A stretch of 64,000 nt of DNA from an uncultured bacterium (lineage in GTDB: Bacteria; Patescibacteriota; Minisyncoccia; Phycocordibacterales; UBA9973), in NCBI GenBank assembly GCA_937903035.1, contig CALCZP010000004.1, forward strand, positions 181,506 to 245,505, given 5' to 3'. Position 1 is the stretch's first letter. Each line of letters starts with the position of its first letter. Below the pieces are notes generated by a model. The model ran no database searches and was not told where the DNA came from. It worked only from the letters and a program-made list of their open reading frames with translations. This document shows positions 1 through 64,000 of this stretch, one piece after another. Position numbers and translations under genes: made by a program.

Positions 1-750
<750 letters not shown>

Positions 751-1091
751 GAAATCTAGAAATCATTTCCATTCTGATCGCATCACCGCTGACGCAATTC
801 AGAATACTCTGTCTCTCCCTACCTGCAGCATCTACTTGCATCCACATGCAAGAGATTTGTCTTTACTCAAGACTGCTACGAGAGGACAGGATTTACTATT
901 ATCAAACAACGCTCATCTATGATGTTCTGAACAAAAAACCGCCTTGCGGCGGGCTCCAAAGCTTAGGGCTTTAGGCCGCCGGGTTTGGGGTGTTTTTGTT
1001 GATACTTATCATAGGCTCGAGGATTATATACGACGACCTTTTCAAAGTCAACTACGATTCGTATACCCTTTTACAAGCAATACCAAATAGC

Positions 1092-1119
1092 AAAATACCC
1101 CTTCGAAAAGGGGTATTTT
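1092..1119. terminator. Bidirectional stem-loop with A/T runs; terminator for the 1144..1908 gene
   Basis: AAAATACCCCTTCGAAAAGGGGTATTTT is a perfect 9-bp stem flanked by A4/T4, 25 nt downstream of the minus-strand stop. Confidence 0.6.
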
Positions 1120-1143
1120 GTATCTATATCTATAGAGACAATC

Positions 1144-1908
1144 TTATTGATTGTGATGCTTGCTTGAGAGATCGTCTGAGAGACGGTTGATCCAACGAGC
1201 TGCAGCATCCTTGCCGCCAAGACCAAATGCCAGTCCGAAAGCGATAGCCATCATGACCACAAGTCCGGTAAAGATGATCTGCCCGAAGTATCCAAAGATA
1301 CCGAGTTTATCAAGTGCAGTCACGATAGTGAGGATCCAGATTGCGTAGTACGCAATTGAACCAAGCATGCGTGCTGAACGAACATTTGCAACAGCTGCTG
1401 AACCAGATACGAGCTTGCGAACAAAGTCAGCAAGGATTGTACCAGCAACCAAGATGAGTGCTGCGATAATCACCTGTGGGATGTATGCGAGTACTTGCTG
1501 GAGGAACATAGTCACTGCATCAAGATTTAGGATGTTGAGTGATGCAACAAGAAATACGATAACGATGAACCATTTCACGAGCTCCCCAAAGAACTTACCA
1601 ATGTGCAAGTGAATATTTGCACGAGCAAGTGCTTCCTCAGCACCAGCGTTCTTGAAGAGACGATCAAGCTTGAGTGCGTCAATAGCCATCATCACGAGCT
1701 TACCGATGGTAGTTGCAACGATCCAACCGATAATAAAGACAACGACAGCGAGTACGATCTTTGGGAACGTCTCAATGAATCCGTACCAAAGTCCTTGGAG
1801 TGAGAGCAGGAAGACCTGGCTCCATGATTGAATAAGCATAACGTAAAGCGCACATGCGCGGGTATCAAAATTGCTACTAAATATCGTACGGTACATGCTC
1901 GAGAGCAT
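1144..1908 (-). CDS. Multi-pass membrane protein, MscS-related / TM-helix-repeat family (mechanosensitive-channel-like)
   Basis: 254 aa and highly hydrophobic, with repeated TM-helix segments resembling the conserved TM helix repeats of MscS-like proteins. Clean ORF with a terminator downstream. Confidence 0.45.
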   Translation of the reverse strand: MLSSMYRTIFSSNFDTRACALYVMLIQSWSQVFLLSLQGLWYGFIETFPKIVLAVVVFIIGWIVATTIGKLVMMAIDALKLDRLFKNAGAEEALARANIHLHIGKFFGELVKWFIVIVFLVASLNILNLDAVTMFLQQVLAYIPQVIIAALILVAGTILADFVRKLVSGSAAVANVRSARMLGSIAYYAIWILTIVTALDKLGIFGYFGQIIFTGLVVMMAIAFGLAFGLGGKDAAARWINRLSDDLSSKHHNQ

Positions 1909-1938
1909 GATGTACTCCTCTAGTATACTCCTTTTGAA

Positions 1939-2568
1939 CTAGTTGGGTAAGACAAAGGTGGAAAACTCCTTGCCAGCGAGCAAGCGCTCATGGGGATACT
2001 CAAAGAAGTCGCGAAGGAGTTTGTCATACATTGAAACACGATACTTGAAGTCTGCAGTTTCAAACACTGCATACGCAAGCTCGTGGCCTAGCTCACTTTC
2101 AAGAACCTGGATTGTTTTACTGATATAACTTTTTTTGAGGTTGTCCCCCACAATCAATACATCGAGACGACTCTCACTATTTTGAATAAAGATACCTGAG
2201 ATAACGAGAAGCTGAATCCGACCTGCTGGCTTGAAACGCTTTGCAAGGTCAGCATGTTTGAAAAATTGTCCTTCAACCAACAGCAAGCGGAGTTCATTTA
2301 TGTAAGGAAATTCTGGATCAAGACAAAAGCCTTGAATACGCTTTTTGCGAAGCACGCCACGACCATCAACATCTTCACGGATATAGGATTTCTTGCGAAG
2401 GAGTGACATTGCTGCAAGCTCTCGAATAGTGCGACGCGCAATAGCAGCCTGCACTCGTGAGCGCTCAGAAACGTCGATTGCATCAAACGCCTGATCAGGG
2501 TTGAGGAGAAAGAGTCGCATGATTTTAACACGCGGCACTCCCCCGAGAAGTTTTCCGAGGATTTCCAT
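1939..2568 (-). CDS. Hypothetical protein, possible N-terminal winged-HTH
   Basis: 209 aa ORF. The N-terminus (RVKIMRLFLLNPDQAFDAIDVSERSRV) looks HTH-like. No confident family assignment. Confidence 0.4.
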   Translation of the reverse strand: MEILGKLLGGVPRVKIMRLFLLNPDQAFDAIDVSERSRVQAAIARRTIRELAAMSLLRKKSYIREDVDGRGVLRKKRIQGFCLDPEFPYINELRLLLVEGQFFKHADLAKRFKPAGRIQLLVISGIFIQNSESRLDVLIVGDNLKKSYISKTIQVLESELGHELAYAVFETADFKYRVSMYDKLLRDFFEYPHERLLAGKEFSTFVLPN

Positions 2569-2629
2569 AGATTCGTTCCACTTAGAACAGCTCTAGTATA
2601 TAGCCCAACAGACCTTGTATACAAACAAA

Positions 2630-2664
2630 AACCGTGTTCCTTTTACATAAAAAAGAAACACGGT
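2630..2664 (-). terminator. Intrinsic terminator after the 2688..3233 gene
   Basis: CCGTGTT...AACACGG stem followed, on the minus strand, by TTTTTGTTTG. Confidence 0.5.
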
Positions 2665-2687
2665 CGGGGGTTATGCGCTGTATATAC

Positions 2688-3233
2688 TTAGATATACATA
2701 CACACATTAAATTGTTGATCTGTGGGATTTGGTACATTAACCCATTCATTATTGAGGAACTCGTAGAGAAAAGATTTTTCACCACCAAGGTACGAACTTC
2801 GTATCTTGATGCCAATATACTTTTTGTTCTTACTGCCCGCAATAAAAGTAATTTTACCGTCTCCTGGCGAATCATAAGGTGCAATAAAATAAATTGATTC
2901 TACCCACCATGAAAGATTTGATGCTTTGGTATATACCACTACACCATTAACCCTAATATCCCAAGGAGCACCTGCTCTAAGGTTTGCACGATTGTGCATA
3001 ACAGCAATCCATTCTTGTTTTGCCTGAACAATACTATCACCCTCGTTAAATTGTTCTATAAACATCTTTCGAGAGCCCGTATACGGAAACGTTTTTGTTC
3101 CAGAACTTGCGGTGATAATAATATTGCCGTTTTTTGCAATTTGCTGTGCATACTGCACCCCAACAAATTGCTGCTTTTTCATTGCACTACAACTGCAGAG
3201 CAATGAAATAAATGCGATAACAGATTTTTTCAT
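2688..3233 (-). CDS. Secreted, possibly lipid-anchored, hypothetical protein
   Basis: The ORF-track start at 3305 is a TTG. An internal ATG at 3233 gives MKKSVIAFISLLCSCSAM, a signal-peptide-like N-terminus with Cys near the cleavage region. The region is AT-rich. Confidence 0.5.
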   Translation of the reverse strand: MKKSVIAFISLLCSCSAMKKQQFVGVQYAQQIAKNGNIIITASSGTKTFPYTGSRKMFIEQFNEGDSIVQAKQEWIAVMHNRANLRAGAPWDIRVNGVVVYTKASNLSWWVESIYFIAPYDSPGDGKITFIAGSKNKKYIGIKIRSSYLGGEKSFLYEFLNNEWVNVPNPTDQQFNVCMYI

Positions 3234-3252
3234 TGTACGTAATTTTTTACGT

Positions 3253-3280
3253 ATTATATATAATAATAATATTTTGTCAA
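3253..3280 (-). promoter_or_regulatory. Sigma70-like promoter (TTGACA-N16-TATAAT) for the 2688..3233 gene
   Basis: On the minus strand, TTGACA (3280-3275), a 16-nt spacer, then TATAAT (3258-3253), about 20 nt upstream of the ATG at 3233. Confidence 0.4.
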
Positions 3281-3307
3281 TATACTTATTCCCTATCCTC
3301 AACATAA

Positions 3308-3336
3308 CAAAACCACCCCATTGCGGGGTGGTTTTG
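3308..3336 (-). terminator. Intrinsic terminator after rplL
   Basis: ACCACCCC...GGGGTGGT 8-bp stem, followed on the minus strand by TTTTGTT. It lies 20 nt past the rplL stop. Confidence 0.6.
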
Positions 3337-3354
3337 TTTCGAAATGAATCGGTA

Positions 3355-3723
3355 TTACTTAAGTTCTACCTTTCCACCTGCTTCCTCAATAGCTTTCTTG
3401 AGGGCGTCAGCTTCGTCTTTCTTTGCACCGTCCTTTACGGTTGCAGGAGCGCCGTCCACGAGGTCCTTAGCTTCCTTGAGTCCAAGACCCAAAGCTTCTT
3501 TGATAACCTTCATAACTGCGATCTTCTGTTCACCAGCCTGTGCAAGCACCACGGTGAACGTGTCTTTTTCTTCAGCTGCACCCGCTGCTGCGCCAGCTGC
3601 TGGAGCTGCTGCGACTGCTGCTGCAGATACACCGAATTTCTCTTCGATCGCCTTTACGAGATCGTTGAGTTCGATCACTGATGCTCCTTCGAGCTCGGTG
3701 AGGAATGAATCAAATTTTGCCAT
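3355..3723 (-). CDS. rplL: 50S ribosomal protein L7/L12
   Basis: 122 aa: [32 protein letters not shown]...Ala/Gly hinge...[22 protein letters not shown]...KVELK. This is the canonical L7/L12 architecture. Confidence 0.95.
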
Positions 3724-3756
3724 AATAATTGTAACTATAAACGTACCTAATAAGTG

Positions 3757-4245
3757 CTAGCCCTGTTTCTTTGCAACTTCGTTGACTGCAATAGCCAAGC
3801 GCTGCATCGGACTCTTGAGGAGGAATGCAATCTGTGAGAGCAATACTTCCCTTGAAGGGATAGTTGCAATCGAGAGCATACTTTCCTTGTCTTTGTATTC
3901 TCCTTCGAATACGCCACCAACGATAGACACAATGTTCTTGTTCGCTTTTTGGAAGTCGTAGACCTCACGAGCAGGAGCAAGTGCATCTGTTGAATATGCG
4001 ATACCGATTTCACCTTCGAGCTCAGGGAGCGTACCGTTATAGCCTTTGTCGGCGAGTACGCGCTTGAGCAAGGTCTTCTTGCCGACTTTGTAGCCGACAC
4101 CACTCGCGCGAAGCTTGCGGCGGAGCTCATTCGCTGATTTAACGGTGAGCTTGTCGAACTGGACAAATACGACTGACGTCGCATCGGCGAGAATATCGGT
4201 GAAAGAAGAAACAATAGACTGCTTTTTCTCTTTTGATATTGCCAT
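3757..4245 (-). CDS. rplJ: 50S ribosomal protein L10
   Basis: Start moved to the internal ATG (MAISKEKKQSIV...). The protein has L10 family similarity and sits immediately upstream of rplL. Confidence 0.9.
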   Translation of the reverse strand: MAISKEKKQSIVSSFTDILADATSVVFVQFDKLTVKSANELRRKLRASGVGYKVGKKTLLKRVLADKGYNGTLPELEGEIGIAYSTDALAPAREVYDFQKANKNIVSIVGGVFEGEYKDKESMLSIATIPSREVLLSQIAFLLKSPMQRLAIAVNEVAKKQG

Positions 4246-4356
4246 AATAATTTTGATTGAACTGTGTAGAACGTAAACGATAGATTTCGACCTCGGCAGG
4301 AAATTGAGGCTTGCGCCACCTGCTGTCTGTGATCTACACGCAAACACTATACCAAA
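4246..4356 (-). promoter_or_regulatory. Putative rplJ 5' leader (L10-leader-like autoregulatory RNA) and promoter region
   Basis: A 110-nt untranslated leader between an upstream terminator and the rplJ ATG. It contains a GGC-GCAA-GCC tetraloop hairpin nested in a GCAGG/CCTGC helix. The position matches the known L10(L12)4-binding leader. Confidence 0.3.
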
Positions 4357-4386
4357 TGAAAAACGCCTGTCAACCAGGCGTTTTTC
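4357..4386 (-). terminator. Intrinsic terminator after the 4408..4908 gene
   Basis: AACGCCTG-loop-CAGGCGTT stem followed by TTTTTC on the minus strand. Confidence 0.6.
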
Positions 4387-4407
4387 AACAACTATTTTAG
4401 GATTTAG

Positions 4408-4908
4408 TTAGATTGCCTTGATTTCAGTAACTTTTCTTGCACCACAATACAATTCATAATTACCAACTGTTTTTACTGAAGCAGTGAAGTATCGAAGTGG
4501 ACGAAGCGTAACTTCTCGCCCATTAAAAGTAATTGTCATTGATGTATCACTGACATTCGTAAAGAGAATACGTGCGCCATGAGCAACTTCGAGTGTTTTT
4601 GGTGTGGGATCACAATTTTTATCAAATGCAATTGATCTTCCTTTATAGTCAATAATAGCCTGCTGATATCCGGGTGTTGCGGCAGAAGGAGCTTGAGGTT
4701 TTACATCTTTCGGACAAGGCTTACCAGTATTGATATCAAATAGATCCCCTGTCTTGCATGACTCAAGTACGACATCAGTAGCAGGTGCCGAAGCTCGATA
4801 CTTGCGCATGTATGATGTGCCGAGTGCAAGTGCTGCAACAATCACGATTGCGATTCCTAATATCCAGAAATTCTTGTACTTTTCGAAATTGTTCTTCAAT
4901 GTATCCAT
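4408..4908 (-). CDS. Hypothetical membrane-anchored, extracytoplasmic protein
   Basis: 166 aa with an N-terminal TM segment (FWILGIAIVIVAALALG), then a soluble domain containing Cys residues. No family recognised. Confidence 0.45.
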   Translation of the reverse strand: MDTLKNNFEKYKNFWILGIAIVIVAALALGTSYMRKYRASAPATDVVLESCKTGDLFDINTGKPCPKDVKPQAPSAATPGYQQAIIDYKGRSIAFDKNCDPTPKTLEVAHGARILFTNVSDTSMTITFNGREVTLRPLRYFTASVKTVGNYELYCGARKVTEIKAI

Positions 4909-4984
4909 AGTTTACTCATTACTCTAGCAATAGCTGTATCGTAGCCCTTTTGAGACATTTCGCAAACATGGACAAATATGAAAT

Positions 4985-6283
4985 ATGTCATATAGTTTAA
5001 CCATGTTTCGCACGCGCCAACTCATTCTCCTACTCGGCGACACCTTTGCATTTGTTAGTGCATTTCTCATCATGGCACTTGTTCGCTTTGACGAAGGACT
5101 CCTTACTGAAAATGCACATCTCCAAGCAAAACTCTTTGCAACAGTTTTTGTAGTATGGCTGGTTGTCTTTTTTGTTTTTGATCTCTACACCTACACCCGT
5201 ATCAATCCTACCCCTCGCACCATCGGTCTTATCATTGGTGCCATGATTACTAATATTAGTCTTTCAGTACTGATATTCTATCTATTCCCAACCCAAGGCA
5301 TCACCCCAAAGACTAACCTTGCTATCGTTGCAGTTATTTCCCTCACACTTGTTGTTGTATGGCGTCGAAGCTTCTACCAGCTATTTTCCCAAACATTTAC
5401 TCGACGTATTGGTATCATTGGCGCAAGCGAAAGTGCCCATTCACTCAAAGACCTTATTTCAGACCATCCTCATATCGGCACTATCAGCTTTCACAGTCAG
5501 GAACTTGGTGAACATCAAGGCGCAGATCTCATCATTGCCGAGAACATGTCAGCAGATACCTTTCTTGCGCTTTCACGATCACTTGGTACCGAGCGTATGT
5601 CAGTCATCCAGGCCTACCAGACACTCTTTGGCAAAGTCCCCCTATCACTCATGACCGATGAGCATGCACTATCTATCATTACCAAAGAGCGCTCAGGACT
5701 TTTTATATTCACCCGTATCGTTGAAATACTTGTAGGATTACTTGTACTTATTATCACCTCTCCAGTTCTTCTTATTGCAATTATTGCAAGATTTATTGAA
5801 GATGGACGACCTATCTTTATTAGACAGACACGCGTTGGAAAAGATGGCAACATATTTAAACTCTACAAACTTCGCAGTATGAAAGCTCTCAATACTGATG
5901 GCTCAGCAGAAATTGGTGGTGTGCAATGGGCAGAAAAAAATGATCCTCGTATTACCCCACTCGGCCGTATCCTTCGCAAAACGCATATCGATGAAATCCC
6001 ACAGATGTACAACATCATCCGTGGCGACCTCGCACTCATCGGACCACGCCCTGAGCGTCCAGAAATCGTTGCAGATCTTGAGTCACAGATTCCCTACTAC
6101 TATTTGCGTCATACCGTCCGTCCTGGATTTACCGGCTGGGCACAAATCAAGTTTCGTTATGCGCGTACCGTACTCGACTCACAAGAGAAATTTGAATACG
6201 ACCTGTACTATCTGATGAACAGACACCCAGTCCTTGATGTTGGCATTTTCATCAAGACGATTCAGATTATTTTCACCCATTAA
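4985..6283 (+). CDS. Polyprenyl-phosphate hexose-1-phosphate transferase (bacterial sugar transferase, WbaP/WsaP-like initiating enzyme)
   Basis: 432 aa with N-terminal TM helices. The C-terminal Bac_transf domain reads PVLLIAIIARFIEDGRPIFIRQTRVGKDGNIFKLYKLRSM...DEIPQMYNIIRGDLALIGPRPERPE. Confidence 0.85.
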   Translation: MSYSLTMFRTRQLILLLGDTFAFVSAFLIMALVRFDEGLLTENAHLQAKLFATVFVVWLVVFFVFDLYTYTRINPTPRTIGLIIGAMITNISLSVLIFYLFPTQGITPKTNLAIVAVISLTLVVVWRRSFYQLFSQTFTRRIGIIGASESAHSLKDLISDHPHIGTISFHSQELGEHQGADLIIAENMSADTFLALSRSLGTERMSVIQAYQTLFGKVPLSLMTDEHALSIITKERSGLFIFTRIVEILVGLLVLIITSPVLLIAIIARFIEDGRPIFIRQTRVGKDGNIFKLYKLRSMKALNTDGSAEIGGVQWAEKNDPRITPLGRILRKTHIDEIPQMYNIIRGDLALIGPRPERPEIVADLESQIPYYYLRHTVRPGFTGWAQIKFRYARTVLDSQEKFEYDLYYLMNRHPVLDVGIFIKTIQIIFTH

Positions 6284-6321
6284 ACCCTCGTAAAAATCGT
6301 ATAAAATGCTATTGTAGGAAG

Positions 6322-7146
6322 GTGAAAACACACAGTGTCACTATCCGACCAAAGAAGCTGTTTAGCTTTTCAGATCTCCAAGAAATTTGGGAATATCGAG
6401 AGCTTCTCTATTTCTTTGCATGGCGTGATATCAAGGTCAGATATAAACAAACGGCGATCGGCATCCTGTGGGCTGTCTTTCAACCCTTTGTCACTATGGT
6501 AGTGTTCAGTCTCTTTTTCGGATCACTCCTTCAAGTATCTTCTGATGGCGTTCCCTATCCAATCTTTGTCTATACCGGACTCCTCTTTTGGCAATTCTTT
6601 TCTACTGCACTTTCTGATACGAGTACTGTACTCATCACCAATCAACAAATCATTACCAAGGTATATTTCCCTCGACTTCTCCTTCCTCTTTCTTCAGTAC
6701 TCACAAAAGTGATTGACTTTGGGATTGCCGCAATCATCCTGGTTGGTATGATGCTCTATTATGGATTTACACCTCACCTTATATCACTTGTAGTACTTCC
6801 ACTCCTTTTGGTCATTACTTTTATGGCATCGAGTGGTCTCGGACTTATCCTTGCCGCAATCAATGTAAAGTACCGGGATGTTCGCTATGCATTGCCCTTT
6901 TTTATTCAAATACTGTTGTTTGTAACACCGGTGATATATCCGGCAAGTATTGCCGGCAAGTATTCATGGCTCCTTGCACTTAATCCAATGATGGGGGTTA
7001 TTCAGAGTGCTCGCGCATCGGTACTAGGTACAACCACCCTCAACTGGACACTTATTGGCATATCACTTGTTGCAACTTTTATCCTGCTCTTGCTAGGTAT
7101 CTACATTTTTAAAAAAACCGAGCGATATTTCGCGGATATTATGTAA
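6322..7146 (+). CDS. wzm: ABC-2 type polysaccharide/glycan export permease (Wzm/TagG-like)
   Basis: 274 aa with 6 TM segments. The N-terminal motif EYRELLYFFAWRDIKVRYKQTAIGILWAVFQP is typical of Wzm/KpsM/TagG. It uses a GTG start. Confidence 0.85.
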   Translation: MKTHSVTIRPKKLFSFSDLQEIWEYRELLYFFAWRDIKVRYKQTAIGILWAVFQPFVTMVVFSLFFGSLLQVSSDGVPYPIFVYTGLLFWQFFSTALSDTSTVLITNQQIITKVYFPRLLLPLSSVLTKVIDFGIAAIILVGMMLYYGFTPHLISLVVLPLLLVITFMASSGLGLILAAINVKYRDVRYALPFFIQILLFVTPVIYPASIAGKYSWLLALNPMMGVIQSARASVLGTTTLNWTLIGISLVATFILLLLGIYIFKKTERYFADIM

Positions 7147-7150
7147 TCTT

Positions 7151-8380
7151 ATGACACCTATCATTACTGCAAGCGGCATTGGCAAGAAATATACCTTGAA
7201 TAAGAACCAAGGAAGCTATGTTGCACTTCGTGACGTACTCACCTCTTTTGGAACAAGAGCGGCAGACATATTTCGCCGCACGAAAAAAAGTTCAACCAAA
7301 GAAATCTTTTGGGCGCTCCAAGATGTCGGATTTACTATAAACAAAGGCGAAGTGGTTGGCATCATCGGACGAAACGGTGCAGGCAAGTCAACACTTCTCA
7401 AAATACTTTCACAGATCACCCCACCAACAACCGGCGAGATTATGATTCGTGGACGAGTTGGGAGCCTTCTTGAAGTAGGTACCGGCTTCCATCCTGAACT
7501 CAGCGGACGTGAAAATATTTATCTCAATGGTGCAATCCTCGGTATGAGCCGCAAAGAGATCACTACAAAATTCAATGATATCGTCCAATTCGCAGACGTT
7601 GAAAAATTCCTTGATACACCAGTCAAATACTATTCAAGCGGCATGTACGTCAGACTTGCATTCTCAGTCGCCGCACACATGGAGCCTGATATTCTCATTA
7701 TTGATGAAGTCCTTGCGGTTGGTGATGCTGAATTCCAAAAGAAATGTATTGGTAAAATGGATGAGATTGCAAGAAAGGATGGTCGGACCGTTCTCTTTGT
7801 CAGCCACAATATGGCAGCAATCCAACAACTCTGCAAAAGCGCAATACTCCTAGAACAAGGACAGGTAAAAATGCAGGGACCTGTCAAAGAAGTCATTGAC
7901 GCATATATCGGCCTTGCGGAAAGTAGTGCCTATACAGACATATTATTTGAGCCTGATGCATCAAAAAAAATGGAGATTACCGCAATGAAAGTATCCAAAG
8001 ATGCTAATGAAGCGAGTATTGGCGTGATGAAAGATTTCATTATTGATATCGATATGACCCTTCGAGAAAAAGTAGAGGGTGCATTCATCAGTATTATTTT
8101 CTTTGACCAAGATGGGAGACGATGCGCTGACTTTATGGAAATAGATACTGACGAAAACGCTACCAAAGAACGCCTCGCCGGTGACTATACACTCTCAGTC
8201 ACCATTCCTGGCATTTTCAATGCAGGACTCTATACCGTCATGGTAGTGATCGAAAAAGGACAAGAAACACTCGACAAAAAAGATGGTCTCGTTATTCGTA
8301 TCACCGATACAACAGCGCATCCATACCCTATCCAAGGTAGAGCCCCTTTAATGCCACATGCGACGTGGAACTACCAATGA
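7151..8380 (+). CDS. wzt: ABC transporter ATP-binding protein with C-terminal glycan-binding extension (Wzt/TagH-like)
   Basis: Walker A is GRNGAGKST and the signature region is YSSGMYVRLAFS, as in Wzt/TagH. The nucleotide-binding domain is about 250 aa, followed by a 160-aa beta-rich extension consistent with a Wzt C-terminal carbohydrate-binding module. Confidence 0.85.
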   Translation: MTPIITASGIGKKYTLNKNQGSYVALRDVLTSFGTRAADIFRRTKKSSTKEIFWALQDVGFTINKGEVVGIIGRNGAGKSTLLKILSQITPPTTGEIMIRGRVGSLLEVGTGFHPELSGRENIYLNGAILGMSRKEITTKFNDIVQFADVEKFLDTPVKYYSSGMYVRLAFSVAAHMEPDILIIDEVLAVGDAEFQKKCIGKMDEIARKDGRTVLFVSHNMAAIQQLCKSAILLEQGQVKMQGPVKEVIDAYIGLAESSAYTDILFEPDASKKMEITAMKVSKDANEASIGVMKDFIIDIDMTLREKVEGAFISIIFFDQDGRRCADFMEIDTDENATKERLAGDYTLSVTIPGIFNAGLYTVMVVIEKGQETLDKKDGLVIRITDTTAHPYPIQGRAPLMPHATWNYQ

Positions 8381-11118
8381 ACATTCTCCTTTCGTACAGC
8401 AAAACACACTTTGATCCCAGCAAGCCTGCTGAACTCCATAAGCACTGGAACTCATCGGCAAGCATTCTCGCGCGCACACTCTACCACCTTCTCAAAGAGC
8501 TAGGCTCAGTAACCTATATCGACAAAAGTGAATACAAGGGTATTACCGGTCAGTCATTTGATCTCTTTGTTGGTATTACCGAACATTTTAGTGACATTCT
8601 TGATTCGTGCACCATCAAACAAAGCATTCTCTTTGCAGTAAACATGCACCCATATGAGCGCAATAAGCGTATTAAGTCATTTATGAGTCATGCACATATC
8701 CCACAAACAGCACTCGCTGGATATGAGCTTATCGAAAGCATCAATCCAACAAGTGCGATCAATCGTGCTAACTACATTCTCTGTGTTGGCAATACGGAGA
8801 CATATAACTCGTACATCACCCATGGTGTATCAAAGCAAAAAATCAAAATCATCAACTATGCCGCAGCTGACCTCATAGCACAATCCCCACTTGCGCGAAC
8901 AGCAGCAGCTCACTTTGTTCATGTCGGAAGCGAGATAGGAATACGGAAAGGATTTGATATTGTTGCCCAATTATTCAGCGACCCAAAAGTGGCCACGCAG
9001 GATATTCACCTTGATATCATTGGTACAACCACCTCCCCCTTTTACGAACAAAAACTTGCTGATCTGAAAACACTGCTCGGAGATAAGCTGACGTACCACG
9101 GATGGATTAATTCCAACGATGAACGTTACGCCAATATCATTGCACGAAGTGATTTTCTGGTATATCCCGCACTCGAGGAAGGTCAGGCAGGCTCAGTACT
9201 TGAGTCTCTCACGCTTGGAGTTATACCGATTGTGAGCAAAGCAACGGGTATTGATTTTTCACCACTTGGAACACTTGAAACAAGAATCTCGTCAGAAAAA
9301 AATATGTCAGTCTTGCAACATGCGATTTCATTACCCAAAGATGACATTGAAAAATTGAAACTAAAAACAAAAGAATACTACAACGAGCTCCATACTCCGT
9401 TCAAAGAACAACTCCGTCGCTCACTCAAAGATTCTATCAACAAAGAACTCTACCCGCGCGCAAGCATCGTACTTTCAATCTTTAACAAAGAAAAGACTAT
9501 TGTGTCTCTTCTAGAGCACCTCACCAAATCTTGTACTGCATACGGCAATACCGAAATCCAGATTATTTTTGATGGATGCAAGGATAAGAGCGAACACCTT
9601 GTGCGAGCATTTTTTGCAACCAGACCAGAGCATGATGTCACCTTTCATGTCACTGATAATATTTGGGAAGTAAAAAGTAACAATCTTGGTCTTCGATCAA
9701 GCACTGGTAGGTACGCAATCATTATCCAGGATGACAATTTTATCTACGATGAGAATTTTATTTTTGAAGTCGTTCACTTCTTTGAGAAAAATCCTACGGT
9801 CACAATTATTGGGGGGCTTGCGGGGGTAAACTTCTACCCACGAGGAACGACACTTTCACAGGGCCCAGGGCAACGGACATCAACCGCAGACGAAGCGTAC
9901 TGGCGACAAGATGCGGCAACAGACCCCGCGCTTAAAGAGCAGATTACAGAAGTTGATGCATGCATGCGTGGCCCCCTTTGTTTTCGAAAATCATTCCTTG
10001 AAACATATGGATATCTAGATGAAGTGTATGCCCCCCTTTATAATGATGATATGGATATTTGTTTTCGAGCAAAATCCCAGGGGTACAAAGTCTATACGAT
10101 ACTCCTTGATGTCGAAAACAGAAATGGTACGGTTGCAGGGTATGATGCAAAGAAAGCGGCTTTTTTCCAAAAGATGATCACTCGAAACTCGGATATTTTT
10201 TATCGAAGATGGAAACCGTCAACCACCAAAGACTATCTTCGCATCGTACGAATTCCTATTACAAAAACTTCCCGCAAACACTCTCTACATCCATACCTCT
10301 CTAGTATCAAAAAGCCATTCACAATCACCTCTCTCATTATGAAAAAAATCTACACCATGCTCAAAAAGAATATTACACAAGAAGGAATTGTAGGAGGTAT
10401 ACGCAAGACGTGCAGTGTGGCTATTCGCAAAACTGTCAGATATTGGCAGCATCTCCCCCACTACGTCATGCGTTTTGCGCGATTCGTTTATAGTAGTACT
10501 GAAGATAAAGAATACATCGAGCGAGAAAAACGTGAACGTCCATGGTACCAAATCAACGGTGATGAAACATTGCGAGTTGAGTATGACCTTGATCCTTCAT
10601 CTGTGGTTGTTGATGTGGGTGGATACAAAGGCGATTGGGCAAGTATTATCTCAAACAAATACAATCCAACCATTCATGTGTTTGAACCAGTCAGAGACTT
10701 TGCATTCAATATCAAACGTCGTTTCAAAAACCATGACAAGATCATTGTTCATGAAGCAGGACTTGGAGCAAAAGATGAAACTATTACCATTTATCTCGCT
10801 GAGGGCGGTACCTCTCTCATCAAGGAAGCGGCACAAGAAGTCGATGTCACCATCAAAGATGTCCATGCATTTATGACAGAACTAGGAACTCCTGTTGATC
10901 TGATGAAGATCAACATCGAGGGTGCAGAGTATGACTTGCTCAATCGCCTCATTGATACTGGTGATATCAAGAAGATCAACAACATTCAGGTACAATTTCA
11001 CAACTTTGTCCCCGATGCCAAAAAGCGTATGGAGGAACTTCGCACCAAGCTTTCCAAGACTCACCATGTTACTTATCAATATGAATTCATTTGGGAAAAT
11101 TGGGAGCGCACCATCTAA
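8365..11118 (+). CDS. Three-domain glycosyltransferase/methyltransferase: GT4-like (Glycos_transf_1), GT2, and a C-terminal FkbM-family SAM methyltransferase
   Basis: 917 aa. The N-terminal third has the GT1/4 signature EEGQAGSVLESLTLGVIPIVS. The middle has a GT2 fold (SIVLSIFNKEKTIV...IIIQDDNFI, a DxD). The C-terminus reads VVDVGGYKGDWA...MKINIEGAEYDLL, typical of FkbM methyltransferases. Confidence 0.75.
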   Translation: MELPMNILLSYSKTHFDPSKPAELHKHWNSSASILARTLYHLLKELGSVTYIDKSEYKGITGQSFDLFVGITEHFSDILDSCTIKQSILFAVNMHPYERNKRIKSFMSHAHIPQTALAGYELIESINPTSAINRANYILCVGNTETYNSYITHGVSKQKIKIINYAAADLIAQSPLARTAAAHFVHVGSEIGIRKGFDIVAQLFSDPKVATQDIHLDIIGTTTSPFYEQKLADLKTLLGDKLTYHGWINSNDERYANIIARSDFLVYPALEEGQAGSVLESLTLGVIPIVSKATGIDFSPLGTLETRISSEKNMSVLQHAISLPKDDIEKLKLKTKEYYNELHTPFKEQLRRSLKDSINKELYPRASIVLSIFNKEKTIVSLLEHLTKSCTAYGNTEIQIIFDGCKDKSEHLVRAFFATRPEHDVTFHVTDNIWEVKSNNLGLRSSTGRYAIIIQDDNFIYDENFIFEVVHFFEKNPTVTIIGGLAGVNFYPRGTTLSQGPGQRTSTADEAYWRQDAATDPALKEQITEVDACMRGPLCFRKSFLETYGYLDEVYAPLYNDDMDICFRAKSQGYKVYTILLDVENRNGTVAGYDAKKAAFFQKMITRNSDIFYRRWKPSTTKDYLRIVRIPITKTSRKHSLHPYLSSIKKPFTITSLIMKKIYTMLKKNITQEGIVGGIRKTCSVAIRKTVRYWQHLPHYVMRFARFVYSSTEDKEYIEREKRERPWYQINGDETLRVEYDLDPSSVVVDVGGYKGDWASIISNKYNPTIHVFEPVRDFAFNIKRRFKNHDKIIVHEAGLGAKDETITIYLAEGGTSLIKEAAQEVDVTIKDVHAFMTELGTPVDLMKINIEGAEYDLLNRLIDTGDIKKINNIQVQFHNFVPDAKKRMEELRTKLSKTHHVTYQYEFIWENWERTI

Positions 11119-11123
11119 TACTA

Positions 11124-11980
11124 TGAGACCCTCAATTGATGTCATTATCCCGCTCTATAACGGCGCAGCATTTATTGCTACAGCGATTGAGTCAGTTATT
11201 GCGCAAACCTACTCACCTACTCATATCATTATTATTAACGATGGATCGACCGATAAAGGACCCGAAATTGCAACTTCATACCAGACAAAGACATCAATCC
11301 CTCTTGTCATTATCAATCAGGAAAACAAAGGTCTCAGCGCCGCGCGCAATACAGGTATCAATACAGCAACCAGTGAGTACATCGCTTTTCTTGATGCAGA
11401 TGATGTATGGATCCCAGAGAAGCTTCAAAAACAAATAGGAGTATTCAATAAAAGCGATATCTCAAACCTCGGACTCGTGTATTGCTTGTATAACATTATC
11501 AATGCACAAGGACAGATTGACCCGCACGGCTTTGTCGTCCCACTCGACACATCAATCCGAGGTGCAGTGTTTAGCAAACTCCTCAAGGGCAACAAAATCC
11601 TCTCAAGTGGTAGTGGCGTATTGATTAAACGAACCGTATTTGAAACAGTCGGACAATTCAATGAAACACTTCGTTTTGGTGAAGACTGGGACATGTGGCT
11701 CCGTATCGCAGAACAATACGGAGTCGACTATAGCGATACAGTACTCGTTCATATCAGAAGGCACGGACAAAACATGACCACATCAAAGAAACGAGTGTTT
11801 CAGGGCGAGATTGCGTTTTATCGTGTATGGCTCCGTTATATGATCAACCACAACCGACGAGTACCGTTGAGATGGAAGCTGAAAATCATCTACAAAATAC
11901 TCACACTGTTTCCTCCTGTATCACTTATCAAACAGGCATTACCAGTGCTTTTTGTACCACGCAATACCTTTGGTAAGTAG
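11124..11980 (+). CDS. Family 2 glycosyltransferase
   Basis: Start trimmed to the ATG at 11124 (MRPSIDVIIPLYNGAAFIATAIESV...IINDGSTDKG...AFLDADDVW). GT2 fold with a DxD motif. Confidence 0.85.
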
Positions 11981-12784
11981 GAGTCGGAGTGGTGTACGCA
12001 ATACAAACCCATACATAAAGATACGAGCGTACGATCTCATAACTGCAGACCAGTATCCTGGGTATTGTGCTTTATATTTTTTAATAAGAGGAATGTTTTG
12101 AGAGAACTGAAGCTTTTTATTCCTTCCACTCAAGCTCCCGGCACGAAGAGTAAAATGAACAGAATATATCGAAAGATTTGCAAGCTCACCTACCATTCCA
12201 AGCTTGAGCCACAGATCGTAGTCCTCTATATGAAGCGAAGCCGGATCTTCATCATATCCTCCGACAGAGAGTACTGCATCTTTTCGAAAGACAACACTCG
12301 AATGAACAAAGCAATTCTTGCCAAGGAGCACTGATCGTATATGTGCATCTGTCTGAGGAACCAAATACCGAAACAACTCTTTTCCTACCTCATCAATCAT
12401 CACCACACCCGTGCCAACAAGAACAGTGTTTGGATGAAGTACCATATATGACACTTGTTTGGCGAGCTTCTCTGTATCAATCCATCGATCATCATCGTCG
12501 ATCCGGGCAATGAGATCACCCTGCGCAATACGAAGTCCTTTGTTCAACGTCTTTTGAATACCAAGATTTTTCTCGTTTTCAATAAAGTGGATTTTTGCAT
12601 CATGTTTCATAATTTCTGCCACGATCTCCTTAGTAGTGTCAGATGATCCATCACTGATAATGATCAATTCCCAGTTGTGGTACGTTTGCACCTGGACGCT
12701 TTCAATTGCACCTTTGATAAATGCAGCACCATTCCACGTAGGGAGAATAATAGAAACAAGCGGTGTACTCATATACGTATCCAT
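11939..12784 (-). CDS. Family 2 glycosyltransferase
   Basis: VSIILPTWNGAAFIKGAIESVQVQTYHNWELIIISDGSSD...RIDDDDRW. GT2 fold with a DxD motif. It overlaps the convergent GT2 gene by about 40 bp at the 3' ends. Confidence 0.85.
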   Translation of the reverse strand: MDTYMSTPLVSIILPTWNGAAFIKGAIESVQVQTYHNWELIIISDGSSDTTKEIVAEIMKHDAKIHFIENEKNLGIQKTLNKGLRIAQGDLIARIDDDDRWIDTEKLAKQVSYMVLHPNTVLVGTGVVMIDEVGKELFRYLVPQTDAHIRSVLLGKNCFVHSSVVFRKDAVLSVGGYDEDPASLHIEDYDLWLKLGMVGELANLSIYSVHFTLRAGSLSGRNKKLQFSQNIPLIKKYKAQYPGYWSAVMRSYARIFMYGFVLRTPLRLLLTKGIAWYKKHW

Positions 12785-13644
12785 TCTGGTGGAATAAGAC
12801 CACTCGTATCAATCGATGTATCGTTAAACCATTTTTGTGGTGCGACGACTATCTTATTAGTTGCTGTACCGAGCCATGCCGCCCACCATGAAAACGTACT
12901 GTTTGGAATAATAAAGTGCGTGCATGATTGCATCAGCGCAAAGTGCCCACTCTCGCGCTCACCTCGATAGATATCATCAACAAACGTTGCAGGGTGAAGA
13001 AATGCCAAGTTATTCTTGCACCACTCTATATCATCAGAAAACACATAGATATGATCAATAGTCGTCTTTGCTTCAAGAACATCAAGCGCCTGGTAGTAGT
13101 AGTCCTTGAACACGACTTCGTGATGGGTATTCCCGACATAATCCCCTCGTCTAACATGAAGACATACTGATGAATGATGCGACTGTACTTCTGTTTTAAC
13201 ACGCTGTATATGTGCCTGCAGTGGTTGTTGCAGGGTCAAGTCTTTTCGTATAGTGTCCGCAATAGACTCAAAGTATTTGTAGCTCTGCCAATAACCATCC
13301 AGATAGGTATCAGAACCGAGCGTAAGTATATCGGGATTGAAAGCGAATCCCTTTTCTTTTCCCCCAAACAGCATTCGTCGCAATTTGTTTAGATACAGCC
13401 CAAACTTACCCGATCCCCATGAGCGATACTTCCACCCTAGTTTAGATTGTGGAACTATTTCAGCAGCTATATTAAACAGATCGAGATCATACTCGCGAAA
13501 CGTAAATCCTTTGCGAGGAGTTCGATCAAGCAGATCATGTGTATCAAGTCCGAGTGTTGTATTATTTTTAACAGCAAGAGCGCGTCCAGCCGCATACTGA
13601 AACATCTGGTTACCCATTCCCCCTGAAAGTCGTGTGATGATCAT
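12769..13644 (-). CDS. Alpha-1,2-fucosyltransferase (GT11 family)
   Basis: Start at the internal ATG (MIITRLSGGMGNQMFQYAAGRALA). The GG(L/M)GNQMFQYA motif is diagnostic of GT11 FutC/WbgL-type enzymes. Confidence 0.8.
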   Translation of the reverse strand: MIITRLSGGMGNQMFQYAAGRALAVKNNTTLGLDTHDLLDRTPRKGFTFREYDLDLFNIAAEIVPQSKLGWKYRSWGSGKFGLYLNKLRRMLFGGKEKGFAFNPDILTLGSDTYLDGYWQSYKYFESIADTIRKDLTLQQPLQAHIQRVKTEVQSHHSSVCLHVRRGDYVGNTHHEVVFKDYYYQALDVLEAKTTIDHIYVFSDDIEWCKNNLAFLHPATFVDDIYRGERESGHFALMQSCTHFIIPNSTFSWWAAWLGTATNKIVVAPQKWFNDTSIDTSGLIPPEWIRI

Positions 13645-13645
13645 A

Positions 13646-15640
13646 TTATTTTTGGGACGTCCATCGTTCTTGCATCGCCAGAACATATGCACGATCTCGC
13701 GGAGACGCAGTTTGCATTATTTTTTCAGTGGTTCGATACCCTGGCTGATATTGTGGAGCAAGTGCAATACCAGCCCTGAGATACTGCCATGCATGACGAT
13801 AATCCTTTTCAAACAGATATGTCTGCGCGATATCGAAATATAGATTTGCATTCCTACTGTTTATCAAGCGTGCATCCTGAAGTCGTCCACGAGCATCCGC
13901 AAGCACTAGAGGATCTGGATTCCCTGCAAGTACGACACTGAGTGTCTTGAGTTGACCACTCACCCACCGAGCTCGAAATGTGTCTACATCAGTTGCAATA
14001 TCTTCATCAAGATTAGCAATAAGATTATTAACAATAATCAAGTGAGATTTTTTTTGATCATCATTCATTACTCCTAGCTTGCTTCGTATACTATCAAAAA
14101 CTTTTCCTGCAAAAAGAGCTGAGTCACTTGCGTATCCAAGAGATGAAATATGCTGAGGGTTTTTTTGATTAGATAGAATCAACATATCTCTTTTGGAGTA
14201 TTTATTCCATGCAACTGATTCTTGCCATGGCTGTACAAATGCAATCACCACAAAAATCAAACCTGCAAGAATTCCGCTAAAAGAAAGTATCTTATCTGGG
14301 AATGGGAATACTAAAGAATACTTATGAGAAACTATTCTCTGATACATACCGATAGTAGCGCCGACAATAACAAAAAAAATTAACAGTGTTCCAGGACTTT
14401 CAAATATAAAAAGATTTTGAATCACATATCCCACAAATGCACCAAGCATGGCAATAGCAACTATTCTATGTTCACGATCTCTTGTTGAAACTTGGTAGAG
14501 ATAAACAATTACCATACCAAGAAGACTTATATAAGCGAGCAGGCCTACAATACCCCCATTTACCAAATATTCCCAAAACATATTATGAGGATGATCAGTC
14601 CAAGGTTCATATGCATTAGTAGTTGAGAAAAATACTGGATCAAAATGTTTTTGGAAAACGTATGAATAATTATTAGCTCCCCATCCAAGGAAAGGTTTTT
14701 CAAGATACCCCTCTCTTGCTATATCCCAAAATATAAAACGGTTGGTATTTTTTTCTTGTACGTACGCCTGATGCAGTCGAGTGTTCGGATCAAAAAACTG
14801 CTTTCCGATCAGTAATCCGATTATGCCACCTACGAACAGTAATCCCATACCTCCATATTGCAACTTTTTTTTCTTTGCCGTGACTAAAAAAAATACACAC
14901 ATAGTACTCACTGCTGTCACCAGCCCCAAAAATGCTCCATCAGCAGATCCAGCGACGAGACTCGGATTTTGCATAATATCTTTAAATCCAATACTTCCAT
15001 TCAAAAGATCGTTGTTAAAAAAAATAGGTGAAAAAACAATCGGTACCACCCCGAGAGTAGTCAACACTTTATACATACTATCCTTTGATGAAAGGATAAG
15101 ATACAGACCAAAACAAACATGTACTAATAAATATGCCCCCACATATGAAGTGTTCCCAAATGTTGATCCACCATTTGAACTAATAAACATACTGTTTAGA
15201 TAAGTTCCACTAGCAACTACAATACTCGTGCAAAAAGATACAAGAATCATGCCACGCAAAAATGACACATCTTCTCTAATACAACGAGCGATAGCAAGCG
15301 CAACTATTGTAAGTGCAATGATAAGGTTGACTCCCACACCATCAACAAGACTTCCAAAAAACGAAAGTTTAGGGTCAAATCCGGCAAATGCACTCAATAC
15401 AAGTGTTACGAGATACACCAAAAGCATCAAATGAAGTGCTGTGACTTGTACTGTCTTTCGACTATTTACATACCGGTCATAGAACAACAGCATCCCGATC
15501 AGTAATCCTACCCCTGTAGAAATTAATGCTTTTGGTGTTGTATAAGGAAAAAAATGGCTGCTTCCTACATATAAAGGAACAATAACGAGCATACCGTATA
15601 TCATCCATTTTACAGTAAGCAGTGGCCAAGTAATTTTCAT
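13646..15640 (-). CDS. O-antigen ligase/polymerase family membrane protein (Wzy_C domain; WaaL/WsaB/PglL-like) with a C-terminal soluble TPR-like tail
   Basis: About 10-12 TM helices. The conserved loop reads WTDHPHNMFWEYLVNGGIVGLLAY. The C-terminal roughly 190 aa is soluble. The ORF-track start at 15667 is TTG, so I chose the ATG at 15640. Confidence 0.65.
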   Translation of the reverse strand: MKITWPLLTVKWMIYGMLVIVPLYVGSSHFFPYTTPKALISTGVGLLIGMLLFYDRYVNSRKTVQVTALHLMLLVYLVTLVLSAFAGFDPKLSFFGSLVDGVGVNLIIALTIVALAIARCIREDVSFLRGMILVSFCTSIVVASGTYLNSMFISSNGGSTFGNTSYVGAYLLVHVCFGLYLILSSKDSMYKVLTTLGVVPIVFSPIFFNNDLLNGSIGFKDIMQNPSLVAGSADGAFLGLVTAVSTMCVFFLVTAKKKKLQYGGMGLLFVGGIIGLLIGKQFFDPNTRLHQAYVQEKNTNRFIFWDIAREGYLEKPFLGWGANNYSYVFQKHFDPVFFSTTNAYEPWTDHPHNMFWEYLVNGGIVGLLAYISLLGMVIVYLYQVSTRDREHRIVAIAMLGAFVGYVIQNLFIFESPGTLLIFFVIVGATIGMYQRIVSHKYSLVFPFPDKILSFSGILAGLIFVVIAFVQPWQESVAWNKYSKRDMLILSNQKNPQHISSLGYASDSALFAGKVFDSIRSKLGVMNDDQKKSHLIIVNNLIANLDEDIATDVDTFRARWVSGQLKTLSVVLAGNPDPLVLADARGRLQDARLINSRNANLYFDIAQTYLFEKDYRHAWQYLRAGIALAPQYQPGYRTTEKIMQTASPRDRAYVLAMQERWTSQK

Positions 15641-15670
15641 GAGGCAATTGTAGCAAATACTACCCAAAAC

Positions 15671-15696
15671 AAAAAACCGCCCGAAGGCGGTTTTTT
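15671..15696. terminator. Strong bidirectional intrinsic terminator after the surface-protein gene
   Basis: AAAAAACCGCCCGAAGGCGGTTTTTT, a perfect stem with A6/T6 flanks. Confidence 0.7.
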
Positions 15697-15720
15697 GCGT
15701 ACGTATCTAAGTCAGGAGTA

Positions 15721-17613
15721 TTAGTCGAGCTTAGCGTCAGCTGTTTCGTAGTTCTGCGCCGGAGCGAGAGTGTATGAAGCAGGAGTACCTGACTGGTCAG
15801 TGTCATAACGAACTGCACCGAGTTGTACACGGTAGAATCCAGCAGTAGCTGAACCCTTTGTGAGTTCGAGAGTAACATTGAAGGTCTTAGTTTCACCATC
15901 AGCAACCTTGTAGTAGCCACCAACAGTGTCAGCACTTGAAGTAAGTGATGAAGCTGAAGCAGTTACAGAAGTATCGGTAGCACCAGCACTGGTTTCTACA
16001 GAGTAGATGAGACCAGCTGTTGAACCAGATGAAGCTACAGTCTTAGGAATGTAGTAGTCATTACCGAATGCAGTTACTTTGTAAGAAACTGTGTAAGTCT
16101 GCTTACTGAAGGTACCAGAAGTGTTTGAAGTTGCAGAAACACTTGAAGTGAATCCTGAAACCATAACGCCCTCTGAGTAGAATGTCTGAGTTTCACCAGT
16201 TACAGAACCAGTGAGATCACCAACAGAAAGGTTGTCACCATTCTCATCCTCAAAGCCAACAGCATTGCGCTCGTTTGAGCCAAATGTTACTGAAGCTGAG
16301 TCACCTTCGGTGAAGTTAACACCGTCGATTTCTTTGATCTTTGCTACAACCTTGAATGTTTCAACGTCGCCTTCACTGATAGTGAAGTCATCATCGAAGT
16401 CGAAGGTTACAGTACCAGAAGTACTTGAAGGAGCATCCTGACTGTCAATCTCTTCTGAGCCGTTCATAAGAGCGAGCTCATCAAAGATCTGAGTACCGTT
16501 AGCACCAGTAGTGTTTACCTGAACTGGGAGAGAATCAAAAGTAATATCTGATCCTTCTGCCTTGATCTTGAACTCAAGCATAGTAATACCTGAAGTTGCA
16601 CTAGTGTCAGATACTTCTACGTTCTGAGCTTCTGGGTTGTTTGAACCTTCAGTTACCTTAACCTTAACATCACCTGATGCTGAAAGGTCAGTGAAAGTGA
16701 AGTCTTCATCTGGAGCAGAAGTATCAGTCAATACAGCACCACCAGCGTCAGTGAAGCGGATTGTTGAAACTTCAACGTTCCAAGTAGCAGTAAGGTCAGT
16801 ACTATCGATGTTATCAATAGCATCAACTGCAACGTAAAGGTTTGCCTTTTCGTCAGCCTTGATTACAGCACCAGAGAGAGAAACACTCTTTGAGTAGACA
16901 TCTCCATCCTTGTTGAAATCATCAACACTTACTGAACCAACTTTCTTTGAACCGAGCCATACTGACACAGTGTCAACGTAACGGTTCAAGCGAGCTGAAG
17001 AAGAGTTGTTAGCAGTGTTTTCAAATGAAAGCTTCACGTTAGTGAGTGCTACATCTGAACCATTGTCAGCCTCAACCTTTGCACCGAGAACGATGTGGGT
17101 AGAGTCACCTTCTTTAACTTCACTGTCGCCTACACCATTTGAGGTAGAAGTAACAGTAATGTCACCTGCACCACCGGTAAGAGGGCCACTAGTTGAACCA
17201 CCAGAACAAAGAGCACCAGTAGTTGAACTGTACATAGCACCAGCTACGCAGCCAGCAGGAAGATTAGATCCACCTGTTGAACCAGAAGCCTGAAGTGCTA
17301 CAGCCTTAGCAGCTGACATTGGTCCGAAGACGCCGTCAGCAGTGAGACCGTTAGCAACCTGGAAGCGCATAACCGCTGCCTTTGTTGCAGAACCAAATGT
17401 TGATGTTTCCATTCCTGGAGCACCTGCACCTGATGTTGATACCTGAGTACCAGGCCACATGTTAAGGAACTTTTGGAGATCCATAACAGCAGCACCTTTA
17501 GAACCATATTTGAGAGTCGTTGACCAAGTGTAAGTTGCTGCACTTGCAGTTGATGCAAGAGTAACTACACCGAGAACCAACGCTGCTACAAAAAATTTAA
17601 ATTTTGAAGTCAT
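15721..17613 (-). CDS. Secreted surface protein: signal peptide, peptidoglycan-binding (PG_binding_1-like) domain, long Ser/Thr/Gly-rich beta-rich region; putative S-layer/cell-wall glycoprotein
   Basis: 630 aa. MTSKFKFFVAALVLGVVTLASTASA is a signal peptide. GSKGAAVMDLQKFLN...ATKAAVMRFQVANGLTADGVFGPMSAAKA matches the PG-binding repeat. The rest is S/T/G/V-rich. The gene is isolated by strong terminators and has a long upstream untranslated region. Confidence 0.65.
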   Translation of the reverse strand: MTSKFKFFVAALVLGVVTLASTASAATYTWSTTLKYGSKGAAVMDLQKFLNMWPGTQVSTSGAGAPGMETSTFGSATKAAVMRFQVANGLTADGVFGPMSAAKAVALQASGSTGGSNLPAGCVAGAMYSSTTGALCSGGSTSGPLTGGAGDITVTSTSNGVGDSEVKEGDSTHIVLGAKVEADNGSDVALTNVKLSFENTANNSSSARLNRYVDTVSVWLGSKKVGSVSVDDFNKDGDVYSKSVSLSGAVIKADEKANLYVAVDAIDNIDSTDLTATWNVEVSTIRFTDAGGAVLTDTSAPDEDFTFTDLSASGDVKVKVTEGSNNPEAQNVEVSDTSATSGITMLEFKIKAEGSDITFDSLPVQVNTTGANGTQIFDELALMNGSEEIDSQDAPSSTSGTVTFDFDDDFTISEGDVETFKVVAKIKEIDGVNFTEGDSASVTFGSNERNAVGFEDENGDNLSVGDLTGSVTGETQTFYSEGVMVSGFTSSVSATSNTSGTFSKQTYTVSYKVTAFGNDYYIPKTVASSGSTAGLIYSVETSAGATDTSVTASASSLTSSADTVGGYYKVADGETKTFNVTLELTKGSATAGFYRVQLGAVRYDTDQSGTPASYTLAPAQNYETADAKLD

Positions 17614-18152
17614 AATTGTTTATCGTTATTAATCGCACATACATTACATAATTGTAATTTTCAGTTCGACAAAACTGAGGCATGGCGTTGTCAGATACAT
17701 ATGAGATCTTTGTCATCTTATATATACCGACGAGTTCGCAGATGGCGTACGGTAACGAGCCGTACTGTATCTGCCGTGTCGACAGGGCCGATATCGTGTC
17801 TTCCGCCCGCTGCCGTTTGACCGGAGCGAGGCAGAACACAAATATTTTGGACGACCGCCGAAAATGAATAATCGTTATTGTGAACAATTTCGATATGCTA
17901 TTTTCAACGATCAATCCGTGCGTGGTTTACTTACATTACTGCAAGACATTTCACTCTTTCGAATGAAGTGCCCACTATTTGTCTTCTGGCTCCGCAACCA
18001 GTCTTGCGACAGATGGCGGACAGAAAGACAGTGATAATACTACCATACTAGCCCTTGTAGAGCTAGTGTTTGTGGTATCAAAACCATCAGACTTCAGAGA
18101 ACAAAAGAAGTGGTAAACCACCTAGTACTGAGACGCGTGTAGCGCACAAATC

Positions 18153-18764
18153 TTACATAGACATATAGACACTCCAACGTTTTGATCCTCGTTTGGTCAT
18201 CTTGCCCTCAGAGACAAGTGCACCGAGTTCGCGCTGTATTGTCTTCTCGGACAGCTCTGGAAAGATCGCAGCAATGTCCTTGATACCAGCACTCTTTCGG
18301 TCATTAATGAAGGACAAAATTGCTTGCTTACGATCAGTCTTTATTTCATTTGTTTTAGATATTTTTTTATCGGACAAACTGTTCTGAAGTGATGCGACCG
18401 ATGTACTAAAGGACGAGATTTTTTTAGCTGTACTATCGGACATTGTTGGGGTGGTTGCTGATACCGCAAATAGTGATCTGACGTCACTCTGACCATCGAG
18501 TACTGAAGTGACGAAATGTCTGACTTCGAGCAAAATGATGGACGCATTTTTCTCTGATACTAGACCTGCCATAACTGCCCCTCCAAGCAACATATCAACT
18601 CGATCACGAACGTGTGGGATTGCAGCAGCATCACTTCGGACAAGCGCGAGTGCCTCGGTTCTGATGGCGACCTTGAGTGGATCAGTATCAGACAAATGCC
18701 CGGTAACTAAATACAAGGCAGCTACAATTTTTTGTCCTTTTGTTTTGTCTATTAGATTTTCCAT
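18153..18764 (-). CDS. Hypothetical protein with a C-terminal winged helix-turn-helix (DeoR/MarR-like) domain
   Basis: 203 aa. The C-terminus reads KQAILSFINDRKSAGIKDIAAIFPELSEKTIQRELGALVSEGKMTKRGSKRWSVY. Confidence 0.45.
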   Translation of the reverse strand: MENLIDKTKGQKIVAALYLVTGHLSDTDPLKVAIRTEALALVRSDAAAIPHVRDRVDMLLGGAVMAGLVSEKNASIILLEVRHFVTSVLDGQSDVRSLFAVSATTPTMSDSTAKKISSFSTSVASLQNSLSDKKISKTNEIKTDRKQAILSFINDRKSAGIKDIAAIFPELSEKTIQRELGALVSEGKMTKRGSKRWSVYMSM

Positions 18765-18956
18765 ATGTTTTTAAACCTAAATTTAGATTGCGAGATTGTC
18801 TCTTATAAATACGTTCTTGTCCATGAGATTGTTCTTTCGGACATCAGTATAGAGGACAGGTGTCCCTTGTTGCAAGGTCATGTCCGTGTCCAAATTATCC
18901 TTATACTGTAATGGTTTTTCCCGATACGAGTGATATACTATGAGAGCATTTTCTGT

Positions 18957-21128
18957 ATGGCAAAGAAACCAAATCCCCCGAAAAAAAATCAGGCCTCAAG
19001 CTCAACAAACCATGTTGTTATCGGCCTTCTCCTCCTATTACTAGCACTGATTGCAGCAGGTGGACTCGTTGGTGCAGCAGGTATTGGAGGGCTTGTTATC
19101 GCCCGCGGTGCACGCATACTCTTTGGGTATGGAGAGGTGCTTCTCCCGCTGTCACTTGCGACTGCAGGCGTCCTGGTCATCCGCAAACGATCTCTTGGTG
19201 CAACTCCTCGTGAATATAGTAGTGCAGCAGTTGGACTCCTCTCACTCCTCGCGCTCCTCTCAATGGTAAGCGCTGTTGGTGGCGGACTATTTGGCAAGAT
19301 TCTCGCACTCCCACTCATGAGTGCATTTGATGCCACATTTGCAGGTATCGTACTCGCCTTTTTGACCGCAGGATCGTTCATCGTATTCTTTGACCAGACA
19401 CCAAATCTCTTCCCGTTTTTTGCGAAGGTTTGGGAACGTCTGAGTGGCAATACCTCACGCACAAGCGATGATGAAGATGAGCTCCTTGATGATGAAGAAG
19501 CACTCCCTGTTGCACGACCTGTTGCAGCGGCAATGGCAGAGGCTACCCCTAGAAAAGAAGTCCCTCGTGACTTCAAAGTAACCGACGGAAATACTGAAAA
19601 AGAAGAGTTCCAAATCGACACTAAAAAGAAGCGTGGCAATGGTACCTACACCCCTCCTCCGGTATCACTCCTCGAAGGTGATCGCGGTAAGGCAAATGTG
19701 GGTGATGTAAAAGCAAATGCCAACATCATCAGACGGACCCTCTCGAACTTCGGTATCGAAGTTGAAATGGACGAAGTCACCATCGGTCCGACCGTCACTC
19801 GATATGCACTCAAGCCGGCCCAAGGTGTCAAACTTTCTCGTATTGTCGGTCTCCAAAATGACCTCGCGCTTTCACTCGCAGCACACCCACTGCGTATCGA
19901 AGCCCCAATCCCAGGCAAGTCTCTCGTGGGTATTGAGATTCCAAACAAGAGCAAGGCAACCGTTGGTCTCGCAAGCCTCATTTCTGATCCAGCATTCCAT
20001 GTTGATGCGCCACTACTCGCAGCTATTGGTCGCAACATTGCCGGCAAGCCGGTGTACTACTCGATTGCAAAGATGCCACACCTCCTCATCGCAGGTACGA
20101 CTGGATCTGGTAAATCAGTGACTATTCATGCCATCATCTCATCCCTCATCTACCGCCATGGACCGGATGACCTACGCTTTATTTTCGTTGACCCAAAGCG
20201 CGTTGAGCTCACCCTCTACAATGGTATTCCACACCTCCTCACTCCAGTGATCACTGAACCAAAGAAAGCAATCCTCTCACTCAAGTGGGCAGCAACCGAG
20301 ATGAATCGCCGCTATGACATTCTTGAATCTGAGAGTGTGCGCGATATCGTCAGCTATCACAAAAAGCATGCTGCCGAGTTTGCAAAGCCTGCGACTGACG
20401 ACGCAGATGCGCACGACCGCATGCCATACATCGTCATCATCATCGATGAGCTCGCAGATATTATGCAGGCATATCCTCGTGAACTCGAAGCAGCTATTGT
20501 TCGCCTTGCGCAGATGTCCCGAGCTGTGGGTATCCACCTCATCCTCTCAACCCAGCGCCCTGAAGTGAACGTCATTACGGGTCTGATTAAGGCAAACGTA
20601 CCATCTCGTATTGCCCTTCGTGTGCCGACCGGTATCGACTCTCGTACCATTTTGGATACAACTGGTGCTGAAAAACTCCTCGGTCAAGGTGATATGCTCG
20701 CACTCGTTGGTACAAGCCAAGCAGAACGTATTCAATCAGCATTCATCACTGAAGATGAGGTCAAGAACGTCGTGAAGCACCTCAAGAACGCCTTTAAGGA
20801 CGAGCTCCCTGACATGATCGAACTCTCAGGCAACATTGCTGGTGAAAAGAGTATGTTCAGTGACGACATGGGCGAAGGCGGCTCTGATGACGATGCACTC
20901 TATGAGGAAGCTCGTATGATAGTGATTGAAGCAGGCAAAGCCTCTACCTCATACATTCAACGCAAGCTCAAAGTCGGCTATGCACGTGCAGCACGCCTCA
21001 TGGATATGCTTGAAGAACGTGGGATTATCGGTGCGTCAGATGGTGCAAAGCCTCGTGAGGTGCTCGATAGTAGTAATGGTCGTGGGTCATCAACTGTCGA
21101 CCAAGTAGCCGAAGACATGGGTCTCTAA
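18957..21128 (+). CDS. ftsK: DNA translocase FtsK/SpoIIIE
   Basis: N-terminal TM helices and a linker. The motor domain has Walker A LIAGTTGSGKSV, DEL Walker B and a C-terminal gamma-like wHTH (SYIQRKLKVGYARAARLMDMLEERGII). An alternative GTG start at 18930 is possible. Confidence 0.9.
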   Translation: MAKKPNPPKKNQASSSTNHVVIGLLLLLLALIAAGGLVGAAGIGGLVIARGARILFGYGEVLLPLSLATAGVLVIRKRSLGATPREYSSAAVGLLSLLALLSMVSAVGGGLFGKILALPLMSAFDATFAGIVLAFLTAGSFIVFFDQTPNLFPFFAKVWERLSGNTSRTSDDEDELLDDEEALPVARPVAAAMAEATPRKEVPRDFKVTDGNTEKEEFQIDTKKKRGNGTYTPPPVSLLEGDRGKANVGDVKANANIIRRTLSNFGIEVEMDEVTIGPTVTRYALKPAQGVKLSRIVGLQNDLALSLAAHPLRIEAPIPGKSLVGIEIPNKSKATVGLASLISDPAFHVDAPLLAAIGRNIAGKPVYYSIAKMPHLLIAGTTGSGKSVTIHAIISSLIYRHGPDDLRFIFVDPKRVELTLYNGIPHLLTPVITEPKKAILSLKWAATEMNRRYDILESESVRDIVSYHKKHAAEFAKPATDDADAHDRMPYIVIIIDELADIMQAYPRELEAAIVRLAQMSRAVGIHLILSTQRPEVNVITGLIKANVPSRIALRVPTGIDSRTILDTTGAEKLLGQGDMLALVGTSQAERIQSAFITEDEVKNVVKHLKNAFKDELPDMIELSGNIAGEKSMFSDDMGEGGSDDDALYEEARMIVIEAGKASTSYIQRKLKVGYARAARLMDMLEERGIIGASDGAKPREVLDSSNGRGSSTVDQVAEDMGL

Positions 21129-21133
21129 CTTCT

Positions 21134-21535
21134 ATGATGAACCGAATCAACCACCAACAACTCACCCTTCCAAAAATCCTGCTCTACACCGCAGGTATTG
21201 CGCTTGCTAGTCTCGTCTTCTACAACAGCAAGGATATGATCTTTGGTGCACCGCTACGCGTTGAGACGGTGGCAGATGGTACAACACTCGAAGATCCGTT
21301 TCTTCCGATAAGTGGTGTTGCAGGCCATGCACGAGAGCTTGCCATCAACGGCCGATCTGTGGCATTGGACCGTAAGGGTAATTTTCATGACGGCGTTCTC
21401 CTTTCCCCAGGGTATAATGTGGTAGAGGTAGCCCTCAAGGACCAATTTGGTAACCGAAAGGTCAAAACATACCACCTCGTCGTACAAGAGAGCGCATCGG
21501 TTGCAGTAGCGTCGAGCGAGCAGTATCAACAATAA
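21134..21535 (+). CDS. Hypothetical membrane-anchored protein
   Basis: 133 aa with a single N-terminal TM ([16 protein letters not shown]). It is tightly linked between ftsK and recA. Confidence 0.45.
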
Positions 21536-21545
21536 TTTCAATTTT

Positions 21546-22592
21546 ATGGCAGTCAAAAAAGCAAAAGCAGCAAAGGAAACAAACTCCTCTATCGAGGATA
21601 CTATTAAGAGTATTCAGACCAAGTTTGGTGAAGGTGCGATCATGAAGCTCGGTGAATCCCCAAAAGTCGACATCAGTACCGTCCCTACTGGGTCAATCGG
21701 TCTAGATATCGCACTTGGGATTGGTGGTATGCCTCGCGGCCGTATCATTGAGATCTTTGGCCCTGAATCCTCTGGTAAGACAACACTTGCGCTCCATGTT
21801 GTCGCAGAAGCACAAAAGATAGGTGGTATCTGTGCATATATCGATGCTGAACACGCAATGGACCCAGACTACGCTGGCAAGATCGGGGTGAATATCAACG
21901 AACTACTTATCTCGCAGCCTGATACTGGTGAGCAAGGGCTTGAGATCTGTGAGTCACTTGTACGCTCTGGCAAGATCGACGTCATTGTTGTTGACTCTGT
22001 CGCCGCTCTCACACCAAAGGATGAGATCGAAGGTGATATGGGTCAGCAGCACATGGGTAAACAGGCTCGTCTCATGTCCCAAGCGCTCCGCAAGCTCACT
22101 GCTATCGTCCACAAGTCCAAAACCATCGTGATCTTTATCAACCAGATCCGTATGCAGATCGGTGTCATGTTCGGTAACCCTGAGACGACTCCAGGTGGTA
22201 AAGCACTCAAGTTCTACACCTCGATCCGTCTTGATATCCGTCGTATTGCCCAGATCAAAAAAGGCGAAGAAGTTGTCGGCTCTCGCACACGCGTCAAAGT
22301 GGTCAAAAACAAGGTTGCTGCGCCATTTAAGCAGACTGAGTTTGATATTATCTATGGCGAAGGTATCTCTCTCGAAGGTGAACTCCTCGCACTCGGTGAG
22401 AAGCTTGGTGTGGTGACTAAGAGCGGTACCTCGTACTCCTACACCCCCGAAGGTAAAGAAGAGGTAAAACTCGGCCGTGGCTATGACGCTTCCCGTGTAT
22501 TCATGCGTGAGAATCCAAAGGTACGTGATGCCATCACCAAAGACGTCCGTAAGCGCATGAAGGACGTGGTAATGGAAAGCTCTGGCGAGTAA
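21546..22592 (+). CDS. recA: Recombinase RecA
   Basis: 348 aa: [19 protein letters not shown] (Walker A) and the [10 protein letters not shown] region; full-length RecA similarity. Confidence 0.95.
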
Positions 22593-22621
22593 TACCCAAC
22601 CCCCCTTTAAAATATTTGACA

Positions 22622-22646
22622 AAAAGCGCATAATATTGCGTTTTTT
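22622..22646 (+). terminator. Probable weak intrinsic terminator after recA
   Basis: AAAAGCGCATAATATTGCGTTTTTT is a short stem with a G-T wobble followed by T6. Confidence 0.35.
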
Positions 22647-22687
22647 GTATTTATATGGTTTACTTAGAGAAATAAAACGATAGTACT

Positions 22688-23221
22688 ATGACAATTGAAA
22701 AACCTCCGACAAGACTTGAACTTATGACAGCAGCAGCACATTTAGATTATATGGGATTTCCTGCTCGGTATATCCGATATGTGGAACCCTACGAATCAGT
22801 CGATGAGAAGCTCCAAGATGCACTCGTTGCTCATGGAGTAGTTATGGAATATGCAACAATGATCACTCGGATTATTGAATCATATCTTTCAAGAAGTTTC
22901 TTTATACCTCCCTTCTTTGAATTAAAAGATGAGAGAAGTGCATTTTATAAGAAACTTCCGGACAATGTGCTTGGTATAATCAACAATTCAAACACAAGAA
23001 AAAGTCAACAAGAACATGTTGTTTCTGCATTAAATTTTCTGCTAGAAAGCACTCCATCATGCCAGCAGCTTGCAAAAGAAATCAAACAAAGCTTTTACGA
23101 TTTTGAATGGGAAAAAGACACTAAAAACGCAAAAGTTTTAATTGCTCATACCGAATCATTTCGGGAGCATCTGTTAAAGCTATGCTTTATGTTTACTACA
23201 CATACTTCATTATTGGAGTAA
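22688..23221 (+). CDS. Hypothetical protein (at the position often held by recX, but no RecX repeats recognised)
   Basis: 177 aa in an AT-rich coding region. No motif recognised. Confidence 0.4.
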   Translation: MTIEKPPTRLELMTAAAHLDYMGFPARYIRYVEPYESVDEKLQDALVAHGVVMEYATMITRIIESYLSRSFFIPPFFELKDERSAFYKKLPDNVLGIINNSNTRKSQQEHVVSALNFLLESTPSCQQLAKEIKQSFYDFEWEKDTKNAKVLIAHTESFREHLLKLCFMFTTHTSLLE

Positions 23222-23302
23222 CACGACCAATCCCCTCTATAAATATATAGAGGGGATTTTTTTATTGGACTTTTAACGTTAATTTGGCTACAATCTCGTT
23301 CT

Positions 23303-23884
23303 ATGGCAATGCTTGAATACAGCGAAGTTCGCGAACACAAAATTATCCTTTGGGAAGGTCAACCGTACGAGGTCATTACTTCGCACGTCTTTCGCAAGCA
23401 GCAGCGCAAGCCGGTGAATGCGACCAAGCTCAAGAACCTTATTACCGGCCGTGTGGCTGAGATTTCATTCGCTTCATCTGACAAGGTTGAGGAGGCTGAT
23501 ATCATCACCCGCCCGATGATCTACCTCTACAAGACCAAGACTGAGGTCTGGATCTGCGATGTAAAGGATCGCAGTGCACGTTCATCGATCAAGATGGATG
23601 TGGTCGGCGACAAGCTGAAGTTCATCAAAGAAAACTCTGAGATCGAGCTCATCATCTTTACCAACGACGATGACGAAGAGCAGATCATTGGTATCAAAGT
23701 ACCGATCAAGGTAGAGCTCGAAGTCACCGAAGCTCCTCCTGCAATCAAGGGTGCAAGTGTCACTGGTGGCAACAAAGTCGCGACTGTTGAGACTGGTGCA
23801 AATGTCCAAGTCCCCCTCTTTGTGGAAGTCGGCGATCGCATCAAGATCAACACTGAAACTGGAGAATATACGGAGCGAGCATAA
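23303..23884 (+). CDS. efp: Translation elongation factor P
   Basis: 193 aa. The N-terminus reads KIILWEGQPYEVITSHVFRKQQRKPVNATKLKNLITGRV, with three OB-like domains of EF-P. Confidence 0.9.
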   Translation: MAMLEYSEVREHKIILWEGQPYEVITSHVFRKQQRKPVNATKLKNLITGRVAEISFASSDKVEEADIITRPMIYLYKTKTEVWICDVKDRSARSSIKMDVVGDKLKFIKENSEIELIIFTNDDDEEQIIGIKVPIKVELEVTEAPPAIKGASVTGGNKVATVETGANVQVPLFVEVGDRIKINTETGEYTERA

Positions 23885-23900
23885 CTCATATACATAAACA

Positions 23901-23925
23901 AAAACCGCCCGGATGGGCGGTTTTT
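23901..23925. terminator. Bidirectional intrinsic terminator shared by efp (+) and rpsR (-)
   Basis: AAAACCGCCCGGATGGGCGGTTTTT. Confidence 0.65.
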
Positions 23926-23934
23926 GTGTTTTGT

Positions 23935-24135
23935 TTAGTACGTTACAAATGGGAGGAGTCCCATGAAGCGAGAGCGTTTGACGGCTTCACTTACCATACG
24001 CTGATTCTTCGCTGACAAACCGGTGCGCTTGCGAGGCAAGATGCGGCCGTTTGGGTTGAGGAATCGCTTGAGGTTGTCTACATCCTTGTAGTCAACAAAG
24101 CGGATGTTGTTTGCGTTAAAGTAGTCGTTTTTCAT
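23935..24135 (-). CDS. rpsR: 30S ribosomal protein S18
   Basis: 66 aa: [59 protein letters not shown]. Confidence 0.9.
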
Positions 24136-24137
24136 AA

Positions 24138-24605
24138 TTAGAATGGGATATCTTCAAGGTTGATCTCTTCATCGGGGTACTCAATGGTATCGAGGTCTGC
24201 CGGAGCTTGCTTTTGTGGAGCTTCTGCGTCTGACACAGCACTCATTGGAGCCGCACTCGGTCCACCACCCATACCAGAAGACTTGGCGCCAAACTGGAAA
24301 GTATCGAGGATGATTTCGGTACGGTAGTTTTTCTTGCCGTCCTGACCATCCCAACTGCGCGTCTGGAGACGTCCTTCGATCATGAGTGAGCTTCCCTTGC
24401 GAGCGTACTGCGCAAGCGTTTCCGCCTGACGTCCGAATGCCACTACATTGTGATATTCGGTCGCTTCTTTGCGAGCGCCTTGGGCGTCTTTCCATACACG
24501 GTTGGTAGCGAGCGAGATGCTTGCGACTTTAGTGCCGGTTGCGATCGCCTTGAGTTCAGGATCACGAGTAAGGTTGCCGATGAGGAGTACTTTGTTGAGA
24601 TACAT
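24138..24605 (-). CDS. ssb: Single-stranded DNA-binding protein
   Basis: 155 aa with an OB-fold N-terminus ([16 protein letters not shown]...), a Gly-rich linker and an acidic C-terminal tip ending DIPF. Confidence 0.9.
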
Positions 24606-24614
24606 ATCTGATAT

Positions 24615-25127
24615 TTATGCTTCGGTTGAAGCGTTATCCGCTGCTACTTCTGCTTCAAGATCAGGAAGCTTTTCGTGGTCTGATTTCATGTCATCAGCAT
24701 CATCTGCTGCGACCTCTTCTTCGACCGCGAGTTCTTCTTCCACATCCATTGCAAAACCTCGCTTTGGTTCTACTTTTGGCTTTTTAAAGACAATCGTGTT
24801 TTCAGCACTTGTCTTCACTAGTATATACCGAACGAGTGGGATGATACCATCGAGGGTCTTTTTCAATGATTCAAGTGCACTTGGCTCAGCCTCAAATTTG
24901 AGTGAACCAAAGTATCCTTGGTTGTACTTGAATTTCTTGCTCGCAACATCCTTTTCCATGGTGTATGCAAGGTCGATGAATTCTGCTGTACCTTCGCTAA
25001 CTATGGTACCTTCGAGCGCGGTGATTGCACTTACGAGTGCTACTACCTGCTCTGACACTTCTGTCTCAACGACAGTCGGAGCAAAGATGTACCCAAGCTC
25101 GTACGTACGTGTGTTTTTTTCTGACAT
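24615..25127 (-). CDS. rpsF: 30S ribosomal protein S6 with an acidic C-terminal extension
   Basis: MSEKNTRTYELGYIF...KKFKYNQGYFGSLKFEAEP...VRYILVK, then an E/D/A-rich tail. Classic rpsF-ssb-rpsR order. Confidence 0.85.
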   Translation of the reverse strand: MSEKNTRTYELGYIFAPTVVETEVSEQVVALVSAITALEGTIVSEGTAEFIDLAYTMEKDVASKKFKYNQGYFGSLKFEAEPSALESLKKTLDGIIPLVRYILVKTSAENTIVFKKPKVEPKRGFAMDVEEELAVEEEVAADDADDMKSDHEKLPDLEAEVAADNASTEA

Positions 25128-25331
25128 CAGAATAAGAACTATTTCAGAACAAATTGAATATATGGTCGCGAGGACTGTCTGAGCCGAATGGCGACTTCCG
25201 CAGCGGACATATATTCAGATTTGAGAAGAAATAGGTTTGATTTACTTGTTAAAATGAGCCCGCTTCGGACCATGCATCCCAGGGACTGTGCCAAAGGACG
25301 AACGGGGGCTACCGGGCAATACTACCCCAGA

Positions 25332-26123
25332 TTAGGCGTTTTGTAAATTAAACAGGTTTTGGACGTTTTGGAGAAGTTGGACCTCGGTTTCCTCAAGTGA
25401 AATACCCTTGATTTCAGACACTTTTTTCACCACTTCGACGACATATGCAGGCTCGTTGCGGCGACCTCGATATGGGATTGGAGCTGCAAACGGCGCATCG
25501 GTTTCCGAGAGAATACGATCGATTGGGACATACCTTACTATCTCTTCATATTCAGGGAATATCGTAATCACACCAGAAAATGAAATGTGGAATCCCAGAT
25601 CAAGAAACCGCTTCGCAATCTCCGTACTACCCACAAAGAAATGCGCGGTGCCACGCATGGTCGGCCATACCTCCTTGTGTGACTCGAGCATATCAAGTGC
25701 ATCTTCGTAGGCAGTCATCGTGCCCTGCTCCGGTCTAATATGAAGCATAAGCGGTAGATCGAGCTCTACAGCAAGCGCGATCTGCGCAGCAAAGAGTCTT
25801 CGCTGCTCATCAATATGTGCACGCTCATCAGGTCGGAAATAGTCAAGCCCACACTCCCCAACTCCAACTACACGAGATTTAGTCGCAAGCTCTTTCATTG
25901 CCTCAGCATTCCATGGAGTTGCCCACTCAGTCGGATGCTGCCCGACGATTGCCCAGATAGTGTCATGAGTATGTGCGAGATCTACTGCAAACGCACTTGT
26001 TGCTTCATCAATACCGATACAAATTGTACCCACTCCAGCTTCTACCATTCGCGCGATTGCATCCTCGCGATCAGCATCAAATTGGGAGAGATTGAAATGT
26101 GAATGAGTGTCAATTACTTTCAT
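25332..26123 (-). CDS. tatD: TatD-family metal-dependent hydrolase/DNase
   Basis: 263 aa: MKVIDTHSHFNLSQFDADREDAIARMVEAGV...; the conserved His/Glu/Asp pattern of TatD. Confidence 0.85.
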   Translation of the reverse strand: MKVIDTHSHFNLSQFDADREDAIARMVEAGVGTICIGIDEATSAFAVDLAHTHDTIWAIVGQHPTEWATPWNAEAMKELATKSRVVGVGECGLDYFRPDERAHIDEQRRLFAAQIALAVELDLPLMLHIRPEQGTMTAYEDALDMLESHKEVWPTMRGTAHFFVGSTEIAKRFLDLGFHISFSGVITIFPEYEEIVRYVPIDRILSETDAPFAAPIPYRGRRNEPAYVVEVVKKVSEIKGISLEETEVQLLQNVQNLFNLQNA

Positions 26124-26202
26124 CTAATGATTGTACTATACATCATAAATATTGACATAATATATTAAATATGTATAATAATATCAAACAAAACTTACAA
26201 TC

Positions 26203-26763
26203 ATGTCACTTGAAAAGAAATTCGAGAAAAACGGATGGTTCCCTATTCTCAAGAAAATAGATTTTGAAACAAGGGATCGCTTCGAAAAATACATCATCAA
26301 ACAGGAAGATGACTTAAAAATATTCTTCAATACAAGTGGTGGCGATGTAAACGTTGCATTGTCTATTGTTGATCTTATGAATTTATGGAAAAAAGTAGAA
26401 GGGAAAAAAGTCAAATCCTTTTGCTTGGGAGAGTGCAGCTCGGCAGGCCTTACCATCCTATCGTCATGTGATAATGAATTTAGAGAATGTGCACCAAACA
26501 CTCGTTTTTTATTTCATAGCCATTTTTATCGAGTAAACCTTCGACACAACTTAGGTCTTGAGGCAAACCAACAAGCACTCCTAAAACAATGGCAATGGTT
26601 TGAAAAAGCCATTAAACAAGAATCTGACGGCTTTAAACTTTCAGATGAAAAAATTATGGAATTAAGACAATTTGGAGAAAATCATTCTTATTCTCTCAAT
26701 CCAAATGAAGCAAAGGAGTTGGGTATCATTGCAAAGATAACGGATATGCCAAGCATTCTGTAA
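26203..26763 (+). CDS. Divergent ClpP-family (S14) serine peptidase-like protein, orphan with no clpX nearby
   Basis: 186 aa. IFFNTSGGDVNVALSIVDLMNLWKK...GECSSAGLTILSSCD...RFLFHSHFY aligns to ClpP YINSPGG...GQAASMG...RVMIHQP. The catalytic Ser and His positions are retained. The coding region is AT-rich. Confidence 0.55.
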   Translation: MSLEKKFEKNGWFPILKKIDFETRDRFEKYIIKQEDDLKIFFNTSGGDVNVALSIVDLMNLWKKVEGKKVKSFCLGECSSAGLTILSSCDNEFRECAPNTRFLFHSHFYRVNLRHNLGLEANQQALLKQWQWFEKAIKQESDGFKLSDEKIMELRQFGENHSYSLNPNEAKELGIIAKITDMPSIL

Positions 26764-26766
26764 AGC

Positions 26767-26799
26767 AAAACCTTCAGAGTAATACTCTGAAGGTTTTTT
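26767..26799. terminator. Bidirectional intrinsic terminator between the clpP-like gene (+) and metG (-)
   Basis: AAAACCTTCAGAGTAATACTCTGAAGGTTTTTT. Confidence 0.65.
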
Positions 26800-26801
26800 A
26801 T

Positions 26802-28262
26802 TTATCCTAATCTCGCAAAGAGTGGTGTCTCTGGTTTTTTGTTTGAGCGAATAAGTTCGATAAGTTTGGTAGATGTCTCAGGCATGTATGGCGCGAGTAC
26901 GACTGCGATTGTGTAGAGCTCTTGGACGAGAGAAGTGATCATTCGCTTCCCTTCCTCTACATCAGTCTTGATAACTGAGAAGGGCTTTTCAAGTGCGATC
27001 TTTGTATCGAGCTCTCCAACTGATTCCCAGATTGTATTCATCGCCTTTTGGATATCAAATGCTTCCATTGATGCAGCAACTTTCTCCCCAAGCTCAGTCT
27101 TTGGTAGCCCCTCAAATACATCACAATGTGTTGCTGAAAGTGTCAGAATGCGAGATGCAAGGTTCCCAAGTCCGTTGGCAAGATGTGACTGATACGCATC
27201 CTTGATACTTTCCATGGTCATGTCCGCATCTTCAAATGAGTTCATGTGACGGAGTAAATAATATCGGAGCACATCATGAGACAAATCTCCTGCCACATCA
27301 TTGAACGCATCCACAACATCATACGGACTGATGACATTACCGAGCGATTTTGACATCTTTTGCCCACCTGAGTTGATGAAACCGTTTACGATGATGTGTC
27401 GTGACGTTGGGAGATCAGCAGCAAGGAGCATTGCCTGCCACATCGACGACTGCTGACGAGTATTGTCCTTACCACAATACTGCACCGGTGTGCCATCCTT
27501 CCAGTATTTCTCAAATGTTTCTGTATCCTCAGGCCAGCCAAGTGTTGAGATATAGTTGACGAGTGCATCAAACCACACATACATGACATGTGCTTCGTCT
27601 CCTGGAACTTCGATACCCCACGGCATTTTCGCCTTGAGGCGAGAGATGGAGAAGTCTTGGAGGCCTCGGGTGAGAAACGCTTTCATCTCATTGTAGCGGT
27701 AGTCAGGGATTACAAAGTCAGGTGTTGCATCATAAAAAGCCTGGAGCTTATCAGCGACTTTTGAATACGCGAAGAAATAGTTTTCTTCATTAATGATTTC
27801 AATATCTCGATCAGGATGAATCGGGCATCGTCCAGCATCGTTGAGTTCACTATCAGTCTTTTCGAGTTCACAGCCAACACAATACTTCGCTTCATAGTTT
27901 TTCTTGTAGATATAGCCACGATCAGCGCATCGCTTCCAGAACTCCTGCGCCGCAGTGATATGATGCGGGTCAGTTGTACGAATAAAATGTGCATCAGGAG
28001 AGATACCAAGGAGTGCTACGAGTCCCCGAAATGTTGTTGCATACCGATCAACATACTCCTGTACCGCAATTCCCTCCTTTGCGGCAGCTTGATAGAGCTT
28101 GAGTCCATGTTCATCAGTACCCGTATTAAAAAAGACTTCACAGCCCTGCTCTTTTTTGAAGCGAGCAATAGCATCTGCGCGAATAATCTCCATAGCAAAA
28201 CCAACGTGCGGATCATTGTTCACGTATGGGAGCGTGGTCGTTATATAAAATGGATTGTTCAT
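26802..28262 (-). CDS. metG: Methionyl-tRNA synthetase (short form)
   Basis: Start at the internal ATG (MNNPFYITTTLPYVNNDPHVGF...). KMSKSLGN is present and the anticodon-binding domain is recognisable. The HIGH-region reads HVGF. Confidence 0.85.
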   Translation of the reverse strand: MNNPFYITTTLPYVNNDPHVGFAMEIIRADAIARFKKEQGCEVFFNTGTDEHGLKLYQAAAKEGIAVQEYVDRYATTFRGLVALLGISPDAHFIRTTDPHHITAAQEFWKRCADRGYIYKKNYEAKYCVGCELEKTDSELNDAGRCPIHPDRDIEIINEENYFFAYSKVADKLQAFYDATPDFVIPDYRYNEMKAFLTRGLQDFSISRLKAKMPWGIEVPGDEAHVMYVWFDALVNYISTLGWPEDTETFEKYWKDGTPVQYCGKDNTRQQSSMWQAMLLAADLPTSRHIIVNGFINSGGQKMSKSLGNVISPYDVVDAFNDVAGDLSHDVLRYYLLRHMNSFEDADMTMESIKDAYQSHLANGLGNLASRILTLSATHCDVFEGLPKTELGEKVAASMEAFDIQKAMNTIWESVGELDTKIALEKPFSVIKTDVEEGKRMITSLVQELYTIAVVLAPYMPETSTKLIELIRSNKKPETPLFARLG

Positions 28263-28272
28263 AATAGAAAAA

Positions 28273-29349
28273 TTATTCAGGAAGGTTCTGGGTAACAGGG
28301 ATGAGTTTGCGCTTTTCGATATCACTCATATATTCAAGGACAAAGACTGCAACCGGCATTGCAATGATCGCCCCCCAGAATCCGGCAAGTGTAATACCAA
28401 TCAAGAATGCGAGCAAGACAACGAGTGGTGGAATACCGACCACACGACGAGCAACAACTGGTGAGAGTACGTAGCTCTCAAGCTGTTGAACAATGATATA
28501 AAATACCATCACTTTCACTCCTAGGAGGACTCCACCATCAATCACCGCAAAGAGTATTGCGGGTACTGATGCAAAGATGATACCAAACGGCACAAGCTCA
28601 GCAATCGCTGTAATAAGACCAATAAGAAATGCATACTGTACACCAAGGAGTGCAAACACCACAAAGGTGATCGCTCCCATGATGAGTGCAAGCAGGAGCT
28701 GTCCTTTGAACCAAAGACCGATCTTGTACTGCGTGCGAAGCCAGAGTCCTACCACATACTTCTCATGTTTTTTTGGCGTAAGAATACGCAGGAATGTTGC
28801 GAGACCGTCCTCTTGGATCGAGAGATAAAATGCCATCACAATCACAAGGATGGCATTCACTGCGCCGCCAAATGTTGAGCCGATCACACTGGTCGCGCCT
28901 TGTGAGAGGAGTGCTGTCGCATTTTTCACACTACCGAGCAAGTCAGTAAGTGATGACCCCTTGGTAATCGTTGAGACAAACTGTGTCGCCCCTTCGATTG
29001 ACTGTGTTGAAATTGATGATGTCTCTGGTAGGTAGCCGAGAAGGAGCGTAATCATTCCCGAGAGCTCACGAATCACAATCGGTACAAACGCATAGAAGAT
29101 AGCAGTGAGAAATCCTACTACGAGCGCAAAAATGATCGGGACGGAAAGTGACCGGTTCATCTTGTACTTCTTGAGCGCCTGGACACCTGGCTCAACAAAT
29201 GACGCAATGACAACCGCTACAATAATTAAAAGCAAAATATCACGTATTTTAAACAGGAGATATGCTCCAAACATGATACAGAGGGTACGGATGATTGTAT
29301 CATTGGTGATACGGATGGAGCGACCTTCAGACATAGTGATATGGTACAC
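28273..29349 (-). CDS. AI-2E family transporter (PerM/UPF0118-like permease)
   Basis: 358 aa with about 8 TM. The topology and overall pattern are consistent with AI-2E family permeases. Confidence 0.55.
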   Translation of the reverse strand: MYHITMSEGRSIRITNDTIIRTLCIMFGAYLLFKIRDILLLIIVAVVIASFVEPGVQALKKYKMNRSLSVPIIFALVVGFLTAIFYAFVPIVIRELSGMITLLLGYLPETSSISTQSIEGATQFVSTITKGSSLTDLLGSVKNATALLSQGATSVIGSTFGGAVNAILVIVMAFYLSIQEDGLATFLRILTPKKHEKYVVGLWLRTQYKIGLWFKGQLLLALIMGAITFVVFALLGVQYAFLIGLITAIAELVPFGIIFASVPAILFAVIDGGVLLGVKVMVFYIIVQQLESYVLSPVVARRVVGIPPLVVLLAFLIGITLAGFWGAIIAMPVAVFVLEYMSDIEKRKLIPVTQNLPE

Positions 29350-29363
29350 CGCAAACGTATCCC

Positions 29364-30641
29364 TTACAAGGAACTAAGTGGTGAAGTGTCCAAATCTGTT
29401 GATTCAAACGGGCCAACAAGTACAACAGTGGCATGCGTTGCTACAAAAAGCCTGCGAGCAACATGCTGGATCATTTCTGGGGTCACTGCCATATAGTGCT
29501 CAGTGATCATTTCAGGCGTTCGAAGTGGCTGCCCCAAGATGAGCTGTCCCCCATAGAAGCCAGCGACTTCATCGGTCGTCTCAAGCCCAATACGCATCAT
29601 AGAGAGCATGTACTCACGGGCTTTATTGAGCTCTTCTGTAGAGACTGACACTTCTTTGAGTAAACTGAATTCTTTTGCAAGAACCTTGAGTGTTTCATTT
29701 ACCCGAGTCTTGTCGATACCACAGGCAACCCCAAAGACACCATGATCAGTAAACCCTTCCTGCCCCGCCTCTACTGAATACGCAACACCGAGATCCTCAC
29801 GAAGAGTTTGAAACAGACGCGCACTCATACCACTTCCAAGGATTCCCCCGAGGAGTTGTGCTGTTGCATAATCTGGATGACCAAGTGGTACTGAGTGAAA
29901 TGTGATCGCAAGATGTGCCTGATCAATCGGACGTCTGACAACTTTCACTCGCAACGTATCCTGATCGATAGTGACAGGCTTTTTTGTGAGCAAGGGCTGC
30001 TGATTGATAGTTGAAAATACATGTTCAACATGTGCCTGTATTGCTGCCTCATCGATCAATCCTGAAACAACCACAATCGTATTTGCTGCATGATAGTGAG
30101 TATCTTTGTATCTGATAAAGTCAGCGCGAGAAAATGATGCAACCGTTTCTTTAGTGCCAAGTGTCGGCCACCCTGCTGGCTGGTCACCGTACATAAGTGA
30201 GATGACTGTCTCCGCTGCTTTGTAGCGATGATTGTCTTCATACATGTTGATCTCTTCAATAATGACACCACGTTCCTTTTCGAGCTCAGTTTCAGGAAAA
30301 GTCGCATTGAGGTAGATATCACCGAGAATATCAATAAAGGTTTTCACATGTTTTGGATTACCTTTTGCATAGTAGCCCGTGTACTCTTGTGAGGTAAATG
30401 CATTTGATACTGCACCGAGCGCATCAAGCTCAGAGCTTATAATCCGTGAGGTCGGACGAAGGACTGTCCCTTTGAAATACATATGTTCAAGGAAATGTGA
30501 AAGCCCTTTTTCTGATGCAGTCTCATACTCACTCCCCGTCCCAACCAATACAAGCACTGTTGCAGTGGTGGCTTCGGCACGTGGTGCAAGCACCATACGA
30601 AGACCAGTAGGAAGTGTGACAACGGTAGGCTGCTTCATCAA
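29364..30641 (-). CDS. M16-family zinc peptidase (insulinase-like)
   Basis: 425 aa with the inverted zinc motif HFLEHMYFKGT (HxxEH). Confidence 0.8.
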   Translation of the reverse strand: MMKQPTVVTLPTGLRMVLAPRAEATTATVLVLVGTGSEYETASEKGLSHFLEHMYFKGTVLRPTSRIISSELDALGAVSNAFTSQEYTGYYAKGNPKHVKTFIDILGDIYLNATFPETELEKERGVIIEEINMYEDNHRYKAAETVISLMYGDQPAGWPTLGTKETVASFSRADFIRYKDTHYHAANTIVVVSGLIDEAAIQAHVEHVFSTINQQPLLTKKPVTIDQDTLRVKVVRRPIDQAHLAITFHSVPLGHPDYATAQLLGGILGSGMSARLFQTLREDLGVAYSVEAGQEGFTDHGVFGVACGIDKTRVNETLKVLAKEFSLLKEVSVSTEELNKAREYMLSMMRIGLETTDEVAGFYGGQLILGQPLRTPEMITEHYMAVTPEMIQHVARRLFVATHATVVLVGPFESTDLDTSPLSSL

Positions 30642-31964
30642 TTAGCTCATTCGTTCGTTGAGATATGCAGGAAGAGCACTGATTGCAACACGCTCTTGGG
30701 TGCCAGTATCACGATCACGCACGGTGACCGTATCGAGGAGATCAGGATTCTCTCCGAGCGTATCAAAGTCAACCACAATACAACATGGTGTACCAATCTC
30801 ATCTTGGCGACGGTAGCGCTTGCCGATATTGCCGTTGTCATCCCATGCCACAGACCCCATTGATTTCTTGAGTGCACTATAGAGAATCCGTGCTTTCTCA
30901 ACGAGCTCTGGTTTGTTTTTCAACAGTGGTGAGACACATGCTTTGTATGGTGCAAGTACTACCGGAAGCTTGAGTACAATACGGGTATCAGCACCATCGC
31001 CTTCTTCGCGATATGCACTTGCAAGCACTGCAAGGACCGTGCGATCCACACCAAATGATGGCTCAATACAGTGCGGTGTCACCTTCTCACCTGTTTCATC
31101 TTCAACAACATAGAGCGGTACGGTACTTGCATCAGCATGGGTGTTCAAGTCAAAGTTGGTACGGTATGCAAGACCATAGAGCTCCTTGCGACCGAATGGA
31201 AAGTCGAACTCAAAATCAATCGTGCGCTTTGAGTAGTGTGCGAGATCTCCTTCGGAAACTTCGAGTTCATGCACTTTGTCAGCAGGAATACCGAGAGACG
31301 CGATCCATGCATGCACTGATACACGCCAGTCTTCAAACCGATCTTTCCAGTGTGCTTCATGCACGAAGTATTCAATCTCCATCTGTTCGAATTCACGAGA
31401 ACGGAAAATAAAGTCTCGTGGTGCGATCTCATTTCGAAATGCCTTACCGATCTGCGCGAGACCAAACGGAAGCTTGGGATGAATACTATCAACAACGTTT
31501 TTAAAGTTCACGAACATGCCTTGTGCAGTTTCTGGTCGAAGATATGCGATAGAGTCCGCGTCTTCGAGTGCACCCACTGTCGTCTTGAACATCATATTAA
31601 ACTGACGAGCTTCCCCAAGTGTCCCAGTTTTGTTGCAGGTTGGGCACGCATCACCTTCAAGATGATCTGCGCGAAACCGTGACTTACAATTTGAGCATTC
31701 AACCAACGGATCAGAAAATCCACCAACGTGACCTGATGCTTTCCAGACATTCTGGTTCATCAAAATAGCAGCATCCACACCATACATATCCTCTCGATCA
31801 GTCACAAAGGTCTTCCACCAGAGGTTCTGGATGTTGCGCTTGAGCTCGATACCGAGTGGGCCATAGTCCCACGTACCCGCAAGTCCCCCATAGATCTCAG
31901 ACCCTTGAAAAATAAAGCCACGGCGCTTGCACAAACTGATGAGTTGTTCCATTGATGCATTCAT
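30642..31964 (-). CDS. glyQS: Glycyl-tRNA synthetase (alpha2 dimeric class II type)
   Basis: 440 aa. The N-terminus is RRGFIFQGSEIYGGLAGTWDYGPLG, with class II motifs and a C-terminal anticodon-binding domain. Confidence 0.85.
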   Translation of the reverse strand: MNASMEQLISLCKRRGFIFQGSEIYGGLAGTWDYGPLGIELKRNIQNLWWKTFVTDREDMYGVDAAILMNQNVWKASGHVGGFSDPLVECSNCKSRFRADHLEGDACPTCNKTGTLGEARQFNMMFKTTVGALEDADSIAYLRPETAQGMFVNFKNVVDSIHPKLPFGLAQIGKAFRNEIAPRDFIFRSREFEQMEIEYFVHEAHWKDRFEDWRVSVHAWIASLGIPADKVHELEVSEGDLAHYSKRTIDFEFDFPFGRKELYGLAYRTNFDLNTHADASTVPLYVVEDETGEKVTPHCIEPSFGVDRTVLAVLASAYREEGDGADTRIVLKLPVVLAPYKACVSPLLKNKPELVEKARILYSALKKSMGSVAWDDNGNIGKRYRRQDEIGTPCCIVVDFDTLGENPDLLDTVTVRDRDTGTQERVAISALPAYLNERMS

Positions 31965-31969
31965 AGCCC

Positions 31970-33862
31970 CTATGGTAGCACACGCTCGCCCCCTGGGGTA
32001 TAGACGGGATCGCTATCAAGTCTTGTTGTGAGTGGAGGTCGAGTCGTGGTAAGTGGCGCATTTGCAGCAGTATCAGTGGCAGTGACCATCGTCTCCCCGA
32101 GAAGCATAATGTCACTATCAATAGATGCCCGTGTCGGTCGAGCTTTGACCTGGAACGAAACAGTCTTCTTTTGGAGTGCTGAACCGTTTGCCTTTGGTAA
32201 TGTCCCAATATTCCAAGTCACAACTTTGCTCTCAGTGTTGTATGTAATCAACTCAGACTGCGGTACGACAACACCTGACCAGATAACTCCATTTGGAAGT
32301 GCTGCCGTTGCTTGAACATTGGTAAGTGCGTTCTCAGAAGGTCGGACAGTCCAGGTCAATGTATAGGTTGTTTCAATATCAGCCTTTGGTGGATATGGAC
32401 CAGTATTTTTAATAGGACCAATTGAGTACAGTGACTGGGCGGCAAACTGCAACGTCGAAGCAAATCGAACGGTCTTTTGGTCGATCATATCGATTGTTTG
32501 TTGGAAATAATCACGATCAGGAAATACGCCTGACACTGATAGTGAGAAAACCATATCAGGAGCACCTGGTCGAACTTGCTTGGTTGGGAATGTAAACATC
32601 AAATCTCCTTCCTGCCCTGGAGCAATAACAGTAAGTGCATTGTCAGACTCTGGTGTCCAAGTAATGGTGTGATCAAGGGCATTGTAGTAGCCATTGTCGA
32701 CCTTAAGCGCATTTACATCGATACCCTCTCCACCAAGCAAAAGCGTAAAGAGTGGCTTCACGACCGAAAGTGGTGAGTTGTTTTTCCAATGAATAGTACC
32801 CGTTACGGTAGCACCTGTTGAAATAGGAACAACATCATTTTTATCTCCATTAATCGCAATCTCTGCACTGATAAATGGCTGAGCGAGTATTATTGGATGA
32901 AGTACTGAGTTAAAGGTAACTGCAAGTCGCCGATCCGTAGCACTCTCGGGTGTTCCCGTATAAATACGAAACGACTTTTCATCATTTTCTTCACCCATGA
33001 GACGTCCTTGGATTTTAATGATGCGCTCAGTTCCTTTTTCGAGATCACCCAGTGACCACACGTTGTTACCAGATACCGGAGCTGGGTCTGCAGACTTAAA
33101 GACAAATCCGTTTGGATATTCAACACGAGTGATTACATCATTGAGTGCCTTGTCACCAGTGAAGTTGTTGCGAATAGTAAGTGTGAAAGGCTGACTCGAA
33201 ACAATAGCTGAGGGACCATCCGCAGTAAGTGTCACCGGAGATGAACTAATGATAACTGCAAAGTCTTGTTCACGCTGAAATGTTGAGCTTGAACCTGCAA
33301 GCTGATAACTAACACGCGCTTTAATACTCCTACTAAGGCCCTGCTCACCATACAGCACAACAGTAACTTCTTCACTTTTTGTTTTACCAGATCCGATCGT
33401 TCCAAGCTGTTTTTCGATATGCATCACATCGCTACCACTCTGATCAGTGGCACCTCTTGGGTAGTCAATTGATAGGATTGTATTGGTGAGGTCAACGGCA
33501 TTCTTGTTAGTAATCTCAATCTGTATAGGAAGCTCCTCTCCCCCACCTACGAATGAATTGCCGAGGATCTTTACTTCAACATTCTTGCTCGAAAGCGTAA
33601 TCGAGCCATGGTAAATAGAGTACAGAGCAATGCCAAGTCCAATGATGAAAAAGATGAATGAAAAAATGAAAAAACGTTTGTATCCAGCAGAGAGTTTTGG
33701 GTGACGAGCACGCTCATGTGGCACCTCAGCTTCACCCCATGTTGAGGAAATATTTTGCTTAATCGGCCGCAAGATACCAAACTTCCGCTTGGGAATGTTT
33801 TCGGGGTCGCGCGCATAGAGGCGCTGCTGCAAGTCACCAATATGATCTATTTCATCAGCCAT
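31970..33862 (-). CDS. Hypothetical membrane-anchored protein with a large extracytoplasmic beta-rich domain
   Basis: 630 aa. The N-terminus is cytoplasmic, followed by one TM (FFIFSFIFFIIGLGIALYSIY) and a large extracellular region. No family recognised. Confidence 0.45.
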   Translation of the reverse strand: MADEIDHIGDLQQRLYARDPENIPKRKFGILRPIKQNISSTWGEAEVPHERARHPKLSAGYKRFFIFSFIFFIIGLGIALYSIYHGSITLSSKNVEVKILGNSFVGGGEELPIQIEITNKNAVDLTNTILSIDYPRGATDQSGSDVMHIEKQLGTIGSGKTKSEEVTVVLYGEQGLSRSIKARVSYQLAGSSSTFQREQDFAVIISSSPVTLTADGPSAIVSSQPFTLTIRNNFTGDKALNDVITRVEYPNGFVFKSADPAPVSGNNVWSLGDLEKGTERIIKIQGRLMGEENDEKSFRIYTGTPESATDRRLAVTFNSVLHPIILAQPFISAEIAINGDKNDVVPISTGATVTGTIHWKNNSPLSVVKPLFTLLLGGEGIDVNALKVDNGYYNALDHTITWTPESDNALTVIAPGQEGDLMFTFPTKQVRPGAPDMVFSLSVSGVFPDRDYFQQTIDMIDQKTVRFASTLQFAAQSLYSIGPIKNTGPYPPKADIETTYTLTWTVRPSENALTNVQATAALPNGVIWSGVVVPQSELITYNTESKVVTWNIGTLPKANGSALQKKTVSFQVKARPTRASIDSDIMLLGETMVTATDTAANAPLTTTRPPLTTRLDSDPVYTPGGERVLP

Positions 33863-33900
33863 AGTAGTTCAATTATACCAGAGAAGACCTCAATCGCGTG

Positions 33901-34476
33901 CTACAACTGACTTTCTTTGATCGACGCGTTCACCACTGTGATGAATGATCTGATATGTGCGTCATCCATCATGCCGATCGCTTCATCAAATGGAGCATGT
34001 AGAAGCTCTTCGTCCCCTTCTTCGACTGCAATATAGCCAAGAATCGCGATCGCTCGCCAGAGCGAAAGTGTATCAAAAAGTCGCTCATCGATATCCGTAC
34101 GCGAGATAAGCGTCGATATCTCCGTCACATGCGCATAGAGCTCGACATGATCACCCTCTCCCAAGAGAAATCGTTCAAGCAATGTCAGAGTGCGGACGTA
34201 GCTCCGTGCAAGTGGAAGCTTGGGATTTCCTTCAAGGGGGTTGTGCAGGAGCTCACAACTAATGAGCCGCCACACTTCCTTGCCTCGCACCAGATCTGCA
34301 TTGATGAATGCGTAATCTACAAGATGTCCCTGAAGTTTTGCACCTACCTTACGCACCCCCTGCACCGCAGCAACAATCAACCCAAATTCTTTGGTCAGGA
34401 GCCAGACGCGCTTGTTCGCCTCGCCAAAATGTACGCTTTTGAGGATAACTGCGGGAGTGTGATGAATCGTGTGCAT
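33901..34476 (-). CDS. recO: DNA repair protein RecO (short form)
   Basis: Start at the internal ATG (MHTIHHTPAVILKSVHFGEANKRVWLLTKEFGLIVAAVQGVRK...). This is a RecO N-terminal OB-fold pattern. Confidence 0.6.
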   Translation of the reverse strand: MHTIHHTPAVILKSVHFGEANKRVWLLTKEFGLIVAAVQGVRKVGAKLQGHLVDYAFINADLVRGKEVWRLISCELLHNPLEGNPKLPLARSYVRTLTLLERFLLGEGDHVELYAHVTEISTLISRTDIDERLFDTLSLWRAIAILGYIAVEEGDEELLHAPFDEAIGMMDDAHIRSFITVVNASIKESQL

Positions 34477-34543
34477 ACCTGTGAGTATAGCAGTATTGAC
34501 GAATAGGATTTGATAAGTATAGTAATCACAAAAACAACTACAT

Positions 34544-34855
34544 ATGAGCAAGGTAAAGTTAAAAATCTTTTATGATGAACGTAATCACTACTCAACACTT
34601 ACACTCTCTAGTGAACAAGGTGCATTTTTGAAACAAGTGAAAAGTATCCTCAACAAACACTTTGGTAAAACTACCTGTGACACATTCTTTATTGGATGTA
34701 GACCCAAAAAAGCAAACAATGTCTTGATTGAAATATCAGTACAGAAACAAGTTGGGATGATCCACATGGAAGCCGCAACCAAAGAACTTCATGCATTGAG
34801 TACTAAAACACAACTGATTGGAGTAGAGATGAGACCAATAGATATCATCATCTAA
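34544..34855 (+). CDS. Small hypothetical protein
   Basis: 103 aa ORF, AT-rich, with a strong terminator immediately downstream. Confidence 0.35.
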   Translation: MSKVKLKIFYDERNHYSTLTLSSEQGAFLKQVKSILNKHFGKTTCDTFFIGCRPKKANNVLIEISVQKQVGMIHMEAATKELHALSTKTQLIGVEMRPIDIII

Positions 34856-34857
34856 CT

Positions 34858-34885
34858 AAACAGCCGACATACGTCGGCTGTTTTT
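34858..34885. terminator. Intrinsic terminator
   Basis: AAACAGCCGACATACGTCGGCTGTTTTT. Confidence 0.65.
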
Positions 34886-35447
34886 ATTTCTCTATTTCTG
34901 CAAGAAGTTCTGGAAATTTATCCATACCATCCCCGGAAGTAAAATGTCCTTTGTCGGAAAATTCTCTAAACGATATAGCAGGAAGTACTGACCTGATCTT
35001 CTCTATACTTTTTAGAATACCATCTTCGTCATCGGTCGAATAAAAGACCGTGATACCAGTGGTTCGACTTTCAAGAGTGGGATCAATATTATATTCAGAA
35101 AAGCCGGTCACCACTCCAGGATTCGCAAGTATTGATGGTGCAACGAGTACTACTTTTCCAACAGTAATCTTTGTCTCACTCAACCACCGCAACAGAAATC
35201 CTCCTCCCCTGCTATGCCCAACGAGTATAGTATTTTCATCAACTGCAAACTGTTCAAATATGTTTTTCCATTCATCATAGTCAGGTGCAAATGCACGAGG
35301 CAGTTCTGGAGTCTGCGTCAAAGTGTCTCGACAGAGCAATTCCTTTTGCAGCCATGGCAACCAATGACTGTTTGATGGTGATGGAAAGCTCGTATCATAA
35401 TACTCATCTTTTTCGGGACGTCCGTGAATAATGATCGCTGTTTTCAT
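34884..35447 (-). CDS. Alpha/beta-fold serine hydrolase (YdeN/RBBP9-like)
   Basis: Start at the internal ATG (MKTAIIIHGRPEKDEYYDTSFPSPSNSHWLPWLQKEL...LVGHSRGG...). GHSRG is the nucleophile elbow. Confidence 0.6.
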   Translation of the reverse strand: MKTAIIIHGRPEKDEYYDTSFPSPSNSHWLPWLQKELLCRDTLTQTPELPRAFAPDYDEWKNIFEQFAVDENTILVGHSRGGGFLLRWLSETKITVGKVVLVAPSILANPGVVTGFSEYNIDPTLESRTTGITVFYSTDDEDGILKSIEKIRSVLPAISFREFSDKGHFTSGDGMDKFPELLAEIEK

Positions 35448-35448
35448 A

Positions 35449-38400
35449 TTAGCTGAGTGTAATAGCTTCTCCACCAATCGCAACACTAGTGGCACCCACG
35501 GTCTTTTTCAGTTCCTCACCAAAACTATCAACGACTGATTGATACTGAAATGGAAGTGTAAGAGTGATGATATCAGATGGTGCAAGACCTTTGTCTTTGC
35601 GCATGTCTTGGACCGTACGTACAAGCTCACGGTACTCACCTTCGAGTTTAAGTTGAAGTGTGATCGTTGTATCAAGCTTTGTTTCTTCACCTGCGATCAC
35701 TGACTTCACATTGAGTTCCTGCATCACAATCGCTGCGTATTGGTCGCTGAGATTCCAGTTTTTGACATACAGTGCCTGGAGTGGCTGACGGACTGCGATA
35801 CCCTCTTTTTTACGAAGTGCATTTCCTTGTGTACAAACCTCGCGCACGGTAGCCATATCTTTCAATAGCTCATCACTCACTGGCATTACTGCTGGCCAAG
35901 TACTCAAGTGCACACTCTCCTCGTTTGATAAGGACTTCAATTTCTGCCAGATATCTTCTGCTGCAAATGGTGCAAATGGTGCCATGAGCTGTGCGACTGT
36001 TTTGAGTACGCGGTAGAGTGTCGCTTTTGCGGCAACATCACCATCCTTGATGCGATCGCGACTCCGACGCACATACCAGGTCGAAAGGTCATCAATAAAG
36101 TCACGAAGTGCTCGTACCGGCTCAAGTAGCTTGTAGGTATCGAGACTTTCAGTCATCAGACTCGTGAGTTGATCGAGCCGAGTTGTAATCCATGCGTCGA
36201 GCACATTATCACCACTTGGATCTACCTCTTCTACGTTTGGATCTCGATAGAGGTCGTAGAATGAGAGCACATTGTAGAGCAATCCGAATACCTGACGTTG
36301 AAGCTCGACGACTGTTTTCTCATCATAGTTCTTGCTATCACCTGGCTGGTTGACTGAGTACATCCAGAGACGGAGTGTATCGACACCGTACTTCTCCATT
36401 TGCTCCCATGGGTTCACGATGTTGCCAATAGACTTACTCATTTTCTTACCTTGTGCATCAAGAAGATGTCCAAGACAAATGACGTTTTTGTATGCCTTGC
36501 CACGCCCAGTGAGCAAGCCAATCGCATGGAGTGTGTAGAACCATCCACGAGTCTGATCGATAGCTTCGGAGATAAAGTCAGCTGGATATGCAATCTCTCC
36601 ATCAAACGGATAATGATCCTGTGCAAACGGCATCGCTCCTGAGTCAAACCACACATCCATCACCTCTTTGGTGCGGCGATATTCCTTGCCATCTTTGACA
36701 AGCACTACATCATCGATGAACGGACGGTGGAGATCAAGCTCAAACTGCGCATTATGTGGAAGTGGTACAAAGTGAAGCGGACGGACTTCGGCATTACTGA
36801 AGTTCACATAGTCGCGCGTTTCTTCAAAGAGACGATCAAAGCTAATCCCTCGCGCTACAAGCTCAAGTGCGCGCGTTGATGCACCATGGGCAACGATCAA
36901 AATATTCTTGCCCTGGTAGCGAGATTCAATATCGTAGAGCGCCTCACCTGCACGCTTGATCACATCGGCATATGATTCACCATCAACAGTCTTGAACCCA
37001 TAGCGATCAGCTGCCTTGTTGCGCATTTCAAAGTATGACTCGATCGGCTTTCCTTCAAATGCACTACCCACATTCCACTCCCCGAGACGAGCATCGGTCA
37101 CGATAGCTTCGGCAGCTAATCCAAGCTTCTCAGCGACAATACGCGCTGTCTCTTGGGTACGAGCAAATGGTGACGCGATGATGAGATCGATCTGTTTGTC
37201 AGCGAGCGCAGTCGCACTTTGAATTGCCTGCTCTTTGCCACGAGTGGTGAGTGGATTTGTGGTTGCAGTATTCACATTCCAGTTCCCTGCAACGTTAAAC
37301 TCTGTCTCGCCATGCCGCATGACAAAGTACTTGTTGTTATTATGCTTGGCATATTTCTTGAGCATATCGATCGAGTCGACAACCATGCGGTCAGTATCTT
37401 CTGAAATCCAAATCGGAAGCGGTGTGCCCCAGTAGCGCTCGCGTGAGATCGCCCAGTCCTTGATACCGTCGAGCCATTCGCCAAAGCGCCCTTCTTTGAT
37501 ATGTGACGGCTCCCAGTTGATGCTTTCATTCTCAGCAACAAGTGTGTCACGAAGTTTCGACATAGCGATATACCATGAGTCACGCGCGTAGTAGATGAGC
37601 GCAGTTTTACAGCGCCAGCAGTGCGGGTATGAGTGTTCGTACTTTTCTTTCTTGAAGAGGAGTCCGCGATGTGCGAGGTCTTTGATGATGTCGACTGCGA
37701 CTTCTTCGTCTTTGACAAATCTTCCTTCAAGAAAATCAGTGCCTGCAATAAACTTTCCTTCGACATTCACCGTGTGGAATTTCGGAAGACCAACCTTGGT
37801 ACCAAGCTCAAAGTCCTCTGCACCATACATTGGTGCAATATGGACGATACCACTACCATCAGTCGTTGTGACAAAGTCAGCAGTATAGACCTTATACGCA
37901 TTGGTAAGTTTTTCTTTTTCTGTACCAGTGATCTGTGCGGCAAGGTATGGATAGAGTGGCTCATACTGCATATCCGCCAAATCTTCTCCAAAATCTCTTC
38001 GCACTTCTTCATAACCATCACCAACCAAATCTTTTTTATCTTCAGCAACAATTAAAATTTCATTCTCTTTTTTGAGCCAAAGATATGTAATATTAGCACC
38101 TACCGCCAGTGCAACATTCCCTGGCAATGTCCATGGTGTTGTTGTCCAAGCAACAATATAAACATTCTCAAAATCCTTAACTTTTGCCTTAAACTTTGCG
38201 TATACTGTCAGATCTTTATCATCCTGATATCCTTGCGCAAGCTCATGGGTCGCAAGTGTTGTTCCGCATCGCGCACACCATGGTGAGACTCGATAGTCCT
38301 TGTAGAGGAGACCCTGATCGTTGACCTTACCGACAATATTCCAGAGACTCTCCATATAGCGAGGATTGAACGTGTAGTACGCCTTGTCCTTGTCGACCCA

Positions 38401-38823
38401 GTAGCCAATACGATCGGTGAAATCTTCCCAGTCTTTAATATAGGTAAAGACGCTGTCCTTACATTCTTTGTTAAATTTTTCGATACCGTAGGCTTCGATG
38501 TCTTTTTTTGAAGCAAGTTCCAATTTCTTTTCGATCTGAAGCTCGACCGGAAGTCCGTGAGTATCCCATCCGGCACGGCGCGGTACATGGAAGCCCTGCA
38601 TGGTCTTGTAGCGAGGGATCACGTCCTTGAATGCACGTGCGAGCAAGTGATGAAGCGCTGGCTTTGCATTTGCTGTTGGCGGTCCTTCAAAAAAGACAAA
38701 CTCACCCTTGGTCGCAGGCTTCTCAAGTGTTTTTTTGAATATGTCATTATCGCGCCAAAAATCGAGCATTCGCTCTTCACGAAGTGCCGACTCGCTTTTC
38801 TGTTGGTTTGTTGATTCATTCAT
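35449..38823 (-). CDS. ileS: Isoleucyl-tRNA synthetase carrying an in-frame histidine-phosphatase (PGAM-like) domain insertion
   Basis: 1124 aa. IleS catalytic core, CP1 editing domain (AWTTTPWTLPGN), KMSKS (KMSKSIGN) and anticodon-binding region are all present. Between ISRERYWGTPLP and DVWFDSG there is an extra ~200 aa with RHGETEFN...LIVAHGASTRAL, the two catalytic-His motifs of the histidine phosphatase superfamily. The HIGH-position reads ALHH. Confidence 0.85.
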   Translation of the reverse strand: MNESTNQQKSESALREERMLDFWRDNDIFKKTLEKPATKGEFVFFEGPPTANAKPALHHLLARAFKDVIPRYKTMQGFHVPRRAGWDTHGLPVELQIEKKLELASKKDIEAYGIEKFNKECKDSVFTYIKDWEDFTDRIGYWVDKDKAYYTFNPRYMESLWNIVGKVNDQGLLYKDYRVSPWCARCGTTLATHELAQGYQDDKDLTVYAKFKAKVKDFENVYIVAWTTTPWTLPGNVALAVGANITYLWLKKENEILIVAEDKKDLVGDGYEEVRRDFGEDLADMQYEPLYPYLAAQITGTEKEKLTNAYKVYTADFVTTTDGSGIVHIAPMYGAEDFELGTKVGLPKFHTVNVEGKFIAGTDFLEGRFVKDEEVAVDIIKDLAHRGLLFKKEKYEHSYPHCWRCKTALIYYARDSWYIAMSKLRDTLVAENESINWEPSHIKEGRFGEWLDGIKDWAISRERYWGTPLPIWISEDTDRMVVDSIDMLKKYAKHNNNKYFVMRHGETEFNVAGNWNVNTATTNPLTTRGKEQAIQSATALADKQIDLIIASPFARTQETARIVAEKLGLAAEAIVTDARLGEWNVGSAFEGKPIESYFEMRNKAADRYGFKTVDGESYADVIKRAGEALYDIESRYQGKNILIVAHGASTRALELVARGISFDRLFEETRDYVNFSNAEVRPLHFVPLPHNAQFELDLHRPFIDDVVLVKDGKEYRRTKEVMDVWFDSGAMPFAQDHYPFDGEIAYPADFISEAIDQTRGWFYTLHAIGLLTGRGKAYKNVICLGHLLDAQGKKMSKSIGNIVNPWEQMEKYGVDTLRLWMYSVNQPGDSKNYDEKTVVELQRQVFGLLYNVLSFYDLYRDPNVEEVDPSGDNVLDAWITTRLDQLTSLMTESLDTYKLLEPVRALRDFIDDLSTWYVRRSRDRIKDGDVAAKATLYRVLKTVAQLMAPFAPFAAEDIWQKLKSLSNEESVHLSTWPAVMPVSDELLKDMATVREVCTQGNALRKKEGIAVRQPLQALYVKNWNLSDQYAAIVMQELNVKSVIAGEETKLDTTITLQLKLEGEYRELVRTVQDMRKDKGLAPSDIITLTLPFQYQSVVDSFGEELKKTVGATSVAIGGEAITLS

Positions 38824-38829
38824 AGGTAT

Positions 38830-39052
38830 AAAAAATAAAAAGACACTCGCTCATGCACGACAACATTGTCATGCAAGGACGAGTGTCTTTTTCACTGCGT
38901 GGTACCACCTTGCTTTTCGCCGCACCGAAGTCCAAATGGACGAAGGTGGGCACTCATTACCGCTATAACGGGCATACCCGTTGGGATTTACTCTCTGTTC
39001 AGATTTCTCCCCAAAGCTCAGGAGTGATAGCTCCATCAACGCTTATAAAAAC
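38830..39052 (-). promoter_or_regulatory. T-box riboswitch leader (Ile specifier AUC) with intrinsic terminator, upstream of ileS
   Basis: On the minus strand there is a stem I with an AGAGAG GA-motif and a loop GAAAUCUGAAC containing AUC. The conserved T-box sequence AGGUGGUACCACG is present. A terminator follows: AGACACUCG...CGAGUGUCU then UUUUUAUUUUUU, ending 10 nt before the ileS ATG. Confidence 0.7.
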
Positions 39053-39055
39053 ACT

Positions 39056-41596
39056 TTAGCATAAAGCCTGTGCTGGTTCCAGTACATTGTTCTTTTTGGA
39101 ACGATAAAAAAAGTGCTTCACAATTTCAACTACGAGGAAGTAGCACAGCGTAATACCCACAAGTGAAAGTACGATTGTGAGCGGGATTGGTATGAAGCCA
39201 AATGTTGTACCGAGGAATGAGAGTGCGACACCCCACGCAACAGTAGTCGCAATAAGTGCTGAGAGTATCACCGCGAGATGTGGCTTGCGTGCCTTCCAGA
39301 TACTACGAGCAGATCGGATCAAAAAGATTACAAAAACTTGCGAGAGGAATGACTGGATAAACCATCCTGTTTGAAATCCAGAAGCCGAAAGATGAAATAC
39401 AGCAAACAGTACATAGAACGTTACGAAATCAAACACTGAACTAATGAGACCAAAAACAATCATGAAGCGTTTGATATGACCGATATTCCATGGCGTTGGA
39501 CGATCAAGAACTTCAGGATCGACATTGTCTGCCATAAGTCCCAGCTGTGATGTTTCGTAGAGTAAGTTATTCAACAGTATCTGTGCAGGCAACATCGGGA
39601 GAAATGGAAGCACGAGAGATGCAACCGTCATTGATATCATGTTGCCAAAGTTTGAGCTGATCGCCATTGAGATGTACTTCATCGTATTTGCAAATGTGCG
39701 ACGACCCTCTGCCACACCACTCACGAGCTGATCGAGGTCTTTTGTGAGAAGTACAATATCAGCACTTTCTTTTGCAACATCAGTCGCATTCTCTACTGAA
39801 ATACCGACATCGGCAGTCTTGAGTGCGGGTGCATCATTAATACCATCCCCCATATATCCGACGACATGTCCTCTGGACTGCAATGCTTTGATAATGCGAT
39901 TTTTCTGCACTGGCGTAACACGCGCAAATATCGTCGTCTCTTCTGCACGAACTGCGAGTTCAGTATCAGTGAGTGCGTCGACTTCAGCTGCATCCAATGT
40001 ACCGAGTGAGACAATACCGACATCACGGACGATTTTCTCAGCCACAAGCTTATGATCCCCTGTCACAATCTTGATTGCGATCGATTTGTGACACAGCTCA
40101 TCGAGCACTGCCTTGACCGATGGCTTTGGTGGATCAATAAATGCAATGAATCCTGAGAACATGAGACCTACCTCATCGTGCGTACTGTAGCTCTGCTGTG
40201 GTGTCTGAAAGATACGACGTGCTACCCCAATCACTCGATAACCTTCGGACGAGAGTGACTCAAAGAGTGCGAGTGCTTTGGCACGCTGCTCAGGTGCGAG
40301 TGTGCTTGCATCCATTACTCCCTCAGGTGCACCTTTGGTGATAAGCATATCAGTGCCATTGGGCAAACTTACAATCAGACTGTCACGACGTCGCTCAAAG
40401 TCAAATGGTATTTCATCACGCTTTTTATAGTGTGTAATCGGAAATGCTTGAAACTGCACGATCGCCTCATCAAGTGGCGTGCGCACTCCACCGCGCATAC
40501 TTGACGTTAGGTAGGCAGACTCAATCACTTCTTCGGATCGATGTGCATCAATGTTCACATACTTCACAACACTGATCTTGTCTTCGGTGAGCGTCCCTGT
40601 TTTGTCAGTACACAAAATATCCATTGAACCAAAGTTCTCGATTGCAGAGAGCTTTTTCACAATCACTCCTTTCTTCGACATACGAATCGATGCCCATGAA
40701 AGATTGACCGCAATAATCATTGGCAACAGCTCTGGGGTAATACCCACTGCAAGCGCAAGCGAAAACGTGAGCGACGACACGATGTCATGTTTAAAGACGA
40801 CATTTACAATAAAGATACAGATGGTGAGTACGAGTACAATGCGAGTGATGAGCAAACTGAATGATTTGATACCGGCCTCAAACTCACTTGCTGTTTCTTT
40901 GACCGAAAGGAGTGACACAATATCAGCAAATTTTGTATGACGACCGGTTGCAGTCACTTGGAGCAGTCCGTCTCCACTCACGACCCCACTTCCCATGTAC
41001 ACTGTCATTTCAGTTGGCTTTTCAACAGGGAGTGACTCACCGGTAAGAGATGACTCGTTTACAAAGAGCTGACATGATCTCACCATTATCCCATCTGCCG
41101 GGACAACATTCCCTGCTGCAAGCATAACAATATCCCCAAGTACCACATCCTGACTTTCAATCAGTACCTCTCTACCATCACGAATAACACGGACTTTTGG
41201 TGATACTCGTTTTGCTAATGTCTCTGCTGCTTTTTGTGATTTGTACGAAACAGCAAAATCAAGCACCGCACTGATGATGACGATTGTAATAATCAACACA
41301 CCACTGATAGTTGCCCCCGTCACAAGCGCAATACCTGCTGCGACCAGGAGTATGATCATGAGCGGACTTTTGAACTCTTGGAGAAATGTCGCAAATGCAG
41401 ACTGCTGCTCACGTGCAACCAGGGTGTTTTTGCCGTAGCGAACCTGAAGCCCCTCTACTTGAGATTGACTGATACCGGTGAACCCTGCGCCAGTCACCTC
41501 CATATTAGATATGAGGATTAGCCTCCTTGAGCGCTTGCTTATTTGCCTCAACCATCGCAATAAGCTTTTGTACGAGACGTTTTGGATCTTCATCAA
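39056..41596 (-). CDS. mgtA: Mg2+-importing P-type ATPase (MgtA-like)
   Basis: 846 aa with DKTGTLT, TGDH and GDGINDAPAL motifs and strong overall similarity to MgtA. An alternative ATG at 41503 would remove the overlap with the upstream gene. Confidence 0.85.
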   Translation of the reverse strand: MMKIQNVSYKSLLRWLRQISKRSRRLILISNMEVTGAGFTGISQSQVEGLQVRYGKNTLVAREQQSAFATFLQEFKSPLMIILLVAAGIALVTGATISGVLIITIVIISAVLDFAVSYKSQKAAETLAKRVSPKVRVIRDGREVLIESQDVVLGDIVMLAAGNVVPADGIMVRSCQLFVNESSLTGESLPVEKPTEMTVYMGSGVVSGDGLLQVTATGRHTKFADIVSLLSVKETASEFEAGIKSFSLLITRIVLVLTICIFIVNVVFKHDIVSSLTFSLALAVGITPELLPMIIAVNLSWASIRMSKKGVIVKKLSAIENFGSMDILCTDKTGTLTEDKISVVKYVNIDAHRSEEVIESAYLTSSMRGGVRTPLDEAIVQFQAFPITHYKKRDEIPFDFERRRDSLIVSLPNGTDMLITKGAPEGVMDASTLAPEQRAKALALFESLSSEGYRVIGVARRIFQTPQQSYSTHDEVGLMFSGFIAFIDPPKPSVKAVLDELCHKSIAIKIVTGDHKLVAEKIVRDVGIVSLGTLDAAEVDALTDTELAVRAEETTIFARVTPVQKNRIIKALQSRGHVVGYMGDGINDAPALKTADVGISVENATDVAKESADIVLLTKDLDQLVSGVAEGRRTFANTMKYISMAISSNFGNMISMTVASLVLPFLPMLPAQILLNNLLYETSQLGLMADNVDPEVLDRPTPWNIGHIKRFMIVFGLISSVFDFVTFYVLFAVFHLSASGFQTGWFIQSFLSQVFVIFLIRSARSIWKARKPHLAVILSALIATTVAWGVALSFLGTTFGFIPIPLTIVLSLVGITLCYFLVVEIVKHFFYRSKKNNVLEPAQALC

Positions 41597-42152
41597 AAAT
41601 CACATGTGGTGCAGGACGATTACCATTTTTGATCAGTGTACGAAAGTCATTTGCGGTCGCCCATGGCCCATCCAGAATACCAATTGGCTTGGTATCTTCA
41701 AATGCAATTGTAAACTCATGGATTGTCCCAATACGTCCACATCCAATCAAGAGTGCGTCACATGAACGAGTAAACAAAAGGTCGCGCCCCGGAAAACCAA
41801 AGCCGGTATAGATGATGAGATCCATGTAGTCGATCGGTAATCTCCAGTTCTCAACGTGATCCTTTTCATCAGTTGCTGGCGAAAGTCCGATAGAGACACC
41901 ACGCTCTTCTTTTGCACCCATCGCTGACCAGAGTGGAAAGCCTGTTGTCGCACCGGTGATGATGATACCTCCTTGACGTACGATCTCACGACCGAGCTCC
42001 TGCGCTTTCTCAAGTGCATGAAGTCCGCAGTGACTGGTCTCTGCTGCACCACTCACACCAATTTTGATTTTCAGATGCGCATGCTTCTCATTATTATCGA
42101 GCGGCCCGTTGTAACAGACATATTTATCAGTTGGTTGTACTGGTTCGTTCAT
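41505..42152 (-). CDS. LOG/TIGR00725-family Rossmann-fold nucleotide-binding protein
   Basis: 215 aa: GVSGAAETSHCG...GGIIITGATTGFP...GFGFPGRDLL, a LOG-family glycine-rich pattern. Confidence 0.55.
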   Translation of the reverse strand: MNEPVQPTDKYVCYNGPLDNNEKHAHLKIKIGVSGAAETSHCGLHALEKAQELGREIVRQGGIIITGATTGFPLWSAMGAKEERGVSIGLSPATDEKDHVENWRLPIDYMDLIIYTGFGFPGRDLLFTRSCDALLIGCGRIGTIHEFTIAFEDTKPIGILDGPWATANDFRTLIKNGNRPAPHVIFDEDPKRLVQKLIAMVEANKQALKEANPHI

Positions 42153-42183
42153 AAATAAGAACTATAAAAAATTATCGAGACTA

Positions 42184-43551
42184 TTAACACTCCAATTCTA
42201 CCACATCGCCTTTCTCAGGAGCGACAGCACTGACACCTAGATAGTCACGCAGACGTTGCGTGAGATAGAGCGATGACTTTGGCTCGCCCATCACGACAAA
42301 TGCTTTCTTGAGATTGTCCGCAATATCACCCACAAATTCAATCAAATGATCGGAGTCTTTGTGACCTGAATATCCATCAATAAACACGATGCGTGCTCGC
42401 ACTGGCACCGTCTGGCCATTAATACGGACTTCTTTCATACCATCTTGGATCAAGCGGCCAAGTGTGCCTTGCGACTGATAGCCGGTGAGGAGCAGAATAT
42501 TGTTAGGGTCAGGGAGATAGTGCGCTTCATGATGCAAAATACGCCCACCGTTGCTCATACCACTTCCTGCAATCACAATCTTTGGATTTGGTGCACGAAC
42601 GATCTGTTTAGACTCTTCAGTGAGAAGGGTTGACTTGAGCCCTGGAAAACTAAAAATATCATCCCCTTCTTTGATTTGTGACTGTGCAAAGTCATTAAAG
42701 TATTTTGAGTACTTGTGATAAACGGACGTGAGTTTGATCGCAAGGGGTGAGTCAAGAAAGATCGGCATCTGAGGTACACGATCATGTTCTACCAACTGAT
42801 CAATCTCAAACAATAGCTCCTGTGCACGCTCGAGTGAAAATGTTGGAATAATGAGCGCCCCCTTTCGTTTGAAGTTATCCTCAATCGTTGCTTCGAGTCG
42901 TGCACGACGTTCTTCACGCGCAATGTGATTGCGATCACCATAGACACTTTCCATAATGAGGTAGTCGACGTTCGCGAGCTTCTCCGTATCACGTAACAAT
43001 GGCGATGGACTGTTGCCAAGATCTCCGGTAAACACAATTTTTTTGTTGTTGTAGATCACCTCAAGCATACCAGATCCAAGGATATGCCCTGAGTCTCGAT
43101 AGCGGAATACAAAATCCCCGATTCTGAAGTCCTGATGATAGTCAACGACTTTCCAATTTGAAAACACTTTTTTGAGGACACTGGGTGCATAGATCTTGGA
43201 CAGGAGCTCATTCTCCGACTTTGACATGATATTCGCAGTGTCATCAAGCATGAGCTCGGTGATATCCTTGGTTGGTATGGTTGAATAAATCTCGCCTTCA
43301 AATCCTTCGTACACGAGCTTTGGAATGAGCCCGATATGATCGATGTGTGCATGGGTGATAAAGAGTGCATCGATCGACTTCACATCATACGGAAACGGCT
43401 GCCAGTTGTTCTCATCAGCCATTTTAGTCCCCTGCTCCATACCGCAGTCCACCAAAAAATGTTTATCATCTCCTTCAAATAAAAAGTTGGCACCGGTTAC
43501 ACTTCCAGTACCGCCAACGAACGTGAGTTTGAGTTTTTTTGATTGCATCAC
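42184..43551 (-). CDS. MBL-fold metallo-hydrolase of the beta-CASP RNA-processing nuclease family
   Basis: 455 aa with FITHAHIDHIG (HxHxDH) and downstream beta-CASP Asp/His motifs. Confidence 0.75.
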   Translation of the reverse strand: MMQSKKLKLTFVGGTGSVTGANFLFEGDDKHFLVDCGMEQGTKMADENNWQPFPYDVKSIDALFITHAHIDHIGLIPKLVYEGFEGEIYSTIPTKDITELMLDDTANIMSKSENELLSKIYAPSVLKKVFSNWKVVDYHQDFRIGDFVFRYRDSGHILGSGMLEVIYNNKKIVFTGDLGNSPSPLLRDTEKLANVDYLIMESVYGDRNHIAREERRARLEATIEDNFKRKGALIIPTFSLERAQELLFEIDQLVEHDRVPQMPIFLDSPLAIKLTSVYHKYSKYFNDFAQSQIKEGDDIFSFPGLKSTLLTEESKQIVRAPNPKIVIAGSGMSNGGRILHHEAHYLPDPNNILLLTGYQSQGTLGRLIQDGMKEVRINGQTVPVRARIVFIDGYSGHKDSDHLIEFVGDIADNLKKAFVVMGEPKSSLYLTQRLRDYLGVSAVAPEKGDVVELEC

Positions 43552-43946
43552 TTTACAGTGTAGCGCTTCTTGGCACGAAGTACAAAAATACTGCCGAGTA
43601 TACCACCCACCATATCGCAGATGAGATCAGATATCGAGTCATCAATGTCTGCAAATGGCACCGGCTTGGTCAGCCACTGCACGATATACTCATACCATTC
43701 CCACAATAGTCCAATAACAAACACTGCGAGCAGTACAATAACGATCGTATTCCACCAGCCGAGGCTTTTGATCTCTCGGTGTGCCAACCCTCCTATGAAA
43801 AGCGCCAGAAATATTCCACCAGCCGCATGCATGATCATATCGAAATACCATATCGATGAGTACCAATAAAACTGGTATGCCAAAAGATTCACAACAAAGA
43901 TTACTGCTACCAGCATGAGCGCTTTTTTGAGAAGTGATCGACGCAT
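43548..43946 (-). CDS. VanZ-like small membrane protein
   Basis: 132 aa with 4 TM. EWYEYIVQWLTKPVPFADIDDSISDLICDMVGGILG resembles the VanZ family E..Q...R...D..D..N..G..G motif. It overlaps the previous gene by 4 bp. Confidence 0.45.
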   Translation of the reverse strand: MRRSLLKKALMLVAVIFVVNLLAYQFYWYSSIWYFDMIMHAAGGIFLALFIGGLAHREIKSLGWWNTIVIVLLAVFVIGLLWEWYEYIVQWLTKPVPFADIDDSISDLICDMVGGILGSIFVLRAKKRYTVK

Positions 43947-43978
43947 ATATCTGCATTATCGCAGATAATTCCAAATAG

Positions 43979-44152
43979 AACATACCCCTCTCGTGGAGGG
44001 GTATGTTCTTACGGCTATTTAGATCATAGTGCCTTAGCGTTAAAGCTAAGTGGGGCACGCGGTACTAGGAGATATCTCATAAAAAATTCGATATCGCATA
44101 GTACACAACGGTTCCCCGTACAAATCTTGTTCTAGGCACTATGAACAAATAG
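43979..44152. repeat. Compound structured element: perfect 13-bp hairpin plus a ~21-bp imperfect inverted repeat enclosing a 95-nt core
   Basis: GAACATACCCCTC-TCGTG-GAGGGGTATGTTC (43979-44009), then TTACGGCTATTTAGATCATAGTGCC ... GGCACTATGAACAAATAGCCGTA (44011-44152). The core contains a CTTAGC-GTTAAA-GCTAAG hairpin. Confidence 0.5.
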
Positions 44153-44234
44153 CCGTACTTGCAGTATAGTCCCCTGTTGTATCTTTTCAAGATAGACAGC
44201 GAGAAAAAATACTGTCGAACGAGTGTGCTCTCTG

Positions 44235-44720
44235 TTATACCATCAAATCATCAGAGAAAATGAAGTGGGTGTCAACCTTATCATAGTCCACAATTTCATC
44301 TTCTTTGAAAAATCGCTTGATCTCAGCCACACCATTTTCTACTGAGTCTGATGCATGCACGATATTTGACTGCATTGAGAGTGCATAATCACCACGAATA
44401 GTACCCGCAGCGGCTTCAAAGCTCTTGGTCGGACCAACAATGATACGAATACTATCGATCGCTTTGAGACCTGCGACCGCCATCACCACCACCGGTGCTG
44501 ACATCATAAACTTTTGGATGCGAGGAAAGAATGGTTTGTCAGCAATATGTGCATAATGCTCCTTGAGCACAGCTTCTTCAAGCTGCATCATCTTCATTCC
44601 AACAACCTTGAGACCCTTGCGTTCAAAACGAGTAATGATTTCCCCTACCAATGAACGTTGGATTGCGTCAGGCTTAATAATGATCAGTGACCGCTCTTCA
44701 GTTTCGTGAATTTTTTTCAT
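44235..44720 (-). CDS. ndk: Nucleoside diphosphate kinase
   Basis: 161 aa: RSLIIIKPDAIQRSLVGEIITRFERKG...NIVHASDS (active-site His). Confidence 0.9.
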   Translation of the reverse strand: MKKIHETEERSLIIIKPDAIQRSLVGEIITRFERKGLKVVGMKMMQLEEAVLKEHYAHIADKPFFPRIQKFMMSAPVVVMAVAGLKAIDSIRIIVGPTKSFEAAAGTIRGDYALSMQSNIVHASDSVENGVAEIKRFFKEDEIVDYDKVDTHFIFSDDLMV

Positions 44721-44759
44721 ATGGAGATGACTATACCGCGCCAGGAAATGAAGCGCAAA

Positions 44760-46430
44760 TTACATCTTTTCAGGTACTGTACTACCAAGCAGTGCGAGAC
44801 CTTTTGTCATCGTCCTATAAAGTGCATGCGTAATACCAAGTCGATACGCAGATGCTTCAGTATTGTCATCAATAATCTTCTGCTGCCCATAGTAGCTATT
44901 GAATGCCTGTGCGAGCTCCATAAGATAGGTCACCAGGTAATGCGGTGTCCATTCAGTCTGACAGCGAATCACGATATCCGGGAAACGTGCAATCATACGC
45001 TCAAGGATTTCAGTACCCACGATCGGTTTTTGCATACTTGGAGCAATACCTGCTTCTTCACCTTTCTTCACAAGCGACATCGCGCGCACTGCGGTGTATT
45101 GGAGATAGGGACCACTATCCCCTTCAAATGACAATGATGTTTCAGGATCAAAGTTGATATCCTTGCCTGGCATTGCGCGCAAGATTACCAGCCTGATCGC
45201 AGCAATACCAATCATCTCTGCTGACTCCGGAGTGATATCAGCATTCTTTTCTTTTACTTCCTCAACAACGGTTGCAAGCACATCCTCTGCAAGCGGTACC
45301 CCACCAAGTCGTGATGACATTTTTTGACCCTTGAAGCTCATGCGACCGTGATACCGATGGAGACTATGTTGCTTCCAGAGAGGATTGATATGCATCGCTG
45401 CATCCAGAACGACGTTGAAGTGCGACACCTGTTGCGCATCGGTAATAAAAATAGAGAGATCAGGATTGTGTTTTGCAAATTTGAGTTCAAGTAGTCCGAG
45501 GTCTTTTGCTTCATACGTCGGATTGCCTTTGCTGTTGATAAAGACTGCAGTATGAAGCTTTTGGGACTCGTCCGGTGTGTACACAATCGCCCCTTCACTC
45601 TCGGTAAAGACTTTTGGTGTATGTGCAAGCACGAGCTTCTTGCCATCAACTCCTGCTTCACTTTCATAGATATAAGAGTCAAAGTGTGAGCCGAGTCGTG
45701 CGACGATTGTTTCAAAGTACGCGATATTGAATTCTTTGCAGCGCTCATAGAGTGACCATTCTGGTGATGATGTTTGTGCATAGAGGTTGTCAGCAATTTC
45801 CTTTACTCGCGTCTGCACTGATTCATCATCCTCGTATCGCTTTGTCCCCTCAACATATGCATCACCGAGTATTGAAACCTGCTCTGGTGCAAAGTCTGCA
45901 CCGTATTTCTCAAGGAGTATAAACACCGCCTTTGCCACACCAAGTGACACATCAGATGGAAATGACATCGTAGACACATCAGCGCCAGAAGCTTTGGCAA
46001 GACGAGTGATCGACTCCCCTACAGTGTTGTTCATGAGGTGTCCAATATGAAATGGCTTAAAAAGATTTGGAGATGAATGCTCCACGAGAATTTTCTTGCC
46101 TTCATACACGGTTGTCTGCCCCCATGAGTCTTTATTCACATCCGCAAGAATATCGAGGATCACCGAGCGATCAAGTTCAAAGTTGATGAAGCCGGGCGCC
46201 GCAACACTCACTGATGCGATGCGACTATCTGCGGACTGGAGTACCTGCATGAGCTCAGTCGCGATCTCGGTCGGATTTTTGCCGAGCTGCTTTGAGGCGA
46301 TCAGCGCAACATTAGTCGCATAGTCACCATGCGAGAGATCCTTGGGACGCTCGAGACTAAACGCCACATCAGCTATGCCAAACTTCGCCTGAAGCACGTC
46401 TGCAATGAGTGTTCGGATGGTGGATTCCAT
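44760..46430 (-). CDS. argS: Arginyl-tRNA synthetase
   Basis: 556 aa with an N-terminal Arg add-on domain, HIGH (PFHIGHLMNNTVG) and a C-terminal DALR anticodon-binding region. Confidence 0.9.
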   Translation of the reverse strand: MESTIRTLIADVLQAKFGIADVAFSLERPKDLSHGDYATNVALIASKQLGKNPTEIATELMQVLQSADSRIASVSVAAPGFINFELDRSVILDILADVNKDSWGQTTVYEGKKILVEHSSPNLFKPFHIGHLMNNTVGESITRLAKASGADVSTMSFPSDVSLGVAKAVFILLEKYGADFAPEQVSILGDAYVEGTKRYEDDESVQTRVKEIADNLYAQTSSPEWSLYERCKEFNIAYFETIVARLGSHFDSYIYESEAGVDGKKLVLAHTPKVFTESEGAIVYTPDESQKLHTAVFINSKGNPTYEAKDLGLLELKFAKHNPDLSIFITDAQQVSHFNVVLDAAMHINPLWKQHSLHRYHGRMSFKGQKMSSRLGGVPLAEDVLATVVEEVKEKNADITPESAEMIGIAAIRLVILRAMPGKDINFDPETSLSFEGDSGPYLQYTAVRAMSLVKKGEEAGIAPSMQKPIVGTEILERMIARFPDIVIRCQTEWTPHYLVTYLMELAQAFNSYYGQQKIIDDNTEASAYRLGITHALYRTMTKGLALLGSTVPEKM

Positions 46431-46512
46431 ATGGTGATTCTAGCAGAAAACGCCTAAATCGCGAGCGTTGACTTTCCCCCACTTTGGAGTACTCTACTGA
46501 AAAACTACAACT

Positions 46513-47094
46513 ATGAACCAAGAAAAATCAAATAAGCAGTACGATACAATCATCGCTGACTGCAAAAAAGAATTCATTAAAAAAAACAAAAAATACGGAA
46601 ACAGTCTCGATAGCTATGACGCAATGGGTGTCCTTTCAAAAGTTTTTATCAAGCTGTATCGCATTGCCTCAATCCAGGAAGCTGGAGAATATAAAGTTGA
46701 AGGCGAACCTATTGAGAAAGAACTTCCCGGCATTATCAACTATTGTTTGTTTGGCATCACTGTCGCAAACCAAATAGCAAGCGGAATAAGAGTATGTTAT
46801 AGCAGCGATGCACTCTTTCAAGAGTATGACCAAGCAGCAGCATCTACGAGAAATTTATTTCAAAAGAAAAATCATGATTATGGTGAAGCATGGCGACAGC
46901 TCTCAATAAGCTATATGACACAGGAATGCCTGGTAAAGTATAATCGCATGCTTACGATGTACGCCGGATTAAAATTCAAGCCTGAGAATCGACAAGAACT
47001 TCAAAAAGAATTCATCGAAGTGTTCTCTGACATTTGCAACTACTGTATTTTTTGTTGTATTCGTATTTCAGAAGGCGCAAACGCTATGGTGTAG
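46513..47094 (+). CDS. DUF1599-like protein with two tandem repeats, each carrying a K-x-x-(D/K)YG..W motif
   Basis: 193 aa. KQYDTIIADCKKEFIKKNKKYGNSLDSYDAMG...IINY and again NLFQKKNHDYGEAWRQLSISYMT. This resembles the DUF1599 family, which is often found next to thymidylate synthase and folA genes. The region is AT-rich. Confidence 0.5.
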   Translation: MNQEKSNKQYDTIIADCKKEFIKKNKKYGNSLDSYDAMGVLSKVFIKLYRIASIQEAGEYKVEGEPIEKELPGIINYCLFGITVANQIASGIRVCYSSDALFQEYDQAAASTRNLFQKKNHDYGEAWRQLSISYMTQECLVKYNRMLTMYAGLKFKPENRQELQKEFIEVFSDICNYCIFCCIRISEGANAMV

Positions 47095-47097
47095 CAC

Positions 47098-47131
47098 AAA
47101 TTCCCGACCAGAGATTGGTCGGGAATTTTTA
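47098..47131 (+). terminator. Intrinsic terminator (or attenuator) between the DUF1599-like gene and thyX
   Basis: TTCCCGACCAGAGATTGGTCGGGAATTTTT. Confidence 0.6.
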
Positions 47132-47199
47132 TTTGACTTCCTTACTATTTAAGGTAATGTAAGCTCAAACAACATTTCGTCATTTAAAAACAACTCAAT

Positions 47200-48648
47200 A
47201 TGACTCAACAAAACGAAACATCTTCTAATGTCATCATTATCGATGGACTATCACCAGAAGAAGGGGCAATGTCCCAAGCCTTGTACTCCAGACGACCACA
47301 GAGCATTCTCAGCCATTTGGAACAAATATGGAAAAAAGGTGCTCAAGGTTTTATGGAAACATGGTACACAGGGTACGGACATAACAGTATTGGCGATTGT
47401 GGTTCAACAACGCTTTATTTTGAACATGTAAGCATGCTGGCCGCAAAAGCAATCCAAAACAATCCGCTCTACAACGGACAAGAAGCGAGTACTCGTTACT
47501 TGGATTTCGCCGGTAGAATGATGGTTAATCCCCTCGCGGGCTTACCAAATGCAAAGTATTTGTACATACCAAAAGAAAATTTGAATGCTGCATCTCTAAT
47601 TGATGCTCCATCATTTTTTTCAGAAAAGTACAAAAAGTTTGCAAACGAGTCCGCAAGCGAACAAGGAAAAATTATCCAAGAAACATGGATGGCATTTTAC
47701 GAAAAAAGCATGCCGATTGTTAAAAAATATGTTGCCGAACTCAATCCAAAAAGTGATGACCAAACAGATTCTCAGTATGACAAAGCTGTAAATGCCCGTG
47801 CATTTGATATCATGCGAGGATTTATCCCCGCAGGTATGACAACTCTTGTGAGCTGGCATAGCAATATCAGGCAGCTGCGTGATAACCTTGCAATCTTGAA
47901 GTACCACCCAAGTACTGAAGTTGCGCGAATTGCAATGACTGCACTTGCCGGACTCAAAGCAGTCTATCCAGCAAGCTTTGACAAAAAAGTGTATGACAAA
48001 ACTGAAGAGTATTATCAAATGCTTGCAGAAGAGTTTTCTTATACAGAATGGGCCCTTGAACCAGAATATATAAGCAAAGGCTTTGAAATCATCGGTAATT
48101 TTGATACTGAGATAATCAAAAAAGATTTTAGGAAAGTTCTTGAAAACAGACCAGAAAAAACAATCCCACCACATCAACTAGGTAGGGCTGGTGAGATAAA
48201 TGTTTCTTTCATGATTGACTTTGGTTCATTTCGTGATGCCCAACGCCACCGCAAGGGTGTATGCATGATGCCGCTTTTGACAACAAAGTATGGATTCCAT
48301 TCATGGTATCTCGAACGACTGCCACAAGAAGTTCGTATCGAAGCTGAAAAGCTTATCGCTGAAATGGATATACTTATCAATGCTCTTCCCTGCGCAGACG
48401 TTGAACGACAGTACTATATTCCAATGGGATATAAAGTTCCTGCAGATTTTACCTGGTCATTTGATCAATGTATCTATGTTGCAGAACTCCGCAGTGCGAC
48501 AACAGTTCATCCAACATTCCGTATTCACGCTCAAGCTTTGGGTAGATGGATTGAAGAAACAGTTCCTTACGCAAAACTCTATGTTGATTATTCAGAAGAC
48601 ACCTGGAGCTACAAACGAGGCTCACAAGACATCACTGAAAAACAGTAA
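47200..48648 (+). CDS. thyX: Tandem-duplicated FAD-dependent thymidylate synthase ThyX (pseudo-dimer); the first repeat lacks the RHR signature, the second keeps it
   Basis: 482 aa, roughly twice the ThyX length. Both halves contain the ThyX C-terminal block: WHSNIRQLRDNLAILKYHPSTEVARIAM and FTWSFDQCIYVAELRSATTVHPTFRIHAQALGRWI, matching the [24 protein letters not shown] block seen in Thermotoga ThyX. Half 2 has FRDAQRHRKG (RHR). At the equivalent position half 1 has AIQNNPLYNGQEASTRY (RHR replaced by NNP). Confidence 0.7.
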   Translation: MTQQNETSSNVIIIDGLSPEEGAMSQALYSRRPQSILSHLEQIWKKGAQGFMETWYTGYGHNSIGDCGSTTLYFEHVSMLAAKAIQNNPLYNGQEASTRYLDFAGRMMVNPLAGLPNAKYLYIPKENLNAASLIDAPSFFSEKYKKFANESASEQGKIIQETWMAFYEKSMPIVKKYVAELNPKSDDQTDSQYDKAVNARAFDIMRGFIPAGMTTLVSWHSNIRQLRDNLAILKYHPSTEVARIAMTALAGLKAVYPASFDKKVYDKTEEYYQMLAEEFSYTEWALEPEYISKGFEIIGNFDTEIIKKDFRKVLENRPEKTIPPHQLGRAGEINVSFMIDFGSFRDAQRHRKGVCMMPLLTTKYGFHSWYLERLPQEVRIEAEKLIAEMDILINALPCADVERQYYIPMGYKVPADFTWSFDQCIYVAELRSATTVHPTFRIHAQALGRWIEETVPYAKLYVDYSEDTWSYKRGSQDITEKQ

Positions 48649-48649
48649 A

Positions 48650-48677
48650 ACAACCCCGCACTAGTGCGGGGTTTTTA
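48650..48677. terminator. Bidirectional intrinsic terminator between thyX (+) and the NDT-like gene (-)
   Basis: AAAACAACCCCGCACTAGTGCGGGGTTTTT. Confidence 0.65.
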
Positions 48678-49163
48678 TTACTCATGAATGAATTCAGACT
48701 CTTCAATATTTTTCTGAACAATCTTAAGTTCTTCAAGAAAAAACGGGATAAGTTCCTCAATAGATTCTTTGTATCGAATAAAAGAAGTACTTCTTTTATT
48801 TACATCATACAAGGATGCACCTATGGGCAAGTGCGAAACCAGTGCATCCTTGTGGGCACACATCAGCACCCTGATACCATGCTTCTCTATTGACGTAGCA
48901 AGCTCCCACCCTAACCCGGTTGAAGGATACGATAACTCTCCAATCATGGCATGAGCATTACCAACGCATTCATGAATATCTGTGCAATATATTTCGTGCG
49001 AATCAGGCTGCTTTCCGTTTGATGCAGAATTTGCATTCCAAAAATCAAGCACCTCTATCCACTCAATGGAGCGAAGTTTGTTTTTAAATGATGCAATTTG
49101 ATCTTTGTATTCTTGTGGGGCATACGTTAATCCGCAGCCAACATACAGTTTTACAATTGTCAT
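48678..49163 (-). CDS. Nucleoside 2-deoxyribosyltransferase-like protein (NDT/DNPH1 fold)
   Basis: 161 aa. The N-terminus is VKLYVGCGLTY. STGLGWELATS matches the NDT catalytic motif DVGLGMELGYA with its Glu nucleophile. Confidence 0.6.
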   Translation of the reverse strand: MTIVKLYVGCGLTYAPQEYKDQIASFKNKLRSIEWIEVLDFWNANSASNGKQPDSHEIYCTDIHECVGNAHAMIGELSYPSTGLGWELATSIEKHGIRVLMCAHKDALVSHLPIGASLYDVNKRSTSFIRYKESIEELIPFFLEELKIVQKNIEESEFIHE

Positions 49164-49247
49164 AATGTATAGTTTTAGTTTAGAGGCATACTATCCTTAA
49201 TCCAAAAAAAGTCAAAGAAAAACCCCACAATAACGCGGGGTTTTAGT

Positions 49248-49622
49248 TTACTTTTTTTCTTCATACAAAAAGAACTCTTTGTTATGGAAAACCCATACTG
49301 GAATTTGAGTTTTCTGGCTATCATACTTGCTATACCGTGAAAGCTCTGTTCGTACAATGGTTAGGCATTGTTTAATAAAAGGCTCAAGCTCGACACGGAA
49401 CACGTTTTTAGATGAACTGATTTTTATCTCCATAGATAACGTATCAGGATGCGGCATGTCACCTTGTTGAAAAACGAGGTAGATCGGACTTTTGTGTTCA
49501 ACAGCAAAGAGTGCTACCGCCATCTCGAACAACTGTTTTACAAGTGCAGCTCGCAATATCTCACGTGCCTTACTACTCATCAATACAGCGTACTTTCCGT
49601 ACGTAATTGTTATGTAGATCAT
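49248..49622 (-). CDS. Hypothetical protein
   Basis: About 124 aa from the internal ATG (MIYITITYGKYAV...). No family recognised. It is divergent from the DHFR-like gene. Confidence 0.35.
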   Translation of the reverse strand: MIYITITYGKYAVLMSSKAREILRAALVKQLFEMAVALFAVEHKSPIYLVFQQGDMPHPDTLSMEIKISSSKNVFRVELEPFIKQCLTIVRTELSRYSKYDSQKTQIPVWVFHNKEFFLYEEKK

Positions 49623-49724
49623 AGTCCTAGGTTTTGTTTGTCCAGATACTACGCTTTGTGGGGTAAAAGTCAAAGCTCTTTACTTTCCTATAGTTTACTG
49701 TAGTGTACATAAAAACACTTAACT

Positions 49725-50234
49725 ATGATAACAATACATGTTGTTCTTGGGAGAGAAAATCGTATTTATGGACTACCCTGGATTCCAAACCTTGCAGTAT
49801 CAGAAAAGCACTACATACGACAAACAAAAGGCAATGTAGTCATTCTTTCCTACAAAATGTGGGAGTTATTTAGTAAACAAGAAAAAATCTTTAATGAAGC
49901 AAAACCTGTATTTGTCTTTGGTAAAGGCAAAGTTCCTCTACCAGAACTTCCTAAAGATGCTTCGCATTTTGAAAACATTATCCATGCTATATCTCCCTAC
50001 TACGGACTCAAAAATACAGAAATTTTTGTTCTTGGTGGAACTGAATTTTTTGAATCATTGATCCGTGATAGTGCAGTAAAGCGAATCTTCATAACTCGAA
50101 TAGATGAAGATCTTGAATCTCCTATGACGTTTGATAAGGGTCTCCTTTCAAGCTTTAGGCAGTATTATGAAGATACATGGCGTGAAAGAACTAATGAAGT
50201 ATCTGCCGTAGAATTTCAGGTCTGGGCAAAGTAA
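49725..50234 (+). CDS. Dihydrofolate reductase-family protein (divergent)
   Basis: 169 aa aligning to DHFR blocks: RIYGLPW (IGxxNxxPW), VVILSYKMWELF (VIMGRKTWES), FVLGGTEFFESLI (VIGGGxxYExxL) and IFITRIDED (LYLTHID.E). The usual catalytic Asp position seems to be Asn, but the alignment is uncertain. Confidence 0.5.
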   Translation: MITIHVVLGRENRIYGLPWIPNLAVSEKHYIRQTKGNVVILSYKMWELFSKQEKIFNEAKPVFVFGKGKVPLPELPKDASHFENIIHAISPYYGLKNTEIFVLGGTEFFESLIRDSAVKRIFITRIDEDLESPMTFDKGLLSSFRQYYEDTWRERTNEVSAVEFQVWAK

Positions 50235-50245
50235 GTACCTCTCCA

Positions 50246-50275
50246 CAAAAAACCGCATCATCATGATGCGGTTTT
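50246..50275. terminator. Bidirectional intrinsic terminator (DHFR-like gene + / rplK -)
   Basis: AAAAAACCGCATCATCATGATGCGGTTTTT. Confidence 0.65.
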
Positions 50276-50286
50276 TCTTTTTGGCA

Positions 50287-50712
50287 TTAGCCGATGATTT
50301 CGATTCCAGCTGAGCGAGCTGAGCCTTCGACGATCTTCATCGCTGCCTCAATATCGTTTGCATTGAGGTCGGGCATCTTGCGCTCTGCAATGGTGCGAAC
50401 CTGATCGCGGGTAAGCTTGCCTACCTTTGAAGTACGAGCTTTACCTGAACCTTTCTCAACACCTGCTGCTTTGAAGATGAGTGAGGTCATCGTTGGTTCG
50501 GTCACCCGAAAGTCGTATGAACGGTCATCGTAGACATCGATCTTGACACCGAGGGTTTCGCCACGCTTGTCAGCAGTCGCTGCGTTGAACTTCTGGACGA
50601 AGTCACTGATGTTTACACCAGCCTGACCGAGTGCGGGACCAAGTGGAGGCGCAGGAGTAGCCATGCCACCCATTGCGCGAAGTTTGATACGTTTGGTAAT
50701 GTTTTTTGCCAT
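50287..50712 (-). CDS. rplK: 50S ribosomal protein L11
   Basis: 141 aa: KLRAMGGMATPAPPLGPALGQAGVNISDFVQKFN... Confidence 0.95.
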   Translation of the reverse strand: MAKNITKRIKLRAMGGMATPAPPLGPALGQAGVNISDFVQKFNAATADKRGETLGVKIDVYDDRSYDFRVTEPTMTSLIFKAAGVEKGSGKARTSKVGKLTRDQVRTIAERKMPDLNANDIEAAMKIVEGSARSAGIEIIG

Positions 50713-50909
50713 ATAAATTGGGGGTTAGTGCTAATGTAGAAGCATAGCGTAACAGGGACACTATAGCATAAAAGACGTAGGTGTAAATACGACATTCCTT
50801 GCCGCAGTAATACTCCTGCCTGCGGAACTCGCCTATCAGCTCAGACAGTCCTCGTCAGCAGTATTACTGCGCTTCGTCGTTTATACGAGATACCTGAGCA
50901 CAAACGAAA
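50713..50909 (-). promoter_or_regulatory. rplK promoter and structured 5' leader
   Basis: A 200-nt leader containing an 11-bp inverted repeat GCAGTAATACT...AGTATTACTGC (about 50806-50872) between the nusG terminator and the rplK start. Confidence 0.3.
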
Positions 50910-50990
50910 CAAAAAGCCCGTTCCATATTGTTTGAGAAAGGGGTTGGGTGGGACTGGCCTTTCGAAGACAATATGGAACGGGCTTTTGTG
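50910..50990 (-). terminator. Large stem-loop terminator after nusG
   Basis: A perfect 17-bp inverted repeat AGCCCGTTCCATATTGT ... ACAATATGGAACGGGCT with a structured 36-nt loop, followed on the minus strand by TTTTTGTTTCG. Confidence 0.6.
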
Positions 50991-50996
50991 AGTGAT

Positions 50997-51545
50997 TTAG
51001 AGTTTCTTGACCTGGAGGAAGTCGAGCTCAACAGGGGTCTCGCGACCAAAGAGTGATACCATGACTTTGACCTTGCCGCGCTCGCGATCAACTTCTGATA
51101 CGCGACCTTCTGAGTCCTTGAACGGACCATCATTGATAATAATGATTTCCCCTACTTCAAGGTCGATTGTGTGCTTTGCATCACCAGTATCTTCCATCTT
51201 GCCAAGGAGGTAGTCGATCTCTTTCTGCGTCAGTGGCACTGGAGTTACACCTGCACCCACAAATCCGGTCACCCGAGGCGTGTTACGAACGATGTACCAT
51301 GTATCCTCGTCCACGATCATATCCACGAGAATGTATCCAGGATATACCTTTTCTTCAACTTCAACGCGCTTGCCGCCTTTGATCTTGATTTTCTTTTCTA
51401 CGGGAACGACAACATTAAAGATTTTTTCTTGGACGCCAAGACTTTCGATACGCTGCTTGAGATTGCGAAGCACCGCATTTTCATAGCCTGAGTACGTGTG
51501 AATCGCGTACCAGTGTCGTTCACCTGTGTGTTCTTGTTTAGACAT
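50997..51545 (-). CDS. nusG: Transcription termination/antitermination factor NusG
   Basis: 182 aa. The NGN domain (WYAIHTYSGYENAV) and the C-terminal KOW (GEIIIINDGPFKDSEGRVSEVD) are both present. Confidence 0.9.
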   Translation of the reverse strand: MSKQEHTGERHWYAIHTYSGYENAVLRNLKQRIESLGVQEKIFNVVVPVEKKIKIKGGKRVEVEEKVYPGYILVDMIVDEDTWYIVRNTPRVTGFVGAGVTPVPLTQKEIDYLLGKMEDTGDAKHTIDLEVGEIIIINDGPFKDSEGRVSEVDRERGKVKVMVSLFGRETPVELDFLQVKKL

Positions 51546-51550
51546 AGTTG

Positions 51551-51730
51551 TTATTGAATAAGACTTCGGAGCAATGCTTGGAACATGAGATCAAATCCCC
51601 CGAGCATATAGCCGAGTGCTACTGAAAATAAAATGACGACCAATGCGTACAGCAAGGCTTTGTTGCGGCTTGGCCACGTGACCTGCTTCATTTCCGCTTT
51701 TGTTTCTTTGAGAAATTGTAGTGCTTTCAT
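51551..51730 (-). CDS. secE: Preprotein translocase subunit SecE
   Basis: Start at the internal ATG: MKALQFLKETKAEMKQVTWPSRNKALLYALVVILFSVALGYMLGGFD. This is the canonical short SecE, upstream of nusG. Confidence 0.85.
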   Translation of the reverse strand: MKALQFLKETKAEMKQVTWPSRNKALLYALVVILFSVALGYMLGGFDLMFQALLRSLIQ

Positions 51731-51812
51731 GGTGATTAAATCGCTCTTACTAAAAACCGCCCCGGAGGGCTGAATACACACATCATACCCTGTGTATTCT
51801 TTTTAGTCAAAT

Positions 51813-51845
51813 AAAAATCACCCTTCTACGGAAGGGTGATTTTTG
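51813..51845. terminator. Bidirectional intrinsic terminator after the SIMPL gene
   Basis: AAAAATCACCCTTCTACGGAAGGGTGATTTTTG. Confidence 0.65.
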
Positions 51846-51862
51846 AGTAGAAAACTTAGAAC

Positions 51863-52660
51863 TTAACGAATTTCGTAGACTACACTTACGGTAGTTTGTA
51901 CGTTCTGCACACCAACAGGAATACTTGGTGCAGCACTTCCCGCTACAGCGTCACGAGACATTTCAAGTTTTGCTGCATACGGCATTGGATAGCCACTACC
52001 TTGTTCACTAAATGACACGATACGTACAAGGTGCACACCGAGCGCTTTTGCGAGCTTCTGTGCTTCATCTTTTGCATCATCGATGGCTGCGTTACGAGCT
52101 TCACGAGCAACAGCCTTATCATCTTCAAATCCAAATGATGGACCACTCATGTCGGTTACACCGTTTGTTCCGAGGATACCAAGGACAGTCTCAACCTTGT
52201 CGAGATCTTTGATTGCAAGTGAAATGTTTTGTGACACTTCATAGCCACGAAGACTTGGATTTGACTGTGGGCATGGTGCACGGAAGCACTGTATCTGAGG
52301 ATAGTCGTACTGTGGGTATGATGTATAAGATTCAGTCTTGATGTATTTTTCTTCAAGCCCTGCATCCATCAATGCTTTTTTGATAGCATCGACTTTAGTA
52401 CTCACCGTACTCTGTGCAGTCTTGAGATCCTTTTGTTCGTTGCGAATAGAGAATGAGATCTTTGCTGTGTCAGGAGCTTTTTCTACCTTACCCTGTCCAG
52501 TCACCGTGATGGTATTCGTCGCGGAAAGACCACTTCCAATAAAGCGATGTTCCTTAAACGCATTGAGTGTAAGACCAAGGAACAAGAGTCCAAGCAAAAT
52601 GCCAAGACCAACGATAACTCTAATAATGATTGTTTGATATTTTTCGATAAATGGGTGCAT
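51863..52660 (-). CDS. SIMPL/DUF541-domain secreted protein (YggE-like)
   Basis: 265 aa with an N-terminal TM/signal segment. It has a SIMPL-like repeat pattern, e.g. KISFSIRNEQKDLKTAQSTVSTKVDAIKKAL. Confidence 0.6.
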   Translation of the reverse strand: MHPFIEKYQTIIIRVIVGLGILLGLLFLGLTLNAFKEHRFIGSGLSATNTITVTGQGKVEKAPDTAKISFSIRNEQKDLKTAQSTVSTKVDAIKKALMDAGLEEKYIKTESYTSYPQYDYPQIQCFRAPCPQSNPSLRGYEVSQNISLAIKDLDKVETVLGILGTNGVTDMSGPSFGFEDDKAVAREARNAAIDDAKDEAQKLAKALGVHLVRIVSFSEQGSGYPMPYAAKLEMSRDAVAGSAAPSIPVGVQNVQTTVSVVYEIR

Positions 52661-52681
52661 CTGCCTAGTATACCAGACTAC

Positions 52682-53365
52682 CTAGGCTTTTTTGTTGAGT
52701 TCGTCACCTATAAGTCTCCCATCAGCTAATGTAATAATCCGGTGACACATTGCTGCGTAGTCAGGCTCGTGGGTTACCATCACAATCGTCTGTCCATGCT
52801 TGTTGAGCTCAAGAAAGGCTTCAAGTACCGTGTGTGATGTCTCAGAGTCAAGGTTGGCGGTCGGCTCGTCAGCAAAGACAATCTTGGGGTCATGACCGAT
52901 CGCACGCGCAATGGAAACACGTTGTTGTTGTCCCCCAGAGAGCTGACTCGGAAGGTTGTGCATGCGATCAGAAAGTCCGACACGTGAGAGTGCATAGGCA
53001 GCTTTTTCGGAAGCTTTTTTCTCATCAAGACCCTGCATAAGGAGTGGCACCATAACATTTTCAAGTGCAGTAAGTGTCGGCAGGATTGCATAGTCCTGGA
53101 AAATATACCCAAGCGAGTTGAGACGAAGTCTCGTACGATCATGCTCAGAGAGGTTCACACTTTCAATACCGTCGATATAGACCTTCCCCCCAGTCGGCAT
53201 ATCAAGGAGTCCAAGCTGGTACAGGAGCGTACTTTTACCTGAACCACTACGACCAGTGATCGCCACAAACTGTCCTTCGGGAATATCAAATGAGACATCC
53301 TCCACTGCATGGATTTCAGCGTCTCCTGTTTTAAATGTTTTAAATAGATGTTCAACTTTAATCAT
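52682..53365 (-). CDS. ABC transporter ATP-binding protein (MacB/LolD/FtsE type)
   Basis: 227 aa with GRSGSGKSTLL, LSGGQQQRVSIARA and Walker B FADEPTANLD. Confidence 0.9.
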   Translation of the reverse strand: MIKVEHLFKTFKTGDAEIHAVEDVSFDIPEGQFVAITGRSGSGKSTLLYQLGLLDMPTGGKVYIDGIESVNLSEHDRTRLRLNSLGYIFQDYAILPTLTALENVMVPLLMQGLDEKKASEKAAYALSRVGLSDRMHNLPSQLSGGQQQRVSIARAIGHDPKIVFADEPTANLDSETSHTVLEAFLELNKHGQTIVMVTHEPDYAAMCHRIITLADGRLIGDELNKKA

Positions 53366-53390
53366 AAAAGTATTACTTCAAAAAAATATA

Positions 53391-54668
53391 TTATCTACCT
53401 AAAATAGCACTAAGCGTATTTTGTCTAATAACGATACGCGCCGGAATATATCCTGCGACAATCGTCGCGACGAGCAAGATCGCAGTGCGGATCAACGTAC
53501 CCGATACTGTCGCAACAAGGATACCATCAGAGAATGGAAAGTCGATCGGATGTGCAACAAAGAGCGGTTTCAAAAAGAGAAAGACAACCGCAATACCGAC
53601 CCCTGATCCTGCAAGTGCATAAAAAATAGACTGGAGTATGTATGAGACCGTGATTGCACGAGGTGTAATACCAATACCTTTCAAAATACCGATGAAGCGA
53701 CGGCGTGTGATGGCGTTCACAAAAATCACAATAAAGATTGTGATGGCAGCAACCACAAGACCGATTGATGAAATACCATTTCCAAGGATTGCAAACGTTG
53801 CTTGAATATCTTTGAGAAATTTTGGCATCGCTTCGTCATGCGTTTGCACACGTGCATGTTCACCCACCCCACTTGCAATAAGTGATGCCTTGGCAACAAT
53901 AGGATCAACCCCTGGGAGTAATCTGACAGCAATCTGGTTGGCATCGTAGTCACTACGTCCGATGAGTTTGCGGGCTTCACTATCGAGCATGATGACCGAC
54001 TGATCAAAGGTATCCACCTTGCTCGAAATGATGCCTTTCAAATAATATTCTTTGGTAATATCTCCCACTGTGAGCCTGATGCGTGAGCCTACGGTCACAT
54101 CTTTGAGTGTTTGAAATCCTGGCGCTTCGATCGGGGTGTATTTGTAGATTAAGTTCTTGCCAAGTACGATCTGGTCGCTATCTCCTGGTTCGATAAATGA
54201 ACCTTCCACCATGAACTTTGCAATATCAGAAAACGCTGCTTCGGTATCAGGATTGATACCGAGGATTGAGCCGCCTGCACCATCACGAATCTCACCTGGC
54301 TTGATCGTCGTACGGTAGTTGCTCTCAATACGAGCACTCCCTGTATACCGCACAGCGAGTCGTGAAAAGCCTGGCAATGTTTTAATGGTTGCTACCACGT
54401 CTGGTGTCTGCTCGATGTAAGGCTTATTGAGAAATGGTGAAATCAGGATATCACCGGATGAGTATTGCTTGTCCGCACTGACCGATCCTTCGATGAGACC
54501 CACCAAAATACCGGAGACCACTACGAGGTTCAAGAACGTGAGGAGCATCACAAAGATAATGAGTGATGTCGTCCAGAGACTTGCACGCTTGAGCTCACGC
54601 TTCGCAAGAAATGCCCCGACCCGGAAGTCGATCATGAGTGTCTGCCAGAATGTTCGGTGTGCTCCCAT
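53391..54668 (-). CDS. ABC transporter permease, MacB/FtsX type (1 TM, large extracytoplasmic domain, 3 TM)
   Basis: 425 aa with FtsX-like topology. The C-terminal segment reads LKGIGITPRAITVSYILQSIFYALAGSGVG. Confidence 0.8.
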   Translation of the reverse strand: MGAHRTFWQTLMIDFRVGAFLAKRELKRASLWTTSLIIFVMLLTFLNLVVVSGILVGLIEGSVSADKQYSSGDILISPFLNKPYIEQTPDVVATIKTLPGFSRLAVRYTGSARIESNYRTTIKPGEIRDGAGGSILGINPDTEAAFSDIAKFMVEGSFIEPGDSDQIVLGKNLIYKYTPIEAPGFQTLKDVTVGSRIRLTVGDITKEYYLKGIISSKVDTFDQSVIMLDSEARKLIGRSDYDANQIAVRLLPGVDPIVAKASLIASGVGEHARVQTHDEAMPKFLKDIQATFAILGNGISSIGLVVAAITIFIVIFVNAITRRRFIGILKGIGITPRAITVSYILQSIFYALAGSGVGIAVVFLFLKPLFVAHPIDFPFSDGILVATVSGTLIRTAILLVATIVAGYIPARIVIRQNTLSAILGR

Positions 54669-54680
54669 TACGTGGATTAA

Positions 54681-56120
54681 TTATTTTGTACTCCAGACTA
54701 CCTGGTCACCATCAGTGAGACCGCTTTTGATTTCAACCACATCACCGTCTCCACGAAGACCAACTTCCACCGTACGAGTCTCCGTTTTCTTGTGACGAGC
54801 ATCAACGAGCACATCCACGGTATAGGCACCCTCTGGTGTATGCGTGAGTGCGCGACCAGGAATGGTCAGTACTTGGGTGAGGTGCGCCGCACTGATCGTC
54901 ATATTCGCTGTCATGCCAGGACGGATGTTTTCACTGTCACGAAGGAGTGCTTTGATCTTGTAGTTGACAATACTGTCCACAATAGTAGCTGAGGGATCGA
55001 TCGATGAGATCGCCGCCTGGTACGGCTTGTTGCTGCCAAATGCATCAAACGTCACTGCCACTGGCTGCTCAAGTGAAAGCAATGCAACCGATGTTTCATT
55101 AATGTTTGCTTCGAGATAGAGGTTGGATACATCCTGAAGAACAATGACTGGCTTGAGTGCATCAGGCACTTCACCTACTTTCACATCCACCCGAGTGATC
55201 GTACCGTCTGCAGGTGCACGAAGAATAGTCTTCTCAAGCGACGCATTTGCCGCATCAACTTGTGCCTGTGCGCTCACGATATCTGCAAGCGCTGCATCAA
55301 TCTCTGGCTGACGTGCCGTTGCACGAGTGAGTGCGAGCGCTGCTTCCTTTTCTTCGACGAGTGCTTTATTGGCAGTGTAGTTTGGACCACTTTTGTTTGG
55401 GATCAAAACCTTCCAGCTTGCATCAGCATCATTTGTTTTTGATGGAAATGCAATGCGGAGTCCTTTGGCACCAAGCGGTTGTGGCAAGACATCCACATCA
55501 GCGGTTCCCTTTTCAAGACCAGTAAAGCGGACATCAGTTTTCGTAAACGTATCAAATGAAATACGATATTCCCCTTCAACATCACCCGTATACGTACCAG
55601 TGATCACCGGAGCCTGCGCTGTATCACTCGCATCCTGCGGATCAGCGATGAGATCATCGCTGTAGAGTTTGCGAAGCGCATTTTGGAGCTGCACCTTTGC
55701 AAGTGCGACTTCTTCGTTTGAATTACCCTGGAGTACCTTATCATAGCGTGCTTGTGCCGCAAGAAGTCCGCCGCGCGCACTCTGATACGTTGCACGCTCA
55801 CTCGCATTCTTTTGCGTTGCGATGATGTCACCTTTTTTAACCTTGGTGCCAACCACAACACGAAGACTATCCACCATTTTGGTTGATTCAAATGAGAGTG
55901 AGAGGTCGGTCGAACTTACGACCACTCCACTTGCTGCAACCGTGCGATCAAGATCCTGACGCTTTGCTGTCTCAGTCACAAAGTCAGCATCAGCCTTGCC
56001 ACCACCGAGGAGCACGATGAGTGCAATACCAATGAGCGCAATGATGAGTACTTTGACGCGAAGGCGACGAGCGCTCCACCATACCTTGAATCTGTTCCAG
56101 AATTCTTTGACCTTTTGCAT
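54681..56120 (-). CDS. Membrane-fusion/periplasmic adaptor protein (HlyD/MacA-like)
   Basis: N-terminal TM, then biotinyl/lipoyl-like and coiled-coil regions and a beta-barrel domain. The start is set to the ATG at 56120, since the ORF-track start is TTG. Confidence 0.7.
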   Translation of the reverse strand: MQKVKEFWNRFKVWWSARRLRVKVLIIALIGIALIVLLGGGKADADFVTETAKRQDLDRTVAASGVVVSSTDLSLSFESTKMVDSLRVVVGTKVKKGDIIATQKNASERATYQSARGGLLAAQARYDKVLQGNSNEEVALAKVQLQNALRKLYSDDLIADPQDASDTAQAPVITGTYTGDVEGEYRISFDTFTKTDVRFTGLEKGTADVDVLPQPLGAKGLRIAFPSKTNDADASWKVLIPNKSGPNYTANKALVEEKEAALALTRATARQPEIDAALADIVSAQAQVDAANASLEKTILRAPADGTITRVDVKVGEVPDALKPVIVLQDVSNLYLEANINETSVALLSLEQPVAVTFDAFGSNKPYQAAISSIDPSATIVDSIVNYKIKALLRDSENIRPGMTANMTISAAHLTQVLTIPGRALTHTPEGAYTVDVLVDARHKKTETRTVEVGLRGDGDVVEIKSGLTDGDQVVWSTK

Positions 56121-56121
56121 A

Positions 56122-56664
56122 TTATTTAATACCCACAAGCTCTACTTCAAAGACAAGTGTTGCATTCGGAGGAATCACCCCGCCCGCACCAGCTGCTCCA
56201 TAGCCGAGCTCTGGTGGAATAGTGAGCATGCGAACTTCGCCAACTTTCATACCGAGCACACCTTCGTCCCATCCTTTGATCACCTGACCTGCGCCAAGTT
56301 TGAATGAGAAGGTACTGCCGCGAGGCTTGCTCGCATCAAATGTTGTGCCATCGGTAAGCTTGCCGACATAGTGGACTTCTGCGGTCTGTCCGTTGGTAAT
56401 GGCTGGGCCAGTGCCCTCTTTGGTGGTTTGAATAGTCATTTTTTTAGGATTAGATTGATTGGTAGTAGTTGGTGATTGTGGCTGCTGTTGTTGCTGCGTG
56501 CCTTCGATCGATGTTGGTTTTGACTCAGTAGATTCAGTAATCGATGGCGGCGGTGTCGTGGTATCTGATACCTGCACATCCTTTGGTGCTCCACCTAGCC
56601 ACCATATCAGAAGACCGATGCCTCCTGCAAGAATGATTCCTATAATGTATTTTTTCATATCCAT
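56122..56664 (-). CDS. Membrane-anchored FKBP-type peptidyl-prolyl cis-trans isomerase
   Basis: 180 aa with an N-terminal TM and a Thr/Pro/Gln-rich linker. The C-terminal FKBP domain reads VHYVGKLTDGTTFDAS...GWDEGVLGMKVGEVRMLTIPPELGYG. Confidence 0.9.
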   Translation of the reverse strand: MDMKKYIIGIILAGGIGLLIWWLGGAPKDVQVSDTTTPPPSITESTESKPTSIEGTQQQQQPQSPTTTNQSNPKKMTIQTTKEGTGPAITNGQTAEVHYVGKLTDGTTFDASKPRGSTFSFKLGAGQVIKGWDEGVLGMKVGEVRMLTIPPELGYGAAGAGGVIPPNATLVFEVELVGIK

Positions 56665-56736
56665 CTATCATACCACACCGCTATATATGAACGGTTTAGG
56701 ATTTCATACTATATATATGTATATAAATCAGAGATA

Positions 56737-58518
56737 TTAATTTGCAATGAACCGATACCCTGTACGAGGTGACCATGGAAGAGGTGTCGGTGATTGTATC
56801 CAGACAATACCATCAGTTGATGTCCAAATCTTATTGCCGAATGATCCGACATTTCGACTATCACCCACTACCATGGTTCCCTGTACTACCACCGCGTCCA
56901 TTTCTTGAAAGAGACCAATAGACGACGGGAATGTTGTACTCAGTAATGTCCATGAACTTCCGTTTGTTGAAGTATAAATTGAACGAGAAGATCCTCCTGA
57001 TACACCGCTCCATGCAACACCGCCCATGAAATACATTTTGTTGTTGTAGTTGAGGATTTTTGCATCGCTTGTGGTTCCAAGGATAGATGTGTCCGCAACT
57101 TTTGACCATGATATGCCGTTGATACTTTTCCATATATCTGACTGCGCATAGCTACATGGCAGACCTGATGTCGTACTATACCCCATTGGCACCGTGCACC
57201 CTGAAGGTAATACGCCCTGCACGCCACCAATCACATAGAGCGATCCATTAAATACTCCAAGTGTCGGATTTTCTCGCGCGAAAAACGGGAGTTGCACAGT
57301 CGTCCAATTGATACCATCAGTTGTTGACCATGCCTTTGCATATTCGATACCTCCCATATAATTTGAACGACCTCCAATAACGTAGATTTTGTTATTAAAC
57401 ACGATCGATTTATATCGATAATAATCAGCAAATGGTACTGTTGATGCAACCTGACTCCACGTCGTACCGTTAGATGAGTTCCATATATCAGTAAGACGCG
57501 GCACAAACGGCGTACCACCACCGAATACCCAGTATTTATTATTAAAAGAAAGTGCTTCGAAACTTCGACGGCCCGACCACATTGATGAAGCAGCAGTATT
57601 TGTAGACATTAATGACCACTGCTGAAGATTAGACGAAGAAAAAATGTCATTAAATGATGCATAAGGTGTTACGTCATTCCCACCCCCAAGAAATACTAGT
57701 GTACTAGAAGTAACAGATGGTGGGATAATTGCTGGACCAATAGTAAAGGTATTCCCTACAGGAGCAACACTTCCTATACCAGCCCACGTATACTGACCGG
57801 GAAAATCATAGTAGGTGTCTATTTGTACATTAATTTGAGCACCAACAAATGCAGTAGTTCGTATATCACCGTAGATTGCAAATTTCTTTGTCTCACCTGC
57901 AGTAAACGACAACATGAGTGGGATAAATTTATTTTCAAACGAAGATCCGATGAGTGGATCTACGATCGTTGTTCCGATCTGTACATTATCAGCACGAAGA
58001 AGCAGATTGGTAACCGTTGAAGAAACGACCGGACTTTGCGGTATGGTGATAGATATTCCATAGAGCGTGAGCGGATTATTAGCAGTGAAATCAAATTCCG
58101 CCAATTTCACGTTTGTAGTTCCCGCAGGAACTGTCTGAGCAGGAGGATTATCGATAGAAATAGTGGTTGTCAGGGTCGGAAGCGGATCATCCAAACATTT
58201 TTTGATCTTACTTATCCCCTTTTGTCGACACAATGGTGTTGCAACAATCTCGGGAGCTACTTCAAGTTGTGGCAACACTTGTCGTGGTGGTTTGATACCA
58301 CCTGTTTGAAAGGTAGGAATTTCAACGGTATCAATATCTTTTATATCGCGAGAAGGACGAATAGTCTCCCCTTTCGTAGGTACAACAGTCTCGATTTCAG
58401 CTATTTCTGATAGAGCAGAAAGGCTCTCAAGTGAGCGTCCAAACAGACGACTATTGTCGTTTTGTACTGGTACAAATACTCCAATACAAATCATTACTAC
58501 GGCGATATATCTATTCAT
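56737..58518 (-). CDS. Secreted Kelch-repeat beta-propeller protein
   Basis: 593 aa with a signal/TM N-terminus. The C-terminal half has repeated Kelch-type blades: NNKYWVFGGG, NNKIYVIGG, NGSLYVIGG and NNKMYFMGG. Confidence 0.65.
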   Translation of the reverse strand: MNRYIAVVMICIGVFVPVQNDNSRLFGRSLESLSALSEIAEIETVVPTKGETIRPSRDIKDIDTVEIPTFQTGGIKPPRQVLPQLEVAPEIVATPLCRQKGISKIKKCLDDPLPTLTTTISIDNPPAQTVPAGTTNVKLAEFDFTANNPLTLYGISITIPQSPVVSSTVTNLLLRADNVQIGTTIVDPLIGSSFENKFIPLMLSFTAGETKKFAIYGDIRTTAFVGAQINVQIDTYYDFPGQYTWAGIGSVAPVGNTFTIGPAIIPPSVTSSTLVFLGGGNDVTPYASFNDIFSSSNLQQWSLMSTNTAASSMWSGRRSFEALSFNNKYWVFGGGTPFVPRLTDIWNSSNGTTWSQVASTVPFADYYRYKSIVFNNKIYVIGGRSNYMGGIEYAKAWSTTDGINWTTVQLPFFARENPTLGVFNGSLYVIGGVQGVLPSGCTVPMGYSTTSGLPCSYAQSDIWKSINGISWSKVADTSILGTTSDAKILNYNNKMYFMGGVAWSGVSGGSSRSIYTSTNGSSWTLLSTTFPSSIGLFQEMDAVVVQGTMVVGDSRNVGSFGNKIWTSTDGIVWIQSPTPLPWSPRTGYRFIAN

Positions 58519-58559
58519 ATATGATGAATATTGTACATATTATATGAATAATGTCAATA

Positions 58560-61500
58560 TTACTCCCCTTCACTTGGTGCAGGAGCAGATGCTTCGCCGC
58601 TTCCTTCATCAGCCGGAGCACTTTCACCACCTTCATCCACAGGAGGTGTTTCTTCACTTGGAGATGTCACCTCACCCCCTCCGTCATCTGCAGGTGGTGG
58701 TGTCTGTTCATCACCTGATCCATCATTACTACTTCCTCCACTTGCTCCCCCTGCATTTGCTGCACCATTTTGAAGGAGCTGCTGGAGCTGATCTTTGCTG
58801 ACACAGACCTGATCTTCATCAGTACCGACACAGAGCTCTTCAGTCGTGACTTTCTTGGTCTTTACACTGTCCACGAGTGCTTCGCCACGCTCTGCAATAC
58901 CCTGGAGGAAGGTCGCGACTTTCTCGGCAAAGGTCTGATCTTCAAATACTGGCAATGCCTGTACCTTTATATCCATCTCTTGAATAGCTTTAATCGTATA
59001 AGGGATAAATCCGCCATAACCAACTGACTTGAATCCAGTAAGTGGATCAGTCTTTACAAGCTCAGGAAAGAGCTGTTCCACTTCCTGTGCAATGAAGCCT
59101 CCATGCGCTGGATCACTATCATCCTCTTTATTCCAGTTGTAGGTTACAGCACGAAGCTGAAGAATACGACCAAGAATACCATCTTCAACGCTTACAATAT
59201 TTTTCTTAAGCCGCTCATCAGAACTACAACTAAGAACTGCATTATCTACATCAATATCACAATGACCGTTTTGGTTTTCAAATCGAGCAACAACACCATC
59301 AGTAAGACTTCCATCACCAACATCCAATGTAAAATTGGCACCCGTATTCATAATACCCAATTTAAAGCCTGACTGATAGTTAGGATCACCGATAAATGAC
59401 GAGTTACCTGCAGGGTTAGAATCGAATCTCATAAACGGATCCCCTCCTGAAGCACCTGCTATATTAAGCTCACTATTCGTTGCATTAATACCATAGGTGA
59501 ACGCATCACTTCCAAGATGGTCATAGAAATAAAATCCGTTATCTGACGTACCACCTCCAATATTAAGGATTCGCTGGTTGGTTGAAGGATTTCTAAAATC
59601 TATCTCTGCGGTTGAAGGGTTTGCCTCTACATAGAAAAATGCAGTGTTGCTTCCTGATTCCTTAAGTCTAAGGAAACTACTTGATGAAGAAGTGTTAGCA
59701 ACAAAGAAGTCAGTATTTATAGGACTTCTTATATTAAATGCAGAACCAGTCGAATACGCCTCCATTAACATCGATTGATATCCTGTTATTGGATTAGTGA
59801 GACTCATTATGGCCTGCCCGGAATCCCCTTCCAGATGGAAGAATTCATTACCAGTTATTTCAGTTGCAGTAATGATAGTATCACTACCAGTTCCATACAT
59901 TTTGAAAAGTTCATTACCCTGTCTTTGGAAAGAAATTGATGCAGTCGTTGAATTTCCATATCCGGTGAAATATGTATCACCATTTTGATCAGACACATTA
60001 AAAGATGATCCTGTTGTTGAGGCAGATATACCAAATGCCTGATTTCCATTCGATGGTTCGGAAATAGTAAATGAACTAAAATTTGTACCACCAACAGCAT
60101 TCAAGAAGTTGTTACCATCACGATTGGAAGCCGAGATATAGTTGGTAGTCGTATTTCCTGATGCACTAAACATGTCATTTCCTTGGTATCCACTAAGACT
60201 CATGCCCCAGTATGTTGAAGCACCATAGAGATTGAACAAACCGTCACCTGTTGCACTATTGGAAACACTTATCCCGCCATTTACAGAAAGTTGGTTACTA
60301 CCATTATTCCAGACAAAGTTTGAACTCGCGCCGAATGCACCAGAGTTGTTGAACTGAATCTGGGTATTTGATCCTGCAGGAGTTCCGCCACCACTGCCAA
60401 TGTTTGTCCATGAGCCAGCACTGTTCTTGTACTGCATGGTGCCACTATTGTCGCGGATACCGTATCCAGATGAACCAAGTGTGCCAGTGAAGTTCAAATA
60501 GCTATTAGAAGGGTTGAGTGCAAGACCATTTCCAGTGAATTGAGCATATTCAGTAGCAGCATCACCAAACGAGACCTTCCCAGCATTTGGATATTGTTTG
60601 ATCCATGAACGAAGCGTTGAAGGTGTGAGGAATGACGCATCAACCGAAACACCACGAACATAACTTGTACTTTGCCAGTCAGTACCAGTGCTTTCGCGAA
60701 CAAGAAAGTCATTGATCATGAAGCTATTGGTCTGACCATTACCAGTAACACGGTTGAGTGTTTTGTAATTTCCAGTAGTTCCTCCTAGGTTGCCATAGAC
60801 AGTATTTTGAACAGTTCCACTCACATATACTGGCTCATTTACGTTCAAGCCAGCACCGTTGCTTGTAAACTGACCTCCGGCAAACACATACTGTCCATCA
60901 CCATAATCATACGATGCGATAGAAGTACCATTATAGTCTTCATACAGACCAGTCTCATCACAGGTACCAACGCATCCATTACCGATAAATGCACGACCAC
61001 TACCACCACTACCCATGATAATACTGTCTGAGTAAATGGCCGAACTTGCATGAACGTTTCCATTCACATCAAGGTTATAGCCAGGCGCTGGTGTGCCAAT
61101 ACCAACCCTTCCATTAGTATCAATTCCCATTCGAAAAGTATTACCGGTACCAAACTGAAGACCTTTACTTCCAGTTGTAGTAATATATGCAGTTTCCCCA
61201 TTCATACCTCCTGAAATAAGTGCAGATGCGTATGCGGAACCACCGTATCCAATTTCCAAAGCACGACTCGAACTATTTTGATCATTATAGATCCGGAGGC
61301 TTCCATAACTTGATGATGTAGGAGCTCGCAAAATAATACTATTAGCATCACCAACAATTTCAAGTTTTGCACCTGGTGCTTTTGTACCAATACCGATACT
61401 ACCTGAACTTATGGTTGTTCCCGTACCGTCAAGACCCGTACCATAAATCAAGTTTCCAATACTAAGCTGATTTGATCCCGTTGCTGAAGCAACATATGCA

Positions 61501-64000
61501 GCCTGACCAATAGCGATATTCCCCGAACCTGAAGTGAGATTGTTTAATGTTGCAGGACCAATCGCAACATTGTTTGAACCTGTTGAAAGCGAAGTGAGTG
61601 TATTGTATCCAATACCAAGGTTGTAATTACCAGAAGTAAGCGATGGGACTGCGGCATCACCCACACCAACGTTACCAGTACCAGTACCTAATGATTGCAA
61701 TGCAGCAGCACCAACTGCAACGTTCCACTGTGCTGTAGTACTTGTTGAAAGCGCCGCATTACCCACCGCAACGTTGTCTGATCCGGTTAAATTTGATTGA
61801 AGCGCAAACACACCAATGGCAGTATTTGTCGCACCATCAGTATTTGAGATGAGTGCATTGTAGCCGAGTGCTGTATTTCCTTCAGATCCACCACTTACAT
61901 TAGTTTGTTGAGAGCCGATAATGAAGATGTCGTTAGAACCTGAATATGCAATTGCGTAGTCTTGGATATTAGTGAGTCCTCCACCATTACCATAATATGT
62001 ACCAACTGCATGTATATCTCCATTAACATCAAGAGTATATGACGGCATAGTACCAATACCGACCTTACCTGCAGTTGGCTGAAGGATGAGATTTTCCCAT
62101 GCAACACTTTGGTTTACTGCTTCAATGAAGCCAAAGTTGCTGGTCGTATTATATCCAATGTTGAGTTTATGGCTTGTACTACCTGTACCACGTATCGACA
62201 TTTGAGAAGCACTTCCGCTCGTATTATTAACCAGATTTCCTGCTATCTCAAATGTTCGTGTTGGACCAGTGGTACCAATACCAATACCTGAACCGTTGTC
62301 ATATATAAGACTATTACCAATCGCTGAACCACTTGTGAACTTTGGAATATAATTTGTTGTACCTAAAACACTTGCTGAAGTAAGGACAGGATTACCACCT
62401 ACATACAGATCACCGAAGTATCCAATGTTTGCATTAACTTCATTCCAGCGATACGTTGTAGTACCAAGACTGCCTCCAAAATCATTTGTCGGAACGATGT
62501 TACCGTTTGCTTGCAAGACACCTTCAAAGTTATCACTCGTACTGCTAAGGAGCACGTTTCCTGTATTACCTTTGATATGGAGACGATCCACAAAGCCACC
62601 GATATCAGGCTGCATCACATTGATTGCAAAGTCACCAAAGCGGCCATATTGATCGTAGTTTGGATCTTGAATCGTACCGTCAAGGCGCACGACCTCAATA
62701 TCATTGTTATCAATATCAGCACTCTTAAAGAGAATCGATGCACCAGAGTTGTCACTGTTTGAACTGTTGTCATCACTGCGACGTGTAAGGGTGAGCATTG
62801 TGGTTGGATCACTATAGTTACTATTCACCTGATCAGCCATTAATGACTTGGTTCTGAGGTTACCATTCATATCAAGCTCAAGGAGATTTGCCGGTGCAGA
62901 CCATCCACCAATACGAAATACGTTGTCATAATCAAGCCCCATATTGATTGCAAATGCGCCCCCTCGATGGAATGACATAAACGCTGGTCCTGTGTCATTT
63001 GAATATGCTTGCAACGATGGTGTATCACTTGCATTGAGACTGACAACACCTTTATTACTGTAAAAATGAGTAGCACCATTCACATCTCCACCACTAAGCG
63101 GCAAGTATGAACCGAGTGATGAAGCGGTTGCGAAGTATGACGTGTCATGACCATCAAGCAGATCAGCATCAAGCAAACTTCCTGACCCATCATTACCCTG
63201 TGTCCAAATATTGCTACCGTTTGCAGTAACTGATGTTCCGTACAAATCAAGGTTTGTAATCGTAAATCCTGAACGAGTGACGTTCATAAAGCTATTTGCA
63301 TTACTATATGCATCATTAATAGCACGGAATTGTAATGTCTTGCCGGTTGCATTTTGCTCGATATCCCATCGCTTCTCATTGGTTCCACCACTTGATGCAT
63401 TGGTACTCAAAAGTCTGATTACATTTGCACCATTTTCGACAATACCACCGTAGTCGCTAACATTAACATTCACACTTGATCCAAAGGTAGTTATACCTGA
63501 GGTATCAATCGTTACCCGCGCAACACCACCAGTAACAAGAGAAAGTGGGCTTGCATTTTGTGTTCCTATAATACCTAAATATCCAACGGTTGGGTTGAGA
63601 TAGAGTCGTGCAGTATTCGATGCACCAAGAGCATTAATCGTCACAACAGGCTCGACATCAGTAAATGTTGCATAGGTTGCACTGAGTGATCCACTAAACA
63701 CACCATCTCCTGATCCACCATAGAGTGCTATCTTTTGTGTTCCAGATGCATTATTAACCTGGACGACCCCCTCATTACTCGCATTTGCATACACATTGTA
63801 AATAATATTGCCTGCTGATTGGTTGAGAATATACTGACCAGTTCCATTTGTTGCAGCAACTGTTCTAATTGAACCACTTGAAACTATTGCTCCATTGTTA
63901 TCAACATACAATTTATCAGTACCACTTTTTGCAAGTTGTAATAGATTACCTGAACCAGTTGTGGTCGCGTATATAACTGGTGTGTTGTTTGAAGTAGATA
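58560..64000 (-). CDS. Giant (>1800 aa, 5' end outside the window) surface-fibre / phage-tail-fibre-like protein with a C-terminal Peptidase_S74 intramolecular-chaperone autoprotease domain and an acidic Pro-rich tail
   Basis: The ORF stays open to the window edge. It has repeated (V/I)GIGT..P....L(D/E)V.G motifs typical of tail-fibre/beta-helix repeats. The C-terminus reads LSCSSDERLKKNIVSVEDGILGRILQLRAVTYNWN...GGFIAQEV, matching the SDxRLKxNI...YNW signature of the endosialidase/tail-spike chaperone domain. Confidence 0.7.
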   Translation of the reverse strand, partial: STSNNTPVIYATTTGSGNLLQLAKSGTDKLYVDNNGAIVSSGSIRTVAATNGTGQYILNQSAGNIIYNVYANASNEGVVQVNNASGTQKIALYGGSGDGVFSGSLSATYATFTDVEPVVTINALGASNTARLYLNPTVGYLGIIGTQNASPLSLVTGGVARVTIDTSGITTFGSSVNVNVSDYGGIVENGANVIRLLSTNASSGGTNEKRWDIEQNATGKTLQFRAINDAYSNANSFMNVTRSGFTITNLDLYGTSVTANGSNIWTQGNDGSGSLLDADLLDGHDTSYFATASSLGSYLPLSGGDVNGATHFYSNKGVVSLNASDTPSLQAYSNDTGPAFMSFHRGGAFAINMGLDYDNVFRIGGWSAPANLLELDMNGNLRTKSLMADQVNSNYSDPTTMLTLTRRSDDNSSNSDNSGASILFKSADIDNNDIEVVRLDGTIQDPNYDQYGRFGDFAINVMQPDIGGFVDRLHIKGNTGNVLLSSTSDNFEGVLQANGNIVPTNDFGGSLGTTTYRWNEVNANIGYFGDLYVGGNPVLTSASVLGTTNYIPKFTSGSAIGNSLIYDNGSGIGIGTTGPTRTFEIAGNLVNNTSGSASQMSIRGTGSTSHKLNIGYNTTSNFGFIEAVNQSVAWENLILQPTAGKVGIGTMPSYTLDVNGDIHAVGTYYGNGGGLTNIQDYAIAYSGSNDIFIIGSQQTNVSGGSEGNTALGYNALISNTDGATNTAIGVFALQSNLTGSDNVAVGNAALSTSTTAQWNVAVGAAALQSLGTGTGNVGVGDAAVPSLTSGNYNLGIGYNTLTSLSTGSNNVAIGPATLNNLTSGSGNIAIGQAAYVASATGSNQLSIGNLIYGTGLDGTGTTISSGSIGIGTKAPGAKLEIVGDANSIILRAPTSSSYGSLRIYNDQNSSSRALEIGYGGSAYASALISGGMNGETAYITTTGSKGLQFGTGNTFRMGIDTNGRVGIGTPAPGYNLDVNGNVHASSAIYSDSIIMGSGGSGRAFIGNGCVGTCDETGLYEDYNGTSIASYDYGDGQYVFAGGQFTSNGAGLNVNEPVYVSGTVQNTVYGNLGGTTGNYKTLNRVTGNGQTNSFMINDFLVRESTGTDWQSTSYVRGVSVDASFLTPSTLRSWIKQYPNAGKVSFGDAATEYAQFTGNGLALNPSNSYLNFTGTLGSSGYGIRDNSGTMQYKNSAGSWTNIGSGGGTPAGSNTQIQFNNSGAFGASSNFVWNNGSNQLSVNGGISVSNSATGDGLFNLYGASTYWGMSLSGYQGNDMFSASGNTTTNYISASNRDGNNFLNAVGGTNFSSFTISEPSNGNQAFGISASTTGSSFNVSDQNGDTYFTGYGNSTTASISFQRQGNELFKMYGTGSDTIITATEITGNEFFHLEGDSGQAIMSLTNPITGYQSMLMEAYSTGSAFNIRSPINTDFFVANTSSSSSFLRLKESGSNTAFFYVEANPSTAEIDFRNPSTNQRILNIGGGTSDNGFYFYDHLGSDAFTYGINATNSELNIAGASGGDPFMRFDSNPAGNSSFIGDPNYQSGFKLGIMNTGANFTLDVGDGSLTDGVVARFENQNGHCDIDVDNAVLSCSSDERLKKNIVSVEDGILGRILQLRAVTYNWNKEDDSDPAHGGFIAQEVEQLFPELVKTDPLTGFKSVGYGGFIPYTIKAIQEMDIKVQALPVFEDQTFAEKVATFLQGIAERGEALVDSVKTKKVTTEELCVGTDEDQVCVSKDQLQQLLQNGAANAGGASGGSSNDGSGDEQTPPPADDGGGEVTSPSEETPPVDEGGESAPADEGSGEASAPAPSEGE

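Follow-up and report, generated by a model that had tools for sequence, protein, structure and literature searches.

The question raised by this locus is whether a giant open reading frame ends in a Peptidase S74 domain and, if so, what a domain of this phage type is doing there. In a window of 64,000 nucleotides, which is the whole stretch of DNA that was analysed, we confirmed that the interval described earlier, 58900-59235, encodes a genuine phage-type Peptidase S74 C-terminal intramolecular chaperone domain. The domain itself is of a known, textbook kind and is caught by routine annotation. We think it probable that the gene encodes a functional, self-maturing S74 fibre of a Paceibacteria cell, most likely an adhesin that binds a host cell or some other surface, similar to the mosaic adhesive trimeric (MAT) fibres of Bdellovibrio bacteriovorus.

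Identity and catalytic residues of the S74 domain

The Pfam model PF13884 (Peptidase_S74) matched residues 1564-1620 of the open reading frame (window 59052-59222, minus strand) with E=5.9e-16 and a score of 59 bits, where the gathering cutoff is 22 bits, and the match covered model positions 1-58 of 58. The claim of a Peptidase S74 domain, made in the preliminary description, is borne out by this match, and the peptides quoted there (LSCSSDERLKKNIVSVEDG, RAVTYNWN and GGFIAQEVEQLFPELV) were all found in the minus-strand ORF at 58560..63911. A plus-strand reading of the interval was rejected, its translation being full of stops, and three small plus-strand ORFs overlapping it were taken as spurious. 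The domain does lie in the interval proposed for it, whose upper coordinate is one base off (the frame starts at 59234); its placement at the C-terminus holds in the sense that it is near the end of the protein, with 220 residues from the catalytic Ser to the stop codon. No domain besides PF13884 was found in a Pfam scan of the window part of the fibre protein, and a six-frame scan of the window gave no second S74 domain. PF13884 was also the sole Pfam domain found in the allele P0195 (3,439 residues; 60.8 bits). A custom S74 HMM matched the full fibre protein with E=1.4e-38, and a search of PDB sequences with the C-terminal region returned 6f45_A and 8jov_1.

That the region adopts the chaperone fold is shown by an AlphaFold model covering the C-terminal 279 residues, in which the S74 core has a pLDDT of 94-98. 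When the model was compared with the PDB by Foldseek, the only matches at E<=0.001 were three chains of the ICA domain of MyRF (7dc3; E=2.4e-4, probability 1.0), followed by the chaperones of GA-1 (3gud; E=1.1e-2, probability 1.0) and of K1F (3gw6; E from 1.8e-2). Foldseek probabilities were 0.7-1.0 for these top matches (7dc3, 3gud and 3gw6), and no unrelated structure was found below E=1 in the PDB. Weak pacifastin-like matches, with a probability of at most 0.18, were dismissed. The TM-scores to solved chaperone domains, normalised to the target, are moderate (0.53-0.63) because a monomer model was compared with chains taken from intertwined trimers.

Careful alignment with the chaperone domains of K1F and T5 showed that the Ser-Lys dyad is present. 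In the motif SDERLK, S1564 and K1569 align with S911 and K916 of K1F endosialidase and with S1264 and K1269 of T5 pb1, in a three-sequence alignment where the domain shows no more than 20-25% identity to those of K1F and T5. The Ser, Asp and Lys of this motif, together with Q1609, are invariant across 85 homologues. In T5 the active site is completed by the upstream residues Asp1239 and Arg1250, which form the oxyanion hole and of which the Arg, Arg897 in K1F, comes from the neighbouring chain (PMC4690869). A candidate for the upstream Arg is Arg1543 in the sequence VARF (compare NRF in K1F), which is located at -21 from the Ser rather than -14, and in whose place some close homologues have Q, H, S or T. 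Cleavage by T5 pb1 is stopped by the S1264A mutation (PMC4690869), and self-cleavage of Bd3182 of Bdellovibrio at S782 is stopped by S782A (PMC10769870).

Directly before the predicted cleavage site is a pair of cysteine residues, C1551 and C1562, that is common to the closest homologues, and the motif VARFxNSxGxCxINPTxxSLSCSSD recurs among homologues from Patescibacteria.

Architecture of the giant fibre

The full fibre product, of 3,457 aa, is encoded on the source contig ERZ650244 NODE_1 (405 kb), which matches exactly over the stretch compared; the features that fall within the window are collected in Table 1. The protein is rich in Gly, Ser, Thr and Asn and has only 6 Cys. Its called N-terminus, MLAVASTVSIFSWQAASAP, is weakly signal-like, with no basic n-region and a mean hydropathy of 1.18 over 19 residues. 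Many full-length members of the family begin with clear Sec-type signal peptides, and the start codon called here may be wrong. No minus-strand terminator was found in the gap from the fibre gene to the next gene.

Table 1. Features of the fibre gene within the window
Feature	Position	Strand	Basis or remark
3' part of the fibre gene, 1,812 codons and stop	58560..64000	-	frame open to the window edge
Internal copy of a module, ORF aa 238-352	62856..63200	-	55% identity to P0124 residues 807-915
Fibre shaft with VGIGTxxPxxxL capping-loop motifs	61100..62290	-	strict matches at ORF aa 543, 617, 839 and 936
Strain-variable cassette: distal fibre tip (about 380 aa) and S74 core	58850..60380	-	blastn, 60-nt identity profile
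Last strands of the predicted mature fibre, GVVARFENQNGHCDIDVDNAVLSCS, ORF aa 1539-1563	59223..59297	-	beta strands in the model, pLDDT 73-87
Codon of Ser1564 (Ser3238 in full-protein numbering)	59220..59222	-	predicted nucleophile and scissile residue
Codon of Lys1569	59205..59207	-	predicted general base of the Ser-Lys dyad, Ser+5
Peptidase S74 / intramolecular chaperone core	58959..59222	-	Pfam part 59052-59222; reaches through the long helix PYTIKAIQEMDIKVQAL
Clade-specific C-terminal extension, ORF aa 1657-1720	58752..58943	-	helix, beta-hairpin, second helix
Disordered acidic tail, 67 aa	58563..58763	-	composition; pLDDT 50-57

The shaft is marked by a capping-loop motif that was defined for S74 fibres and MyRF (PMC10769870). 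As a regular expression, its strict form occurs 5 times in the full protein (4 in the window), against a mean of 0.036 in 500 shuffles. Families of tail spikes and tail fibres in PHROG match the protein, the tail-spike matches falling at aa 621-827. Further towards the N-terminus, the protein contains a copy of a module that in other fibres directly precedes the S74 site and here has no S74 domain after it; the similarity to P0124 stops at MDMSGNL, nine residues ahead of the S74 Ser of P0124. Among the fibre-like homologues that were retrieved, lengths range from 1,000 to 3,757 aa, and the present protein is at the very top of this range.

The distal tip and the S74 core together form a cassette of about 1.5 kb that varies between strains and whose boundary is sharp at the 5' end and gradual at the 3' end. 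Comparison of L004 with L005 by blastn gave identities of 99.87% upstream and 98.5% downstream, and in between lay 1,135 nt without any nucleotide match. The alleles come from two samples. In protein, they are 38.6% identical over 440 aa of the tip and S74 core. Identity reaches 100% from the tail onward, and neither the extension module nor the tail changes between strains. That the tip and its cognate chaperone core differ between near-identical strains is the pattern expected for a receptor-binding tip. A search of the window found no silent copy of the tip cassette.

Between the core and the acidic tail is a clade-specific extension, whose hairpin cysteines, C1694 and C1703, are invariant in 36 sequences. 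It was matched in only 58 representative clusters among 1.84 billion, always near a C-terminus, and most of these clusters have an S74 domain just upstream. In tblastn, phage sequences align with the 279-residue query no further than residue 155, short of the extension, and no phage record matched either the module or the tail. Neither Pfam nor NCBIfam has anything in the extension, and NCBIfam has no family for the fibre; when modelled alone, the extension gave a poor model (pLDDT 63) with no PDB match below E=1. It was suggested by the three-sequence alignment that the helix IAERGEALVDSV is the terminal coiled-coil helix of K1F and T5; this equation was dropped because short-form homologues, which are closer relatives, already stop one helix earlier. 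As a small, well-delimited unit, the extension may reveal how the fibre is handled outside the cytoplasm.

The tail has 16 Asp/Glu, 9 Pro, 14 Gly and 10 Ser residues and no Lys or Arg, with a pI of about 4, and no tandem repeats were found in the DNA that encodes it. Tails of like composition are found in 92 proteins of the family (median 65 aa; 17% Pro, 26% Ser+Thr, 17% Asp+Glu and 0% Lys+Arg).

Predicted maturation of the fibre and alternatives to it

The maturation proposed for the fibre runs in four steps. Three chains would be exported, as are presumably the relatives with clear Sec signals, the N-terminus of this product being itself weakly signal-like. The three S74 domains would then come together and serve as a template on which the beta-helical fibre upstream of them folds, starting at the C-terminal end of the fibre. 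Once the correct trimer has formed, Lys1569 would activate Ser1564, and the chain would be cut immediately before Ser1564. An acidic fragment of 220 residues and 23 kDa would thus be freed, consisting of the S74 core, the module of helix, Cys-hairpin and helix, and the Lys/Arg-free tail, and its release would expose the distal tip of the fibre. A cut at Ser1564, should it occur, would necessarily carry off the acidic Pro-rich tail together with the chaperone. Trimerization and cleavage are predicted here from sequence, by analogy with the experiments on K1F, T5 (PMC4690869) and Bd3182 (PMC10769870), which lead one to expect a trimeric fibre that matures by proteolysis. The mature fibre would probably then act in adhesion, and the adhesin role is the most likely one because the cassette of tip and core fits the pattern of a receptor-binding tip.

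Cleavage could also serve a different end. The best structural match of the domain, with a TM-score of 0.63 normalised to the target, is the ICA domain of MyRF (7DC3), in which S74 is likewise used by a cell and not by a virus. By analogy, the C-terminal fragment could be retained by the envelope or by sorting machinery, so that cleavage would act as a release switch that frees a soluble or transferable trimer. The module and its Lys/Arg-free tail are rare, always C-terminal and invariant between strains, as would be expected of a sorting or anchoring signal. We nevertheless regard such a switch as unlikely. MyRF, a transcription factor tethered to the membrane, has a transmembrane helix that follows its ICA domain and a DNA-binding domain upstream of it, whereas here a fibre lies upstream and no transmembrane or hydrophobic segment follows the S74 domain: there is no hydrophobic segment of transmembrane grade anywhere in the fibre protein, where the maximum 19-residue Kyte-Doolittle mean is 1.22 and is not in the C-terminal part. 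Moreover, no LPXTG-like or other known sorting motif was found, the extension is blank in Pfam and NCBIfam, and in the Bdellovibrio analogue it is the N-terminal domain that is proposed as the cell-proximal end (PMC10769870).

It is less likely still that the S74 domain serves as a trimerization nucleus without cleavage, with the extension and tail staying in place as a permanent distal or envelope-interacting part. That the extension and tail are fully conserved between strains while the S74 core is swapped suggests that the C-terminus has a function of its own, and in the relatives P0134 and P0025 the tail is followed by a folded Ig-like domain, DUF5011 (PF16403), which would be unexpected on a piece to be discarded. 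However, the invariance of the Ser, Asp and Lys of SDxxxK in the homologues is what selection for catalysis would give, and the S74 domains with SDxxxK that have been tested by experiment so far, those of K1F, T5 and Bd3182, all cleave (PMC4690869, PMC10769870). We therefore favour the self-maturing fibre, with cleavage before Ser1564, over both alternatives.

Cellular context and known relatives

The window carries the genes of 23S rRNA, NusG, L11, an ABC transporter, several tRNA synthetases, FtsK and a P-type ATPase, and the 20 largest ORFs that neighbour the fibre gene in the window, on its 58-kb downstream side, yielded no phage gene. Clusters of L11 and NusG at a minimum of 90% identity include proteins of Candidatus Paceibacterota and of Patescibacteria group bacterium. 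Read from its downstream side, the context is that of a chromosomal gene of a Paceibacteria (Patescibacteria/CPR) bacterium, which is cellular and not phage. The homologues P0126 and P0134 also sit among cellular genes, such as those of LeuRS, MurJ and LepA, and no phage genes were found around them. A tail fibre of an integrated prophage or its remnant, in which S74 would mature a virion fibre in the cytoplasm, is highly improbable: PHROG families of tail spikes and tail fibres match the protein, 310 phage records contain annotated tail fibres that align with the C-terminal 279 residues, NCBI calls the homologues 'tail fiber domain-containing protein' and gene neighbours are known on the downstream side only, but every gene examined there is cellular, as are the flanks of the two homologues, the family has Sec signal peptides, which virion fibres assembled in the cytoplasm do not need, the extension module and tail match no phage record, and a length of 3,457 aa is extreme among the homologues retrieved.

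With the gene assigned to the cell, its closest characterised analogue is the S74 subfamily of the MAT fibres of Bdellovibrio, of which Bd3182 is an example (PMC10769870). Like the fibre described here, MAT fibres are encoded by a cell and not by a phage, and by a bacterium that lives on other bacteria. Both have a long fibre, predicted here to be beta-helical, in which V-G-G/N-pi-x-x-P-x-x-x-L capping loops occur. In both, the tip varies and leads into a terminal S74 domain that has SDxxxK, and members of the family carry signal peptides. The two also differ. The host here belongs to the monoderm-like Patescibacteria, whereas that of MAT fibres is a Gram-negative predator, and the present fibre has 3,457 aa against about 922 aa in Bd3182. 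An equivalent of the conserved, beta-rich MAT N-terminal domain of ~130 aa was not identified here, without a direct comparison, and a PDB sequence search gave no match to MAT tips. About 125 residues, made up of the module and the acidic tail, follow the S74 core here, and none are reported for MAT.

The chaperones of phage fibres, namely K1F gp17 (3GW6), T5 pb1 (4UW8; PMC4690869), the GA-1 neck appendage (3GUD) and S16 gp37 (6F45), belong to the same Pfam family. They have in common with the present domain the dyad of Ser and Lys(+5), the H-x-G-x-I-A-Q block, the fold as judged by Foldseek, and a place directly after a trimeric beta-structured tip, which is predicted here. Unlike the present fibre, they extend little or not at all beyond the coiled-coil helix, and K1F and T5 have long 'tentacle' insertions that are missing from it.

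The closest relatives of the C-terminal 279 aa, with up to 45% identity, are the 'tail fiber domain-containing proteins' of Patescibacteria, from MAGs of Nomurabacteria, Paceibacterota and Patescibacteria, which carry NCBI automatic annotations only. Like the present fibre, they have the pair of Cys ahead of the predicted cleavage site as well as the extension module and tail. In the literature that we searched, no paper tying S74 domains to Patescibacteria was found. A self-maturing fibre in this lineage would extend the idea behind MAT fibres, that cells borrow the receptor-binding architecture of phages, to a second and very different lineage living on bacteria.

How the ultrasmall Patescibacteria recognize and hold their hosts is largely unexplained, and type IV pili are the sole attachment factor tested experimentally in the literature searched. 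The fibre gene is a concrete candidate, its predicted product being a self-maturing, phage-like trimer whose tip differs between near-identical strains. It is conceivable, if doubtful, that the giant fibre is a host-recognition organelle of episymbiotic Patescibacteria whose cassette of tip and chaperone is exchanged between strains, and that the extension and tail are a hitherto undescribed, Patescibacteria-specific signal for sorting, anchoring or secretion competence that S74 cleavage uncouples from the mature fibre. If true, a cell would be using host-range switching of the kind used by phages. For MAT fibres, tip swapping has been proposed as a route by which the repertoire is diversified (PMC10769870). 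Giant surface proteins of CPR bacteria, such as those of Vampirococcus lugosii, have been proposed as host-attachment factors; they differ from the present fibre in being described with WD40, PKD, DUF11 and integrin domains rather than S74 (PMC8080830).

S74 domain and catalytic residues

That the giant fibre protein ends in a Peptidase S74 (intramolecular chaperone auto-processing) domain was proposed in the preliminary description, and both the observation and its interpretation are supported here. The flagged interval lies within a minus-strand ORF that holds the 3' part of the fibre gene, and all three of the quoted peptide strings are present; the plus-strand translation of the interval has stops throughout. 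The Pfam model PF13884 (Peptidase_S74, 'chaperone of endosialidase') is covered over its whole length by the match to this ORF (E=5.9e-16), and the score of 59 bits, well above the gathering score of 22, is far beyond chance. No other Pfam domain was found in the window part of the fibre protein or in its 3,439-residue allele (P0195), and a six-frame scan of the window gave no second S74 match.

When ORF residues are counted from the first TTG, the site reads L1560-S-C-S-S1564-D-E-R-L-K1569-K-N-I. Alignment of the window protein with K1F endosialidase and T5 pb1, both taken from GenBank records, places S1564 and K1569 on S911 and K916 of K1F and on S1264 and K1269 of T5, so that the Ser-Lys dyad is in place; an H-x-G-x-I-A-Q block is common to the three proteins. 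In T5 pb1, the Ser is activated by Lys1269, auto-proteolysis is blocked by S1264A, and an Arg of the neighbouring chain ties cleavage to correct trimer formation (PMC4690869). Neither this Arg nor the T5 active-site Asp has a confident counterpart in the fibre protein; the candidate for the Arg is Arg1543 ('VARF'), which is not conserved in all close homologues.

Sequence search of the PDB gave two matches, the S16 gp37 fibre (6f45) and another tail fibre (8jov), both spanning the SDxRLK site. In the AlphaFold model of the last 279 residues, the pLDDT is 94-98 across the S74 core. At E<=0.001, Foldseek matched this model in the PDB only to the MyRF ICA domain 7dc3 (three chains). Next came the GA-1 (3gud) and K1F (3gw6) chaperones at E ~0.01-0.1, and the remaining matches had E values of 1 or worse. 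According to these results, the S74 domain is complete, its dyad is intact and its fold is the expected one. By itself it is an ordinary further member of a well-known family, which any Pfam-based annotation would find. The added interest comes from the host lineage, a rare, clade-specific C-terminal extension and a strain-variable tip-plus-chaperone cassette, which together make the fibre protein a testable candidate for host recognition by Patescibacteria.

Features of the window and their coordinates
Feature	Window position	Strand	Remarks
23S rRNA gene, 5' part	1-749	minus	bacterial; at window start
DUF11-repeat protein	31970-33862	minus	630 aa
IleRS	35449-38823	minus	1,124 aa; histidine phosphatase (His_Phos_1) inserted at residues 500-674
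FKBP-type prolyl isomerase, then HlyD-like adaptor, FtsX permease, ABC ATPase (MacAB-like)	52682-56664	minus	
Kelch-like gene	56737-58518	minus	593 aa; starts 41 nt downstream of fibre gene
Spacer	58519-58559		between fibre and Kelch-like genes
Fibre ORF	58560-63911	minus	
Variable cassette, ~1.5 kb	58850-60380	minus	fibre tip and S74 core, L004 vs L005; L004 8140-9670
PF13884 match	59052-59222	minus	ORF residues 1564-1620
400-nt repeat in fibre gene	62420-62819		second copy at L004 3246-3645, outside window
Internal module copy in fibre gene	62856-63200	minus	ORF residues 238-352

The full-length protein and its C-terminal extension

The reading frame of the fibre gene is still open at the window edge. 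On the source contig, traced through an exact match to the downstream protein (ENA assembly ERZ650244, NODE_1, 405 kb), its product has 3,457 residues; adding 1674 to an ORF residue number gives the number in the full protein, so the catalytic Ser1564 is Ser3238. Gly, Ser, Thr and Asn are abundant in the protein, its six Cys lie in three local pairs, and none of its segments is as hydrophobic as a membrane helix would require. Sec-type signal peptides are found at the start of many full-length members, e.g. '...KRTLxxLxFLxLYSxxxxFATPP' and, in P0285, '...VVVIVGLLVGPSLANA', which suggests that the family is exported. The called N-terminus of the fibre protein (MLAVASTVSIFSWQAASAP) resembles a signal peptide without the basic n-region, and its start codon may therefore be miscalled. 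The giant fibre is probably exported.

Matches to phage records (310 records) stop at or before residue 155 of the 279-residue query, where the long helix ends. Whereas phage S74 proteins lack them, two further elements follow in the fibre protein: a 64-residue extension module and a 67-residue tail. According to the AlphaFold model, a first helix (FAEKVATFLQGIAERGEALV) is followed in the module by a beta-hairpin that two Cys close (ELCVGTDEDQVCVS) and by another helix (KDQLQQLLQNG); the model of the module alone is weak (pLDDT 63) and has no PDB fold match below E=1. In a single-sequence HMMER search the module matched only 58 clusters among 1.84 billion cluster representatives, always 60-130 residues before a C-terminus. 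By a custom S74 HMM, nearly all of the full-length sequences among them have an S74 domain immediately before the module. Across 36 sequences, both Cys of the hairpin are conserved without exception. Of the tail residues, 16 are Asp/Glu, 9 are Pro and 14 are Gly, and neither Lys nor Arg occurs; the medians of 92 family proteins are similar in kind (65 residues; 17% Pro, 26% Ser+Thr, 17% Asp+Glu, 0% Lys+Arg). In a few members, e.g. P0134 and P0025, the tail is followed by a DUF5011 Ig-like domain. Apart from their last ~200 residues, family members have almost nothing in common, and the C-terminal unit acts like a mobile cap carried by very dissimilar shafts. One possible role of the extension and tail is to maintain solubility of the unfolded C-termini outside the cell before they trimerise; alternatively, the two may serve for sorting or anchoring.

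The Cys-hairpin-plus-helix unit of the extension module (residues 37-61 of the module query) occurs seven times in P0309, an otherwise unrelated 1,512-aa protein with a signal peptide, so it can act as a stand-alone repeat. Within the fibre gene, the internal module copy reads GNDGSGSxLDADLLDG...SFHRGGxxAxNMGLDxDNVFRIGGWSA...DMxGNL, a module that directly precedes the S74 cleavage site in many other fibres. It is 55% identical to P0124, and the similarity ends nine residues short of the would-be Ser, after which the fibre goes on; the copy looks like a fossil of module shuffling. A second copy of the 400-nt repeat, with 79.5% nucleotide identity, lies ~2.45 kb farther upstream within the fibre gene.

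Variable tip and proposed maturation

The fibre-gene locus of the source contig (L004) is also present in a second metagenome sample, ERZ650287 (L005). By blastn, the two fibre genes are 99.87% identical across 8.2 kb, have no nucleotide match over the following 1,135 nt, and are 98.5% identical from there onward. A 60-nt identity profile of the two alleles shows a sharp 5' boundary at about window position 60,350, 30-60% identity over the tip and the start of the S74 domain, and a gradual 3' boundary through the S74 core (95% at ~58,790, 100% from 58,733 on). Over 440 residues the alleles share 38.6% protein identity, and no silent copy of the other allele was found in the window. Since the divergence is confined to the tip and S74 core, with ~99.9% identity elsewhere in the gene, both are exchanged together while the shaft, extension module and tail are kept. 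Tip exchange with retention of the shaft is a known pattern for receptor-binding modules of phage fibres, and the same kind of pattern is called 'tip swapping' in Bdellovibrio MAT fibres.

The most likely mechanism, by analogy with the S74 family, is one in which three fibre chains would associate via their S74 domains, the fibre would fold from this end, and Ser1564 and Lys1569 would sever the chain after the trimer has formed correctly. The acidic fragment C-terminal of the predicted cut (220 residues, 23.1 kDa, pI 4.1) would then depart and expose the tip, which, judging from the context, could bind a host or other surface. That the fragment is instead retained, as in a MyRF-like release switch, is unlikely: the strict conservation of the extension between strains speaks for such a switch, but no hydrophobic or known anchoring signal is present. 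Even less credence is given to an S74 domain that trimerises without cleaving, since it is exactly the catalytic residues that are invariant among 85 homologues (S, D and K of SDxxxK, plus Q1609).

The closest characterised system to this predicted autocleaving fibre is that of the Bdellovibrio bacteriovorus MAT fibres, 13 of the 21 ending in an S74 domain with SDxxxK; in Bd3182, self-cleavage occurs at S782 and is blocked by S782A (PMC10769870). MAT fibres carry a signal peptide and V-G-G/N-pi-x-x-P-x-x-x-L capping loops, the latter found in MyRF as well; their conserved N-terminal domain is proposed to lie on the cell surface, and the variable tip to face outward (PMC10769870). The fibre protein shares the capping-loop motif, with five strict matches against 0.036 expected from shuffles. 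Giant surface proteins of the CPR predator Vampirococcus have been proposed as attachment factors (PMC8080830), but their domains are other than the S74 found here. In the literature searched, no paper linked S74 domains to Patescibacteria.

Genomic setting and host lineage

The ten genes downstream of the fibre gene encode a membrane-anchored Kelch-like protein, an FKBP isomerase, an HlyD/FtsX/ABC transporter, SIMPL, NusG, L11, DHFR and a ThyX-like protein; further along the window are MetRS, IleRS, ArgRS, FtsK, a P-type ATPase, glycosyltransferases and an O-antigen-ligase-like protein. No phage gene was seen among the genes examined downstream. The 90%-identity clusters of the window L11 and NusG include proteins of Candidatus Paceibacterota, Candidatus Pacebacteria and Patescibacteria group bacteria. 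When the C-terminal 279 residues are compared, the best homologues (<=45% identity) are named 'tail fiber domain-containing proteins' and come from Nomurabacteria, Paceibacterota and Patescibacteria MAGs. Of two full-length homologues viewed in their contigs, P0126 (1,812 aa) adjoins TrwB/VirB4-like ATPases and P0134 (2,060 aa) is flanked by LeuRS and MurJ/LepA, with no phage structural genes on either contig. A prophage tail fibre is highly improbable: it is at odds with the flanking genes on the downstream side, with the signal peptides of family members and with the lack of the extension in phages. The fibre gene is cellular and comes from a Patescibacteria bacterium.

Protein-coding ORFs begin ~400 nt upstream of the 23S rRNA gene and no tRNA gene was found anywhere in the 64-kb window, so the 23S gene seems to have no preceding 16S gene or spacer tRNAs, as is frequent in Patescibacteria.

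In the spacer after the fibre gene there is a promoter-like site close to consensus (TTGACA-16-TACAAT) and a 20-nt sequence in two tandem copies; no terminator was found in it. The Kelch-like protein has a hydrophobic anchor at its N-terminus and a Kelch-like beta-propeller at its C-terminus, and may therefore be a second surface protein. Directly downstream of these two surface-protein genes lie the FKBP/HlyD/FtsX/ABC genes, the isomerase having an N-terminal extension of ~85 aa; this arrangement is absent around P0126 and P0134. The LeuRS adjoining P0134 (locus L008) has hydrolase and NUDIX matches, and the IleRS of the window carries an inserted domain. DUF11 is typical of cell-surface proteins, and the DUF11-repeat protein is one more candidate for an envelope component in this region.
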